Source: Alphaproteobacteria bacterium (GTDB taxonomy: Bacteria > Pseudomonadota > Alphaproteobacteria > Micavibrionales > Micavibrionaceae). Taken from it: DNA of 64,000 bases. Below the pieces are notes generated by a model. It ran no database searches, was not told the DNA's origin, and saw only the letters and a list, made by a program, of their open reading frames with translations. The position numbers and the translations under genes are program-made. The stretch spans positions 3,325 to 67,324 of the forward strand of contig JAERIN010000005.1 in NCBI GenBank assembly GCA_016757515.1. Direction: 5' to 3'. Shown piece by piece: positions 1 through 64,000 of the stretch (its first letter is position 1; every line of letters starts with the position of its first letter).

Positions 1-2
1 CC

Positions 3-740
3 AGCATGGCGATGGAGGATAAGATGCGCCTAGAAAAGGCGGACGCACCGGAAGAAATCTATGCCGCCCCAGAGCCCGCGCATTTTGCCCAGGCGGCGAT
101 TGAGGGCGGGGAGTTTGTGGCCGCGGCCTACGCCATCCCCGGCCCGGCCTCCGTCCCCTCCGGCGGCAAGGCCGTGAAGGTCATGGTCGGCGACTCCGCC
201 TTTGACTCTGCGCTGGAGGTGCATGTGAAGCCCCAGCTCTCCGCAGAGGCGTTCCTGGCCGCGCGCGCGACCCTGAAGGGCGATGCGCCCCTCCTGCCCG
301 GCGCGGTGAAGCTGTTCCGCGACGGGGCCTATGTCGGCGAGGGGCACCTGGCCCTGCTAAAACCGGGGGATGAGGAGGTCTTGTTCTTCGGCGTGGACGA
401 CAAGGTGGCCGTGGAGCGGGAGACCCTGGCCGACCTGCGCAAGGACGCGGGGATCATCCTGCGGGAGAACACCCTGGAGCGGCGGTATGTGACGGAGGTG
501 ACCAACCTCCACGCTGAGCCCGTGACTCTGGTGGTGAAGGAGACCGTGCCAGCGCCGCGCAACGAGAAAATCCGGCTTGAGGTCCTGGCCGAGGGCACCC
601 GCGCGGGGTACGCGCAGGACTATGCGGACATCACGGGCCTGCTCGCGTGGCGGCTTGAGGCGGCCCCCGGCGCGCGGGAGCGCGTGGGCCTAGCCTGGCG
701 TCTCGCCTGGCCCAAGGGGGAAGAGGTCAGCGGGCTGTAA
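3..740 (+). CDS. DUF4139 / MuiA-like protein, C-terminal part (5' end lies outside the window)
   Basis: The frame is open from the window edge. The C-terminal pattern KLFRDGAYVGEG...VTNLHAEPVTLVVKETVPAPRNEKIRLEV...GLLAWRLEAAPGARERVGLAWRLAWP fits the DUF4139 family as I remember it. Stop TAA at 738-740. Confidence 0.6.
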   Translation, partial: SMAMEDKMRLEKADAPEEIYAAPEPAHFAQAAIEGGEFVAAAYAIPGPASVPSGGKAVKVMVGDSAFDSALEVHVKPQLSAEAFLAARATLKGDAPLLPGAVKLFRDGAYVGEGHLALLKPGDEEVLFFGVDDKVAVERETLADLRKDAGIILRENTLERRYVTEVTNLHAEPVTLVVKETVPAPRNEKIRLEVLAEGTRAGYAQDYADITGLLAWRLEAAPGARERVGLAWRLAWPKGEEVSGL

Positions 741-776
741 GGACGCAGTAGGCCTCCAGCACGCGCTTCGCCGCGC
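738..776. repeat. Direct repeat copy 1 (relic of the trpD 3' end)
   Basis: TAAGGACGCAGTAGGCCTCCAGCACGCGCTTCGCCGCGC matches 1956-1994 at 37 of 39 positions, with a 29-bp perfect core at 748-776. Confidence 0.9.
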
Positions 777-817
777 GGGACATCCTGGCCGACGCTATGC
801 GCCTTCTTGCATAGAGG

Positions 818-846
818 TTGACATATGCTTTTATTTCGGGTACTTT
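818..846 (+). promoter_or_regulatory. sigma70-type promoter candidate for the orphan ORF
   Basis: TTGACA (818-823), 17-nt spacer, TACTTT (841-846). AGGAGA at 875-880 precedes ATG 887. Confidence 0.5.
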
Positions 847-886
847 GGTACCAGTGCCCCCTCAAAACCGCACTAGGAGAACACCC

Positions 887-1942
887 ATGCACAATGCCGC
901 CCAACTGACCCCCCCCCCACAACATTATGTATTCGGTGAGTTGCAGCAGGGAAATGACAGTCGGCTCGTGCCGTCCGCACCTGCTGCGACGGCCGTAAAG
1001 AACTGGCTGGACAGTTGGCTACTAAAATGGATGCAATCGGCGCAAGAGGCCGAGCCAGATTTTGAAAGATGCCGCGACCAGTGCAACGCATGGCAGGGCG
1101 GAGATCACCGCGACGAGGTGGGGTTTACCAGCCTCCCCCTGCCCGAGGGCGTGGAGATCGACGGCGTGTCGTACACGCACGTGATCTGCAGGACCTATTT
1201 CGCCTGGGCCACAGCGGGGCGGGTCTCGCGGAGCGGGCACGCGGTGCTCCTGACCAAGGAACAGTGGAAAGGCCTTGATTACAACCCGGACAACCTGCCG
1301 CACCTTGTTGAGAATGCCGGAGCTTTTAAGAATTGGGACTTTGACTTCCAGAGATTTGATAGGGCTTTCGCCCAGGCGATGCGAAGGGATGTGACGCCTG
1401 GCCAGGGCTCAAAGACTCTCCCGCTGCGCCTACCTGCGGATGCACCACCGGCTGAATACGCAAAGGCCCTGAGATCCCTCCCGCCAGAACAAAGGGCCCG
1501 CGCATCGTGCACCTGTGGTGCGCTTAAGTTGCGTAGAGAGCACAGACAGAGAGTGGACCTGGCGCCACAAGAAGGGGATTTGCCCCCATCGTCAGAGGCC
1601 CTGCCGTTTCCCCCAGTGAATCGGGAGCCGGACCTGACAGGAACTCGGCGCATCCAGACTTTTGGCGACGAGCCTCGGACAGAAACACAAGGGCATACGA
1701 CTCACAGGGGGCCGCTTGCCAAATTCGCCAGATCTGCCGCCAGTGGGTTGGGGGGCGGTATCGTGGGCACCATAGCGAGCTGGATGACGGGTTCAGACGC
1801 CAGTCTTGTCGGTACCCTTGGGTTTGCAGTGGGCGCGTATCTCCCGTCCATGGTGCAATTTTTCCGCGGTCGCTTGAACAACAAGACCCGCAGCCCCGGC
1901 CACGCTGCGGAAGGGGATTTACCCCAGTCAGGCCTGGACTAG
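887..1942 (+). CDS. Orphan hypothetical protein (351 aa) with a C-terminal glycine-zipper hydrophobic segment
   Basis: ATG 887 is preceded by an SD and a promoter-like element. The track start at 818 is a TTG inside the -35 box. No family recognised. The C-terminus reads GLGGGIVGTIASWMTGSDASLVGTLGFAVGAYLPSMV. Confidence 0.6.
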   Translation: MHNAAQLTPPPQHYVFGELQQGNDSRLVPSAPAATAVKNWLDSWLLKWMQSAQEAEPDFERCRDQCNAWQGGDHRDEVGFTSLPLPEGVEIDGVSYTHVICRTYFAWATAGRVSRSGHAVLLTKEQWKGLDYNPDNLPHLVENAGAFKNWDFDFQRFDRAFAQAMRRDVTPGQGSKTLPLRLPADAPPAEYAKALRSLPPEQRARASCTCGALKLRREHRQRVDLAPQEGDLPPSSEALPFPPVNREPDLTGTRRIQTFGDEPRTETQGHTTHRGPLAKFARSAASGLGGGIVGTIASWMTGSDASLVGTLGFAVGAYLPSMVQFFRGRLNNKTRSPGHAAEGDLPQSGLD

Positions 1943-2961
1943 CCGCCCCCTTGCGTAAGGGCGCGGTAGGCCTCCAGCACGCGCTTCGCCGCGCCGGTCT
2001 CCAGGGCCTCTCGCGCCATGGCCACCCCGGCCCCAAGGTCCGCCGCACGGCCGGAAAGGACCAGCGCCGCCGCCGCCCCCGCCAGCGCGCAGTCCCGGTA
2101 GGCCCCGCCCGCACCCTCCAGAAGGGCCGCCAAGGCTGCGGCGTTGTGAGGCGCGTCCCCGCCGGCCAGAGCCGCCGGGGCGTGCACGGGCAGACCAAAG
2201 TCCGCAGGGGTAAGCAGTGCCTCCGTCACGCGCCCGCCGGCCAGCATGGCCACGTGCGTGGGGCCGGATACGGACACCTCGTCCAGGCCCTGCGACCCGC
2301 TGTTGTCCGTCCCGTGGACCACCCAGGCGGCCTGGGAGCCCAGCGCGGCCAGGGCCTGCGCCATGGGCATGCACCATGCCCTCTCAAACACGCCCAAAAG
2401 CTGGTGCTTGGTGCCTGCGGGGTTGGCCAGGGGGCCGATGAGATTGAACAGGGTGCGAAAGCCCAGCGCCCGCCGCACGGGGGCCACCCGGGCCATGGCC
2501 GCGTGGTGCGCCGGGGCGAACAGGAAGGCAAAGCCCACCCCGCGCAGCGCGCGTTCCTGCACCGCGCGCGGGACGTCCAGGCGAACGCCCAGGGCCTCCA
2601 GAACGTCCGCCGCCCCGCACTTTGAGGACGCAGCGCGGCCCCCGTGCTTGGCCACGGGCACGCCGCACCCGGCCAGGATGAAGGCAACGGCGGTGGAGAT
2701 GTTCAGCGTGTGCGCCCCGTCCCCGCCGGTGCCGCAGCAGTCCACCGCCCCCGGCGGGGCCTGTATCGTCTGCGCCCGCGCGCGCAGGGCCCGCGCCGCG
2801 CCCACAATCTCGCTCACAGCCTCCCCCCGCTGGGCCAGGTGCGTCAAGAACGCCGCGATGTCCGCGTCTCCCGCCCCGCCGTCCAGGATCGCCCCTATGG
2901 CCGCCTCGGCCTCGGCCTCGGACAGGGGCGCATCCGTAATGTAGGGGGCCAGAGCGGTCAT
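1939..2961 (-). CDS. trpD: Anthranilate phosphoribosyltransferase
   Basis: Motifs DCCGTGGDGAHTLNISTAVAFILAGCGVPVAKHGGRAASSKCGAADVLEALG. GGAGG SD upstream of the ATG at 2959-2961. Confidence 0.93.
   Translation of the reverse strand: MTALAPYITDAPLSEAEAEAAIGAILDGGAGDADIAAFLTHLAQRGEAVSEIVGAARALRARAQTIQAPPGAVDCCGTGGDGAHTLNISTAVAFILAGCGVPVAKHGGRAASSKCGAADVLEALGVRLDVPRAVQERALRGVGFAFLFAPAHHAAMARVAPVRRALGFRTLFNLIGPLANPAGTKHQLLGVFERAWCMPMAQALAALGSQAAWVVHGTDNSGSQGLDEVSVSGPTHVAMLAGGRVTEALLTPADFGLPVHAPAALAGGDAPHNAAALAALLEGAGGAYRDCALAGAAAALVLSGRAADLGAGVAMAREALETGAAKRVLEAYRALTQGGG
1956..1994. repeat. Direct repeat copy 2 (lies inside the functional 3' end of trpD)
   Basis: TAAGGGCGCGGTAGGCCTCCAGCACGCGCTTCGCCGCGC. 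On the minus strand it encodes GAAKRVLEAYRAL of TrpD. Confidence 0.9.
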
Positions 2962-3039
2962 GGCCTCCGTTCTACGTTATAGCCCCCTAGAAATCAAAGC
3001 ATCCTGCGCCGCTTTTGTATCCGCAGCAGCAGGCCAGGG

Positions 3040-3459
3040 TCATCCCTCTTCCCGCCGCCGGTACGCCTCCAGGCCCGCCTCGTCCAGGGCTTGCCCTTCC
3101 GCTTTGCGGGCCGCCGTCCGCGCCGCGTCTGCCCGCCGCGTGGCCACGATCTCCACCTTCTTTGCCTCTGCAAACGCCTCGCGCACGGCCTCCCGCGCTT
3201 TGGCTATGCGCTTTGCCAGGGCCGCCAGGTCCGCTGCGATGGCCTCCAGACGCGCCGTGCACGCGGCCTCATACCGCGCCAAGGCCACAAGGGCCTCAAC
3301 ATCTGCCACGGCCGCCGCACGCTCCGCCGCACGCTCCGCCAGAACCTGCGCCCGCGCGGCCTCCAGGGCCTCCTCCTCCCGCAGGAGGGCTGCCAGGGCC
3401 CGCTGCTGCACCTCCAGGGTGTGCCGCCGGACCCGCACCAGGGGCTCCAGACGGGCCAC
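3040..3459 (-). CDS. fliJ: Flagellar export chaperone FliJ-like coiled-coil protein (139 aa, GTG start)
   Basis: The C-terminal AREAVREAFAEAKKVEIVATRRADAARTAARKAEGQALDEAGLEAYRRR resembles alphaproteobacterial FliJ (remembered Caulobacter FliJ: ARDALAQAFEDLKKYEHVAEQAR...AAMDELGLRR). The start lies 1 nt after the upstream stop. The longer track ORF 3040..3807 overlaps the upstream gene. Confidence 0.6.
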   Translation of the reverse strand: MARLEPLVRVRRHTLEVQQRALAALLREEEALEAARAQVLAERAAERAAAVADVEALVALARYEAACTARLEAIAADLAALAKRIAKAREAVREAFAEAKKVEIVATRRADAARTAARKAEGQALDEAGLEAYRRREEG

Positions 3460-3460
3460 G

Positions 3461-4126
3461 CTAGCGCCACTCCACGGCAAAGCCTCGCGCGGGCGGCACC
3501 GCCGCGCGGTCAAAGGGCGGGGCGCTGGGCAGGGGGCGCATGGTGGGACCTGGTTGGAAGGCCTGCAGGTAATAGGTTCCGCAGTACCCCGCGTCTTCCA
3601 GGTCTTGGACGATGCTGGCGATGTCCCCCGCGTCCAGCAGGGCAGGGTGGACCGTTGTGCGCACCTCAAAGGGCACGCTCGCGCCGCACAGAATGTCCAG
3701 AGACCTGCGGAAAGCCGCGAAGTCTTTGTGACCCGTGGTGGCCCGGTACTTCGCCGGGGGGGCCTTATAGTCCAGGGCGACGTAGTCCAGCGCGGGCAGG
3801 AGCCCACGCAGCGTCTCGGGCCGGGTGCCGTTTGTGTCCAGCTTCACGGCGAAGCCCAGGGCGCGGACCTGGGCGATGAACCCCGGCAGGCCGGGCCAGA
3901 GTGTGGCCTCTCCCCCGGAGAGCACCACGCCCTCCAAAAGGCCCCGCCGTGTGGCCAGAAAGGCCAAGACCTCTGGCGGCGTTTTCTGCCCCGCCTTCCC
4001 CCGGACGATGTCTGGGTTGTGGCAGTACGCGCAGCGCATGTTGCACCCAGAGCACCACACCACGGCCGCCGGGAGACCGGGGAAGTCCAAAAGGGTAAAG
4101 GGCGTCACCGCGTGGATGGGGAGCAT
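3461..4126 (-). CDS. Radical-SAM activating enzyme, NrdG (anaerobic RNR activase) family
   Basis: CNMRCAYCHN (CX3CX2C), VVLSGGEATL, KLDTNGTRPE, DYVALDYKAP. About 220 aa, which is typical for the family. Confidence 0.75.
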   Translation of the reverse strand: MLPIHAVTPFTLLDFPGLPAAVVWCSGCNMRCAYCHNPDIVRGKAGQKTPPEVLAFLATRRGLLEGVVLSGGEATLWPGLPGFIAQVRALGFAVKLDTNGTRPETLRGLLPALDYVALDYKAPPAKYRATTGHKDFAAFRRSLDILCGASVPFEVRTTVHPALLDAGDIASIVQDLEDAGYCGTYYLQAFQPGPTMRPLPSAPPFDRAAVPPARGFAVEWR

Positions 4127-4195
4127 GGCCCGCCAGCCTACTCCGGGCCGAGGGGGGACGTGAAGGCCCCGCGCGCCCAGGGCGGGGGGAGCGAT

Positions 4196-5500
4196 TTATG
4201 CCGCCTTCTCGGCCTCATCCGCCGCGCCGGGCCCCAGGCCCAGGGCCTTGACCTTGCGGTGGAGGGCGGAGCGCTCCATGCCGATGAAGCGCGCGGTGCG
4301 CGTGATACTGCCCCCGAAGCGGCCCATCTGCGCGGTGAGGTAATCCCGCTCAAACCGCTCGCGAGCCTCGCGCAGCGGGAGGGCCATAAGGTCTCCCGCA
4401 GGCGCGCAGGGCCCGGCCTGAACCCGGCCGGTGATTTCCGGGGGCAGGTGCTGGGGCCTGAGACCTCCTGCCGCAGAAGCCGCATGGAAAATCATGGCCC
4501 ACTCCACCGCGTTGCGGAGCTGGCGGACATTCCCCGGCCAGGCGTGGGCCTCCAGCGCAGCCACCGCCGCAGGGGTCAGGGGCCGTGCGGGCAGGCCCTC
4601 GGTCGCAGCGATCTCAGACACAAAGGCGGCGGCCAGGGGCGCGATGTCCTCCACCCGCGCGCGCAGGGGGGGCACGGCCACGGGTACCACCGCCAGGCGA
4701 TAGTACAGGTCCTGCCGGAAGGCGTCCTCCCCCTCAAGGGGCCGAGTCGTGGTCGCCATCACGCGGGCTTGGCCCCCATCTTGAAGCATCTGGACCAGGG
4801 CCCCCTGCGCCGGGGCGGGCATCTCCCCCACGGCGTTCAGGAGGAGGGTCCCCCCCGCTGCCTCTGCCAGGGCCCCAGATAGCGCCTGGGCGTCCGTCCC
4901 CGCGCAGCCCAAGGTGACAAAGGGTCCGTCTGGGTGGGGCCCCCCGGCGTGGAGCAGGCGGGCGAGGACGGACTTACCCGTCCCGGCCTCTCCGGTGATG
5001 AGCACGCGCGCCCCGGCCTGCGCCACCCGCGTGACAAGGGCGCGCAGGGCCTGGGTCGCGGGGGCCTGGCCCGTGATTTCGCTGGGCCCCTCTGCGGCGC
5101 GCCGCAGGACCGCGTTCTCGCGCCTCAGGGCCGCCGCCTCCAGCGCCCGCCGTACCACCAGGAGCAGGCGATCCGCCGCGAAGGGCTTTTCAATAAAGTC
5201 ATACGCGCCCCGCTTGATGGCTGTCACGGCCGTGTCAATGGTTCCGTGCCCGCTCACCATCACCACAGGCAGGTCCGGGTGCGCCGTTTTTATGTCCGCG
5301 AGTATCTCCAGCCCGTCCCGGTCGCTCCCCTGCAGCCAGACATCCAGGATGACGAGGTCCGGCGTGGCGCCCTGCATGGCCTCTCTGGCTTCCGCCGCGT
5401 CCGCCGCGCCCCGGGCTGTGTAGTACTCATCCTCCAGTATGCCTGCGGCGGCTTCGCGTATCCCCCGCTCGTCGTCTATGATGAGGATGTACCCCGGCAT
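4196..5500 (-). CDS. ntrX: NtrX-like response regulator (REC, degenerate AAA+, Fis-type HTH)
   Basis: REC domain: ILIIDDERGIREAAAGILEDEYY...LVILDVWLQGSDRDGLEIL...VVMVSGHGTIDTAVTAIKRGAYDFIEKPF. Walker A: GEAGTGKS. C-terminus LPLREARERFERDYLTAQMGRFGGSITRTARFIGMERSALHRKVKALG matches my memory of NtrX. Start trimmed to MPGYILII (ATG 5498-5500). Confidence 0.8.
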   Translation of the reverse strand: MPGYILIIDDERGIREAAAGILEDEYYTARGAADAAEAREAMQGATPDLVILDVWLQGSDRDGLEILADIKTAHPDLPVVMVSGHGTIDTAVTAIKRGAYDFIEKPFAADRLLLVVRRALEAAALRRENAVLRRAAEGPSEITGQAPATQALRALVTRVAQAGARVLITGEAGTGKSVLARLLHAGGPHPDGPFVTLGCAGTDAQALSGALAEAAGGTLLLNAVGEMPAPAQGALVQMLQDGGQARVMATTTRPLEGEDAFRQDLYYRLAVVPVAVPPLRARVEDIAPLAAAFVSEIAATEGLPARPLTPAAVAALEAHAWPGNVRQLRNAVEWAMIFHAASAAGGLRPQHLPPEITGRVQAGPCAPAGDLMALPLREARERFERDYLTAQMGRFGGSITRTARFIGMERSALHRKVKALGLGPGAADEAEKAA

Positions 5501-5600
5501 GAGAGGAGCGTAGCCTTGCGGTGGCTTTTTTGCAACAGGACGCTGTGGGGCCTCCTTGCATCTCTTGCCCTCGGCCCGGCGCAGGGGTAGGCTTGCCCTC

Positions 5601-7043
5601 ATGCGCCGCCTTGCCCTTGCCCTCTTTTTTGCACTCCTGGCCTGTCCGTCCCCGGCCCAGCCGCCGAATGAGGGGTTTGCTGACCTGGCGGAGAGCGCCC
5701 TGCCTGCCGTGGTGAACATCTCCACCACACGCGGGCCGCAGGCCGTGGAGGTGGGGCCCGGCGTGCCCGGCTTCCCCCACGGGACGCCCTTTGACGAGTT
5801 TTTTGAGGAGTTCATGGGCCCCCGTGGGCTTATCAGCCCTCCGGTGGGGCCGGCGACGTCCCTGGGCTCCGGCTTTGTGGTGGACGCAGAGCAAGGCTAC
5901 GTCGTCACCAACGCCCACGTGGTGCGCGACGCGGACGAGATCCGCGTTACGTTTCACGACGACACGACGGTTGAGGCCCAGGTCGTGGGCGCGGACGACA
6001 AGACCGACATCGCGGTTCTTAAGGTCCCCTCTGAGGACAAAGCGCTCCAGGCCCTGGCCTTCGGGGACAGCCGCACCATGCGCGTGGGGGATTGGGTCCT
6101 GGCCATTGGCAACCCCTTCGGACTGGGAGGGAGCGTGACAGCCGGCATCATCTCTGCGCGCGCGCGGGACGTGGGCGTGGGGCCGTATGACGACTTCCTC
6201 CAGACAGACGCGGCCATCAACCGGGGCAACTCCGGCGGCCCGGTGCTCTCTATGGACGGGCAGGTCGTGGGGGTGAGCACGGCCATCTTCTCCCCCTCGG
6301 GCGGGTCTATAGGGATAGGCTTCGCCACACCGGCAGAGATCGCCGCGCCCGTAGTCCAGCAGCTTCTGGACTACGGCCACACCCGGCGGGGCTGGATAGG
6401 GGTGAAGGTGCAGAGCGTGGATGCAGACATGGCCGCGTCCTTTGGTCTGGACAGCGCGCGCGGGGCCCTGGTCGCGGAGGTGACGCCCGGCGGGCCTGCG
6501 GAGGCTGCGGGCCTAAAGCAGGGGGACATCATTGTGTCCTTCGGTGGGCAGGCCGTGGGGGCGATGCGGGACCTGCCCCGGATGGTTGCGGGCGCGCAGA
6601 TAGGGGCAGAGGCCACTGTCGTGTACTGGCGTGATGGGGCCCAGTACGCGGCGCAGGTGACGCTGGCGGAGCTGGAAAAGGCGGAGGCCAGCGGCCTTCT
6701 GGCCGAGAGGCCCACCGCAGCCGGGCTGCCGGAGGGGGGGTCGGCGGTTCTGGCGGACCTGGGCGTCACCGTGGCGGACATCACGCCGACCCTGCGCGCG
6801 CGCTATAGCCTGCCTGAGGGTCTCGGGGGTGTGGTTGTGACAGCGCTGGACCCGGCCAGGCCCCTGCTGGCCACAGTCTTGGCCGAGGGCGACGTGGTGG
6901 TGGAGATCGCCCGCACGCCCGTCACGACGGCGGCCCAGGCCGCATCTCTGGTCGCCGACGCCCGGCAGGCGGCACCCGGCGCGCCGGTTCTCCTCCTGAT
7001 CTCCAGGCAGGGCGCGGCCCGCTTCGTGATGGTCAGGCCGTAG
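5601..7043 (+). CDS. degP: Periplasmic serine endoprotease, DegP/HtrA (Do) family, two PDZ domains
   Basis: Signal peptide MRRLALALFFALLACPSPA. Motifs TNAHVV, DIAVLKV, GNSGGP. Two PDZ-like regions. Confidence 0.92.
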   Translation: MRRLALALFFALLACPSPAQPPNEGFADLAESALPAVVNISTTRGPQAVEVGPGVPGFPHGTPFDEFFEEFMGPRGLISPPVGPATSLGSGFVVDAEQGYVVTNAHVVRDADEIRVTFHDDTTVEAQVVGADDKTDIAVLKVPSEDKALQALAFGDSRTMRVGDWVLAIGNPFGLGGSVTAGIISARARDVGVGPYDDFLQTDAAINRGNSGGPVLSMDGQVVGVSTAIFSPSGGSIGIGFATPAEIAAPVVQQLLDYGHTRRGWIGVKVQSVDADMAASFGLDSARGALVAEVTPGGPAEAAGLKQGDIIVSFGGQAVGAMRDLPRMVAGAQIGAEATVVYWRDGAQYAAQVTLAELEKAEASGLLAERPTAAGLPEGGSAVLADLGVTVADITPTLRARYSLPEGLGGVVVTALDPARPLLATVLAEGDVVVEIARTPVTTAAQAASLVADARQAAPGAPVLLLISRQGAARFVMVRP

Positions 7044-7050
7044 TAGGCCC

Positions 7051-7926
7051 TTATTGCTCTTGCGCGCGCGCAGGCAGCAGAAGGAGCAAAACCGGCGCGG
7101 CGACAAAGACAGAGGAGTACGTCCCCACGGCAACGCCAAAGAGCAGTGCGTTTACGAACCCCGCAATCACCGGGCCGCCGAAGGCCCACAGGGCCGCGAG
7201 GGCCAGAATCGTCGTAAGCGAGGTCATGATCGTGCGCGAGAGAGTCTGGTTCACCGCGATATTGGACAGCTCTGGCAGGGGCATCTTCCGGTAGCGCCGC
7301 ATCTCCTCCCGAATCCGGTCAAACACCACCACCGTGTCGTTCACCGAATACCCCGCGACCAGCAAAATCGCCGCCACGCTGGCCAGGGAAAACTCCCACC
7401 CTGTCAGGGCAAACAGGCCCAGCATGGCCACAACGTCGTGCGCCGTCGCGGCCAGGGTCGCCAGCCCAAACTGCCACTCAAACCGGACCCAAATGTACGC
7501 CAGGATGCCCAAAAGCGTGAACACCACCGCATAGGCCCCCTTGCGGATGAGCTCCCCCCCGACTTGCGGGCCCACGACCTCCGTCCGTCGCCACTCCGCA
7601 CCGGGAGACGCCCCGTCCACAACCGCGCGCAGGGCCTCCACGCCCTGCCCTGCTGGCAGGCGGATGAGGAGGTCCTCCGGGCCGCCAAAGGCCTGGACCT
7701 GAGCCCCTGCGGGCAGAGCTGCGCGCAGGGCCGGGAGGTCTGGGGCCTGGGCAAAGCGCAGCTCCACCACTGTCCCGCCCGTGAAGTCCACGCCAAAGGC
7801 CAGACCGTTTATGAACAGGAGGGCCAGGGAGGCGACGGTGATGACACCAGAGACCAGGTACGTCACCCACCTCTGCCCTATGAAGTCTATCTTTGTGCCG
7901 GCGGGGATGAGGGTCAGGGCGTACAT
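7051..7926 (-). CDS. secF: Protein translocase subunit SecF
   Basis: IDFIGQRWVTYLVSGVITVASLALLFINGLAFGVDFTGGT...GYSVNDTVVVFDRIRE. No secD is adjacent. Confidence 0.9.
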   Translation of the reverse strand: MYALTLIPAGTKIDFIGQRWVTYLVSGVITVASLALLFINGLAFGVDFTGGTVVELRFAQAPDLPALRAALPAGAQVQAFGGPEDLLIRLPAGQGVEALRAVVDGASPGAEWRRTEVVGPQVGGELIRKGAYAVVFTLLGILAYIWVRFEWQFGLATLAATAHDVVAMLGLFALTGWEFSLASVAAILLVAGYSVNDTVVVFDRIREEMRRYRKMPLPELSNIAVNQTLSRTIMTSLTTILALAALWAFGGPVIAGFVNALLFGVAVGTYSSVFVAAPVLLLLLPARAQEQ

Positions 7927-7981
7927 GGCCCCAAGTCTATAAATGGGGCGTCACCCCTGTGCAAGCCGGGGCATGCTTTGC

Positions 7982-8497
7982 TTACGCCTTCCACTTGATG
8001 GAGCACCCCATGGAGGGGGTCTGTTGCTCTGGTGCGGTGCCCGTGGTGGCCAGGTGCTCCATCGCGGAGCGCAGCTCCGCCGCATTCCCGCGCCACACGA
8101 TACGCCCCCCCGCGTCCAGGCCGAAGAAGTCCGGCGTGCACACGGCCCCGTATGCGCGGGCGACCTCCTGCCCCGCGTCCACGAGGTAGGGGAAGGCAAA
8201 GCCGTGCTGTTCTGCGAAGGCGGCCATCTTGTCTGGAGCGTCCTCTGGATAGGCCGCAAAGTCGTTGGGCATGATGGCCACGGTGCCCACGCCCAGGGGG
8301 GCCAGTGCCGCGCAGTCTGCGGCCAGGCTATCCGCCACACGCTGCACGTAGGGGCAGTGGTTGCAGATGAACATAACGATCGTGCCCTGCGCCCCCCGGC
8401 AATCCGCCAGGGTCCACACCCGCCCCACTGGGTCCGACAGGGAAAAGTCCGGTGCTTGTACGGGGGCGGCGAGCGGGGGCGTGTGCAAAAGGGCCAT
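7982..8497 (-). CDS. Thioredoxin-fold (AhpC/TSA-like) protein
   Basis: FSLSDPVGRVWTLADCRGAQGTIVMFICNHCPYV...FPYLVDAGQEVARAYGAVCTPDFF. Confidence 0.75.
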   Translation of the reverse strand: MALLHTPPLAAPVQAPDFSLSDPVGRVWTLADCRGAQGTIVMFICNHCPYVQRVADSLAADCAALAPLGVGTVAIMPNDFAAYPEDAPDKMAAFAEQHGFAFPYLVDAGQEVARAYGAVCTPDFFGLDAGGRIVWRGNAAELRSAMEHLATTGTAPEQQTPSMGCSIKWKA

Positions 8498-8506
8498 GGG
8501 GTGAGC

Positions 8507-9628
8507 CTACCGCAGGGCCAAAGGGGGCGCAACAGCCCGCAGCGGGGGGCGGAGGTTCCACGCGGCGCAGCGCCACTGCCTGCTGTCCCGCGTGATGATC
8601 CCAAAGGCCCCTGTGGCAAGTTTGCCCCCGGCGGCGGGGGCGAAGCGGGCGATGCCGTTTGAGGTGACGATAAGGGTCGTGCCGGTAAGTGCGTTGGCCA
8701 GACGCAGCCACCGGCGGCGGAGGTCTGCGGGGTCCACGCGCCAGCCGGGGGGCGGTAGCGCGTCCTCCTCCCACGCGGTGAGGGCTTCGCGCCCAATGCG
8801 GGCCAGGACGGCGCTTTCAGGCCTGTTCTCGTCCGGGCCGTGGTCTATCTCGGTCAGGAGGGGGTGGACGCGCAGCGGCACCCGCCACCCCGCCGCGCGC
8901 ACCGCCACCGCTGCCGTCTCTCGCGCCCGCGCGAGGGGGGAGCACAGCACGCGGATCGGCTTTGTGAGCACGATGGGCGCATCGCGCAGGTCTAGGGCGT
9001 AGTGCAGGGTCCTTGCGCCCTTTTCCTCTGTCGTGTGGGTATAGCGAAACCCGTGGGCCAGGATGAGCCGGCGGGAGCGGGCGTTGTTCTCCACATGGTC
9101 CACCACCACGCGAGTCAGGGCCGGCTGCGCCTGTGCCCAGGCGAAGCGCGCGGCGTACAGGAGGCGCGCCAGGCCCCGGCCCCGGTACGCGGGCACGAGG
9201 AAGCTGTGATAGAAGTACGCCGTCCGGCCTTTGGGGTCCTTCTTGTGGGCCTTCACGGCGGTTAGGCCCACAGGTCGCGTGCCGTCGAACAGGGCGAAAA
9301 TGGCGTTCTCGTGCAAGCGTTTTTGCCACTCCTGCGGCGGGAAGGCCGCGCTGTCCGCGTGGCTCTCGGAGAAATACTCCGGGTGCGCGACCAGGGACGC
9401 CAGGCGCAAGTCGCGGTACACCGCCCACTCCTGCGGCCCCAAGCGGCGCAGAGTCATGCCCTGCGGCAACGGCGGGAGCGTGAGCGCGCCCAGGGTCCGG
9501 CCCAGCGCCTGCGCCTGCGCCCGGCCTTTTGCAACCAGGGGCAGGTCTGTGCGTCCCCCCACGCGCCGGGGCTCCGCGCCGGGCGCAAAGGTGTTGCCGT
9601 GCCGCGCGATGATGAGGGTCGTGATCAC
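8507..9628 (-). CDS. Histidine-phosphatase-fold protein with a GNAT acetyltransferase domain nested inside it
   Basis: RHG motif (IIARHGNT) and GRTDLPL..G..QA at residues 1-50. GNAT-like region at about residues 58-212 (YRGRGLARLLY, NARSRRLILAHGF). The phosphatase fold then resumes (VLCSPLARARETA...LIVTSNGIARF). Confidence 0.7.
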   Translation of the reverse strand: MITTLIIARHGNTFAPGAEPRRVGGRTDLPLVAKGRAQAQALGRTLGALTLPPLPQGMTLRRLGPQEWAVYRDLRLASLVAHPEYFSESHADSAAFPPQEWQKRLHENAIFALFDGTRPVGLTAVKAHKKDPKGRTAYFYHSFLVPAYRGRGLARLLYAARFAWAQAQPALTRVVVDHVENNARSRRLILAHGFRYTHTTEEKGARTLHYALDLRDAPIVLTKPIRVLCSPLARARETAAVAVRAAGWRVPLRVHPLLTEIDHGPDENRPESAVLARIGREALTAWEEDALPPPGWRVDPADLRRRWLRLANALTGTTLIVTSNGIARFAPAAGGKLATGAFGIITRDSRQWRCAAWNLRPPLRAVAPPLALR

Positions 9629-9630
9629 GG

Positions 9631-10233
9631 CTACATCCCCTTCTTCATGCCCATCAGCTGGGCAGCCTGGGCTTTGGGCGCCTTGCGCCCCACGCGGCCC
9701 CGGCGGCCCCCACCGAAGAAGTCGTCGTCCTGGAGCTCCTCTTCTATCAGGCGGTCAAAATCCGGGATCTCCTCCTTCAAAAGGGCCTGCACGCACGCGC
9801 GGAAGAAGGCGCAGCCCTTTTCGTCCCATTCTCCGAACGCGTTTGTGTAGTCCTTGGCCCTCACAAAAAGCCTTTTTACCTCCCACTCCCCGTCGGCGGG
9901 CGACGGCGCGGCGCGCAGTATATACACCTGCTCCGGCACGCCTGGCGGTGTGGGGGGAACGCCACCACCGCCCTGGCCGCCATCTCCACCGTCGTCATCA
10001 TCATCATCGCCGCGCTGGGAGCGGCGTATGGGTGGCGGCTCGGGCGGCGCGTCTTCATCCCGCACCAGCTGTATCTCTGCCTCCACATCCTCCAGCCCCG
10101 GCCCGCCGCGGACCTCCGCGCTGCAGGTCAGGCCCCGCTCCGCGTCGTAGTGCGCCCAGGGTTGGGTCTCGTACGGATGGAGGGTCCGCCCGACGGCCAG
10201 CTTGTCGCACAGGGCTTTAAGGGAGAGGCGCAT
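9631..10233 (-). CDS. Hypothetical protein with a poly-Asp/Gly low-complexity insert
   Basis: Start trimmed to MRLSLKALCDKL (ATG 10231-10233). Contains DDDDDDGGDGGQGGGG. Its stop lies 2 nt from the downstream gene start. Family not recognised. Confidence 0.55.
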   Translation of the reverse strand: MRLSLKALCDKLAVGRTLHPYETQPWAHYDAERGLTCSAEVRGGPGLEDVEAEIQLVRDEDAPPEPPPIRRSQRGDDDDDDGGDGGQGGGGVPPTPPGVPEQVYILRAAPSPADGEWEVKRLFVRAKDYTNAFGEWDEKGCAFFRACVQALLKEEIPDFDRLIEEELQDDDFFGGGRRGRVGRKAPKAQAAQLMGMKKGM

Positions 10234-10349
10234 GTGAGAACTATCCACAAATCTGACGCGATTTTGCCGCGCGGAGGGTTGTAGTCTACCCCACACTGCC
10301 TGGCCGTGTTAAACATTTATTTGCCTTTTCCGTGGTATAAAGAAATTAT

Positions 10350-11423
10350 ATGACAACGAAAACCCCCATCCTACTGGCGCTCGCTTGTGCGGCCCTTTTG
10401 GTGCCGTGCTTTTTGTTTCCTGCCTGGGCGGCGAACGGGGCTGCGGCCTTGGGCCCCGCGACGCTCCGCACGTCGGACGGCTCCGTTCTGGTCTTGTGGG
10501 GGGTCAAGCCTCCCCCTAGCCTCGGGGCGAAGGAGTACGGCCGGGGTCAGGACGCCTTGGGGTCCCTTCTGGCCAGGGGCGGGGTCTCGTGCGATGTGCA
10601 GCCAAACAACGCAGGATACTGCAAAAACGCGGACAACATAGATTTGGCTCTGGCCATGATCCAGGCCGGGTACCTTGTTGTGGACCGGACTGTGGTCCGC
10701 GGCACGAACTTGGCCGGCCCCTATCTGCGGGCCGAGGCGGCTGCGCAGACGATGGAGTCCGGGCTTTGGGGGCAGACCACCACCACCAGCCCCCCACAAA
10801 GGGAGGCCAGCGACCTTCCTGGGCACCTCTTGTCTGTGCTTCTGGCCCTGTTGGCCTTTGTCCCGGTCTACGTTCTGATGTCCAGGCGCCTCACGCGCTT
10901 GGATGCGGCGATGCGAGAGACAAGCCGCCTCTTGGTCCGCAAGGCAGAGGTAGAGCGGCAGGAGCGCGGCATCCTCGCGGCGATGCTGGAGGCAGAGTTG
11001 CGGGCTAACAAGACCAAGATAGACGCGTTCCTGATCATCTATGAGGAGCAACTGGAAAGACTCCGCGCGTCGGAAGGGTCGGGCGTTTCGCACGGGCGGC
11101 GCGCGGGGGACGTCATTCACAAGCGCCCCGCGCTGCAAAGGACGGTTTTTGATCGAGTCCGCTTGCGCTTGGTCCTTTTGGGCCCGGACCTTGCCCGCGC
11201 CCTGCGGTCTTTGTACGCAGGGGTGGAGGTGGAAACAGAGTATATAGACATCTCCCCCACAACCCCTGCGGCTGAGGTGTCCCAGGCTCTGGAGTCTGCC
11301 CTGGGGCACTGCCGCGCCCTGGACACGCAGATACAAAAGGTCCTGCCCCAGCTTGAAAGGATCGCCGCCGCTGCGCCGCCGCCGGTGGAGCCGCCGCCGG
11401 AAGCGGAGGAGGCGGGGGTGTGA
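10350..11423 (+). CDS. Membrane protein: signal peptide, SNase (thermonuclease)-like periplasmic domain, TM helix, cytoplasmic helical domain
   Basis: SDGSVLVLWGVKPPP...DLALAMIQAGYLVV...AQTMESGLWG resembles the SNase fold but lacks the DGDT and RLxGIDAPE catalytic motifs. TM helix: LLSVLLALLAFVPVYVLM. Confidence 0.5.
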   Translation: MTTKTPILLALACAALLVPCFLFPAWAANGAAALGPATLRTSDGSVLVLWGVKPPPSLGAKEYGRGQDALGSLLARGGVSCDVQPNNAGYCKNADNIDLALAMIQAGYLVVDRTVVRGTNLAGPYLRAEAAAQTMESGLWGQTTTTSPPQREASDLPGHLLSVLLALLAFVPVYVLMSRRLTRLDAAMRETSRLLVRKAEVERQERGILAAMLEAELRANKTKIDAFLIIYEEQLERLRASEGSGVSHGRRAGDVIHKRPALQRTVFDRVRLRLVLLGPDLARALRSLYAGVEVETEYIDISPTTPAAEVSQALESALGHCRALDTQIQKVLPQLERIAAAAPPPVEPPPEAEEAGV

Positions 11424-11458
11424 GGCTGCGCCCCTGACTCTTGTGGTAGTCTGCACCC

Positions 11459-12799
11459 ATGCTTTTCTCCCGCCGCGCACCGCTGGGCCTGACCGCCCTT
11501 TTGCCCCAGAGCCTCTTAGGCCGCTCCCTGCTCATTCTGACGGCCCCCATCGTCCTCATCCAAGTGGTCACTATGGCCGTGTTCATGGACCGCCACTGGG
11601 ACGAGGTGACAGGCCGCCTGGCCGAGGGCGTCTCGGGGGAGATTGCCTGGGTCGCCGACGCCGTGGAGGACGGGGCCACCCCGGCCTACCTTTTTGCCCG
11701 CGCCCGGCGGGACTTTGACTTCACCTGCACGCTGAGAACGAAGGGCACGATAGGGGGTGCCCTGCCAGACCCGCCCCGGTGGTTCTGGGAGGCCGCCGTG
11801 CACAAAAAGGTCCAAAGCGCCCTCCAAGCCGCGCTGCCAGACCGCAAGGCCTTGGTCTCTGTGGACCTGAAGACCAAGACTCTGGAGGTGTGGGTGGCGC
11901 TGCGCACCGGGGGCGTCTTGTATGTCACCGCTCCCACGCGCCGAGTCTTTTCCCCGTCCGCCTATATTTTTCTCATATGGGCCGCAGGGAGCGCCTTGAC
12001 CCTTGGCCTGGTCGCGGTCTTGTTCATGCGGGGCCAGGTCCGCCCCATCCGCCGCCTGGCCGTGGCCGCAGAGCGCCTGGGCCGCGGGCAGCCCGTCCCG
12101 CCCTTTACCTCTTCCGGAGCGACGGAGGTCCGGCAGGCCACAGCGGCCTTCTTTGACATGCAGCGGCGCATCCGGCGGCACGTAGAACAGCGCACCGCGA
12201 TGCTCGCCGGGGTGTCGCACGATCTGGGCACTGTCTTGACGCGCCTAAAGCTGGGCCTTGCCGTTTTGCCAGAGAGCGCGGACGCCATGGCCCTGAAGGC
12301 CGACGTGGCAGAGATGGAACGGATGCTGGGGGCGTATCTGGACTTCGCCCGTGGGGCGGGGGAGGAGGCCTTTGTGCGGACAGACGTGGGGACCCTGCTC
12401 CGGGACCTGGCCGCGCGGGCAGGCGTGCCAGTGGATGTGCGGGTTGAGGGGGAGGTGTCGGCCCGCGTGCGGCCCGTGGCCATGGGCCGGGCTATCAGCA
12501 ACCTCCTGGCCAACGCGGCCCGGCACGGAGGGCGCATCTGGGCCTCTGTGCTGCGGGATGGGGGGCACGTGGAGGTCCGTGTGGAGGACGACGGCCCCGG
12601 CGTGCCCGAAGACCAGAGGGAAGAGGCCTTTACCCCCTTCACGCGCCTGGCCCCGGGGCGGAGCCTTGCTGAGGGCGCGGGCGTGGGCCTGGGCCTGGCC
12701 ATTGTCCGTGACGTCGCCCACGCCCACGGGGGCAAGGTCTGGCTGGAGGCCAGCCGAGCCCACGGCGGGGTGTGTGCCGTCTTGCGCCTGCCCGTGTAG
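11459..12799 (+). CDS. Sensor histidine kinase (two TM helices, HAMP, HisKA, HATPase)
   Basis: H-box AGVSHDLGTVLTRLKL. N-box LLANAARHG. G-boxes DDGPGVP and GVGLGLAIV. No adjacent response regulator. Confidence 0.88.
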   Translation: MLFSRRAPLGLTALLPQSLLGRSLLILTAPIVLIQVVTMAVFMDRHWDEVTGRLAEGVSGEIAWVADAVEDGATPAYLFARARRDFDFTCTLRTKGTIGGALPDPPRWFWEAAVHKKVQSALQAALPDRKALVSVDLKTKTLEVWVALRTGGVLYVTAPTRRVFSPSAYIFLIWAAGSALTLGLVAVLFMRGQVRPIRRLAVAAERLGRGQPVPPFTSSGATEVRQATAAFFDMQRRIRRHVEQRTAMLAGVSHDLGTVLTRLKLGLAVLPESADAMALKADVAEMERMLGAYLDFARGAGEEAFVRTDVGTLLRDLAARAGVPVDVRVEGEVSARVRPVAMGRAISNLLANAARHGGRIWASVLRDGGHVEVRVEDDGPGVPEDQREEAFTPFTRLAPGRSLAEGAGVGLGLAIVRDVAHAHGGKVWLEASRAHGGVCAVLRLPV

Positions 12800-12818
12800 C
12801 GCCCCTGCTGGGCCGTGG

Positions 12819-13601
12819 CTATGTATACGGCGGCTTTGTCCAGCCCTTCGGGGAGAGGGTGAAAATCTCCAACCCGTCCTCCGTCACGCCCAGGGAGTGC
12901 TCAAACTGCGCGGACAGGCTCCGGTCCCGCGTGACAGCGGTCCACCCGTCGGCCAGGATCTTCGTGGGCCACTTTCCGGCGTTGATCATGGGCTCAATCG
13001 TAAAGAACATGCCCGGCTTTATCTCCTCCCCCGCCGGCCCGGCGTAGTGCGCCACCTGCGGCGGGGCGTGGAACACCCGGCCCAGGCCGTGGCCGCAAAA
13101 GTCTCGCACGACAGAAAAGCGCTCCGCGTCGGCGACCTCTTGTATCGCCGCGCCGATGTCCCCCACGCGCCCGCCAGGGCGGACGGCGGCGATGCCGGCC
13201 ATCATGCAGCGGTAGGTCGCGTCCACCAGGCGGCGGGCCAGGACAGGGACCTTGTCGCCCACACAGAACATGCGGGAGGTGTCCCCGTGCCAGCCGTCCA
13301 GGATCACCGTGACGTCTATGTTGATAATGTCCCCCCCCCGCAGGCGCTTTTGGTCCGGGATGCCGTGGCACACCACGTGGTTCACAGAAGTGCAGATGGA
13401 CTTCGGGAAGCCGCGATAGTGCAGAGGCGCGGGGCGCGCGCCGTGCTGCACGATAAAGTCGTGGCACAGGCGGTCCAGCTGCTCCGTCGTCACGCCAGGC
13501 TGCACATGGGGCGTTATCATGTCCAGGGTTTCCGCCGCGAGGCGCCCCGCCGCGCGCATACCCGCGAAGTCCTGGGGCCCGTGGATGGTGATGGCGGTCA
13601 T
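12819..13601 (-). CDS. map: Type I methionine aminopeptidase
   Basis: SVNHVVCHGIP...GDIINIDVT...GHGLGRVFH...FTIEPM...QFEHSL. Start trimmed to MTAITIHG. Confidence 0.93.
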   Translation of the reverse strand: MTAITIHGPQDFAGMRAAGRLAAETLDMITPHVQPGVTTEQLDRLCHDFIVQHGARPAPLHYRGFPKSICTSVNHVVCHGIPDQKRLRGGDIINIDVTVILDGWHGDTSRMFCVGDKVPVLARRLVDATYRCMMAGIAAVRPGGRVGDIGAAIQEVADAERFSVVRDFCGHGLGRVFHAPPQVAHYAGPAGEEIKPGMFFTIEPMINAGKWPTKILADGWTAVTRDRSLSAQFEHSLGVTEDGLEIFTLSPKGWTKPPYT

Positions 13602-13606
13602 GGGGG

Positions 13607-14518
13607 CTATGATGACCTTAGTGCGGGGCCTTTGGCCACCCCCACGCGCGCGATTTCCCACCTGAGCGTGAGGCCGAAGGCGTCCAGTGCCCGGCGGCGG
13701 ATTTCCTCGCCCAGGGCCTCCAGGTCCGTGGCTGTGGCGGTGCCGGTGTTGACCATGAAGTTGCAGTGCTGCTCGGACATTTTTGCGCCGCCGATGGCCA
13801 GGCCCCGGCCCCCCACGCGCGCCACCACCTGCCAGGCCTTCGTGCCCTCCGGGAAGCCCGCTTGTGCGCAGTCTTCCGGGGACGGGTTGGCAAAGGTAGA
13901 GCCCCCCGTGCGCTCTCGTATGGGCTGTGTTTCCAGGCGCTTGCGCTTTATGGACTCCATCTCGGCCCAGATGGCTGCGGGTGGGCGCGCCTGGCCACGC
14001 AACAGGGCCCCGGTGAAGATCAGGCCGGGTGGCGGGGCGGAGGCGCGGTAGGCAAACCGCATGTCTGCGGGCGTGAGGGTGACGGCGCGGCCCTGCGTGT
14101 CAAGGGCATAGACCGCCTGCACGACGTCGGCCATCTCGCCGCCATAGGCCCCCGCGTTCATGGCGAGAGCCCCGCCTATGGTGCCCGGGATGCCCGAGAG
14201 GAAGGCCAGACCGCCGATGCCGGCCTTGGCCGCCGCCGCCGCGATGGTCCCATTCAAGGCGCCCGCGCCTGCACGTATCTGACACGTGTCAATATGTGTC
14301 ACATCCGCAAAGCCGGGGCCCAGGCGGATGGTGACGCCCGGCACGCCGCCGTCGCGGATGATGGTGTTCGCCATGGCACCCAGGATGGTCACGGGTGCCG
14401 CGTTTTGGGTCAAAAACGCCTCCAGCGCCGCGTCATCCGGGGGCAGGAACAGCCTCTGTGCCGTCCCGCCGCAGCGGAACCACGACGCAGCGCCCAGGGG
14501 GGCCTTAGTGCGCCACAC
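13607..14518 (-). CDS. murB: UDP-N-acetylenolpyruvoylglucosamine reductase
   Basis: WFRCGGTAQRLFLPPD...GAMANTIIRDGG...GIPGTIGGALAMNAGAYG...STFANP. The start is uncertain: GTG at 14518 was chosen and GTG at 14563 is the alternative. The track ORF extends further, into murC. Confidence 0.85.
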   Translation of the reverse strand: MWRTKAPLGAASWFRCGGTAQRLFLPPDDAALEAFLTQNAAPVTILGAMANTIIRDGGVPGVTIRLGPGFADVTHIDTCQIRAGAGALNGTIAAAAAKAGIGGLAFLSGIPGTIGGALAMNAGAYGGEMADVVQAVYALDTQGRAVTLTPADMRFAYRASAPPPGLIFTGALLRGQARPPAAIWAEMESIKRKRLETQPIRERTGGSTFANPSPEDCAQAGFPEGTKAWQVVARVGGRGLAIGGAKMSEQHCNFMVNTGTATATDLEALGEEIRRRALDAFGLTLRWEIARVGVAKGPALRSS

Positions 14519-15932
14519 GCGCCAACGCCTCCGGCAACGCGGCGGCCCAGGCGGTGCAGTCACCCGCGCCCATGACGACGACCATATCCCCAGGGTCGGC
14601 GGCCTCGGCAATGACGGGGGCCAGGGCCCGGGCTCCGCCCTCCACGGCGCGGACATTCGGGTGGCCCGTGGCCTTGATCCCGGCGACCAGGGCCTCTCGG
14701 TCCATGCCGTCTATGGGTGCCTCGCTGGCCGCGTAGACCGGGGCGACCAAAACGGCGTCGGCCTGCCCAAAGCAGGCGCAGAAGGCCGGGAAGTTGTCTC
14801 TAAGGCGGGTGTAGCGGTGCGGCTGCACCACGGCAACGACACGCCCACGCTGTGCCCCTGGCCCGCTCTGGCCCACCGCCATGCGCGCGGTGGCCAGTGT
14901 CGCCGCGATCTCCACGGGGTGGTGGGCGTAGTCATCCACGACCCGGACTCCCCGGTGCTCGCCCGTTATCGTAAAACGCCGCTTCACCCCTGAAAAACTG
15001 AACAGCCCGTCTCGTATCGCTTTTTCGCTGACACCTTCCTGATGCGCTACGACCACGGCGGCCAGGGCGTTTTGCACGTTGTGCCGCCCGGGCATGGACA
15101 GACGCATATCGCGCCACACCGTTCCGTTTTGAAACTGCACGTCAAACACACTTGCATCTGCGCCCAAGCGGACGTTCTGCCCCACTGTTTCGGCTCGAGA
15201 ATCAAGAGCATAAGTGAATACGCGCCGGTCCGTAACCTCTGCTGCCAGGGCGCGGACCTGCGGGTGGTCCGCGCACAACACGGCGTATCCGTAAAAGGGC
15301 ACAGCCTCCACAAAGGCCCGGAACGCCGCCCGCAGGCGGGCAAAATCACCCCCATAGTACTCCAAATGCTCCGGGTCCATGTTTGTCACCACCGCCACGC
15401 GCGCGGGCAGACGGGTGAAGCTCCCATCACTTTCGTCGCTCTCCACTACCATCCACTCCCCCGCGCCCAGGCGCGCGTTGGTGCCATACGCGTTCACGAT
15501 GCCCCCGTTCACGACCGTTGGGTCCAGGCCGCCGGCGGCCAGCAGGTGCGCGGTCAGGGCCGTGGTGGTGGTCTTGCCGTGGGTGCCGCCCACGACAACG
15601 GTTTTTTTGTGGCGCATGAGTTCGGCCAGCATGTCTGCCCGGCGCACCACGGGCACGCGGGCCGCGCGGGCGGCGCGCAGCTCTGGGTTGTTGGGCTTTA
15701 TGGCCGAGGACACGACCACAGCGGCGGGCGGGGCGTGCGCCGAGTCTCGGATCTGCTCCGCCGCATGACCCACAAAGGTGCGTATGCCGGCCTCGGCCAG
15801 AAGGTGGGGCGCGGGGGCAAGGTCAGAGCCCTGCACGCGCCAGCCCAGTGCGCGCAGCATCAGGGCAATGCCGCTCATGCCGATGCCGCCGATGCCCACG
15901 AAGTGCAAGAAATCTGTCTTTTCAGGTATCAA
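14505..15932 (-). CDS. murC: UDP-N-acetylmuramate--L-alanine ligase
   Basis: HFVGIGGIGMSGIALMLRALGWRVQGSD...GGTHGKTTTTAL...DDYAHHP. Confidence 0.95.
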   Translation of the reverse strand: MIPEKTDFLHFVGIGGIGMSGIALMLRALGWRVQGSDLAPAPHLLAEAGIRTFVGHAAEQIRDSAHAPPAAVVVSSAIKPNNPELRAARAARVPVVRRADMLAELMRHKKTVVVGGTHGKTTTTALTAHLLAAGGLDPTVVNGGIVNAYGTNARLGAGEWMVVESDESDGSFTRLPARVAVVTNMDPEHLEYYGGDFARLRAAFRAFVEAVPFYGYAVLCADHPQVRALAAEVTDRRVFTYALDSRAETVGQNVRLGADASVFDVQFQNGTVWRDMRLSMPGRHNVQNALAAVVVAHQEGVSEKAIRDGLFSFSGVKRRFTITGEHRGVRVVDDYAHHPVEIAATLATARMAVGQSGPGAQRGRVVAVVQPHRYTRLRDNFPAFCACFGQADAVLVAPVYAASEAPIDGMDREALVAGIKATGHPNVRAVEGGARALAPVIAEAADPGDMVVVMGAGDCTAWAAALPEALARVAH

Positions 15933-16747
15933 GGATGGAATCTCCCGTCCACAAACGCCACAGTGTCTTGTGCAAAGCCGTGGTCTTGTAAGTCCAGGTG
16001 CCCCGCCTCAGCGTAAGCGCCCAGGGCCTTGGGTTCCACGGCAGCGGCATAGAGCGCGCGGCCAAAGCGGGGGGGGATGATGGTGTCCTTGCCGCCCACG
16101 CCGATGAACACGGGCGCGTCCACCTGCGCAATCTTCAGGTCGTTGCGGTAGTGGTCGTGGAACATGAGTTCCAGGAAGGGCACAAGCGGAAAGCGCCACC
16201 GCGCCACAGCCAGGGCGCTGTCAAAGGGCGCGTCCAGGATGAGGGCACGCACCCCTGGGTGCTCTAGGGCCATCTGCGTGGCAACGCCGCTGCCCAGGCT
16301 CTCCCCATACAGAACGATACGGCCCGTATCTCTGTTAACCTCTTGAATCACAAAGGCCATATAGGCCCGCCCGTCGCGGTACAGGCCCTCTTCATAGGGC
16401 AGGCCGGGGTTGCCGCCATAGCCCCGGTACTCGGCCAGGAGGACCCCCCACCCGGCCTCCAGATACGCGGGGACTTTTGCGGCGCGCGGGCCGATGTGGA
16501 TCGCGTTGCCGTGAAACAGCAGCACAACGGGCCTGCTGTCATCCGCAGGGGGGATCCACCACCCGTGGAGCCTCAGGCCGTCGCTTGTGGTGACGCTGAT
16601 CCACCGCCCGGGCAGGGCGGCCGCCATGTCTGGGCGCTCCGTGCTGGGGAAATACAAAAGGGAGCGCTGCCCCAAGTACAAAAGACCCACCAGGCCAAGG
16701 TATACCGCCGCCCCCAGAAGCGCAATCTCCATGGCCAGCCTCTTCAT
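15929..16747 (-). CDS. Alpha/beta hydrolase (membrane-anchored, BEM46-like)
   Basis: N-terminal TM helix. HGN...YRGYGGNPG...GESLGSG nucleophile elbow. ATGA overlap with the murC start. Confidence 0.75.
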   Translation of the reverse strand: MKRLAMEIALLGAAVYLGLVGLLYLGQRSLLYFPSTERPDMAAALPGRWISVTTSDGLRLHGWWIPPADDSRPVVLLFHGNAIHIGPRAAKVPAYLEAGWGVLLAEYRGYGGNPGLPYEEGLYRDGRAYMAFVIQEVNRDTGRIVLYGESLGSGVATQMALEHPGVRALILDAPFDSALAVARWRFPLVPFLELMFHDHYRNDLKIAQVDAPVFIGVGGKDTIIPPRFGRALYAAAVEPKALGAYAEAGHLDLQDHGFAQDTVAFVDGRFHP

Positions 16748-16784
16748 CGCAGCAAGCCCCGGCGATCAGGGTTTGGCCCCACCC

Positions 16785-17339
16785 TCATCGCACACACTCA
16801 ATCCAGTATCGCCGCCGGGCGGGGAAGCGCTCCGTGGCGTCGGTTTCGTCTGCAAACACCCCGCCGCAGTCCTCTATAACATGTATGCCCGCCGCGTTGC
16901 CAGGCCGGACGGTCAGCAGCGCGCGCTCCACACCCAGGGCCGCCGCAGCGGGCAGGGCCTTGCGCAAGAGCTTTTTGCCAAAGCCCTTGCCGCGCCAAGA
17001 GGGGCGGATGGCAAAGTTCATATGCCCCCCCCAGCGCTCTAGGTGCCAGTTGAGGCGGTGGCGGATGTGCAGGGTGCCGATAAAGTCCTCGTCTTTCACA
17101 AGCCACAACAGCGTCTCTGGCACGGGCTCCAGCCAGTCTGGCGCAGGATGGTGCAAAAGGCGCGCCCCGGCGTTCAGGCGGTCCACAAAGCCCTTGAAAT
17201 CCTTAGACGTCTCCGCGACGTCCACAAAGTCATACAGGCTCTCCGCCCGGAACTCAGCCAGCGCGGCCAGGAAGCTGTCTTTATAGTCCAACGCAGGGCG
17301 GGCAAGTTTTGAGGCCGACATGGGGCCCCTATACACCAT
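16785..17339 (-). CDS. GNAT family N-acetyltransferase
   Basis: FAIRPSWRGKGFGKKLLRKALPAAAALGVERALLTV. Alternative start at MSASKL (17321). Confidence 0.75.
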   Translation of the reverse strand: MVYRGPMSASKLARPALDYKDSFLAALAEFRAESLYDFVDVAETSKDFKGFVDRLNAGARLLHHPAPDWLEPVPETLLWLVKDEDFIGTLHIRHRLNWHLERWGGHMNFAIRPSWRGKGFGKKLLRKALPAAAALGVERALLTVRPGNAAGIHVIEDCGGVFADETDATERFPARRRYWIECVR

Positions 17340-17389
17340 GCGCTAAGCCCCTGGCCAGGGGGGTCCGGGCGCTGCTAACATACATGGCT

Positions 17390-18250
17390 ATGAACTGGCT
17401 CACAGACTTTATCCGCCCACGGATACGCTCCTTCGTCGCGCCGAAAGATGTGCCGGGGGACCTGTGGAGCAAGTGCCCGGCGTGCGAGGGGATGCTCTTC
17501 GCGCCGGACTTGAAGACCAGCCACAACGTTTGCACGCACTGCGGCCACCACCTGCGCATGCCGGTTAAGGACCGGCTGGCCCTGCTCTTTGACGGGCGGT
17601 GCTACAAGACCATCGCGCCGCCCAGCGTGCCGGATGACCCTTTGCGCTTCCGGGACCGGCGGCGGTACACGGAGCGCCTGCGCGAGGCGCGGGCCGCAAC
17701 GGGCCTGCGAGACGCCATCACCATCGCCCACGGGACCATCGGGGGGCGCGGAGTCGTCGCGGCGGCGTTTCACTTCAGCTTCATGGGCGGGTCCATGGGC
17801 GTGGCCGTGGGCCAGGGGTTCTTGAAGGCAGCGCGGGAGGCTGTGGCCCGGCGCGCGGCGCTGCTGGCCATCCCCTGCTCTGGCGGGGCGCGCATGCAAG
17901 AGGGGGCCCTGTCCCTGATGCAGATGCCCCGGACGGTTCTGGCCGTGGAGGAGGTCCGTGCGGCGGGCCTGCCCTATATTGTGCTGTTGACCGACCCCAC
18001 GACGGGGGGCGTCACAGCGTCCTTCGCCATGCTGGGGGACATACACATCGCGGAGCCGGGGGCCATGATTGGCTTTGCGGGGCAGAGGGTGATCGCCGAG
18101 ACCATCCGGGAAACGCTGCCCCCGGGGTTCCAAACGGCGGAGTATCTGCGCGAAAACGGCATGGTGGACATGGTCGTGCCGCGCAAGGAGATGGCGGCGA
18201 TGCTGGGCCGCGTTCTTGGCCTTGTGATGCCTGATGCTGAGGCGGCGTGA
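17390..18250 (+). CDS. accD: Acetyl-CoA carboxylase carboxyltransferase beta subunit
   Basis: MNWLTDFIRPRI. Zinc ribbon CPACEGMLF...CTHCGHH. FSFMGGSMG. Alternative start at 17384. Confidence 0.93.
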   Translation: MNWLTDFIRPRIRSFVAPKDVPGDLWSKCPACEGMLFAPDLKTSHNVCTHCGHHLRMPVKDRLALLFDGRCYKTIAPPSVPDDPLRFRDRRRYTERLREARAATGLRDAITIAHGTIGGRGVVAAAFHFSFMGGSMGVAVGQGFLKAAREAVARRAALLAIPCSGGARMQEGALSLMQMPRTVLAVEEVRAAGLPYIVLLTDPTTGGVTASFAMLGDIHIAEPGAMIGFAGQRVIAETIRETLPPGFQTAEYLRENGMVDMVVPRKEMAAMLGRVLGLVMPDAEAA

Positions 18251-19473
18251 GCACCCCTGCGGACACCCTGCACCCCAACCCCGCTGTGGCCACGCGCCTT
18301 GCGCATCTGTATGGCCTGGCCCGGAACCGAGCCGTGGACCTGGGCTTTCGCCCGCCGTACCTGCGCCTGTTGCGGGCCCTGGGTGACCCACACCTGCACC
18401 TCCCCCCTGTTGTGCACATAGCAGGAACGAATGGAAAGGGGTCCACCTTGGCGTTTCTGCGCGCAGCCCTGGAAGCCCATGGATATGCGGTGCACGCCTA
18501 CACCTCCCCACACCTCGTGCGCTTTAACGAACGTATCGTATTAAAAAACAAAACGATACATGATGACACGATATTGACCCTTTTTGACCGGGTCATGGCG
18601 GCGAACGCGGGCGCGGCGTTGACCTTTTTTGAGGCCACAACGGCCCTGGCGTTCCTGGCCTTTGCGCAGACGCCGTCGGACGTCGTGCTGCTAGAGACAG
18701 GCATGGGCGGGCGCCTGGACTGCACAAATGTGGTCCCGCGCCCGGCGGCGTGCGTCATCACCGCCATCGCGCTAGACCATGCGGAGCACCTGGGGGACAC
18801 GCTGGAGGCCATAGCCAGGGAAAAAGCCGGGATCATGAAGCCTGGCGTGCCCTGCGTCGTGGCGCGGCAAGAGGCGGCAAACGTTGTCAACCCGGTCTTG
18901 ATAGAGACCGCGGCGCGGGTGGAGGCGCCCCTGCACCTGCATGGGCGGGATTGGCAGGACACGGCCCAAGACGTGCCCGCCTTGCCCGGCGACCACCAAA
19001 GGGACAACGCGGCCACGGCGCGCCAGACCCTTTTGACCCTGTCTGACACGCTCAAAACAGATTCCGATACGATACGGTCAGCAATAGCCCAAACAACCTG
19101 GCCAGCGCGGCTGCAAAAACTTGATATTAAATGGGTTCCAAGCGGCTGGTCCGTCTGGCTGGACGGGGGGCACAACCTGGCCGCAGCGCAGGCCCTGGCC
19201 GCCTGGGTGACACACGAAGACACACTGCTGCACCTCATTGTGGGCATGAAGGCTGACAAGGACGCCCCCGGCTTCCTGGCCCCCTTGGCCCCCTGCGCGA
19301 CCAGCATACAGTATGCGACTCTGCCAGGCCCGCACCATGCGTTCCCGGGCATGCGCCCGTGGGACGACGCTTTGCGACACATTGTGACACACCATGACCC
19401 GCCCGCCCGCGTGCTTATCACCGGCTCTTTGTACCTGGCCGGGGAGGTGCTACGCTCGTGCCCACAACCATGA
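18247..19473 (+). CDS. folC: Folylpolyglutamate synthase / dihydrofolate synthase
   Basis: HIAGTNGKGST...YTSPHL..FNERI. GTGA overlap with accD, and the classic accD-folC pairing. Confidence 0.9.
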   Translation: MSTPADTLHPNPAVATRLAHLYGLARNRAVDLGFRPPYLRLLRALGDPHLHLPPVVHIAGTNGKGSTLAFLRAALEAHGYAVHAYTSPHLVRFNERIVLKNKTIHDDTILTLFDRVMAANAGAALTFFEATTALAFLAFAQTPSDVVLLETGMGGRLDCTNVVPRPAACVITAIALDHAEHLGDTLEAIAREKAGIMKPGVPCVVARQEAANVVNPVLIETAARVEAPLHLHGRDWQDTAQDVPALPGDHQRDNAATARQTLLTLSDTLKTDSDTIRSAIAQTTWPARLQKLDIKWVPSGWSVWLDGGHNLAAAQALAAWVTHEDTLLHLIVGMKADKDAPGFLAPLAPCATSIQYATLPGPHHAFPGMRPWDDALRHIVTHHDPPARVLITGSLYLAGEVLRSCPQP

Positions 19474-20159
19474 CCGCCCCCCTCATCGCCCTGGTGGACG
19501 ACGATCGGAACGTCCTGACCACCCTGGCCATCGCGCTGGAGGGCGCGGAGATGGCCACGCGGCGCTATACGAACGGCGTTGCGGCGCTGGAGGGCTTTGC
19601 AGTGCACGCGCCGGACCTGGCTGTCTTGGACATCAAAATGCCCCACATGGACGGTCTGACCCTGCTCCAGGAGATCCGCAAGACCTGGACCTTCCCAGTC
19701 CTTATGCTGACCTCAAAAGACGACGAGAGCGACGAGATCTTGGGCCTGCGCCTGGGCGCGGACGACTATGTGACCAAGCCCTTCTCCCCGCGCTTGCTCA
19801 TCGCGCGGATCCAGGCCTGCCTGCGCCGCCACGCCAGCCAAGGCACAGACGGAGACTGCCTCACGCGTGGACCCCTGACCCTGGACGACGCGCGGCACCA
19901 GTGCACCCTGCGCGGCCAGGCCGTGCCCCTGACGGTCACAGAATACCTGCTCTTGCGTGCCCTTGCGGCCCGTCCCGGCCATGTGCGCACCCGCGCGCAG
20001 ATGATCGACGCGGCCTACGGCGCGGGAACGTACATAGACGACCGCACCATAGACTCCCACATCAAGCGCATCCGCGCCAAGCTGAAGGCCGCACAGGCCG
20101 ACTTTGATGCCATAGAGACCCTCTATGGCTTGGGCTACCGCTACAAGGAGGGTGCATGA
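19470..20159 (+). CDS. chvI: OmpR-family response regulator ChvI
   Basis: IALVDDDRNVLTTLAIALE...DIKMPHMDG...LTSKDDESDEILGLRLGADDYVTKPFS...DDRTIDSHIKRIRAKL...IETLYGLGYRY. ATGA overlap with the folC stop. Confidence 0.88.
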   Translation: MTAPLIALVDDDRNVLTTLAIALEGAEMATRRYTNGVAALEGFAVHAPDLAVLDIKMPHMDGLTLLQEIRKTWTFPVLMLTSKDDESDEILGLRLGADDYVTKPFSPRLLIARIQACLRRHASQGTDGDCLTRGPLTLDDARHQCTLRGQAVPLTVTEYLLLRALAARPGHVRTRAQMIDAAYGAGTYIDDRTIDSHIKRIRAKLKAAQADFDAIETLYGLGYRYKEGA

Positions 20160-21616
20160 GCGGGGAGCGCTGGCTGCGCCTGACCGAGCTGTACTGGGGC
20201 GGGCCAAGGCCGCGCATCTCGGGCCTGACCCTGCGCATCATCGCCCTGAACGCCGCGACCCTGGCCCTGGTGGCCCTGGGGCTCTTGGCCCTGGCCCCCT
20301 ACCAAGACGTTATCGTGTCCGGGCGTCTGGAGGCGTTCAGCCACCTGGCCCTCTTATCCGCAGAATCCCTGGACCGCGACCCAGACTTGGCCCCCCGCCT
20401 GGCGCGCATCATAAACGCGCGCATAGAGATATTTGACCAAAACGGCCAACAGGTGGCCCGCGCCTGGCCCGCCGCACCCCGGACTGCTGCCCCACATGCG
20501 CGCAACGCGGGAGAGGTGGCCAAGGCGACTCTCGCGGCCCTGATCGCGTGGCTGCCCCGGCCCGGCCCGGTGCTCCCCCCCTGGCCCGAGGGGGGCTCGC
20601 CCGGCCTGCGCGAGGCGCTGAGCGGGCAAACTGTGCTGACGGCTTACGCGGCGCCCAAGGACGCAGAAGAAAAGATATACCTGGCCGTGGCCGCGCCTTT
20701 GCCCCGCGTGGGGGGGGCGGTGGTGATCACGGCCGGCGGGGCCGAGATAGAGGTCGCGCTGGGGCAATTCTGGGCCCGCCTCGCCCAGGCCTTTGGGGTC
20801 ACGCTTCTGGTTGCCGTGGCTCTGTCCATTGGCCTGGCGGGCGCGATTGCCCGACCCCTGCGGCACCTTGCGCGCGCTGCGGAGGCCGTGGCCGCAGGCA
20901 GGCGGGAGGCTGGGAGCATCCCGGACCTGGCCGCGCGGCGGGACGAGATTGGGGATCTGTCCTCGGCGCTGCGGGCCATGGCGGGGGGCTTGGCTGCGCG
21001 CGTGGACGCGAACGCCCGGTTTGCGGCGGACGTAGCGCATGAGCTGAAGAACCCCTTGGCGTCCGCGCGGGCGGCCCTGGAGATGCTGGACGGTGCGGCA
21101 CCGGCGCAGCGGGAGACACTTTTGGGCATCGTACGTGCGGACGTGGCCCGGATGGACCGGCGCGTGACGGACATCGCCCGCGCCTGCCGCCTGGAGGCCG
21201 CGCTGGCGGAAGCGGCGTTTGTGCCCGTTGACATCAAGGGCCTTCTGCCCGGCGCGCAGGCCCTGACGCCTGGGCCGTTTGTGGTGTCTGGGCAGGAGGG
21301 CCCCCTGGCCCGGGCGTTTGAAAACCTTGTGGCCAATGCGCACTCCTTTTCCGAGTCTGTGCAGGTGACGCTTGGTGTTGAGGGACACGAGGTTGTGGTC
21401 CGGGTGGCCGACCGGGGCCCTGGCCTGCCCCCCGGGCGGGAGGAGGCGATCTTTGACCGCTTTTACTCTGACCGCCGGGCGGAGGACGGCGTGCACTCTG
21501 GGCTGGGCCTTGCCATTGTGCGGGAGATTGTCCGCGTCCACGGCGGGAGTGTCACGGGGGCGAACCGCGCGGACGGGCCAGGGGCCGTGTTCACCGTCCG
21601 TCTGCCCCGCTTGTGA
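20156..21616 (+). CDS. chvG: Sensor histidine kinase ChvG/ExoS-like
   Basis: ATGA overlap with chvI. HAMP domain. H-box [15 protein letters not shown]. HATPase motifs DRGPGLP and GLGLAIV. Confidence 0.85.
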
Positions 21617-21965
21617 CGCTTATGGGCGCGTTGCCATGTCCCATCAGCACGATGGTGGGCGCGTGCGCCGGCGCGGCCTCTGCCGGCAGGGCGCAATAGG
21701 CGCAGATGATGACAAGGTCCCCCTTTTGGGCCAGGCGCGCGGCGGCCCCGTTGATGCCGATGATCCCGCTGCCTGCGGCGCCCGCAATCACATAGGTCGT
21801 GAACCGCGCCCCCGTGTTGATGTTCAAAACGTCCACCTGCTCATGCGGGAAGAGGCCCGCGCGGGCCATCAGGTCCGCGTCCACGGTGATAGAGCCCTCG
21901 TAGTGTAGGTCGCACTGCGTGACGGTGGCGCGGTGGATTTTGGCTTTCAGAAGGGTGATCTGCAT
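21591..21965 (-). CDS. panD: Aspartate 1-decarboxylase
   Basis: [29 protein letters not shown] (processing-site GS). The track ORF was trimmed to this ATG. The 3' end overlaps chvG by 26 nt (convergent). Confidence 0.92.
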
Positions 21966-22037
21966 GGCCGTCTTGTCCTGTTGTGGGCCCGAGGGGTAAA
22001 AGCTTAAGCTGCACAGACCGAAAAGGAAAGCGTCGCC

Positions 22038-22403
22038 ATGGACAAAACCTATGATAGCGCCAATGTTTTTGCGCGGATCTTGCGGGGGGAGGTGCCCTGC
22101 ACGCGCGTGTATGAGGACGGGTACGCCCTGGCCTTCCCGGACATCGCGCCCCGGGCTCCGGCGCACATCTTGGTCATCCCAAAGGGGCCGTACACGGACG
22201 TGGCGGACTTTTCCGCGCGGGCCACGGCGGCGGAGATTGAGGGCTTCTGGCGCGCGGTGGCCAAGGTTGCCCAGGAGCAGGGGCTGGACGCCTTTCGCCT
22301 TATCGCCAATACGGGGGCCGCAGCGGGGCAGGAGGTCGGCCACTTCCATGTCCACCTCCTCGCGGGCAGGCCCCTGGGCCCCATGGTGTCCGGGGCGCTA
22401 TAG
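22038..22403 (+). CDS. HIT (histidine triad) family protein
   Basis: [17 protein letters not shown]...HILVIPK...[14 protein letters not shown]. Confidence 0.9.
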
Positions 22404-23762
22404 GGCTGCCTCCGTCTCCGCCTCCGGCGCGGGCCGCGCGATGGCCAGGGCCCGCAGGAGGTCCACCGCGCGGATAAGCTGATAGTCCTGCTTGGCGGCC
22501 TCTGCTGCGGCCTCCTCCGGGGTCTTGACCTCATTCGCCTCCGGCGCCTCCTTGGCCACGTCTCCGTTCGGGTTGGCCAGCGCGCCCTTAAGGTCCGCCT
22601 CCCGCCACCCGTCGCTCTCCAGGGGCGCAATCCGCGCCGGCTCCACCGTGATGTCTGGCTCTATCCCCGTGGCCTGGATGGACCGGCCCGAGGGGGTGTA
22701 GTACCGCGCGGTGGTCAGGCGCATGGCCCCTTGCCCCGGCCCCAGGGGCATGAGGGTCTGGACAGACCCCTTGCCAAAGGACGTCGTGCCCATCACCACG
22801 GCCCGCCCGTGGTCTTGCAGCGCCCCGGCCACAATCTCCGCCGCGCTCGCCGTGCCCGCGTTGATCAAGACCACCATGGGCAGGCCGCCCGCCAGGTCCC
22901 CTGGCCCGGCGTTCTCCCGCGTAGCCCGGTCCTCGTCCCGGCCACGGGTGGAGACAATCTCTCCCCGCTCCAGGAACACATCCGCGGCCCCAATGGCCCC
23001 GTCCAGGACCCCGCCGGGGTTGGTCCGCAGGTCCAGGACATAGCCTATCAGGGGCCTTTCCCCGGTCTCCTCGCTCAGCGCGGACAGGGCCTCGGCCACC
23101 TCCCCAGCGGTCTTTTGGTTAAAGCTGGAAATGCGGATATAGCCCACGTTGCCCTCTTCTATTCGGTGGCGGACAGTGTGGATGGGGATGGTCTCCCGCG
23201 TGAGGGTGAGCACCTTCGGCTCCGCTCCCTCCCGCGCGACGCGTATCTCAATCGGCGCGCCCACGGCCCCGCGCATCAGGTCCACGGCCTCGTCCAGACT
23301 CATGCCCATCACGGGCTTGCCGTCTATCTCCACGATGTAATCCCCAGGCAGGATGCCCGCCCGCGCTGCCGGGGTCTCATCAATCGGGGCCACGACCTGC
23401 ACCAGGCCGTTGTCCATGGTCACTTGGATGCCCAGGCCGCCGAACTCCCCCGTCGCCTGCGTGCTGAGGTCCTTAAAGTCCTCCGCGTTCATATAGCCTG
23501 AGTGCGGGTCCAGCTCAGAGAGCATCCCGTTCAGGGCGTGCTCTATCAGGGCCTTGTCCTCCACCTCGTCCACATACGCCGCGCGGGTGCGCTCAAACAC
23601 CTCCCCGAACAGGTTCAGGGCGCGATAGGTGGCCGCGTTCTCCTCCGCTGGTTGCTCGGGTGTTGGCGGCGTGGGGGGTGTGGGGTCCTCCGCCGGCGCG
23701 GGCGGGGCCAGGCCAAGCACTATGACGGCAAGGAGGAGGGCGGTGCGGCGAAGGGTCATCAT
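22398..23762 (-). CDS. ctpA: Carboxy-terminal processing protease (S41)
   Basis: Signal peptide. PDZ region (GGLGIQV...PAARAGILPGDYIVEIDG). GTASAAEIVAGALQD...GTTSFGKGSVQT. Confidence 0.92.
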   Translation of the reverse strand: MMTLRRTALLLAVIVLGLAPPAPAEDPTPPTPPTPEQPAEENAATYRALNLFGEVFERTRAAYVDEVEDKALIEHALNGMLSELDPHSGYMNAEDFKDLSTQATGEFGGLGIQVTMDNGLVQVVAPIDETPAARAGILPGDYIVEIDGKPVMGMSLDEAVDLMRGAVGAPIEIRVAREGAEPKVLTLTRETIPIHTVRHRIEEGNVGYIRISSFNQKTAGEVAEALSALSEETGERPLIGYVLDLRTNPGGVLDGAIGAADVFLERGEIVSTRGRDEDRATRENAGPGDLAGGLPMVVLINAGTASAAEIVAGALQDHGRAVVMGTTSFGKGSVQTLMPLGPGQGAMRLTTARYYTPSGRSIQATGIEPDITVEPARIAPLESDGWREADLKGALANPNGDVAKEAPEANEVKTPEEAAAEAAKQDYQLIRAVDLLRALAIARPAPEAETEAAL

Positions 23763-23853
23763 GGGGGACGGAGCCTAACACGCGGGCCGCCGGCGCCGCA
23801 ATCGGCCACGCTGCGGGCCTATGATTTTGCTTAATATATTAGGATGCGGCTGC

Positions 23854-24051
23854 AAAATGGTGGCTGGGCGGCGGCCCGGCGGTAGCACAGCGGTGGCGGT
23901 GCGGTATCTGGGCGGTAGCACAGTGGTATCTAGGCGGTAGCACGGCGGTAGCAGTTTTGGGCTGCTTCGTGCCGGGGAGGCCCTGCCCACTGTTTTGATT
24001 ATAAACTATTTTTTGGCGCGCGGGGCGGGAAGGTATGCTGCGGTGCAGCAC
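23854..24051 (-). repeat. Intergenic repeat element, copy A, with an internal 11-bp-period tandem array (23867-23954)
   Basis: Its reverse complement aligns with 53309-53497. Shared blocks: TGCTGCGGTGC.GCA, GCGCC.AAAAAT, GTGCTACCGCC, CCGCCCAGATACC, CCGCCCAG.CACCATTTT. Plus-strand 11-mer registers at 23867, 878, 889, 900, 911, 922, 933 and 944. Consensus GGCGGTAGCAC. Confidence 0.85.
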
Positions 24052-24056
24052 GTGAT

Positions 24057-25085
24057 TTACAGGGGCTTGCCCACCTTCTCCGCCGGGTCCAGGGGGCGTG
24101 CCCCCTTGCGGAGCTCAAAGTACATCTGCCCGGTTGGGGGCAGGGTCCCCACGGGCTCCCCACCCGCCACGGCCTGCCCCGGCACGGCGGTGATCTCCCC
24201 CAGCCCCGCAAGGAGGGAGTGGTGGCCGCGCGCGTGCTCCACGATGAGCAGGTTCCCGTAGGCGCCAAAGGGTCCCGCGAAGCGGACCACGCCCTGCGCG
24301 GGGGCTGTCACCACCCCGCCCGCACGTCCAGAGAGGGTAAGGCCCTGCGCGGGGGCATCCAGCGCATCCGCCGCGCCGAAGGGGGCGACGATGGTGCCCG
24401 CAACGGGCAGGGCCAGCCTCCCCCCTCCACCCGCAGAGGCGGGGGCGTGGCTGAGGTGCCCCAGCAGGGTCTCAAAGTCCTGCGCCGCACGCGCCGCACG
24501 TGCCGCCTCCGCCTCCGCCGCCGCGTACTCCGCCTCCAGGCTCTCCAGCGCCGCCCGCCGCTGCGCCTCCACGGCCTTCAGAGCCTCGGCCTGCTCCCTG
24601 AGGGCCAGCGCGTCCGCCTCCGCCTCCGCCCGCGCGTCCTGCGCCGCCGCCTCCAGCGCGGCCAGCGCCTCCATCTGGGCGCGCAGGTGCGTGACCTGCG
24701 CCCGCGCCTCCCGCGTGAGGGCGGCCAGGGCCTGCCCCGCGCGCGCCGCCTCCAGCGCCCGCTCCGGTGGCACGGCCAAAAGGGCCCCCTCCGGCACCCG
24801 CCCCAGGCGCGCCAGGGCCGCCAAAAGGGGCGCCATCTCGGCCCGCGCGGCCCTGACCTGCGCTCGTAGCCCCCCGCGCTGCGCCTCCAGGTCCGCGCTG
24901 CGGCGCTCCGCGTCCAAGACCGCCGCCTCGGCGGCCTGCACCCGCGCCGCCAGGGCCACAGCCTGCCCCCGCGTGCCCTCAAAAACCGCCCGCGCGGCCG
25001 CCACCTCCCCCGCGTCCTGGGCCGGGGCAGGGGCCGCGAGGCACAGCAGGGCAGCGCAGGCCCAGGCGAGCCCCCGGCTTTTCAT
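24057..25085 (-). CDS. EnvC-like murein hydrolase activator (coiled coil plus LytM/M23 domain)
   Basis: Signal peptide, long Ala/Glu/Arg coiled coil, and C-terminal FGAYGNLLIVEHARGHHSLLAGL...GQMYFELRKG. Classic envC-ctpA pairing. Confidence 0.85.
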   Translation of the reverse strand: MKSRGLAWACAALLCLAAPAPAQDAGEVAAARAVFEGTRGQAVALAARVQAAEAAVLDAERRSADLEAQRGGLRAQVRAARAEMAPLLAALARLGRVPEGALLAVPPERALEAARAGQALAALTREARAQVTHLRAQMEALAALEAAAQDARAEAEADALALREQAEALKAVEAQRRAALESLEAEYAAAEAEAARAARAAQDFETLLGHLSHAPASAGGGGRLALPVAGTIVAPFGAADALDAPAQGLTLSGRAGGVVTAPAQGVVRFAGPFGAYGNLLIVEHARGHHSLLAGLGEITAVPGQAVAGGEPVGTLPPTGQMYFELRKGARPLDPAEKVGKPL

Positions 25086-25153
25086 GGGCGTGCGGGGCGG
25101 GCGGTCATCCGACGCAGGCTACGGCACGCCGGCGGGCGCTGCCAAGTGCCGCG

Positions 25154-26467
25154 TCACGACCGGCGGGCCACGGTGTGCGCCAGGATGGCCATGAGCAGGC
25201 CCAGGACGAAGTACCCCGCCAGGACATTGAGCATAAGGACCCACTGCCCCACGAGGGAGGTGGGCCGGATCACGTCCGTGAAGCCCAGGGTGGAGAACGA
25301 CACCGCCGCCGCGTAGTACGGGGTGAACCAATTGCACACGCCCACGTTCGCCCCGCCGGGGGATTCTATGTACTCCACATGCGCGCCTGGGCGGGCCATG
25401 GCCCCCGTCGGGCACACCCCGCCCGCCACCGGGGCCCAGGCGGTGTAGAGGAAACCGAATACCCCCACGAGGAGCACGGACAGCGCCACCACGCGCCACA
25501 GGCTCCGGCCGTAGTCCAGGAACGCCCAGGGCCACAGGAGCAGCGCGCGATTCGGGTTCCACCACGGCGTGCGCCAGGCCGCGCGCTTTTTGTCTATGTA
25601 GTCCTGGTCCATCGCGTCGCGGCGGAAGTCCGCATCGCCATAGCACTCCGCCGCGTTGATGCCCAGATACTTGCCGTGCAGGCCGCTGCGCCCATAGGTC
25701 TTATGCTGCGTTATCCTCATGCGCACCCTGTGCACCAAACGGTTGAGGGCCCGGCACCGGAAACAGCGGCGCAGCGCGGTCAGGCCCCGGCGCACGGGCC
25801 GTCGCGCCCTGGGCATGCGCCGCGCCACGCGGTAGAGCCACAGCCACAGGCCAGGCAGGAGATAAAACGGCACCTTGCCCACAATGGGGTCGCCGAACCG
25901 GCGCATGTACCTGATGCCCATCACCTTCGCGCCCTGCAAGTTCGCCCCGCGCATGTCTGCGCCCACGATGGACACCCCTGATAGGTCGGCGTTTGATAGG
26001 TCGGCGTGAGAGAGGTCGGCGCCATCCAGATGAGCCTTCATGAGGAGCGCACCTTCCAGGTTAGCTGCGCGAAGGCTTGCGCCCTCCAGGTGGGCACATA
26101 TGAGTTGTGCGCCCTCCAGTTGGGCACCCATGAGGCCTGCGCCCTCCAGGTGGGCAAACATGAGGTCTGCGCCCTCGAGATGAGTGTGCAAGAGGTTCAC
26201 ACTCTCCAGGTGGACGTCACAGAGCCCTGAGCCCCTGAGGTCAAAGCCTTCAAGGAGGATGGTGTCTTTTTCAGGGTCTAGGACACCCCTAGTCCACTCG
26301 GGCGGCCTCCCCCAAATCTCCGTCCCTGCAAACTCCTCTGCGTTGGTAAAGTCCACACCCTCAAAATTGGGCACGATGTCGGGGTTGTCCTTGCGCCACT
26401 GGTTCCACCTCTTCTGCCCCCGCTTGAGGATCGCCACGAACTCCTGCGGCGTTTTGGGCGCGTCCAT
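25154..26467 (-). CDS. Pentapeptide-repeat protein fused to a two-TM ion-channel pore domain
   Basis: Repeats THLEGADLMF AHLEGAGLMG AQLEGAQLIC AHLEGASLRA ANLEGALLMK AHLDGADLSH ADLSNADLSG. The C-terminal TM-pore-TM region has the filter-like sequence AVSFSTLGFTD. Confidence 0.75.
   Translation of the reverse strand: MDAPKTPQEFVAILKRGQKRWNQWRKDNPDIVPNFEGVDFTNAEEFAGTEIWGRPPEWTRGVLDPEKDTILLEGFDLRGSGLCDVHLESVNLLHTHLEGADLMFAHLEGAGLMGAQLEGAQLICAHLEGASLRAANLEGALLMKAHLDGADLSHADLSNADLSGVSIVGADMRGANLQGAKVMGIRYMRRFGDPIVGKVPFYLLPGLWLWLYRVARRMPRARRPVRRGLTALRRCFRCRALNRLVHRVRMRITQHKTYGRSGLHGKYLGINAAECYGDADFRRDAMDQDYIDKKRAAWRTPWWNPNRALLLWPWAFLDYGRSLWRVVALSVLLVGVFGFLYTAWAPVAGGVCPTGAMARPGAHVEYIESPGGANVGVCNWFTPYYAAAVSFSTLGFTDVIRPTSLVGQWVLMLNVLAGYFVLGLLMAILAHTVARRS
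26048..26197. repeat. 30-bp tandem DNA repeats encoding the pentapeptide units
   Basis: TGCGCCCTCCAGGTGGGCA..CATGAGG.. is repeated head to tail four to five times (units start at 26078, 26108, 26138 and 26168). Confidence 0.85.
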
Positions 26468-26473
26468 GCGGGC

Positions 26474-27031
26474 CTAGACCGTGGTGATGTCTTTTTCCTT
26501 CGCGGCCAGGGCCTTGTCCACCTCCGCCACGGCGGCGTCTGTCAGGTCCTGTATCTCCCCCTCCAGGCGCTTTTGGTCGTCCTCAGAGATCGCCTTGGCC
26601 TTCTGCGCGGCCTTCACGGCCTCCATGGCGTCCCGCCGCACGCCGCGGATGGCCACGCGCGCGGCCTCGGCGTACTTGCCGGCGACCTTCACCAGCTCCG
26701 CCCGGCGCTCCGCGTTCAGGTCCGGCACAGGGATGCGGATGAGGGCCCCGTCCGGCTGCGGGTTCAGGCCCAGGCCCGCGTCGGATATGGCCTTCTCCAC
26801 GGCCTTGACTAGGCCCGCGTCCCACACCTGGACGGTGAGCAGGCGCGCCTCGGGCGCGGAGACGGTGCCCACCTGTGCCAGCGGCATGATGGCGCCGTAG
26901 GCGTGGACCTGCACCGGGTCCAGGATGCGCACATTCGCGCGGCCCGTGCTGAGGCCCCCCAGCTCCCGCGCGAGGGCCTCCACGGCCTTGTCCATGCGCG
27001 CCTTTACGTCCTTCTTGTCGTAGTCCTCCAT
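26474..27031 (-). CDS. frr: Ribosome recycling factor
   Basis: MEDYDKKDVKARMDKAVEALARELGGLSTGRAN...GLNPQPDG..IRIPVPDLNAERR. AGGGAGGG SD. Start trimmed from the track ORF. Confidence 0.95.
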   Translation of the reverse strand: MEDYDKKDVKARMDKAVEALARELGGLSTGRANVRILDPVQVHAYGAIMPLAQVGTVSAPEARLLTVQVWDAGLVKAVEKAISDAGLGLNPQPDGALIRIPVPDLNAERRAELVKVAGKYAEAARVAIRGVRRDAMEAVKAAQKAKAISEDDQKRLEGEIQDLTDAAVAEVDKALAAKEKDITTV

Positions 27032-27110
27032 CGCCCGGCCCTCCCTTTTTGGTGAACAGGGGGCAGAGCGTAGACCACCCCGCAAGGCGCGGCAAGGGCT
27101 GGGGCGGCTG

Positions 27111-28175
27111 TCACACCTCCGCCGACATAAGGCGCGCGGCCTGGTCCTCGGCCTGGAGGGCCTCCACCACCTCGCCCAGCGCCTCGCCGGCCAGCACGGC
27201 CTCCAGCTTGTACAGGGTCAGGCCAATGCGGTGGTCCGTGACGCGCCCCTGGGGGAAGTTGTAGGTGCGGATGCGCTCGGACCGGTCGCCGGAGCCCACC
27301 TGGGCCTTCCGGTCCGCCGCGCGCTCCGCCGCCGCCGCCTGCCGCTGCGCGTCGTATATGCGCGTGCGGAGCATCTTCATGGCCTTGGCGCGGTTCTTGT
27401 GTTGACTGCGCTCCTCTTGCATCTCCACGACGATCCCGGTGGGGATGTGCGTGATGCGCACCGCGCTGTCCGTGGTGTTTACGTGCTGCCCGCCGGCTCC
27501 TTGCGAGCGGTAGGTGTCTATGCGCAGGTCGTCTGGGTGTATCTGCACGTCCACCTCCTCCGCCTCGGGCAGGACGGCCACCGTGGCCGCCGAGGTGTGG
27601 ATGCGCCCCTGCGCCTCCGTCTTGGGTACCCGCTGCACCCGGTGCACCCCGCTCTCGTACTTCAGGTGCGCGTAGACGTCCCGACCGCTCACCTCCGCCA
27701 CCACCTCGCGGTAGCCCTCCAGGTCGCTCTGGGCCGCGCGGACCACCTCCACGCGCCAGCCCTGCTGCGCGGCGTAGCCCTCGTACATCGCAAACAGGTC
27801 CGCCGCGAACAGGGCCGCCTCCGCGCCGCCGGTCCCGGCGCGTATCTCCAGGATGACATTCTTTGTGTCTGCCGCGTCCTTCGGGAGTAGGGCCACCTGT
27901 ATCGCGTGCTCCAGCTCTGGGATCCGGGCGTTCACCGCGTGCAGGTCGTCCTCCGCCATGGCCCGCATCTCCGGGTCGGCCAGCATCTCCTCCAGGTCCG
28001 CCTTCTCCCGCAGCGCGGCCTCGTACGCGGTGAAGGTGGCCACGACGGGCTCCAGCGCGGCGTACTCCGTGGCCAGGCGGGCGTAGTCCTCCCCGGCCAG
28101 GCCCGCCTCGCCCATCTGCGCGGCCAGGGCCCCGGCGCGGTCGCGTATCGCGGACAGCTTTTCGGTCAAAGACAT
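27111..28175 (-). CDS. prfA: Peptide chain release factor 1
   Basis: [12 protein letters not shown] (RF1 PxT region), [20 protein letters not shown] (GGQ). Start trimmed to MSLTEKL. Confidence 0.95.
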
Positions 28176-28285
28176 GGGGGCCGTGTATACCACTCCCCTG
28201 CGCGGGGGGCGAGGGGGCAGGCGTGCTTGCTGCGGCGCAGCGCGGATTTTGGGTGCATATTTGTGGATATAGGCACCGAAAAGAT

Positions 28286-28313
28286 TTGACGCGCCGAGCG
28301 GGAGAGGTATAGC
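28286..28313 (+). promoter_or_regulatory. sigma70-like promoter candidate, antisense to both flanking genes
   Basis: TTGACG (28286-91), 16-nt spacer, TATAGC (28308-13). Confidence 0.3.
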
Positions 28314-28373
28314 GTCCGGGGCTGTGGCGCTGAGACCGCCGCGTTTGGGCAACAGCAAAAAGGAGGACTGGGG

Positions 28374-28436
28374 ATGGAACTTGGTGACGCTTTTGAAGAT
28401 CCTGCGGGCAATGATGAGAGAGAGAGAGCGGTTTAG
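28374..28436 (+). CDS. Candidate 20-codon ORF ([20 protein letters not shown])
   Basis: AAGGAGG at 28360-66 lies 7 nt before the ATG. The ORF contains a (GA)6.5 tract at 28416-28428. There is no other support. Confidence 0.2.
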
Positions 28437-28578
28437 GAGCTGATAAGGTCAGTCCTCATGATGTTTTGCGATTAGAGCCGGTGCCTCCCGGAGGATTTGC
28501 CCGCCAGTGCGCTGACCTCTCACCAGAAAGAAGAGCGGAACTGGCAGGGTGCGCGTACGATTAATGGCTTCCTGACTT

Positions 28579-29643
28579 CTACATCCCCCGCCCCCTCCTC
28601 TTAAACACATACGAGATCACCTCCGCCACGGCGCGGTACTGTTCGGGCGGGATGACCTCATCCACCTCAACGACCGTGTACAGCGTCCGCGCGAGCGCGG
28701 GGCTCTCCACAACCTCCACCCCCGCCTCCGCCGCCACGGCCCGGATGCGCAGCGCCACCGCGTCCACCCCCTTGGCCACGCACACCGGGGCCTCCATCTC
28801 CGCCGGGTCATAGCGCAGGGCCACGGCGTAGTGCGTGGGGTTGGTGATGACCACGTCGGACTTCGGCACGTTCGCCATCATCCGCTTTTTCGCCCTCTCC
28901 GCCCGCAGGGCCCGCAGGCGCGCGCGGATGAGGGGGTCCCCCTCAGACTGCTTCAGTTCGTCCCGGACCTCCTGCCGGCTCATGCGCATCTTTTGGTGGT
29001 GCGTGAAGCGGACAAACAGCAAGTCTGCCACCGCCAGGACCAAGAGGACTACCAGGACCACGGCCAGCATCCGCATAAGCAGGAAAAAGACCTCGGCCAG
29101 CAGGTCCCCGGCGGGCATCCCCACCATGTGGGGCAGGCCGGGCACGAAGGGCTGAAGGGCCAGGAAGGCCGCTGCGCTCACAGCGCTGATTTTGACGATG
29201 CCTTTGAAGAACTCAAACAGCGCGCGGCCCGAGAACAGGCGCTGAAGCCCCGAGACAAGGGAGACCTTAGACAGCTTTGGCGTGATGGGCTCTGTGGAAA
29301 ACAGGGGCCCAACCTGGAGGAAGGGCCCGGCGAAGGCCACAGCCATCAGGACCAGCGCCGGCAGGAGGAGCGCCACGCCTATGGCGGAGAGCCCGGCGGC
29401 CAGGGCGGTCAGGGGCAGGGCGTGGGCGTGCTCCAGGTATCCCCGCAAGGTCAGGGCGATGTGGGTGAGCAGGGGACCTGCGCCGAAGGCGATGAGGAGG
29501 GTCCCCACGAAGAGCAAAAGCCACGTGGACACCTCCCGCGAGACGGGGACCTGCCCCTTTTCCCGCGCCTGCTCCAGGCGGCGGGGGGTCGGGTCCTCTG
29601 TCTTTTGGCTCTCATCTGGCTGCTCGCCCCCGCCCTCGGCCAT
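28579..29643 (-). CDS. flhB: Flagellar type III export protein FlhB
   Basis: ESQKTEDPTPRRLEQAREKGQVPVSRE...MSRQEVRDELKQSEGDP...VVITNPTHYAVAL (NPTH autocleavage site). Confidence 0.93.
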   Translation of the reverse strand: MAEGGGEQPDESQKTEDPTPRRLEQAREKGQVPVSREVSTWLLLFVGTLLIAFGAGPLLTHIALTLRGYLEHAHALPLTALAAGLSAIGVALLLPALVLMAVAFAGPFLQVGPLFSTEPITPKLSKVSLVSGLQRLFSGRALFEFFKGIVKISAVSAAAFLALQPFVPGLPHMVGMPAGDLLAEVFFLLMRMLAVVLVVLLVLAVADLLFVRFTHHQKMRMSRQEVRDELKQSEGDPLIRARLRALRAERAKKRMMANVPKSDVVITNPTHYAVALRYDPAEMEAPVCVAKGVDAVALRIRAVAAEAGVEVVESPALARTLYTVVEVDEVIPPEQYRAVAEVISYVFKRRGRGM

Positions 29644-29652
29644 GTGGGCACG

Positions 29653-30348
29653 CTACACCGCGCCGGCCCGCCGCACAAACAGGAGGTACGTCTGCCGCCG
29701 CCCCGCCGCACGGCCCTTGGCCTCGTACCGGGTCTCCACCCAGCCGGGTGGGGGCTCCGCCCAGTCCCTTTTGCTGCGCGCCGTCCAGGCAAAGGCCGGG
29801 TGCGCCGCCGCGTGGGCCACCATCCAGGCCGCGAGGGCGTTCACGTCCGTGGTCATGACCAGGGGCGCTCCGGGTCTAAGGACCCGCGCAAACATGTCCA
29901 GCGTCTCCGGGCGGATCATCCGGCGCTTGTGGTGCCGGGCCTTGGGCCACGGGTCCGGGTTCAGGATATACAGCGCGTCCAGGCACCCGTCCGGCATCCG
30001 GTCTATCAGCGCCACGGCGTCGCCCATGTGGACGCGCACGTTGCTGGGCGGAGGGGCTGGCAGGGCCTTCAAAAAGGCCGACATGCCGTTCGCAAACGGC
30101 TCCACGCCGATAAAGCCGCTCTCGGGCTGGGTGTTCAGGAGACCAAGAAGGTGCTCCCCGTTCCCAAAGCCGATCTCCAGCGCCACATGCGTGGCTGCCG
30201 GGAACAGGGCCGCCGGGTCCACCAGGTCGTCCTCCGGCACGGCCAGCGCGGGCAAAAGCGTTTCCAACGCCGCCCGCCGCGAGGGCGAGAGGGGCCGCCC
30301 CAGCCGGCGGCCGTAGACCGCTCCCCGCGCCCGCGCGCCCTCAGGCAT
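29653..30348 (-). CDS. trmB: tRNA (guanine-N7)-methyltransferase
   Basis: LEIGFGNGEHL...IGVEPF...YILNPDPWPKARHHKRRMI. Start trimmed to MPEGARARG. Confidence 0.88.
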   Translation of the reverse strand: MPEGARARGAVYGRRLGRPLSPSRRAALETLLPALAVPEDDLVDPAALFPAATHVALEIGFGNGEHLLGLLNTQPESGFIGVEPFANGMSAFLKALPAPPPSNVRVHMGDAVALIDRMPDGCLDALYILNPDPWPKARHHKRRMIRPETLDMFARVLRPGAPLVMTTDVNALAAWMVAHAAAHPAFAWTARSKRDWAEPPPGWVETRYEAKGRAAGRRQTYLLFVRRAGAV

Positions 30349-30799
30349 CCGTCTTGCCCCCCCGGCACGCGGCGCAGGTCCCGTGCAGCTCCGTGGCCCA
30401 GCGGGTGGGGGCAAAGCCCGCGCCCTCCGCCTGGGCCACCAGGGCCGCCGGGAGGGCCGGTGCGGGCGCCACCTCCACATGCCCACAGACGTCACAGATG
30501 AGGAACTGCGTGCCCGCGTGCGCCCGCGCCGCGCCGCACACCATGTACGCGCTCCGGCTCGCCACCCGGTGGAGCAGGCCCGCGCCCTCCAGAAACTCCA
30601 GCGCCCGGTACACCGTGGGCGGGTGCAGGTCCGGCAGGACCTCCAGCACCGCATACGCCCCCACGGGCTCCGCCGCCCGCGCCACGGCCTCCAGCACCCG
30701 GCGGCGCGGGGCCGTCACCCTCTGCCCCCCCGCGCGGCACGCGGCCTCCAGCCGGGCCAGCAGGTCCTCCATCTTGTGCGCGCAGCAATGGTGCCCCAT
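30341..30799 (-). CDS. zur: Fur-family repressor, Zur-like
   Basis: GQRVTAPRRRVLEAV...GAYAVLEVL....PPTVYRALEFLEGAGLLHRV...FLICDVCGHVE...CAAC. His/Cys-rich N-terminus MGHHCCAHK. The start is uncertain. Confidence 0.75.
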   Translation of the reverse strand: MGHHCCAHKMEDLLARLEAACRAGGQRVTAPRRRVLEAVARAAEPVGAYAVLEVLPDLHPPTVYRALEFLEGAGLLHRVASRSAYMVCGAARAHAGTQFLICDVCGHVEVAPAPALPAALVAQAEGAGFAPTRWATELHGTCAACRGGKTDA

Positions 30800-30843
30800 G
30801 TCGGCCCCAGCATCGCACAGCCGCGCCGCGGGGCTCAAGCGCA

Positions 30844-31137
30844 TCAGGGGCAGTGCTGGACCCAATCGCCGCTCGCGCTCATATCCCAGTGCCCACCTGG
30901 GCATAGACCTTCAGCCCCGGCGGCCCCGGCCACCTGCTCCATCCCTCCGGCTGGTATGGTTCCCCAGAATGTCTCCCCAAAAAACTCTGTCATCGGCCCA
31001 AAGAAGGGGGAGGCGTGCGCGAAGGGACCTATTATGAACATCTCCAGAACAAGGGTTAGCAACAGTGCGTCAACCGCTAACTCACTATCCTGCTTCGGGG
31101 CCGGCGCGGCCTTGGAACCAAACCAGTTTCCGGACAT
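30844..31137 (-). CDS. Small hypothetical membrane protein (97 aa)
   Basis: AAAGGAGA SD 8 nt upstream of ATG 31135-37. Hydrophobic helix LAVDALLLTLVLEMFIIGPF. C-terminal CPGGHWDMSASGDWVQHC. Lies in visibly AT-richer DNA. Confidence 0.5.
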   Translation of the reverse strand: MSGNWFGSKAAPAPKQDSELAVDALLLTLVLEMFIIGPFAHASPFFGPMTEFFGETFWGTIPAGGMEQVAGAAGAEGLCPGGHWDMSASGDWVQHCP

Positions 31138-31204
31138 GGGGTGGTCTCCTTTCTTAGAAATATGTTCCATTAAAGAGCGCGGGGAGGGCGGGGCGTCAAG
31201 GGGC

Positions 31205-31233
31205 TTGACGCGCTTTTTGGAATCTTATATCTT
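31205..31233 (+). promoter_or_regulatory. sigma70-like promoter candidate
   Basis: TTGACG (31205-10), then TATATC or TATCTT at a 15-17 nt spacing. GGGAGGA SD before ATG 31262. Confidence 0.4.
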
Positions 31234-31261
31234 CTGGCCATCAAACAGGGAGGATAAGGAT

Positions 31262-31660
31262 ATGAAATACCATGATATGAAGTACCATATTGGCGCAGCC
31301 GCACTCGTTCTGCTCGGGGGCATGCAGGCCGCCAGCGCCCAAGGCCCGCGCATAGGCTATATTGGGATTGAGTCTGTTGACCCCGGCGAACGCACTGTCA
31401 CGTTCACGACCGGCTTCACACGCGATGTCTTTTGCCGGGAGGGCCTGGCCGGACTCGACCCCTTTGTGCGCACAAAACGGCCCCCGGCGTTTGCCAAGAA
31501 AATGGTGGAACTTTGGGAGCAGGCAAACGCACGCGCGCAGAATCCACCTAAGGACCCCGCAGGCGTGGCCAAAGTTCGAGACCACTTGCGGGATGTGCAC
31601 GGACTCACGGATGGGCACGAGGCCACACTGCGAGAGATGTGTCCGGGCACACCTCAATAG
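31262..31660 (+). CDS. Small secreted hypothetical protein (132 aa)
   Basis: Good SD. Signal peptide IGAAALVLLGGMQAASAQG. The start is a 15-bp tandem duplication (ATGAAATACCAT GAT ATGAAGTACCAT). The rest of track ORF 30383..31660 is antisense shadow. Confidence 0.6.
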   Translation: MKYHDMKYHIGAAALVLLGGMQAASAQGPRIGYIGIESVDPGERTVTFTTGFTRDVFCREGLAGLDPFVRTKRPPAFAKKMVELWEQANARAQNPPKDPAGVAKVRDHLRDVHGLTDGHEATLREMCPGTPQ

Positions 31661-31726
31661 AGCTCACGGAGCCGGTGTGGCGGCGATACCGTTTTTGGTT
31701 CCCCGAGGCTGTGCTATGAGGGGGCC

Positions 31727-33157
31727 ATGCCCCTGGCCTTTGCCCAGCCCTGGATGTTGCTCGCGCTGGCCCTTCTCCCGGGCCTGTGGTGGCTCACGCG
31801 GGCGCGGCCGCCCGCGCCGGTGCGGGTGTTTTTCCCCCCCGTGCGCCTGCTCCTGGGCCTGGAGAACGCGCCCCGCGCCTCGCACAAGACCGATACGCTG
31901 CGCCTTATGCTGCGCGCGGCGCTGTGCGCCCTTCTGATCGTGGGCCTGGCGGGGCCCCATTTTGCTGCGCCGCCGGATGCGGCACAAACCGCCACGACGG
32001 ACGATCTGCCACGGGTGGCGATTGTGGAGACCGGCGCGCGCGCGGGGGCACCGCCACTGCTGGACCCGCTGCATTACCTCCGCGCGGCCCTGGCCGGGCA
32101 GGCGCAGATCGTGCAGCATGACGCGGACCTCACCATAGCCCTGGCCCCGGTGGAGGCGCAGCAAAACTGGGTGCTGGCGTTCGCGGAGGGTGGGGCCCTG
32201 GCCTTGGACAGCGCGGCCCTGGGCCCAGGCGCAGCGCAAGGGATTACGGATTTCGCGGGCCCCCTGGCGGAGTTGGAGGGACCACAGGACGTGCGCGTCC
32301 GGCGCTATGCTGCGCCCGGAGCGGGGGATGTCTGGGCCCGCCTGGAGAGCGGCGCGCCCCTCATCACGGCGAAAGGCCGGCACGTGCGCGTGGGCACGGG
32401 CCTGTCCCCCTGGGCGTCTGACCTGGCCCTCTCTCCCCTCCTGCCAGAGATTGTGGGCCGCATAGCCCACGCTGCCGCGCAGGACCGGTGGGCCCGATCT
32501 GCGCCTGCCGCACAGCAGGAGCCCGCGCAGCCCCTGGGCCCGTACCTGATTTTTGCTGCGCTCCTCCTGTTCCTACTGGACTGGGCCTGGCGCCCGCGCC
32601 GCACCCTGGCCGCGCTCCTCGTCCTCGCGGCGTGTCCCGCTCTGGCCGACCCCCCGCTCGCCTACATCTCCACGGGTGACGATGCGGCGGCGCAGGCCGG
32701 GCTCTCGGCCCTGGCCGAGGTTCTGAACGCGCGGACCACCGCCGCCCCGCAGGGCGCGGGCCCTCTGGCCGGAGACCCAGCGGCGCACAGCTTTGTATAC
32801 TGGGCTGGCGGCCCCCTTACGCCCGATGCGCAGAAATCTGTGCAGCATTACCTGGACCATGGCGGGGTGTTGCTGATGGACGCGCCGACGCCGGGCGCGG
32901 GCGGGGGCTTGGCCCTCCCGCCGCTTGAGCCCGCCGGGGACGGGCACATCCTGGCCCGCGTCTTCTATGCCATACCGGATTTTGCTGCGCTGGGCGTGTG
33001 GGCGGAGGCAGGCGGCGCGGACGCACCGGCGCGCCTTATTGTGTCCACCCGCCCCCTGGCCCCTGCATGGGCTGCGGGGGACGAGGCCGCGCTTCGACTG
33101 GGCGTGAACATAGCCCTGTACGCCGCGACGGGGACTTATAAGGACGACCCGCTCTGA
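31727..33157 (+). CDS. Membrane protein with a BatA-type N-terminal double-TM domain (DUF4159-like C-terminus)
   Basis: MPLAFAQPWMLLALALLPGLWWLTRARPPAPVRVFFPPVRLL fits the N-terminal double-transmembrane (TIGR02226-type) pattern as I remember it. Confidence 0.5.
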   Translation: MPLAFAQPWMLLALALLPGLWWLTRARPPAPVRVFFPPVRLLLGLENAPRASHKTDTLRLMLRAALCALLIVGLAGPHFAAPPDAAQTATTDDLPRVAIVETGARAGAPPLLDPLHYLRAALAGQAQIVQHDADLTIALAPVEAQQNWVLAFAEGGALALDSAALGPGAAQGITDFAGPLAELEGPQDVRVRRYAAPGAGDVWARLESGAPLITAKGRHVRVGTGLSPWASDLALSPLLPEIVGRIAHAAAQDRWARSAPAAQQEPAQPLGPYLIFAALLLFLLDWAWRPRRTLAALLVLAACPALADPPLAYISTGDDAAAQAGLSALAEVLNARTTAAPQGAGPLAGDPAAHSFVYWAGGPLTPDAQKSVQHYLDHGGVLLMDAPTPGAGGGLALPPLEPAGDGHILARVFYAIPDFAALGVWAEAGGADAPARLIVSTRPLAPAWAAGDEAALRLGVNIALYAATGTYKDDPL

Positions 33158-33756
33158 ACCAGGCCAAGGTCTTGTGCCAGGGCCAGCCGGGCCTGGGCCA
33201 GGCCGGTGCCCCCCCGCGCGCTTGTCACCAGGGGCGCAGCAAACACTCCCGGTACGCCCGGAAGCCCTGGGGTTGTGCTGGCCTTGTCGGCCTTTGTCCA
33301 CACCACCCGCGCGGGCACCCCAGCCTCGGCCGCGCGCAACAAGAACGCCGCGTCGCTGTCCTTTGCGCCGTGCCGGGAGTCCATAAGGACACACACCGCG
33401 CGCAGTGCCCGCCGCCCGTGGATATAGGCGTGCAGCAAAGCCTCCCACGCCGCGCGTTCCGCCTTTGACACCTTTGCGTAGCCATAGCCCGGCATGTCCA
33501 CCAGACGCGCGCGGCCCCCCGCGATGTCGTAAAAGTGCAGCGCGCGGGTGCGCCCTGGCGTGTGGGACGTCCGGGCCAAAAGTTTGCGGCCCAAAAGGGC
33601 GTTGATGAGGGAGGACTTGCCCACGTTGGACCGGCCCGCGAAGGCGACCTCGGGCCTGTCCCCGGGCGGGAGGTCCCCAGGCGTCGTGGCCGCCCACGCA
33701 AAAGCCGCCTCCCCCGCGAACAGCCGGCGGGCGTCTTCTTCAGGACCTGTGCTCAT
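33136..33756 (-). CDS. engB: Ribosome biogenesis GTPase YihA/EngB
   Basis: EVAFAGRSNVGKSSLINAL (G1), HTPGRT, VDMPGYGYA (G3), TKADK (G4). Start trimmed to MSTGPEED. Confidence 0.92.
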   Translation of the reverse strand: MSTGPEEDARRLFAGEAAFAWAATTPGDLPPGDRPEVAFAGRSNVGKSSLINALLGRKLLARTSHTPGRTRALHFYDIAGGRARLVDMPGYGYAKVSKAERAAWEALLHAYIHGRRALRAVCVLMDSRHGAKDSDAAFLLRAAEAGVPARVVWTKADKASTTPGLPGVPGVFAAPLVTSARGGTGLAQARLALAQDLGLVQSGSSL

Positions 33757-34057
33757 GGCCCCTCCCCAGGGGCGTGATGGCCGCAAGAGCCTCCTGCGTG
33801 CCGGGCCGCCGCGCAGCCTCCATCAAGTCGTGGGCGTTTTGCAGGCGCAGGAAGTAGCCCTCCGAGAGGCCAAAAAACCGCGCCAGGCGCATGTCCGTGT
33901 CCGCCGTGATGCCCCGCCGCCCGCGCACAATCTCGCTCAGGCGGTTCGCGGGCACGCCAATCTGCTGCGCCAGAGCGTTTTGCGAGAGGCCCAGCGGGGC
34001 CAGGAACTCCTCGGCCAGAATAACGCCCGGCGTGGGGTTTTCTAAAAGGGCTTTCAT
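33740..34057 (-). CDS. higA: HigA-family XRE antitoxin-like HTH protein (105 aa), with no partner toxin
   Basis: GVILAEEFLAPLGLSQNALAQQIGVPANRLSEIVRGRRGITADTDMRLARFFGLSEGYFLRLQNAHDL. Only the last 105 codons of track ORF 33740..34993 are credible. Confidence 0.8.
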   Translation of the reverse strand: MKALLENPTPGVILAEEFLAPLGLSQNALAQQIGVPANRLSEIVRGRRGITADTDMRLARFFGLSEGYFLRLQNAHDLMEAARRPGTQEALAAITPLGRGHEHRS

Positions 34058-34071
34058 ACAAGGACTATAAG

Positions 34072-34091
34072 CTTTGCGCTCACTTTGCGCT
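34072..34091. promoter_or_regulatory. Tandem 9-mer direct repeat in the higA-gyrB divergent spacer
   Basis: CTTTGCGCT at 34072-80 and at 34083-91, an 11-bp period. Confidence 0.35.
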
Positions 34092-34123
34092 ACCCTTTCC
34101 CTATCCCCCGTGCTACACCCTGA

Positions 34124-36505
<2,382 letters not shown>

Positions 36506-36630
36506 GACGGGCCTGACGGGACAGGGCGACCCCGCGCTGTTTTTGGGCTACGCCGCGCCGCGATATTTTTTACTTTCCATTGTGGGGGGAAGAGCGGCTG
36601 ACCCAGCAGGGCAGGGGCAGACGTCCGCGC

Positions 36631-36659
36631 TGGACGCGGCGGCGCGGGCCTGCGATACT
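36631..36659 (+). promoter_or_regulatory. Promoter candidate for tRNA-Leu
   Basis: TGGACG, 17-nt spacer, GATACT. The -10 element ends 10 nt before the tRNA 5' end. Confidence 0.35.
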
Positions 36660-36669
36660 GGGCCGCGAA

Positions 36670-36756
36670 GCGGGTGTGGCGGAATCGGTAGACGCGCCAG
36701 ACTCAAAATCTGGTGGCCGCAAGGCCGTGCCGGTTCGAGCCCGGCCACCCGTACCA
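36670..36756 (+). tRNA. tRNA-Leu (anticodon CAA), type II with a long variable arm
   Basis: Folded by hand. Acceptor GCGGGTG/CACCCGT (G1-U72 wobble). D arm GCGGAATCGGTAGACGC. Anticodon stem-loop CCAGA-CTCAAAA-TCTGG. Variable arm TGGCCGCAAGGCCGT. T arm GCCGG-TTCGAGC-CCGGC. Discriminator A, encoded CCA. Confidence 0.9.
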
Positions 36757-36775
36757 CCCCCCTGACAGAGAGGAC

Positions 36776-36791
36776 TGGCACACTCCTTGCA
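36776..36791 (+). promoter_or_regulatory. sigma54 (RpoN) promoter upstream of flgF
   Basis: TGGCAC-ACTCC-TTGCA is a perfect match to TGGCAC-N5-TTGCW, 16 nt upstream of the flgF ATG. Confidence 0.6.
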
Positions 36792-36806
36792 GCCCCCCTG
36801 GGGGCG

Positions 36807-37526
36807 ATGGAGAACAGTATCTACATAGCACTTTCGCGGCAGGTGGCCCTGCGCCGCGCGATGGACGCCACGGCGCACAATGTTGCGAACATGTCCACGC
36901 CGGGGTTCCGCGCCGCGCACCCCCTGTTCCGTGAGGCGCTCACGGCCACAGGCCCAGGGGAGGCGTCGTCGTTTGTGTCCCAGGCCGGGGACTATAAGGA
37001 CATGCGCACGGGGGCGCTGCGGCGCACGGGCTCTCCTCTGCACGCGGCTGTGGTGGGCCCGGGCTTTTTTGCCGCACGCGCGCCTTCGGGCCAGGTGGCC
37101 TACACCAAGGCCGGGGAGTTTCAGCGTGGCCCGGACGGTGCCCTGCTCACTGCGGGCGGGGCATCGGTCTTGTCCCAGGGCGGGGGGGCTATAACCCTGC
37201 CCGCAGGCGCGCAGAGCGTGTCTATAGACGGACGGGGCGTGATCTCCGCAGACGGCGCCAGGGTTGCCCAGCTTTCGGTTGTGGAGTTCACAGACCCGGC
37301 GGCTCTTACCCCCATAGGAAACGGACTGGCTGTCACAGACCAGGCCCCGCAGGAGGGCGCAGTCAGCCGCGTGGCCAGCGGTGTTGTGGAGTCTTCCAAC
37401 GTAGAGCCGGTGGTGGAGATGACGGGCATGGTGGAGATTTTGCGGAGCTATCAGTCCATGCAGCGCCTACTACAGGCCGAGAACGACCGGCTGCGCGGCG
37501 CGATAGAGAAGTTGGCAAAGGTATAG
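36807..37526 (+). CDS. flgF: Flagellar basal-body rod protein FlgF
   Basis: MENSIYIALSRQVALRRAMDATAHNVANMSTPGF...VESSNVEPVVEMTGMVEILRSYQS. Trimmed from track ORF 36543..37526, which runs through the tRNA. Confidence 0.9.
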   Translation: MENSIYIALSRQVALRRAMDATAHNVANMSTPGFRAAHPLFREALTATGPGEASSFVSQAGDYKDMRTGALRRTGSPLHAAVVGPGFFAARAPSGQVAYTKAGEFQRGPDGALLTAGGASVLSQGGGAITLPAGAQSVSIDGRGVISADGARVAQLSVVEFTDPAALTPIGNGLAVTDQAPQEGAVSRVASGVVESSNVEPVVEMTGMVEILRSYQSMQRLLQAENDRLRGAIEKLAKV

Positions 37527-37538
37527 GAGGCACACAAG

Positions 37539-38324
37539 ATGCGCGCACTGGACATCGGAGCTACGGGGATGCTGGCGCAGCAGATGCACGTTGAGGTGAC
37601 GGCGAATAACCTTGCGAACATGACGACAACGGGCTTCAAGCAACGGAGCCCGGCCTTTGTGGATCTGCTCTATCAGACTGTGGACCAGCCCGGCATGCCC
37701 ACATCAGACGCGGGGACTCTCTCTCCCTCGGGGATGCAGCTGGGGCTGGGCGTGCGCCCTGGGGCGGTTTACCGCCTGCACGAGCAGGGGCCGGTGAAGC
37801 GTACGGAGAGCGAGATGGACCTGGCACTTATCGGGGACGGATTTTTCCAGATAGACCTCCCCGACGGGAGAACGGCCTATACCCGGGACGGCACCTTCCA
37901 GGTGAACGAGAACGGGGAGATGGTGACGATCCAGGGACACCTCCTTCAGCCGGGCATCACGGTTCCGGACAACGCGGTGAACATTGACATCAACGAGAGC
38001 GGGGAGGTCTGGGTTAAAATCCGGGGCCAGGCTGCACTGCAAAACCTGGGACAGCTGGAGCTGGCCACCTTCATCAATCCCCCAGGATTGGAGGCGATTG
38101 GGAACAACCTCTTGGTGGAGACAAACGCCTCGGGCACACCCACAACCGGGGTGCCGAATGAGGAGAACTTCGCGCGCATCCTGCAGGGCGCACTGGAGCA
38201 GTCTAACGTGAATGCGGTGGAGGAGATCACCAACCTCATCACTGCGCAGCGGGCGTATGAGATGAACTCCCAGGTCGTCTCCACGGCGGGCGAGATGATG
38301 CAAACCACGAGCCAGTTGAGGTAG
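37539..38324 (+). CDS. flgG: Flagellar basal-body rod protein FlgG
   Basis: MRALDIGATGMLAQQMHVEVTANNLANMTTTGFK...LEQSNVNAVEEITNLITAQRAYEMNSQ. Confidence 0.95.
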   Translation: MRALDIGATGMLAQQMHVEVTANNLANMTTTGFKQRSPAFVDLLYQTVDQPGMPTSDAGTLSPSGMQLGLGVRPGAVYRLHEQGPVKRTESEMDLALIGDGFFQIDLPDGRTAYTRDGTFQVNENGEMVTIQGHLLQPGITVPDNAVNIDINESGEVWVKIRGQAALQNLGQLELATFINPPGLEAIGNNLLVETNASGTPTTGVPNEENFARILQGALEQSNVNAVEEITNLITAQRAYEMNSQVVSTAGEMMQTTSQLR

Positions 38325-38328
38325 GCGC

Positions 38329-39243
38329 ATGCACAACGTTCTGTTCCTCTGCGTACTCTTGGTTGCCGCCCCGGCCCTGGCGATGCCGACGCCCCGCATG
38401 GGCGCACCGGTGGCCCTTACGGGCCCGAGCGTCACGGCGGGGGACGTATTCACCGGCCTGGGGGCTACAGACGCGGCATTCTACCTCGCGCCCGCGCCGG
38501 AGCCGGGGGACGCGCTCACCCTGCCCGCCTCAGATCTGCTGCGGATTGCGCGAGCATTGGGCCTGTCCTGGCGGCCAACCACAGGGGCAGAGCAGGTGGT
38601 CCTGACCAACCCTGCGACCGTCATAGGCGCGCAGGCCATAGAGGCCGCCCTGGACCCCGCGCTGCGCGCGCGCGGGGCACCGGCGGATTTCGTCCTGGAC
38701 TATGCCGCAGGGCCGCCGCGTCTGGTCCTTGCCGGCCACGGCCCACCGCCTGCGCTGCGGGTGGCGGCGCTGTCTTATGATCCTGGGCGCGGGCATTTCT
38801 CCGCACACATACAGGCCGGGGGGGAGGCCTGGAAAGTGCAGGGCCAGGTGGAGCCCGTGGTGGCGATCCCCGCCCTAATCCGGGGCATACAGGCCGGCAC
38901 GCGCATAGGCCCGGGGGACCTGACCACCTTGCGCTTGCCCTCTAGGTCCTTACAGCGAGACACACTTTTGGAGGCCGAAAGCGTTGCCGGCATGACCGCG
39001 CGGCGCGCCCTGCAGCCCGGTGCGCCCCTGCGCGCCAGCGATGTCGCCCCGCCGCGCCTGGTTAAGCGGGGGGAGAGCGTCACCATTGTTCTGCGCGACG
39101 GAACCTTGGAACTGACGGCCCTGGGCAGGGCCCTGGAGAACGGGGCAAAGGGAGACGTCGTGCGCGTTGTGAACAGCGCATCAGGCCGCTCCCTGGACGC
39201 CCGCGTCACGGGTGACCGCGCGGTGAGTGTGGGGGGGCTGTAG
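38329..39243 (+). CDS. flgA: Flagellar P-ring assembly chaperone FlgA
   Basis: Signal peptide. C-terminal SAF/FlgA pattern LVKRGESVTIVLRDGTLELTALGRALENGAKGDVVRVVNSASGRSLDARV. Position after flgG. Confidence 0.85.
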   Translation: MHNVLFLCVLLVAAPALAMPTPRMGAPVALTGPSVTAGDVFTGLGATDAAFYLAPAPEPGDALTLPASDLLRIARALGLSWRPTTGAEQVVLTNPATVIGAQAIEAALDPALRARGAPADFVLDYAAGPPRLVLAGHGPPPALRVAALSYDPGRGHFSAHIQAGGEAWKVQGQVEPVVAIPALIRGIQAGTRIGPGDLTTLRLPSRSLQRDTLLEAESVAGMTARRALQPGAPLRASDVAPPRLVKRGESVTIVLRDGTLELTALGRALENGAKGDVVRVVNSASGRSLDARVTGDRAVSVGGL

Positions 39244-39247
39244 GTAA

Positions 39248-40300
39248 ATGGAGAAGGTCACACTGCAGAGCTTGAGCCGGTTGTCCCAGGGCATGGTGTG
39301 GCAGTTCTGGGTCGTGGCCGGGGGCCTGGCGGCCGCGCAGTGCGCCCGTCTTGGGTGGCCCTTTGAGCTGGCCAGCCATTTCCTGGGCCACGCCCTCATC
39401 GCCCTGGCGGCCCTGGCGCCCGCCCTCCTCATCGCCGGGCGCTGGCGGTACGCCGTGGCCGCCCTGGGCCTGGCCATCCTTGTCCTGGTTCAGATGCGCA
39501 CGCCCCTTGAGGACCCCTGGCGCTTTGGCCCCCTGGCGGGGGCGCCCTTCGTGCGCGTGGTGCAGTACAACACCGCCACGCAGACCAAAAACGAGGCCCA
39601 GGTGGAGCCGTGGCTCCGAACCCACTGCACGGAGCACGACGTCGTGGTGATCCAGGAGGCCACCGCCCGCACCGTGGACATGGCCGAGTCCTTGCGCGCC
39701 GACTGCTACCCACACCAAGTGCAAGCGCCCCGGCCTCATGCCTTCGGGATGGTCGTGTTGTCCCGTCATCCGCTTACGGAGATACAGGAAATCCCAATCT
39801 CAGGCCCGCGCTTTGACACCTTCATGCTGCGCGTACAAGTGACTCTGCCTGGCGAGCCTCTAACCTTGTATTCAGGTTATAAAGCGTCTCAACCTGACCG
39901 TCAGGTGACTTTACCCAGCGAACCCCTGACCCTGTATGCCCTGCATACTGTTCCCCCAATGGGCCGCAGCCTTCAGGCCCAGCGCGATGCGGAGTTGGCT
40001 GCCGCGGCCCGCACAATTGCTGCGGACGCAGCACCCCGCACGGTTTTTGTGGGAGACTGGAACACAACGCCCTACAGCCCGGCCTTCTGGGACCTCCTGT
40101 CGGCCTCCGGCCTGCTCCACCAGGCCGGAGGGATTCTCCAAAACCCAACCTGGCCAGCGTGGCTACCGCACTTCATGCACCTGCCCATTGACCACGTGCT
40201 GCACAGCCCAGACCTCGTGATCCTGGAGCGCACGGTCGGGCCCGCCCTGGGCTCCGACCACCACGCCCTTATCGTCACCCTCGGCCTGAAGGAGACCTGA
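39248..40300 (+). CDS. Membrane-anchored endonuclease/exonuclease/phosphatase (EEP) family protein
   Basis: N-terminal TM helices. VVVIQEAT, MVVLSRHPL, YALHTVPP, FVGDWNTTPYSP, DHVLHS, GSDHHALIVTL. 4-nt gap after flgA and 3-nt gap before flgH. Confidence 0.8.
   Translation: MEKVTLQSLSRLSQGMVWQFWVVAGGLAAAQCARLGWPFELASHFLGHALIALAALAPALLIAGRWRYAVAALGLAILVLVQMRTPLEDPWRFGPLAGAPFVRVVQYNTATQTKNEAQVEPWLRTHCTEHDVVVIQEATARTVDMAESLRADCYPHQVQAPRPHAFGMVVLSRHPLTEIQEIPISGPRFDTFMLRVQVTLPGEPLTLYSGYKASQPDRQVTLPSEPLTLYALHTVPPMGRSLQAQRDAELAAAARTIAADAAPRTVFVGDWNTTPYSPAFWDLLSASGLLHQAGGILQNPTWPAWLPHFMHLPIDHVLHSPDLVILERTVGPALGSDHHALIVTLGLKET
39836..39937. repeat. 66-bp-period in-frame partial duplication inside the EEP gene
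   Basis: CAAGTGACTCTGCCTGGCGAGCCTCTAACCTTGTAT (39836-71) against CAGGTGACTTTACCCAGCGAACCCCTGACCCTGTAT (39902-37). They encode QVTLPGEPLTLY and QVTLPSEPLTLY. Confidence 0.8.
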
Positions 40301-40303
40301 CCC

Positions 40304-41041
40304 ATGCGTGCGCTGCTTATCCTTCCCCTGGTCCTGGCCCTTGTCGCCTGCACCTCCACGGCGGAGAAGATCAAGAATATCGGCAAGCCCCCGCCCATAA
40401 CGCCCATAGAAAACCCGGTCCAGCGTCCGAACTACCGCCCTGTCACCATGCCCATGCCCACGCCGTCCTATGCGGCCCGGGAGAAAAACTCCCTGTGGGC
40501 CTCGGGGCGCTCTACCTTTTTCAAAGACCAAAGGGCGAGCAACGTGGGGGACATTCTGACCGTCCTGATAGACATCAAGGATGAAGCCACGCTGGACAAC
40601 AAAACCGAGCGCACCCGCACAAGCGACGACAACGCAGGCTTTGAGAGTTTTTTGGGCTTAGAGACCCAGGTGGGGAAGGTCCTGCCAGATGCGGTGGACC
40701 CGGCCAGCCTCATCGGCTTCGGCTCCACCAGCACCACAGCGGGGGACGGCTCCGTGGAGCGGGAGGAGGACATAAAGCTAAAAATGGCGGCGCTCATCAC
40801 ACAAATCTTGCCCAACGGGAACATGGTTATCCACGGACGGCAGGAGGTTCTTGTGAACTTTGAGAAGCGCGTCCTGGAGATCGACGGGGTCATCCGGCCC
40901 GAGGACATCTCCACCGGAAACACCATTTCTTACGAGCAAATCGCCGAGGCCCGCATTGTCTATGGCGGCCAGGGGCACATCACCGACATCCAGCAGCCTC
41001 GCTATGGCCAGCAGCTCTATGACATTGTTTTTCCGTTTTGA
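40304..41041 (+). CDS. flgH: Flagellar L-ring lipoprotein FlgH
   Basis: Lipobox LALVAC. SLW....STFFKDQRASNVGDILTVLI...ITQILPNGNMVIHGRQEV.VN.E...L...GVIRPEDI...NTISYEQIAEARI.YGG.G. Confidence 0.95.
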   Translation: MRALLILPLVLALVACTSTAEKIKNIGKPPPITPIENPVQRPNYRPVTMPMPTPSYAAREKNSLWASGRSTFFKDQRASNVGDILTVLIDIKDEATLDNKTERTRTSDDNAGFESFLGLETQVGKVLPDAVDPASLIGFGSTSTTAGDGSVEREEDIKLKMAALITQILPNGNMVIHGRQEVLVNFEKRVLEIDGVIRPEDISTGNTISYEQIAEARIVYGGQGHITDIQQPRYGQQLYDIVFPF

Positions 41042-41121
41042 CCCGGGGGTGCCCTTGCGTTCGGCTCCAGATAAGTCTACTGTGTGTCTTAACGACAAAT
41101 CATCCTGTGTATGTTTGCATA

Positions 41122-41160
41122 GGGTGGGCTTCGGGTGACCGGGGCCCGCCCTTTTTGTTT
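41122..41160 (+). terminator. GC-rich hairpin plus T-run: flgH terminator and/or leader attenuator of the rimP-nusA operon
   Basis: GGGTGGGC (41122-29) pairs with GCCCGCCC (41144-51; 8 bp including one G-U pair), followed by TTTTTGTTT. It ends 5 nt before the rimP ATG. Confidence 0.4.
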
Positions 41161-41164
41161 GGCC

Positions 41165-41653
41165 ATGAAGACAACGCCCTTGGAGGAAAACATCGCAGCG
41201 CTTGCCAGGCCAGTCGTGGCCGAGGCTGGGCGCGCCCTGGTGGCCGTGCGGGTGGGGTCTGGTGTGGCGCAGATCCTGGCTGAGGATCCGGTCACGCGCA
41301 ACCTGGGCATAGAGGACTGCGCCGCGCTGCACCGGGCCCTGGCCCCGGTCCTGGCTGCCGCGAGGGTGAATGTGCGCTTGGAGGTCTCTTCCCCCGGTGC
41401 GGACCGGCCCCTAACCAAGGCCCAGGATTTTGTGGATTTCGCCGGTCGTGAGGCGAAGATAGAGTTGGACGCGCTGGATAAAGAGGGGCAAAAACGCTTC
41501 CGCGGTGTTCTGGCGGGCCTGACAGAGGACGGCACCGCGATGCGCCTGGAGATAGAGGGCTGGAAGGCCGACATTCCGCTCACCGCCATTGCCAGAGCGA
41601 AATTGGTGGCAAATGCCGGAGCAGCCCCCCACAAGACAAAGGAAAAGGTATGA
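41165..41653 (+). CDS. rimP: Ribosome maturation factor RimP
   Basis: LEVSSPGADRPLTKAQDFVDFAGREAKIEL and its position upstream of nusA. Start trimmed to MKTTPLEEN. Confidence 0.85.
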   Translation: MKTTPLEENIAALARPVVAEAGRALVAVRVGSGVAQILAEDPVTRNLGIEDCAALHRALAPVLAAARVNVRLEVSSPGADRPLTKAQDFVDFAGREAKIELDALDKEGQKRFRGVLAGLTEDGTAMRLEIEGWKADIPLTAIARAKLVANAGAAPHKTKEKV

Positions 41654-42438
41654 GATCCTTCACGTACTACAAGGAGTGGCTGCGCGGTACGTGGCGAGAC
41701 CCTGCGCAGCACTTCCAAAAGCGCAAGGCCAGGACATGCCCCTGCTGCGGGTATCGCGGTCTGTTTGTCTCAGCAAAGCGCCGCAGCGTGCGGGAGTTTC
41801 GTTGTCCCAACTGCGCCTCTCGCCCACGCGACCGGCAGATAGCCCTCATGCTTGACGTTCTCGACCTCGATCTTGGGGCCCTGCGCATCATGCACTTCGC
41901 CCCGGAGTGGTGGCTTTTTAAGCGCCTGCGCTCCAACCCGCGCTATGTCGGGGGGGACATCCTCAAGCGGCCCAACGCCAACGCGATCGTAGACATAACA
42001 GACATCCGCTTCCCGGACAAAAGCTTCGATCTGATCGTGTGCAATCACGTTCTCGAGCATGTCCCCGATGACATGCGGGCGCTCAAAGAATGCGCGCGCG
42101 TCTTAGACGCAAACGGTCTGGCGATCTTTACAATCCCCGTGCCAGACAACCGCCTTGAGAGCTGGGACCCTCCAGAGGGTATGCCAAAAGATCAGGTGGA
42201 GGAAATTTGCGGTTGGGACCATAAGCGCATTTACGGGCTTGATGTTGTAAACCGGTTCATGGCCGCGGGTTTTGAGGTAGGCGTGGCCTGGTTCACTGCG
42301 GAGCAGGAAGAGTCCCATCGTTTTTTTAAGGAGCCCGTTTTCCTTCTTGCGCACGACGCGAAAGAACTGGACCGCTGGTCCAATTCCGCGGTCTTTACGC
42401 TTGCAAGAAAGAGGGAAGACCTTCTGAATACCCACTAG
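41650..42438 (+). CDS. Zinc-ribbon plus class I SAM-dependent methyltransferase-like protein
   Basis: CPCCGYRG...CPNCASRPRDR. IMHFAPEWWLFKRL...DITDIRFPDKSFDLIVCNHVLEHVPDDMRALKECARVLDANGLAIFTIP. ATGA overlap with the rimP stop. GC lower than the flanks by eye. Confidence 0.7.
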   Translation: MRSFTYYKEWLRGTWRDPAQHFQKRKARTCPCCGYRGLFVSAKRRSVREFRCPNCASRPRDRQIALMLDVLDLDLGALRIMHFAPEWWLFKRLRSNPRYVGGDILKRPNANAIVDITDIRFPDKSFDLIVCNHVLEHVPDDMRALKECARVLDANGLAIFTIPVPDNRLESWDPPEGMPKDQVEEICGWDHKRIYGLDVVNRFMAAGFEVGVAWFTAEQEESHRFFKEPVFLLAHDAKELDRWSNSAVFTLARKREDLLNTH

Positions 42439-42463
42439 AATTGTAGAAAAAAGGAGACACACC

Positions 42464-44026
42464 ATGGAACTTCTGCAAAACATTGAAACCGGTGCGCGGG
42501 AGAAGGGTCTGGACCCCGCCATCTTCATCGCAGCGGCGGAGAAGGCTGTGGTCCGAGCCGCCAGGGCGAAGTATGGCCAAGACCACGACATCCGCGCGAC
42601 CCTGGACAGAAAAACGGGCCGGTTCGTATTGAAAAGATACCGGGAGGTCATGGCCGACCCGGCGGACATAGAAAACGATACGGCTCAGATCACAATAGAG
42701 CAGGCTCGGCGCATCAAGGGTGACGCCCAGGCGGGGGAGTTTATCGTGGACGACCTGCCGCCCATGGACTTTGGCCGTATCGCCGCAGGCGCGGCCAAGC
42801 AGACCATCATCCAAACAATCCGCGACGCAGAGCGCGCCAAGCAGTACGCAGAGTTCAAGGACCGCGTGGGCGAGATTGTCTCGGGCGTGGTCAAGCGCAT
42901 AGAGTATGGCAACGCCACGGTGGATATCGCGCAGGGCAAGGCGGAGGCACTGCTGCGCCGCGATGAAAACATCCCGCGTGAGTTCCTGAACATCGGCGAC
43001 CGCGTCCGCGCCGTCATCTACGACGTGCGGGAGGAGTTGCGCGGACCACAGATCTTCCTGTCCCGCACGCACCCGGAGTTCCTGGCCAAGCTGTTTATGC
43101 AGGAGGTTCCCGAAATCTACGACGGGATCATAGAGATCAAGGGCGTGGCCCGCGACCCTGGCAGTCGGGCCAAGATCGCGGTGCTTTCGCACGATTACGC
43201 CATTGACCCCGTTGGGGCCTGCGTGGGCATGCGCGGCTCCCGCGTGCAGGCAGTGGTTGGGGAGTTGGGTGGGGAAAAAATAGACATCATTCCCTGGACG
43301 CAGGACATCGCCACCTTCATCGTCCACGCCCTCCAACCCGCAGTGGTGACCAAGGTCGTCTTGGATGAACAAACCCGGCGCATGGACGTCGTCGTGCCCG
43401 AAGACCAGCTCTCCCTGGCCATCGGGCGGCGGGGGCAGAACGTGCGCCTGGCGTCCATGCTCTCGGGCTGGGACATTGATCTCATGACTGAGGCCGAGGA
43501 GAGCGAGCGCCGTCAGGCCGAGATGGCCCAGCGCTCTGCCCTGTTCATGGAGGCTCTGGACGTGGACGACGTCCTGGCGCAACTCCTTGTTGTGGAAGGT
43601 TTCACGAGTGTGGAGGACGTGGCTGAGACCACCCTGGCCGAGCTGTGCGGGATTGAGGGCTTTGACGAGGACATCGCCACAGAGCTGCAGAACCGCGCCG
43701 CCACATGGCTGGAGGCAAAGGCCAAGGAGCGCGCAGAGAAACGCGCGGCCCTGGGCCTGGCCGAGGACCTCATCGCCTTTGACGGGGGTCTCACGGAGGA
43801 CCAGATCATCCGCCTGGGCGAGCAGGGACTAAAGACCCTGGACGATCTCGCGGACCTCGCGGGGGACGAGTTGCGCGAGATGCTGCGCGAGGGCGAGGGG
43901 GAGGAGGCCCAGGACGTCCTGACTGGGGACGAGGCCAACGCCGTTATCATGGCCGCGCGGGCGCACTGGTTCCCCCCCGAGGAGGAAGACGCGGAGGCCG
44001 AGGCAGGCCCGGCGGAGCAGCAGTAG
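42464..44026 (+). CDS. nusA: Transcription termination/antitermination factor NusA
   Basis: GEIVSGVVKRIEYGNATVDI...LSRTHPEFLAKLFMQEVPEIYDGIIEIKGVARDPGSRAKIAV...DPVGACVGMRGSRVQAVVGELGGEKIDII. Confidence 0.96.
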   Translation: MELLQNIETGAREKGLDPAIFIAAAEKAVVRAARAKYGQDHDIRATLDRKTGRFVLKRYREVMADPADIENDTAQITIEQARRIKGDAQAGEFIVDDLPPMDFGRIAAGAAKQTIIQTIRDAERAKQYAEFKDRVGEIVSGVVKRIEYGNATVDIAQGKAEALLRRDENIPREFLNIGDRVRAVIYDVREELRGPQIFLSRTHPEFLAKLFMQEVPEIYDGIIEIKGVARDPGSRAKIAVLSHDYAIDPVGACVGMRGSRVQAVVGELGGEKIDIIPWTQDIATFIVHALQPAVVTKVVLDEQTRRMDVVVPEDQLSLAIGRRGQNVRLASMLSGWDIDLMTEAEESERRQAEMAQRSALFMEALDVDDVLAQLLVVEGFTSVEDVAETTLAELCGIEGFDEDIATELQNRAATWLEAKAKERAEKRAALGLAEDLIAFDGGLTEDQIIRLGEQGLKTLDDLADLAGDELREMLREGEGEEAQDVLTGDEANAVIMAARAHWFPPEEEDAEAEAGPAEQQ

Positions 44027-44077
44027 GGCCGGCGCGTCCGGGATGACAGGGGCCCAGCGCCTGCGCTATAAGGCCTC

Positions 44078-45292
44078 ATGGCCGTGACGCTTCGGGACAT
44101 CCAAGACGCTGCGCGCGCCCTGGAGGGGCAGGTCGTGTGCACGCCTGTGGTGCGGGCCAACCGCCTGTCCCTCCATCTGGGCGTTGACCTGTACCTAAAG
44201 CTGGAAAATCTCCAGCACACCAACGCCTTCAAGGCCCGTGGGGCCCTGAACAAGCTCTTGACCTTGAGCGCAGCGCAGCGCGCGGCGGGAGTTATCGCGT
44301 GCTCTGCAGGCAATCACGCCCAAGGCCTGGCCTTTCACGCGGCGCGCCTGGGCATACCCGCTGTCATCGTGATGCCCCGGCCCACCCCGTTCAACAAGGT
44401 CCAGCGCACGCAAGAGCTGGGGGCCCGCGTGGTCCTCCACGGCGCGGACTTTGACGAGTCCGTGGGCGAGGCCCACCGCTTGGCCGCTGCCGAGGGGCTG
44501 ACCTTCGTCCATCCGTTTGCTGACGCCGCCGTTGTGGCGGGCCAGGGGACCTTGGGCCTGGAGCTTATGGAGCAGCTGCCAGGGGTGCAGTCCGTGGTTG
44601 TCCCCGTGGGGGGCGGAGGCCTTATCGCCGGGGTTGCCACGGCGATCAAGGGCGTGAACCCGGCGGTAGAGGTTGTGGGCGCACAGGCAGAGTCCTACGC
44701 TGCGGCGAAGGCGTTCATGGACGGGGACGACGGGCCCGTGGCCGGGGGGGCGACCCTGGCCGAGGGGATCGCGGTCCGGGCCCCGGACGCGGGGAACCTG
44801 GAGGTTATCGCCCGCCTTGTGGACCGGGTGGAGTCAGCGGGGGAGGCCGCGATAGAGCGGGCGATTTTTGACCTGTTGTCGGCGGAAAAACTGGTGGCTG
44901 AGGGCGCAGCCGGGGCCGGGCTCGCCGTCATCGCACAAAACCCCAAAGCGTTCTGCGGGAAGCAAACGGCCCTCATCTTGTGCGGGGGGAACATAGACTC
45001 CCGCCTGCTGTCCACGCTCATCCTGCGGGGCATGGTCCGCGAGGGGCGCATCGCGCGCCTGACCTTCGCCATAGACGACACGCCGGGGCAGCTTGCGGGC
45101 ATATCGCGCCTTTTGGCCGAGGCGGGGGCGAATGTGATTGAGGTCATCCACCAGCGGATGATGCAGGCGGTGCCTCTGAAGCAGGCAGAGCTGGACATTG
45201 TGATAGAGGCCCGCGACCGCGACCATGTGCGGGAAATTGTGGCCGCTCTCCAAGTCTCCCGGTTTAAGGTGCGGGTGGAAGAGGGGGTCTAG
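44078..45292 (+). CDS. ilvA: Threonine ammonia-lyase (short form with one C-terminal ACT-like domain)
   Basis: LKLENLQHTNAFKARGALN (PLP lysine), SAGNHAQGLA, VPVGGGGLIAG. Confidence 0.85.
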   Translation: MAVTLRDIQDAARALEGQVVCTPVVRANRLSLHLGVDLYLKLENLQHTNAFKARGALNKLLTLSAAQRAAGVIACSAGNHAQGLAFHAARLGIPAVIVMPRPTPFNKVQRTQELGARVVLHGADFDESVGEAHRLAAAEGLTFVHPFADAAVVAGQGTLGLELMEQLPGVQSVVVPVGGGGLIAGVATAIKGVNPAVEVVGAQAESYAAAKAFMDGDDGPVAGGATLAEGIAVRAPDAGNLEVIARLVDRVESAGEAAIERAIFDLLSAEKLVAEGAAGAGLAVIAQNPKAFCGKQTALILCGGNIDSRLLSTLILRGMVREGRIARLTFAIDDTPGQLAGISRLLAEAGANVIEVIHQRMMQAVPLKQAELDIVIEARDRDHVREIVAALQVSRFKVRVEEGV

Positions 45293-45340
45293 GCAGCACG
45301 GCTTGCCCTGCCAGTAGGGGCGTTCGGCCTAAACCGACTT

Positions 45341-46687
45341 CTACGCCGCGATACCATCCATGAAGCGCCGGTGGACATGCCCGGGCGGGAGCCAGAGGCG
45401 CTCCATGGCTGGCATCCCGTGGACATAGCCCTGGATATGCCGGACGCCGTCGCGGGCCAGGGTTGCGGCCTCCTCAGCGGTCTCTGCCCCCTCGCCCACG
45501 GTTTCCACGGCTATGCCGTCTGCCAGTGTTTGTAGGGCCCGGATGAACAGGTGCCCTCCCTCCTCGCGCATACGGCGGACAAAGGACTGGTCAATCTTTA
45601 CGATATCCACCTGAAGGTTTTGAATCTGCGTGAAGGCCGTGTAGCCGGCCCCAAAGTCGTCCAAGGCCACACGGCAGCCCAGGTCCTTCAGGGTCCGCAC
45701 AAGCCGCTGCGTCTGCGCTGGGTCGCGCATCACCGCGCTTTCGGTGATCTCAACCACCAGGCGGCGCGCTACGTCGGGCCGGTCTCTGAGGGCCGACACC
45801 ACGCCCCGGATCCACGTCATGTCCGCGAGGGAATCGTGCGATACGTTTGCAGACAAGACGAGGTCCGGGAAGGCTGCCAGCTCTCGTATCACCATGGCGA
45901 TTGCGGCTTGGTCCAGCATCCGCACAAGGCCCAATTCCTCTACAGCGGGCATGAACTCCGCCGCCCGGTGTACGCGCCCGTTTTCTCCCACAAGGCGGAT
46001 GAGACACTCATGGAAGGACACCCGGCCCGTGCGGGAGTCCACGACCTTCTGAAAGGCCAGGCCCAGCCGACGGGATTTGAGGGCCCTGAGGAAGGCATCC
46101 CCGGTCGCGATCATGTGTCCATAGGCCTCAGTTTGCGCACGGGTGGCGGTGTAAGGGGCGAAGCGGCCCCGGCCCGCGTCTTTGGCTGTGCGGAGGGCAG
46201 ACTCTGCGCGGGAGAGCAAAAGGGCCTCATCCACTCCCTGCTCATGGGGGGCGCCACCGATGGACACGCTCACTCGCACCAGGCCCTTTCCCGCAGACAT
46301 GGGGGCGTCCTGGAAGCTGTTTAGGATGTGGGCCGCTATGGCGGGCATCTCGCTGGGGGGAGCACCAGGCACCACCACCGCAAACACGTCTCCCCCCACA
46401 CGCTGGACGGCAGCTGTGGAGCCTAAGAGGTGGCGTAGGCGCCGACCCGTCCCGGCGATGAGGTCGTCCGTCACGGCTGTTCCCAGGGTCTCGTTAAAAA
46501 ACCCCAGACGATCTATGCCCACGGCCAGGAGGTAGCCCCCGTTTTGCTCCTCTAGGGCACCAAAGAGGAGCTCTGACCCAAGACCGGGCCGTGCGCGCGG
46601 GGCCCAGGGAGAGCGGGCGGAAAGCGTTGGAGAGAGGGCAGTTGCCTGGGTGTCCATGGCCCGGGTGTCTTTGCTGTTGTGGTCCAT
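45341..46687 (-). CDS. Degenerate-GGDEF plus EAL domain protein (putative c-di-GMP phosphodiesterase)
   Basis: The GGDEF site reads RVGGDVFAVV. EAL-domain motifs FHECLIRL, EITES, DDFGAGYT, KIDQSF, GEGAETAEE. Alternative start at MDTQ (46657). Confidence 0.8.
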   Translation of the reverse strand: MDHNSKDTRAMDTQATALSPTLSARSPWAPRARPGLGSELLFGALEEQNGGYLLAVGIDRLGFFNETLGTAVTDDLIAGTGRRLRHLLGSTAAVQRVGGDVFAVVVPGAPPSEMPAIAAHILNSFQDAPMSAGKGLVRVSVSIGGAPHEQGVDEALLLSRAESALRTAKDAGRGRFAPYTATRAQTEAYGHMIATGDAFLRALKSRRLGLAFQKVVDSRTGRVSFHECLIRLVGENGRVHRAAEFMPAVEELGLVRMLDQAAIAMVIRELAAFPDLVLSANVSHDSLADMTWIRGVVSALRDRPDVARRLVVEITESAVMRDPAQTQRLVRTLKDLGCRVALDDFGAGYTAFTQIQNLQVDIVKIDQSFVRRMREEGGHLFIRALQTLADGIAVETVGEGAETAEEAATLARDGVRHIQGYVHGMPAMERLWLPPGHVHRRFMDGIAA

Positions 46688-46890
46688 ACTCTAACCCCTA
46701 GTTTATGACCCAAAGGTTTACGAACTCTAAAATTTGCGTCAAATCCGCGAAGATCCCCAAAAGACCGAGCCTTCACGAGCCTTCTTGGGTGGGCGAAGCC
46801 AGAGTTGTACTTTAATTTATGCCTTTTTGAAACAAGGTCCCGCAAGCCCAGGACAAAGGGCATACACAGAACGGGTTCCAAAACTTAAAG

Positions 46891-46919
46891 TTGCATTGCG
46901 GCGCGCCCTGATGTAGTCT
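46891..46919 (+). promoter_or_regulatory. Promoter candidate for the DUF2336 gene
   Basis: TTGCAT, 17-nt spacer, TAGTCT. The layout matches the rplK candidate (TTGCAT-N17-TAGGGT). Confidence 0.4.
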
Positions 46920-46946
46920 GGATTTTTTGGATCAGGGGGACAGCGC

Positions 46947-48125
46947 GTGGAGCACTCGACCTTCCAGAACATACCCAAGGATATGGCCCCGGTTCTGGCC
47001 CGCCTGAACGCGGCGTGCGCCTTGTATCGCGACTCCCGGGACCCGCTGGCCCGTGTGGATATCATGGTCCTTGTCAGTGATCTTATGACCTTGGAGCTGA
47101 CCGGGCAGGAGCGGGAGATGGTTGCCGACGTCCTCATCATCCTGACCAAGCAGGCAGCGGTAGACCTGCGCCGCGCAATCGCAGAGCGCCTCTCGGCCTT
47201 AGACGGGGTCCCCGTGCGCTTGGTCATGCAGATGGCCAACGATGAGATCGCCGTCGCCAGGCCCGTCTTGCGGGACAGTCCGGTCCTGGGGGATGTACAA
47301 CTCATAGACATAATATCTAACAAGGGTCCTGGGCACTGGGAAACCATCGCCTCTCGCCGGGGCCTCTCAGAGGTCATCATCAACCGCCTGGCGGACACAC
47401 GGGATTATGGAACTGCAACGGTCCTAGCCGAGAACATCACCATAACTCTGCCCGCGCATGCCATCAGCGTCTTGGCCGAAATGGCCAAGGGTTCAGAGAC
47501 TTTGGCCCAGCCCCTTTTGCGGCGGAGTGAAATCCCGGACACCGTGGCATCCCAGCTTTACCGTCACGTCGGCGCGACACTCAAGAAGTTCATCTTGCGA
47601 AACTACGAGGTGGACACGCAGGACCTTTTGGACACGCTAGATGACGTTGTTTTGGAGTTTGTGGACAGCGCGCAAGAGGCCGAGTCTCGGTCTGCGTCCG
47701 GCGAGGCCCAGACCACAGAACACAGAGTTTTGCCCACCCAGGCCATGATCCGCGCGGCGTCGGAGTTCAGGCAAAAAGGCCTTTTGACAGTCCAGCTGAT
47801 GCTCTCCACCCTTCGGCGCGGTCAGAATCCCTCCTTTGTGGCCCAGATGTCCACATACTGCGGTTTGGAGCCGCCGGTGGTGAGCGAAGTCCTGCACCAA
47901 AAGAAGGCGCGGGCCCTGGCCATCGTCTGCCGCGCAGCCGGAGTCGGGCGGACAGACTTTCTGTCTTTTTATCTTTTGACCAACACAGTCCGGAGCCTGG
48001 GGCAACTCGCAAACCTTCAGGACATGGCCACCGCCGTTGGAGTCTATGACCGCACCAGCTCGGAACTCGCCCGGCAGATCATGGCCCAGAGCCTGGACAG
48101 ACTCCTGGCCGAGGGGGTAGGATAG
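46947..48125 (+). CDS. DUF2336-like protein
   Basis: GTG start. LTGQEREMVADVLIILTKQAAVDLRRAIAERLSALDGVPVRLVMQMANDEIAVARPVLRDSPVLGDVQLIDII fits my recollection of the alphaproteobacterial DUF2336 repeat pattern. Confidence 0.5.
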   Translation: MEHSTFQNIPKDMAPVLARLNAACALYRDSRDPLARVDIMVLVSDLMTLELTGQEREMVADVLIILTKQAAVDLRRAIAERLSALDGVPVRLVMQMANDEIAVARPVLRDSPVLGDVQLIDIISNKGPGHWETIASRRGLSEVIINRLADTRDYGTATVLAENITITLPAHAISVLAEMAKGSETLAQPLLRRSEIPDTVASQLYRHVGATLKKFILRNYEVDTQDLLDTLDDVVLEFVDSAQEAESRSASGEAQTTEHRVLPTQAMIRAASEFRQKGLLTVQLMLSTLRRGQNPSFVAQMSTYCGLEPPVVSEVLHQKKARALAIVCRAAGVGRTDFLSFYLLTNTVRSLGQLANLQDMATAVGVYDRTSSELARQIMAQSLDRLLAEGVG

Positions 48126-48129
48126 GCCC

Positions 48130-48918
48130 ATGTCTGGGATCGTCACTATTGTTGTTGAGCCCGCTGGGCCTTGGCTTCTGGAGGAGGGGCTGCAACACAT
48201 TCTAGACCATTTCAAGGTTCTAGGCGCAGCGGCGCAGTTCTTGGAAGAGGGGACCAAGATTCAATGGGGCCTCGGCGCTGCACATATGAACAGCCCGTTG
48301 AGCATGGAGGCCCATGCCCTGAACGCACCACAGCTGGCCCCCCGTGCGGTCGGAGAGTATGCCCGCGCCGCCCATGCACCGCGCCCGCCCGCATGGATCA
48401 GATCCTGCCCCGCCTATCGGAACGTTCTGACAAGTAAAGGTATGCGGTCCACGCAGATTTCCTGCCCAGGCGCAGAGCCCCTGGTTTTCTCCCAGGACTT
48501 CGCGGCCCGTGCCCTGCAAAACCTGGACGCGCTATGCCCCAAGAATCTCGCACACATCGCATATGGAGTGCGAGAGGGGTACATTTCCTCTGTGGGAACC
48601 TACTATAAAAATCCGTCCTTTAATCTCAAAGATATTTTGGACAAAAGGGACATCACCTGCATTGTAAAAGATCAGAGTTTGGCTGATAGGCTAGGAAAGA
48701 ACCATTCCTGGAGAGAGGCATGGGAAGACAGGCGCGTTGTTGTGCATGGACTAATATTCTATAAGCCGGATGGAAAAATTAAGGAAATAGAGGTGCAAAA
48801 CCTGGAGGAGGTCCATGCCCGCGAAGTTCCTATAGAAAAAATATTTGTAAAGGACTTCACTCGTAGTATGTCTGTCCCTGAATATATAGACAACGTGAGG
48901 GACGGACACATTGACTGA
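48130..48918 (+). CDS. Hypothetical protein; the 3' half is AT-rich
   Basis: 4-nt gap after the DUF2336 stop. An internal ATG at 48442 (MRSTQISC) is an alternative start that coincides with the drop in GC. No family recognised. Confidence 0.45.
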   Translation: MSGIVTIVVEPAGPWLLEEGLQHILDHFKVLGAAAQFLEEGTKIQWGLGAAHMNSPLSMEAHALNAPQLAPRAVGEYARAAHAPRPPAWIRSCPAYRNVLTSKGMRSTQISCPGAEPLVFSQDFAARALQNLDALCPKNLAHIAYGVREGYISSVGTYYKNPSFNLKDILDKRDITCIVKDQSLADRLGKNHSWREAWEDRRVVVHGLIFYKPDGKIKEIEVQNLEEVHAREVPIEKIFVKDFTRSMSVPEYIDNVRDGHID

Positions 48919-49087
48919 TATACACAAAGTATACTGGGATTCCTGCGCCTGGATTGCCCTTATTAATAAAGAGCCTGAGCATTTGCAGGCTCTTGAGCGC
49001 ATTTATGAATCCGCCAGGCGCGGAGACCCTGTAGAAATATGGACGTCGTCCCTCAGAAGATGGCCATTTTCACGGAGATCTTTTTAA
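48911..49087 (+). pseudogene. Truncated PIN-domain (VapC-like) gene remnant, 58 codons
   Basis: Hand-translated from a TTG start: TDIHKVYWDSCAWIALINKEPEHLQALERIYESARRGDPVEIWTSSL, then unrelated residues and TAA at 49085-87. The N-terminal xYxDS..WIA pattern and the later TSxL are PIN-like, and the C-terminal half of the domain is missing. It overlaps the upstream stop by 8 nt. Too short to appear in the ORF track. Confidence 0.5.
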
Positions 49088-49108
49088 GAATACAGCGTGA
49101 GGAAAAAA

Positions 49109-49729
49109 ATGCCCGCAGCAACCGCCCGCAAGTTTTTGTTTGATGTCCACTCCTTTGAGGCGGATGAAGCGCCCTGCGATGAGCTTCTCACGCAGGACGT
49201 TGCGCATTCGCCGCCGCCCACGTTCAGTGAGGAAGAGCTGGCCGCCGCCCGTGCTGAGGGGGTTGCGCAGGGCCGGGCGGAGGCTCTGGAAGAGCTTCGC
49301 ACCACGGAGGCCCAGGCCGCGTCCCAGGCCTTGGAGGCCGCGCGGACGGCGCTCTCGGTCTTGGTGGAGAGTGAGGCAGGGCGCGCCGCGCTGTACGAGT
49401 CTGCTGCGGTGCGGGTGGCCATTGCCGCCTTTTCCAGGACTTTCCCTGCCCTTGCGGCGGCCGGGGGCCTTGCTGAGATACAAGCAGCGATGGAGGCCGC
49501 CCTGACCGATCTCGGCCCGCACGTGGGGGAGGTCACGCTCCACGTTCACCCGGACCACCTGCCCGCCCTGGCCCCTTTGGGCGTTCACCTGGTGCCCGAT
49601 GAGGCCCTGGGCCCTGCGGACTTCCGGGCCGCCTGGGCCGGAGGCGGCGCGGAGCGGGATGCAGGGGCCCTGGCCGGGGCCATCGCAGCGGCGCTTGCGC
49701 CCGGCACCGCAGAGGACAGCGCCGGGTAG
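49109..49729 (+). CDS. FliH-like flagellar export apparatus protein (tentative)
   Basis: GAGGA SD 5 nt upstream. ARKFLFDVHSFE...PPTFSEEELAAARAEGVAQGRAEALEE resembles the alphaproteobacterial FliH N-terminus as I remember it. Confidence 0.4.
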   Translation: MPAATARKFLFDVHSFEADEAPCDELLTQDVAHSPPPTFSEEELAAARAEGVAQGRAEALEELRTTEAQAASQALEAARTALSVLVESEAGRAALYESAAVRVAIAAFSRTFPALAAAGGLAEIQAAMEAALTDLGPHVGEVTLHVHPDHLPALAPLGVHLVPDEALGPADFRAAWAGGGAERDAGALAGAIAAALAPGTAEDSAG

Positions 49730-49802
49730 GGGGCCTCTTTCCGGTGTGGGTCATTCCGGCGGGCCGGTGCACAACCCCCGCAAAAGGGGCTAGAACACCC
49801 CC

Positions 49803-52800
49803 ATGCTCGGCTTCACCCGCCTGCGCCTTCGGGGCTTTAAGTCCTTCGCGGACCAGACGGACCTGGACATCGCGCCGGGCCTGACGGGCATCGTGGGGCC
49901 GAACGGCTGCGGAAAGTCCAACATCCTGGAGGCCCTGCGCTGGGTCATGGGGGAGTCCTCCGCCCGCAAAATGCGCGGCACGGAGATGGAGGACGTGATC
50001 TTCGCCGGCACGGCCTCCCGCGCGGCGCGGGAGATGGCCCATGTCACGCTGACCCTGGACAACGCCGGCGCAGACGCCCCGGCCCCGTGGACCGCGTCTG
50101 AAACCATAGAGGTCTCCCGCGCCATCGCCCGGGGGCAGGGCTCTGCCTTCCGTATAAACGGCCGCCCGGTGCGCGCCCGGGACGTCCACGTTTTGTTCGC
50201 AGATTCCACAAGCGGCGCAGCCTCCCCGGCCCTGGTTTCGCAGGGACACATCGCCCGTATGATGACCGTCAAGCCGCACGAGCGGCGGCAGATCCTGGAA
50301 GAGGCTGCGGGGGTGGCGGGCCTGCATGCCCGTCGCGGGGAGGCTGCGCAGCGCCTGACCGCAGCGGAGGGGAACCTGGCGCAGGTTGCGCAGCGCCTGG
50401 CCGATATGCGTGGGCGCGCCGAGGCCTTGGCAAAGGCCGCGAAACAGGCCGCGCGCTACCGCGCCCTCTCGGAGGAGATACGGTCCCTGGAGGTGTCCAT
50501 CGCCCTGGCCACTTGGGAAGACCTGGCCCTTCGCCTTGAGGATGCGGAGCAGGAGCAAAGAGCGGCGGAGAAGGCTCTGGCGGCCCGCATGGCCGCAGCG
50601 GCCGAGGCCGGGCGCGTGGCGGAGGCTTCTGCAGGACGGCAAAGGTCTCTGCGGACGGTGGAGATGGAGGCTGGGAGCCGGGCGGAGCGCGCACGGTTGG
50701 ACCTGGACGTGCTGGAGGCCGCAGGGACCCGGCACGCGCGGGACGTGGCGGCGGGGCGGGGCCTTCTGGACCAGACGCGGGCGGACGCGGCGCACGAGCA
50801 GGCGGCACTGGCCGAGGCCGAGGCGCGGCTCCGGGCTCTGTCGGAGGAGGCGGAGGCCGCACCGGAGGTGAGCGAAGAGGACGTGTCTGCCGCGTCCGCG
50901 GAGGCCGGGGCTCTGGAGTCCGTGGCGGCGGATGCCGGCAGGGTGCATGAGGCTGCGCTGTCCGCGGCAAGCGAGGCACGGGCGGAGCGCGGGTCTGCGG
51001 AGCGCCGTCTGAGAGACGCCGCGCGTCACAAGGAGACGCTGGACGCCCGCGTGGCCCAGGCGCGCGCGGCCTGGGAGGCTCTCCAGGGCGTGTTTCCCCG
51101 CAATGGGTCTCCGGGTGCTGCGGCATTGCCGCCCTCCGAGCACGGAGAAGGCACACAGGCCCTGGAGGCTGACATTGCTGCGGCGGAGAGGACTCTGGCG
51201 GAGGCCGTGGCCCAGGCGCCTGCCCTTGCGGCACAGACTGCGGCCCTCACGCGTGAGGTGCAGGACGCGCAGGACCGGGCAGTCGCCGCGGAGCGGGCGG
51301 CGGTGGCCCTGGTGTGCGAGGTGGAGGCCCTGGCACCCCTCGTTTCCGGGGCAAGGGAGGAGAGCCCAGACGCCGTGGCCCACACGCTGGCTATAGAGCC
51401 GGGCGCAGAGGCCGCCCTCGCCGCCGCGCTGGGGGAGGGACTTGTGGCCTCCCTCAACACGCAAGACTTGGCCTTCTGGGCACCCGCAGACGCTGTACCG
51501 GACATCCCTCCGCCGGCTCTTCCAGACGGGGCCCGTCCCCTGGTCGCGTATCTGCAGGAACCACCCCCCGCTCTGGCCCAGGCCCTTGCCGCTGCGGGCG
51601 TGGTGGCGGACATGAGTACCGCCCAGGCCCTGGCCCCGCGCTTGCGCCCCGGCCAGTGCCTGGTGACAGCGGAGGGGGGCGTGGTCCGCTGGGACGGCTA
51701 CACAGCCCACCCCGGCGCGCGCAGCACGGACGAGGCCGCCAAGCTGGCACAGCGGGGTCGCCTCGCCGCCCTCCAGGCGCAGCGCCCGGGGCGGGAGAGG
51801 GACCACGCGGAGGCGGAGCAGGCTCTGGCCGCAGCAAAGGCCGGGATCGCACAGGCGCGGAAGGCCGAGCAGGCCTTGGAGGCCGTCCGCCGGGGGGCGG
51901 AACAGGAAGTTGCGCAAAAGCGGGTGGCTCTGGCCGCAGCGCGGGAGGCTGCAGCAAGACAGGAGGCGGACCGCACGCGCGCCAAGGCCACGTTGGAGGA
52001 GGCGCGGGCGCAGATGGCTGTACTGGAGGACTCTGTGGCCAGGGACGAGGAGGCCCTGGCCGCCGCGCGCGCTGCGGAGGCAGAGGCGGAGCAGACTCTG
52101 GCCGCAGCGCACGATGCAGTGCAGCAGGCGCGCGATAGGGCACGTGCCGCGCAGGATGCGGCCAGCCGCCTGGCTCAGGCCGCGGCCGGTCGGCGGGCGC
52201 GCGCCCAGGCCGCTGCGGACGAGCGCGTGCGCCTGACCAACCAGGCCATCCGTGCTCGTGGGCGTCTGGAGGCCCTGGCCGCGCGGGAGGCCGAGCAGGC
52301 CACAGCGCTGGAGGTTCTTGTGGCGGACCCGCCGGACGCGCCGGAGGCCACGGCCGCGCTGGAAAGCGCCCTAGAGGCAGCGAAGGTCGCCCACGCCCAC
52401 GCGCGGGCGCAGCTGGAGGCCGAGGAGGCCGCAGGGGCCCAGGCCGCCGCGCGCCTTAAGGCGGAGGAGGAGGCCATAGGGACCTTACGCGAGCGCCGCG
52501 CCGTCGCCGCAGCGAACCATGCCTCCCTGGCGCAGCAAAGGGCAGCCGCAGCAAGGGCCATTGAGGGCAAGTTCGGGCGAGGGCCCGAAGCCCTGGGCCC
52601 AGTGCAGCAGGCAGAGAGCGTGGACACGCTGACCGCGCGCCTCGCGCGGCGTTCCCGAGAGCGGGAGGCCCTAGGCCCCGTGAATCTGCAGGCTGAGGCG
52701 GAGGGCGCGGCCCTGGCGGCGGAGGTTGAGGCCCTGGCCGCAGAGGAGGGGGACCTGACCCAGGCGGTGGCGGAGCTGCAGTCTGCCATACGCAAGATCA

Positions 52801-53294
52801 ACAAAGAGGCCAGGGGCCGCCTTCTGGCCGCATTCCGCGCCGTGGACGCGCACTTCCAGCGCCTCTTCACCCGCCTGTTCGGCGGCGGCCAGGCGCGCCT
52901 GGCCCTCATCGGCGACGACCCTCTGGAGGCCGGGCTGGACGTCCTTGCGCAGCCGCCGGGCAAGACCTTACAGTCCCTCACCCTCCTGTCCGGGGGGGAG
53001 CAGACCCTGGCCTCCATCGCCCTCATCATGGCCATGTTCCTGGCCCAGCCCGCGCCCCTGTGCGTCCTGGACGAGATAGACGCCGCCCTGGACGACGCGA
53101 ACGTGGAGCGCATGTGCGGCCTTTTGGAGGAGATCGCCCGGCGCACCCAGACGCGCTTCCTGGTCATAACACACCACCGCCTGACCATGGCGCGGATGGA
53201 TAGGCTCTACGGCGTCACCATGGCCGAACGGGGCGTTTCGGCCCTCGTCTCCGTGGACCTGCAGGAGTCCTTCGCGTTTATGGACGCGGCCTAG
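49803..53294 (+). CDS. smc: Chromosome partition protein Smc
   Basis: Walker A GPNGCGKSNILEALRWVMGE, long coiled coils, hinge, LSGGEQTLASIAL, Walker B CVLDEIDAALDDANV. Confidence 0.96.
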   Translation: MLGFTRLRLRGFKSFADQTDLDIAPGLTGIVGPNGCGKSNILEALRWVMGESSARKMRGTEMEDVIFAGTASRAAREMAHVTLTLDNAGADAPAPWTASETIEVSRAIARGQGSAFRINGRPVRARDVHVLFADSTSGAASPALVSQGHIARMMTVKPHERRQILEEAAGVAGLHARRGEAAQRLTAAEGNLAQVAQRLADMRGRAEALAKAAKQAARYRALSEEIRSLEVSIALATWEDLALRLEDAEQEQRAAEKALAARMAAAAEAGRVAEASAGRQRSLRTVEMEAGSRAERARLDLDVLEAAGTRHARDVAAGRGLLDQTRADAAHEQAALAEAEARLRALSEEAEAAPEVSEEDVSAASAEAGALESVAADAGRVHEAALSAASEARAERGSAERRLRDAARHKETLDARVAQARAAWEALQGVFPRNGSPGAAALPPSEHGEGTQALEADIAAAERTLAEAVAQAPALAAQTAALTREVQDAQDRAVAAERAAVALVCEVEALAPLVSGAREESPDAVAHTLAIEPGAEAALAAALGEGLVASLNTQDLAFWAPADAVPDIPPPALPDGARPLVAYLQEPPPALAQALAAAGVVADMSTAQALAPRLRPGQCLVTAEGGVVRWDGYTAHPGARSTDEAAKLAQRGRLAALQAQRPGRERDHAEAEQALAAAKAGIAQARKAEQALEAVRRGAEQEVAQKRVALAAAREAAARQEADRTRAKATLEEARAQMAVLEDSVARDEEALAAARAAEAEAEQTLAAAHDAVQQARDRARAAQDAASRLAQAAAGRRARAQAAADERVRLTNQAIRARGRLEALAAREAEQATALEVLVADPPDAPEATAALESALEAAKVAHAHARAQLEAEEAAGAQAAARLKAEEEAIGTLRERRAVAAANHASLAQQRAAAARAIEGKFGRGPEALGPVQQAESVDTLTARLARRSREREALGPVNLQAEAEGAALAAEVEALAAEEGDLTQAVAELQSAIRKINKEARGRLLAAFRAVDAHFQRLFTRLFGGGQARLALIGDDPLEAGLDVLAQPPGKTLQSLTLLSGGEQTLASIALIMAMFLAQPAPLCVLDEIDAALDDANVERMCGLLEEIARRTQTRFLVITHHRLTMARMDRLYGVTMAERGVSALVSVDLQESFAFMDAA

Positions 53295-53308
53295 GCCCGC
53301 CCGATTCT

Positions 53309-53497
53309 ATGCCGCACCGCAGCACAATTTTCGCCCCAGAGCGCCGAAAAATCGTGTATTATCAGGGGAAAGGGTCGGTGCACACCACAAAAACATGCCA
53401 CCGCCGTGCTGCCGCCCAGCCACCGCCCAGATACCCCCGTGCTACCGCAGCGCCACCGCCCAGATACCGCAGCGCCGCCGCCCAGTCACCATTTTGG
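53309..53497 (+). repeat. Intergenic repeat element, copy B (inverted relative to copy A), with an 11-bp-period array at 53397-53495
   Basis: 11-mer registers at 53397, 408, 419, 430, 441, 452, 463, 474 and 485. The G-C-Y-R-C-C-G-C-C cores lie at 53397, 408, 419, 441, 452 and 474, all separated by multiples of 11. Confidence 0.85.
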
Positions 53498-53672
53498 GGC
53501 CGGTTCCGCGCCAAAGAAGCGCGGCCCGCGCAGGCCCCCCCGCAAGAACGGGAGACATACGCCTTTTGCGCCCCATCACACTTTTTTGCGCTGCAGCGCG
53601 GATTTTTTTGTTGACAAAAGGGTACGGATATGGCAATTTTCTCCTTATTGAAAGAGAGGAGGAGACCATCCT

Positions 53673-54044
53673 ATGCGATCAAGTTTGACACGGGAACAGT
53701 TAGCAGCCGTGCGAGGGCGGCAAGGCCTCCGCCCGGAACGCCGAGCCCCGACAGACGCTCAAAAGGCCATCAGGAAGATGGGCCTTTTTGTGCTCTCTGC
53801 GCGCCAGAATGAGGTTGTTTTAGAGGAAGACACCTTAAGGGCGGGAGAGCGAACCGTCACACGCCGGGAGGCCAGGGCCTTCTTGGAGTGGGCTGATACC
53901 GAGAGGCAAAATCCGCCTGTTAGGGGCATGACTGAAGATGAGACAGACGCGGTCTTGGACAAGATGTCTGCCGCACTACATGGCGTAAGACCTCTGCAAG
54001 AGGTGATAGCGGAAATAGAAGCCGGAGCGCTCCACGCCGCATAA
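53673..54044 (+). CDS. Hypothetical protein (123 aa)
   Basis: GAGAGGAGGAG SD 8 nt before the ATG. A TTGACA box at 53611-16 lies upstream. No family recognised. Confidence 0.5.
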   Translation: MRSSLTREQLAAVRGRQGLRPERRAPTDAQKAIRKMGLFVLSARQNEVVLEEDTLRAGERTVTRREARAFLEWADTERQNPPVRGMTEDETDAVLDKMSAALHGVRPLQEVIAEIEAGALHAA

Positions 54045-54049
54045 ACCCC

Positions 54050-54078
54050 TTGCATCCTGTGCGGGGGGGCGCTAGGGT
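54050..54078 (+). promoter_or_regulatory. Promoter candidate for rplK-rplA
   Basis: TTGCAT, 17-nt spacer, TAGGGT. Confidence 0.4.
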
Positions 54079-54113
54079 CCTCCGCTTAACGCGAGGAAGG
54101 GGTTCACAAAGCC

Positions 54114-54560
54114 ATGGCACCGCCGAAGAAGAAAAAAGAGATTATCGGGACTATATCCCTGACCATCACCGGCGGGGGCGCGACCCAGGCACCGCCTGTG
54201 GGGCCCGCCCTGGGGCAAAAGGGCGTGAACATCATGGAGTTCTGCAAGGCCTTCAACGCGAAGACCGAGGACCAAAAGGGCATCCCCATCCCCGTGCTCA
54301 TCACAGTGTACAAGGACAAGTCCTTTGACTTTGTGACCAAAACGCCCCCGGCGTCGTACTTCCTGAAGCAGGCCGCGAAGCTGCAAAAAGGCGGGTCCAC
54401 GCCGGGCCGGGCCACGGCGGGGCAGGTCCGGCGCAGCGCAGTGCGCAAAATCGCGCAGGCCAAGGCCGTGGACCTCTCCGCGTTTGACGAGGACGCAGCG
54501 ATGAAGATTATTGAGGGCTCTGCGCGCAGCATGGGCCTTGTGGTTGTGGAGGACGAGTAA
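54114..54560 (+). CDS. rplK: 50S ribosomal protein L11
   Basis: [26 protein letters not shown]...[17 protein letters not shown]. Confidence 0.96.
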
Positions 54561-54561
54561 G

Positions 54562-55266
54562 ATGGCAAAAACCGCACGCAAAATGGCCGCGATCCGCGAG
54601 GCCCTGGAAGAAGGCAAGGTGTATACCCTGCCCGAGGCTCTGGAGGTGCTGAAAAACGCGGGCAAGGAGCGCAAGCTCAACGAGAGCGTGGAGATTGCCA
54701 TGAACCTGGGCGTGGACACGCGGCACGCGGACCAGAACGTCCGGGGGATGGTGACCCTCCCGGAGGGGACGGGGAAGGACGTGCGCGTGGCCGTGTTCGC
54801 GCGGGACGCGAAGGCCGACGAGGCGCGAGAGGCCGGGGCGGACATCGTGGGCGCGGAGGACCTTCTGGAGGCCATCCAGGGTGGTACGATTGCCTTTGAC
54901 CGCTGCATCGCCACGCCGGACATGATGGCCCTGGTGGGGCGGGTGGCGCGCATCCTGGGGCCACGGGGCTTGATGCCCAACCCGAAGCTGGGCACCGTGA
55001 CGCCGAATGTGGCCGAGGCCGTGAAGGCCGCCAAGGGCGGCGCGGTGGAGTTCCGCGCGGAGAAGGGCGGCATTATCCACGCCGGGGTGGGAAAGTCCGA
55101 CTTTTCTACCGAGCGTCTGGCCGCGAACGTTCGGGCCTTCGTGGACGCCATCCTGCGCGCGAAGCCCGCCGGGGCCAAGGGCGTGTACGTGAAAAAGGTG
55201 ACGCTGTCCTCCACCATGGGCCCCGGCCTGCGCGTAGACCTGGCCTCCATTACCCAAGGGGCGTGA
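54562..55266 (+). CDS. rplA: 50S ribosomal protein L1
   Basis: [33 protein letters not shown]...[15 protein letters not shown]. Start trimmed to MAKTARK. Confidence 0.96.
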
Positions 55267-55757
55267 ACATGGGCGAGGGCTCCGGCATACCTGAGAGCCG
55301 CTTTGCCATGTGGCGGGCCGTGGTGGCCCTGGCGCACCTGGACGGCCGCATAGACCCCGCAGAGCGCAGCCTTGTGGAGGGCTACCTCGCGCACGTTCCG
55401 TTTTCCCCGGACCAGGCTGAGGCCTTGGGGGCGGACCTTGCGCACCCGCGCGACCCAGCAGAGGCCTTTGACGCCATAACAGACCCCGCAGACCGGGGGG
55501 AGTTTTTCGCCTTCGCGCAGGCGATGGTGGCTTGCGACCACGACCTGGACCCGCAGGAGATGGGCGCTGTGGAGGCCCTGCAGGCCGGACAGCTTGCCCA
55601 GGTGCAAGGCCAAGATTTGCCCGGACTTTTGCACGCCATGCGCGAGAAGGCTGCGTCCGCCCGCGCCGCGGAGGATCAAACCCTGCGCGAGGAGGCCCGC
55701 AAGGCCCTGGGCCTGGGCGCTTTCCTGCGCGGCATGCTGCGCCGGCAGGGACGCTGA
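55263..55757 (+). CDS. TerB-like (tellurite-resistance TerB / DjlA N-terminal type) domain protein
   Basis: [26 protein letters not shown]...[26 protein letters not shown] shows the two-repeat TerB-like pattern. GTG 55263 overlaps the rplA stop, and ATG 55269 is the alternative start. It is not L10 or L7/L12. Confidence 0.5.
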
Positions 55758-55845
55758 TACCCGCATCAGGCGCGCAGTTTTGGGCGCCGGCCAGGGCAGC
55801 ACTGCCCCACAGACAGGCGCAAGCCCGTGGGGACAAAAAAACCTG

Positions 55846-55874
55846 TTGACAGGCCGCGCGCCGTGTTCCATATA
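55846..55874 (+). promoter_or_regulatory. sigma70-type promoter candidate for rpoB
   Basis: TTGACA (55846-51), 17-nt spacer, CATATA (55869-74). Confidence 0.45.
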
Positions 55875-56009
55875 GCGGGCGCACATGGGGGCCTGCGCTT
55901 AACACTTTATGATACTTCGGGCACGCTGGACGCGACGCGCGGCCCGGCGTTTTGCGCTTTCCCCCGCTCGCGCACGAAAACGATTTTTTAAGGAGCAGGA
56001 GCCCGCGCC

Positions 56010-59000
56010 ATGACGCCCCCCACATCTGCCGCCAGAACCCTTTCCGCCCCCACCAGGAGGCCCCATGCCCTCTCTCGCCCCCGACGGGTTTTTGGCCCTG
56101 GGGACGTTCTGGATGCGATTATGCCGAACCTGAATGAGATGCAGTGCCGCTCTTATGCGGAGTTCCTGCAGGCGGACGTGCCCGCGGCAGAGCGCAAGAA
56201 TCAGGGCCTGCAGGAGGTCTTGACCTCCATTTTCCCCATCAAGGACTTCGGAGACCGGTCAGAGATTGACTTTGTGCTCTATAACTTAGACCCCCCAAAG
56301 TACGACACGGAGGAGTGCCTGCGGCGTTCCATGACCTACGCCGCCCCGCTGCGCGTTACCTTGCGCCTGTCTGTGTTTGACGTGGACGAGGCCACGGGTC
56401 TGCGCTCCATCCGGGACATAAAAGAGCAGGACGTCTACCTGGTGGACATGCCCCTGATGACGGACAACGGGACCTTCATCGTGAACGGTACGGAGCGCGT
56501 GGTGGTGTCCCAGATGCACCGGAGCCCCGGGGTGTTCTTTGACCACGACGGGGGCAAAACGCACATATCGGGCAAGTACCTGTTCTCCGCGCGGGTCATC
56601 CCCTACCGCGGCTCGTGGCTGGACTTTGAGTTTGATGCCAAGGACCTTATGTACGTCCGCATAGACCGGCGGCGCAAGCTGCCGGCCACAACCCTTTTGC
56701 GCGCACTGGACAGTGCGGACACGGTGGCGTACCGCGCACAGTGCGAGGAGCAAGACATCACGCCTGACCCCATGCGCATCCAGGGCATGGGCAACGAAGA
56801 GATTTTGGCCACGTTCTATGACCGTATTGCCTATGCGCGAGACAAGGACGGCTGGCGCACAGCGTTTGACCCGGAGCGCATGAAGGGCGTGAAGTTGACC
56901 CATAGCCTGGTGGACGCTGCCACGGGCAAGGTCGTCGCGGAGGCGGGGGAGAAGCTGACCCCCCGCCAGGCGCGGAAGCTGGCTGAGGGGGGGCTGAAGG
57001 AGATCTTGGTCGGCCAAGAGGAGATTGTGGGCCGCTATCTGGCCACGGACGTCTTGTGCATGGAGAAGGGGGAGGTGTTCTTTGAAGCTGGACACGAAGT
57101 GGAGGAAGAGGACTTCGCAACCTTTGAGGCGAACGGCATAGACACGCTCCACATCCTGGCCATAGACGGGGTGAACATCGGCCCCTATATGCGCAATACC
57201 CTGATGGTGGACAAGTCCCTCACGCGGGAGACCGCCCTGATGGACATCTACCGCGTCATGCGCCCCGGCGAGCCGCCCACGGTGGAGAGCGCGGAGAATC
57301 TGTTTAACGCCCTGTTCTTTGACCCGGAGCGCTATGATCTCTCCCCCGTGGGGCGCGTGAAGATGAATGCGCGCCTGGACCTAGGCGCACCGGACGACTT
57401 CCGCGTCCTGTCCCAGGACGACATCCTGTCCATACTGCGCTACCTCCACGGCCTGAAGGACGGGCAGGGAGAGGTGGACGACATAGACAACCTGGGCAAC
57501 CGCCGCGTGCGCAGCGTTGGGGAGCTGATGGAAAACCAGGTCCGTATTGGCCTCTTGCGCATGGAGCGCGCCATCCGCGAGAGGATGAGTTCGGTGGAGA
57601 TAGACACCTACATGCCGCACGACCTGATCAACTCCAAGCCCGCGCAAGCCGCGGTGCGGGAGTTCTTTGGCTCCTCGCAGCTGTCCCAGTTCATGGACCA
57701 GACCAACCCCCTGTCCGAAATCACGCACAAGCGGCGCCTCTCGGCTCTGGGCCCCGGTGGGCTAACGCGCGAGCGCGCAGGGTTTGAGGTGCGGGACGTC
57801 CACCCCACGCACTATGGCCGCATCTGCCCGATTGAGACGCCCGAGGGGCCGAACATCGGCCTTATCAACTCCCTGGCCACCTTCGCGCGCATCAACCCCT
57901 ATGGCTTTATTGAAAGCCCCTACCGCCGCGTGGTGGACGGGGCCGTGACGGACGAGGTGGTCTACATGTCCGCCATGGAGGAGGCCAAGTACACCATCGC
58001 CCAGGCCAACGCAGAGCGGGACGAAAAGGGCAGGTTTGTGAACGACCTCATCTCATGCCGCAAGTCCGGTGAGAGCCTGATGTCCACGCCGGAGCAGATT
58101 GAGTTCATGGACGTCTCGCCCAAGCAGATTGTCTCCGTCGCCGCCGCCCTTATCCCCTTCCTAGAGAACGACGACGCCAACCGCGCCCTCATGGGCTCCA
58201 ACATGCAGCGCCAGGCCGTGCCCCTCTTGCGCACAGAGGCCCCCCTTGTTGGCACAGGGCTGGAGTCCACCGTCGCGCGGGACTCCGGGGCTGCCGTCAC
58301 CGCCCGCCGCGCCGGGACCGTGACACAGGTGGACGCCACCCGCATTGTCATCCAGGCCTCGCAGCGCACACGGCCCGACGAGCCCGTGGTGGACATCTAT
58401 AAATTGTCCAAGTTCCAGCGCTCTAACCAAGACACCTGCATGAACCAGCGCCCCATCGTGAAGGTCGGGGACGTTGTGGCACAAGGGGACATCATCGCCG
58501 ACGGGCCCTCCACACAGCACGGGGAGCTTGCCCTGGGCCGCAACATCCTCGTGGCCTTCATGCCCTGGCACGGGTACAACTTTGAGGACTCTATCCTCAT
58601 CTCTGAGCGTGTGGTGCGCGACGACGTCTTCACCTCCATCCACATTGAGGAGTTTGAGGCCATCGCCCGCGACACAAAGCTGGGCACGGAGGAGATCACC
58701 CGCGACATACCCAACGTGGGGGAAGAGGCCCTGCGCCAGCTGGATGAGGCCGGCATTGTTCACATCGGGGCCGAGGTCGCGCCGGGGGACATCCTCGTTG
58801 GCAAGGTGACACCCAAGGGCGAAACCCCCATGACGCCCGAAGAGAAGCTTCTGCGCGCCATATTTGGGGAGAAGGCCTCTGACGTGCGCGACAGCTCTCT
58901 GCGCCTGCCCCCCGGCGCGAGCGGGACCATCGTGGACGTGAGCGTCTTCACCCGCTCCGGCGTGGACATGGACGCCCGGGCCATTGCCAACCTGCAGGCG

Positions 59001-60206
59001 GAGATTGAGCGCTTGCAAAAGGACGAAGCTGTGGAGCGCCGGACCCTGGAAGCTGGGTTCTATGCGCACCTAGAGCGCGCCCTGGTGGGCCAGCAGGTCG
59101 CCTCCGCCCCCAAGGACGCGAAGCTGAAAAAGGGCCAATCCATAACCGCTGAGGCCCTGGAGGCCGTGAAGCGCCCCCTGTGGCGCAAAATCGCCGTGGC
59201 GGACGACGCCGTGGCGGCGGAGGTGGAGGCCCTGGCCGCCGCGTTTGATAAGGCCATCGCGGCCCTGAAGACCCGTTTTGAGGACAAAGTGGACAAGCTC
59301 CAGCGCGGGGACGACCTCCCCCCAGGCGTGATGAAGATCGTCAAGGTCCACGTGGCCATAAAGCGCAAGGTGCAGCCGGGAGACAAGATGGCCGGGCGGC
59401 ACGGCAACAAGGGCGTGGTGTCCAAAATTATGCCCGTGGAGGACATGCCCTTCACCGAGGACGGAACCCCCGTGGATATTGTCCTGAACCCCCTGGGCGT
59501 GCCCAGCCGCATGAACGTTGGACAGATTTTGGAAACGCACCTGGGCTGGGCCGCCGCTGGGATGGGCCGGCGCATCGGTGCGGCCCTGGACGCCGTGGAC
59601 AAAAAGGCTCTGGCCGATGCCCTTAAGGACGCCTATGGGGAGCGGGAGTACGCCGCCAAGATCGCCGGGCGGGAGGAGGAGGTGGCCGCGCGCCTGCGCG
59701 ACGGTGTGCCCATGGCCACGCCCGTCTTTGACGGCGCGCATGAGGAGGACGTCTCCGCCCTCCTGGCCGCTGCGGGCCTGCCCACCAGCGGGCAGGTGGC
59801 CCTGACCGACGGCCGTACGGGCCAGCGCTTCGCCCGCCCCGTCACCGTGGGGTACATGTACATGCTCAAGCTCCACCACCTCGTGGACGACAAAATCCAC
59901 GCGCGGTCCATCGGGCCGTACTCCCTCGTCACGCAGCAGCCCCTAGGCGGGAAGGCCCAGTTCGGCGGACAGCGGTTCGGGGAGATGGAGGTCTGGGCGC
60001 TGCAGGCCTACGGCGCCGCGTACACGCTTCAGGAGATGCTTACGGTCAAGTCTGACGACGTCGCGGGTCGTGCCAAGGTGTACGAGTCCATCGTGCGCGG
60101 GGACGACAACTTTGAGGTCGGCATCCCGGAAAGCTTTAATGTCTTGACCAAAGAGCTGAAAGCCCTGGGCCTGAACGTGGACATGAAACAGAGCGAGGGG
60201 GGGTAG
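56010..60206 (+). CDS. rpoB: DNA-directed RNA polymerase subunit beta
   Basis: [16 protein letters not shown]...[22 protein letters not shown]...NMQRQAVPL...[12 protein letters not shown]...[14 protein letters not shown]. The start codon is the first ATG of the ORF. The N-terminal 20 residues are uncertain. Confidence 0.97.
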
Positions 60207-60208
60207 AG

Positions 60209-60724
60209 GTGAAAAGACATACTATTTTGTTTTGTGGGGCTCTCGCACTTCTTGCAATGGCGCTGCTCCCGACCCTGGCTTTTTCAGCCTCAGAGACTGA
60301 GTGCGATCTTCCTAAGGAACTTGCAGAGGCCGGGATAAAATGTGCAGACCGACCCCTCATATACCGACCTGTACAACCCCATAAATACGAATGCGACGCC
60401 GTACCCTTCGCTGCCCTGAAGACGGGAGAGTACGTTGAAGTTCCGCACGTTACTGTGAATTTAGCATCTTCTGACGGAGAGCCCCATTATGGACGCTTCA
60501 AAATCGTTTTGTGGGTTGATTCCGGAAAGCACAAAGATGTTGAGCTCGCCTGGCCCCGCCTTCACGATAGATTTGGAAATATCCTTAGAACTTTAAGCTT
60601 TCAGTATGTATTGGATGCAGAAAACACTGATAAGATAAGGGATAGTATAAAGAAAGAAGCCGATAAGATTGTTGGGCCTAATGTTGTCAAAGAAGTTCTT
60701 ATTATAGAGATAATTGTGAATTAG
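60209..60724 (+). CDS. fliL: FliL-family (flagellar basal-body-associated) protein paralog, AT-rich
   Basis: GTG start 2 nt after the rpoB stop. N-terminal hydrophobic helix. VPHVTVNLASSDGEPHYGRFKIVLWVD...WPRLHDRFGNILRTL...VVKEVLIIEIIVN parallels remembered Caulobacter FliL (IVVNMQTADGRSTFLKLKLTFEL...LPRLQDMFQTFLREL...VNAVLIEEMLIN). Confidence 0.7.
   Translation: MKRHTILFCGALALLAMALLPTLAFSASETECDLPKELAEAGIKCADRPLIYRPVQPHKYECDAVPFAALKTGEYVEVPHVTVNLASSDGEPHYGRFKIVLWVDSGKHKDVELAWPRLHDRFGNILRTLSFQYVLDAENTDKIRDSIKKEADKIVGPNVVKEVLIIEIIVN

Positions 60725-64000
<3,276 letters not shown>

Follow-up and report, generated by a model that had tools for sequence, protein, structure and literature searches.

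A foreign-looking, divergent FliL-family gene between rpoB and rpoC in a Micavibrionaceae bacterium

In the 64,000-nucleotide stretch of DNA analysed here (the window), the genes of the RNA polymerase β and β′ subunits, rpoB and rpoC, are separated by a 171-codon gene of the FliL family. The adjacency of rpoB and rpoC is among the most conserved of all bacterial gene pairs. Our preferred reading, to which we assign a probability of roughly 60%, is that the inserted gene is a horizontally acquired, divergent FliL and a putative paralog, which rides on the rpoBC operon and acts on the MotA/MotB stator.

The rpoB gene (56010–60206, plus strand) encodes a protein of 1398 aa and ends with TAG at 60204–60206; in the identical JGI gene call, it contains the Pfam RNA_pol_Rpb2 domains 1–7. 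Two nucleotides past the rpoB stop codon, a GTG opens the inserted ORF (60209–60724, plus strand, 45% GC), which ends with TAG at 60722–60724. The end of the ORF and the ATG of rpoC are 18 nt apart. The rpoC gene (60743–64000, plus strand) continues past the window edge; its product is 1407 aa in length in the identical JGI contig, and the first 400 residues are 81% identical to those of the relative L003. Read from the sequence and the ORF listing, all coordinates given in the preliminary description of this DNA are correct. One G-rich, Shine-Dalgarno-like stretch, GAGGGGGGG (60195–60203, plus strand), is located in the final codons of rpoB, 5–13 nt 5′ of the GTG start, and may serve as the ribosome-binding site of the inserted gene. 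The Shine-Dalgarno sequence of rpoC, AAGAGGG (60728–60734, plus strand), is located 8 nt before its ATG.

Genes were called on the ORF by JGI, Logan and NCBI alike. When the ORF interior was subjected to mononucleotide shuffling, the open frame was retained in none of 20 000 shuffles; the ORF is therefore no chance reading frame. Three cluster members of the FliL-like protein differ only in their called start, and some gene callers use one internal ATG of the ORF. We prefer the GTG, because it is the only start that gives both the complete hydrophobic segment and a ribosome-binding site. The NCBI copy of the protein (MBL3676330.1) is labelled ‘flagellar basal body-associated FliL family protein’, and the JGI and TPA records label it hypothetical.

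For comparison, we collected rpoC and its surroundings from 80 further loci of proteobacteria, 77 of which allowed the end of rpoB to be placed. In all 77 loci, the rpoB–rpoC gap is shorter than 300 nt and has no tblastn match to the ORF, and the term ‘inserted’, for which the preliminary description had proposed a comparison of spacers, is thus justified. The two closest genomes have rpoB–rpoC spacers of 35 nt (L003) and 100 nt (L004). Directly in front of rpoC, the terminal ∼18 nt of the spacer (AAGAGGGTCATAGCCATG) are similar to the sequence that natively precedes rpoC in L004, indicating that the insert is essentially the ORF alone. We scanned 1.84 billion cluster representatives exhaustively with HMMER; the sole match of high identity was the host's own protein, followed by genuine matches that are at most 38% identical. 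The absence of anything between 38% and 99% identity in this set argues against an old or widespread insertion, the case that the preliminary description had named as contrary to its view. Our literature search found no report of any unrelated gene between rpoB and rpoC; as far as the 77-locus sample and the searchable literature go, the location inside the rpoB–rpoC pair is apparently unprecedented.

The base composition of the ORF is strongly different from that of its surroundings. By eye, its GC content had been estimated at ∼40–47% against more than 60% for the flanks; the anomaly is real and somewhat stronger than this estimate. The GC content of the ORF is 45.3%, compared to 66.6% for the 64-kb window, and it is below that of 99.75% of the 516-nt sliding windows in the 64 kb. 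The 5′ half of the ORF is 51.6% and the 3′ half (60461–60721) 39.5% in GC; as had been noticed from the letters, the value is lower still near the ORF end, with ∼38% GC in the final 120 nt before rpoC. Compared to the 43 curated genes of the window, the ORF has a GC3 of 0.415 versus 0.826 ± 0.047 (z = −8.8) and a Karlin codon-bias distance of 0.81 versus 0.23 ± 0.055 (z = +10.5); its CAI-like index is 0.32, versus 0.67 for the window genes (z = −5.8). The encoded protein follows the same trend: F, Y, M, I, N and K account for 24.6% of its residues (16.3% in the window genes), G, A, R and P for another 24.6% (37.4% in the window genes), a composition typical for low-GC organisms. The native flagellar genes of the window are host-like in composition, whereas the ORF is an extreme outlier in both codon usage and GC content; ‘foreign-looking’ is thus an apt description of it. 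We also considered a second low-GC patch (48596–49111) as a PIN/VapC remnant and rejected it, as it has no match in Pfam or PHROGs.

The nearest homologues of the protein, P0003 and P0004, are canonical FliL proteins, whose genes are directly upstream of fliM; at locus L094, the fliL–fliM pair is divergent from flgF-flgG-flgA-flgH. The P0003 and P0004 loci are 43% and 39% in GC, respectively. With 58% GC at the first, 36% at the second and 42% at the third codon position, the ORF looks like a gene at equilibrium in a genome of ∼39–43% GC, such as those of the P0003 and P0004 hosts. This equilibrium-like composition makes relatively recent transfer from a low-GC alphaproteobacterium the simplest origin. 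No convincing target-site duplications or inverted repeats were found at the insert. The sole candidate is a 6-nt repeat, AGAGG(G)T, at both junctions (60205–60210 and 60729–60735); it overlaps the ribosome-binding sites and could be due to chance. Searches of PHROG, PADLOC and viral-contig relatives found nothing, and no phage, defence-system or mobile-element signature was found beside the insert.

To check the assignment to the FliL family, the preliminary description proposed a search against PF03748. The protein matches this Pfam family with 42.7 bits (gathering cut-off 24.6, E = 8.8e-11), and both the Foldseek comparison and a profile that excludes the protein agree with the assignment. 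The Pfam alignment covers residues 75–170 and model positions 1–102 of 103; it stops one residue short of the 171-residue protein, in agreement with the claimed likeness up to the C-terminus. When 30 FliLs were made into a profile from which the ORF protein was left out, the protein scored 106 bits, which is in the lower part of the 52–187 bits that canonical FliLs reach in leave-one-out scoring. In the other direction, a profile of the ORF protein and its 30 nearest remote relatives matches the FliL structures 9hmf (5.6e-24), 7sgn and 6ahq. Five of the six near-invariant FliL positions are kept (P116, D120, L126, R127 and L164), and the sixth carries a conservative L-to-I change. The GSxGxxRL motif, which is conserved in the nearest relatives, reads DAENTDKIR in the ORF protein.

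The best NCBIfam match of the protein is also a FliL equivalog model, NF009420 (PRK12785); however, the score of 31.1 bits is far below the cut-off of 197 bits. The scores against NF006283 and NF005435 are 16.1 and 15.5 bits, with cut-offs of 187 and 131 bits, respectively. Missing the equivalog cut-offs so widely indicates a divergent family member and no orthologue of a characterised subfamily. Judged by its sequence, the protein is a divergent new addition to the known FliL family.

The protein can be divided into three parts. Residues 1–26 (60209–60286, plus strand) comprise MKRH and one 21-residue hydrophobic segment. The mean Kyte-Doolittle value of residues 7–25 is 2.26, and AF2 predicts a helix at residues 3–24; the single N-terminal hydrophobic helix of the preliminary description is therefore present. 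The segment is followed by small residues (AFS, then AS) that form a possible signal-peptidase cleavage site. Residues 1–26 can be read as either a membrane anchor or a signal peptide; the 21-residue core favours the anchor. If the segment is kept as an anchor, the four residues before it would be cytoplasmic and the FliL domain periplasmic, a predicted topology that would fit the definition of FliL as a protein with a cytoplasmic N-terminus of less than 15 aa, one transmembrane helix and a periplasmic remainder (PMC9541039). The anchor reading also matches MotF, the FliL paralog of Sinorhizobium meliloti, for which SignalP predicts cleavage and experiment shows an uncleaved anchor (PMC9541039).

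The second part is a lineage-specific linker (residues 27–70; 60287–60418, plus strand), which is predicted to be disordered (pLDDT 56–68); it contains three cysteines (C32, C45 and C62) and two ECD motifs. No genuine homologues of the linker were found among the 1.84 billion cluster representatives. It matches P0002 (10 repeats) and P0006 (6 repeats), matches that we rejected as repeat-amplified, low-similarity noise. The third part (residues 71–171; 60419–60721, plus strand) is the FliL periplasmic domain, of SPFH-like fold and with a pLDDT of 93–98. The top Foldseek matches are the FliL periplasmic domains of H. pylori, C. jejuni and Vibrio. The match to 7sgn_A has an E-value of 1.8e-7, a target TM of 0.90 and an rmsd of 1.5 Å over 101 residues; the TM is 0.91 for 9hmf_O and 0.81 for 6ahq. 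For the best chain of each FliL entry, the target TM is 0.78–0.91 and the rmsd 1.5–2.3 Å. Since a FliL alignment went into the AF2 model, the fold match is corroboration and not independent proof of the family assignment.

Like the canonical FliL proteins of alphaproteobacteria (P0003 and P0004; Caulobacter and Sinorhizobium), the ORF protein contains the same periplasmic domain, from the first β-strand VPxxxVNL to the C-terminal VVKEVLIxEIIV, and one single N-terminal hydrophobic segment; it is also similar in length. Different from the canonical proteins, to which it is at most 38% identical, it has four cytoplasmic residues in place of a charged tail and a Cys-bearing linker, and GSxGxxRL is replaced. 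The gene is located inside rpoBC and not by fliM, and its GC content is ∼21 points below that of the host.

The host corresponds to UBA10425 (GCA_003499545.1) and belongs to the family Micavibrionaceae (PMC9296519). It is an uncultured marine bacterium of a novel genus in this family and is probably predatory; in Micavibrio, the cells bear one polar flagellum and live as obligate epibiotic predators (PMC3189940). The host genome is reduced, 1.65 Mb in size, and its ribosomal-protein and RNA polymerase region is otherwise heavily rearranged. The host has a flagellar motor, five genes of which are present in the window. flhB (28579–29643, minus strand; Pfam Bac_export_2, E = 2.8e-118) encodes the flagellar export gate and is isolated from the other flagellar genes. 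The remaining four were identified by Pfam in one stretch of rod and ring genes (36543–41041, plus strand) with host-like GC: flgF (listed ORF 36543–37526, with the true start probably near 36807, past a tRNA), flgG (37539–38324), flgA (38329–39243) and flgH (40304–41041), all on the plus strand. One Exo_endo_phos gene (39248–40300) lies between flgA and flgH in the same plus-strand stretch.

The FliL-like gene itself is flanked by rpoB and rpoC and has no flagellar neighbour. The site 5′ of flgF, which is usual for fliL–fliM, is occupied by gyrB and tRNA-Leu instead, indicating that the native cluster has been broken up. The inserted gene might thus encode the sole FliL of the cell, a xenologous replacement of a native fliL that was lost as the flgFGAH/fliLM cluster broke up. 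The divergent arrangement of fliL–fliM by flgF-G-A-H in the nearest homologues agrees with such a loss, as does the FliL profile search, in which the ORF protein was the sole host-genome match. This search was insensitive, however, with 58 matches scored from 8000 candidates dominated by low-complexity N-terminal words; the FliM profile search, which gave no host-genome match, covers the best 120 of 8000. The inspected part of the host genome amounts to 64 kb plus 7 kb of the 1.65 Mb. Several fliL copies are moreover common in predators: predatory BALOs have three fliL genes each, two of them stand-alone (PMC11323537). We regard replacement of the native fliL as possible but doubtful.

Neither a sigma-70-like promoter nor an intrinsic terminator was found in 59500–61300, and no sigma-28 or sigma-54 sites were found near the insert; the CtrA box is absent from the entire 64-kb window. 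RNA structures at the junctions are no more stable than those of shuffled controls, and the RNA-family search of the window found one tRNA only. With spacers of 2 nt and 18 nt and no promoter-like, terminator-like or structured-RNA signals found, co-transcription of the FliL-like gene with rpoB and rpoC is likely.

In the preferred reading, an intact gene would have come by horizontal transfer from a donor of low GC, probably an alphaproteobacterium, and been trimmed to fill exactly the rpoB–rpoC spacer of UBA10425. It would be transcribed on the rpoB–rpoC mRNA, and its translation would be coupled to that of rpoB, with rpoC keeping its own Shine-Dalgarno sequence; expression would be of the housekeeping type, in place of flagellar-regulon expression. 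The predicted product, four cytoplasmic residues and a hydrophobic anchor, a ∼45-residue cysteine linker and the periplasmic FliL domain, may oligomerise around the MotA/MotB stator units, as a FliL protein would, and modulate their activity. Several observations speak against a role at the stator: there is no flagellar gene neighbour, the equivalog cut-offs are missed and GSxGxxRL is replaced; if the gene is transcribed with rpoBC, analogy with Micavibrio (PMC3189940) also suggests a peak while the flagellar genes are off, which would be odd for a motor part.

Some of the same observations would suit a neutral passenger, a recent foreign gene that has no function and is tolerated since read-through from rpoB to rpoC is intact; it would be difficult to lose, as imprecise deletion would harm rpoB or rpoC. 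The composition of the insert is wholly unameliorated, no orthologue was found in any relative, the context is non-flagellar and the score is far under the FliL equivalog cut-offs. Among the 13 assemblies in which the locus was compared, the ORF is invariant and 2 SNPs occur in ∼110 kb; the sampled population is clonal and gives no sign of selection. Repeated sampling of one system would explain at least part of the identical copies. A useless gene would, however, be expected to be purged from a reduced 1.65-Mb genome, and an exported protein without use, made along with RNA polymerase, would be a burden on the cell. The frame is unbroken, the FliL core residues are kept and the domain is confidently foldable; the insert has been trimmed down to the ORF and is flanked by functional-looking ribosome-binding sites, which suggests optimisation after insertion. 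Although we consider a passenger unlikely, this reading keeps appreciable weight, since selection is unmeasurable in a clonal population.

SPFH-domain proteins were also found in the Foldseek comparison, and the protein might have a non-flagellar role instead, in which its SPFH-like domain would scaffold or regulate another inner-membrane machine, such as an ExbBD/TolQR-type motor or a protease, during growth on prey. The stomatin, HflK/C and QmcA proteins share the α/β fold and a ring-forming, single-pass membrane architecture with the ORF protein, the expression context is of the housekeeping type, and none of the aligned FliLs has the Cys linker. However, the SPFH structures (ranks 12–42) have E-values of at least 7e-4 and a target TM of 0.25–0.70; compared to the FliL structures (E 1e-7 versus 1e-3; TM 0.90), they are 3–4 orders weaker in E-value. 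Different from SPFH proteins, the ORF protein has no long coiled-coil C-terminal extension and no Band_7 domain; Pfam gave no match besides FliL at E ≤ 10. As the host does possess a flagellar motor, we hold a non-flagellar role to be improbable.

Returning to the reading as a stator-associated FliL, two known systems are instructive. MotF acts together with FliL in one motor and releases the MotB plug (PMC9541039). In architecture, MotF and the ORF protein are alike: both are FliL-family proteins of alphaproteobacteria, with a signal-peptide-like N-terminal segment, a small-residue site and a periplasmic FliL-like domain. Different from the foreign-looking ORF gene in rpoBC, the MotF gene is a native one and part of the flagellar regulon; the function of MotF was shown by experiment, whereas the ORF protein is known from its sequence and model. 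Like the ORF gene of the probably predatory host, the stand-alone fliL genes of BALOs are found in predators and away from flagellar genes, but they belong to a different phylum and have their own promoters, and none is reported inside an RNA polymerase operon.

In Micavibrio aeruginosavorus, flagellar genes are expressed in the attack phase and switched off upon attachment, and RNA polymerase genes show the reverse pattern (PMC3189940); a fliL paralog within rpoBC would thus be out of phase with the flagellar regulon. In Bdellovibrio, loss of the fliL gene bd1076, which has a FliA site, leads to host-independent growth, which links FliL to the control of lifestyle (PMC11323537). By analogy, one might speculate that the foreign FliL, placed in the RNA polymerase operon of an obligate epibiotic predator, is made while the cell attaches and grows, in counter-phase to the flagellar regulon, and that it acts on the existing stators, be it as a brake, as a disassembly factor or as a surface- or load-sensing relay, coupling the motor state to the attack-to-growth transition. 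We give this scenario a low probability; the importance of the gene would rise if both the counter-phase expression and the effect on the stator were true.

The locus shows that a foreign gene can be accommodated between rpoB and rpoC while the operon stays unbroken. It would be a natural case of a horizontally acquired gene that, by settling in a housekeeping operon, came under strong and constitutive expression. For flagellar biology, it adds a divergent, putative FliL paralog, found in a likely predator and set in an expression context that is the reverse of the flagellar regulon. If functional, the gene may be a convenient handle on how FliL-type proteins tie the motor state to lifestyle switches. 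If it is a passenger, it would be a marker of recent gene transfer and a reason for caution in rpoB–rpoC-based typing.

Promoters often arise from AT-rich islands of GC-rich genomes. With ∼38% GC directly before rpoC, the insert might act at the DNA or RNA level, as an internal promoter or processing site that uncouples rpoC from rpoB, the ORF being incidental. Such a role would not need a 171-codon frame with a full FliL domain, and it has to be set against the absence of sigma-70-like, sigma-54, sigma-28 and CtrA motifs and of structure beyond shuffled controls; we consider it very improbable. The idea that a low-GC fragment was chimerically joined into a high-GC contig during assembly or binning would fit the abrupt GC drop, confined to ∼520 nt, but it is effectively refuted, as the junctions are 100% identical both in contigs of more than 1 Mb and in assemblies of short reads, from at least three JGI samples and at least nine SRA runs as well as GCA_003499545.1, with frames and ribosome-binding sites intact on both sides.

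The assembly artefact, a concern already raised in the preliminary description, is thus countered by identical sequence in 13 independent assemblies; the 100% identical window occurs in three JGI samples, nine SRA runs and the NCBI assembly. Two of the matching JGI contigs are ∼1.65 Mb in size, and the short-read assemblies show the same junctions. In the contig index, the three start calls of the protein gave 123 and 33 blocks plus 16 further contigs. The common gene order is smc, a 123-aa orphan, rplK, rplA, DUF533, rpoB, the FliL-like gene and rpoC; downstream of rpoC, rpoZ on the minus strand is followed by UDG.

In this reduced genome, the ribosomal-protein/RNA polymerase region is reshuffled throughout. 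The genes rplK (54114-54560) and rplA (54562-55266) lie upstream of rpoB, which starts at 56010. The place between rplA and rpoB is usually that of rplJ and rplL; here it is occupied by one DUF533/TerB-like gene (55263-55757), which is host-like in GC and starts within rplA, with a 4-nt overlap at the rplA stop. Using the rplJ and rplL copies of L004, one of the two closest other genomes, as tblastn queries, we found no match to either gene anywhere in the 64-kb window. L004 itself has the standard rplJ-rplL order upstream of rpoB, whereas the closest relative, L003, likewise lacks rplJ-rplL at this place. Upstream of rplK, the region 49803-54044 contains not secE-nusG but smc (49803-53294) and one 123-residue orphan ORF (53673-54044), for which Pfam and PHROG searches returned no match. 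The downstream side of rpoC was analyzed in L001, another assembly of the same organism; rpoZ, which encodes the omega subunit, is located at 14787-15173 of L001 (beyond the window), directly downstream of rpoC and on the opposite strand, ∼30 nt past the rpoC stop. Therefore, three RNA polymerase subunit genes are present in one cluster, an unusual arrangement.

One endonuclease/exonuclease/phosphatase (Exo_endo_phos) gene (39248-40300) interrupts the flagellar rod/ring cluster flgF-flgG-flgA-flgH (36543-41041). Ahead of this cluster lie gyrB and tRNA-Leu(CAA) (36670-36756); in related alphaproteobacteria, the same place is taken by fliL-fliM. Because the flgF ORF as listed overlaps the tRNA, the true flgF start is probably near 36807.

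Besides the FliL-family gene inserted between rpoB and rpoC, the window contains only one other strongly low-GC patch, at 48596-49111 (43% GC). The patch takes in the 3' end of one 262-residue ORF (48130-48918), one 58-residue ORF (48911-49087) and the intergenic sequence that precedes 49097; it gave no match in Pfam and PHROG searches, and it may be another foreign fragment. Between ilvA and this patch (45341-48125), there are genes for one GGDEF-EAL protein (45341-46687, minus strand) and one DUF2336 protein (46947-48125). In predators, cyclic-di-GMP signalling is tied to motility and lifestyle switches.

Window positions 50209-64000 were compared with the 13 fetched assemblies of the same organism (L001, L002 and L083-L093), ∼110 kb pairwise in all. 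Only two SNPs were observed (52351 C>T and 52387 T>C), both in smc of L085; the organism is essentially clonal across the JGI, SRA and NCBI assemblies. By RpoC, the closest genome is L003 (JAIXWE010000090.1), with 81% identity over 400 residues. The GC content of the L003 locus is 48%, compared to 64-67% here, a sign that GC has shifted very strongly within the lineage.

Two metagenomic proteins with highly repetitive sequences, P0002 (1032 residues) and P0006 (254 residues), scored against the Cys-rich linker of the inserted FliL-family protein, matching residues 28-82 and 37-54, respectively. Both matches are probably spurious and were rejected as linker relatives, because the scores come only from summing many weak repeat matches.
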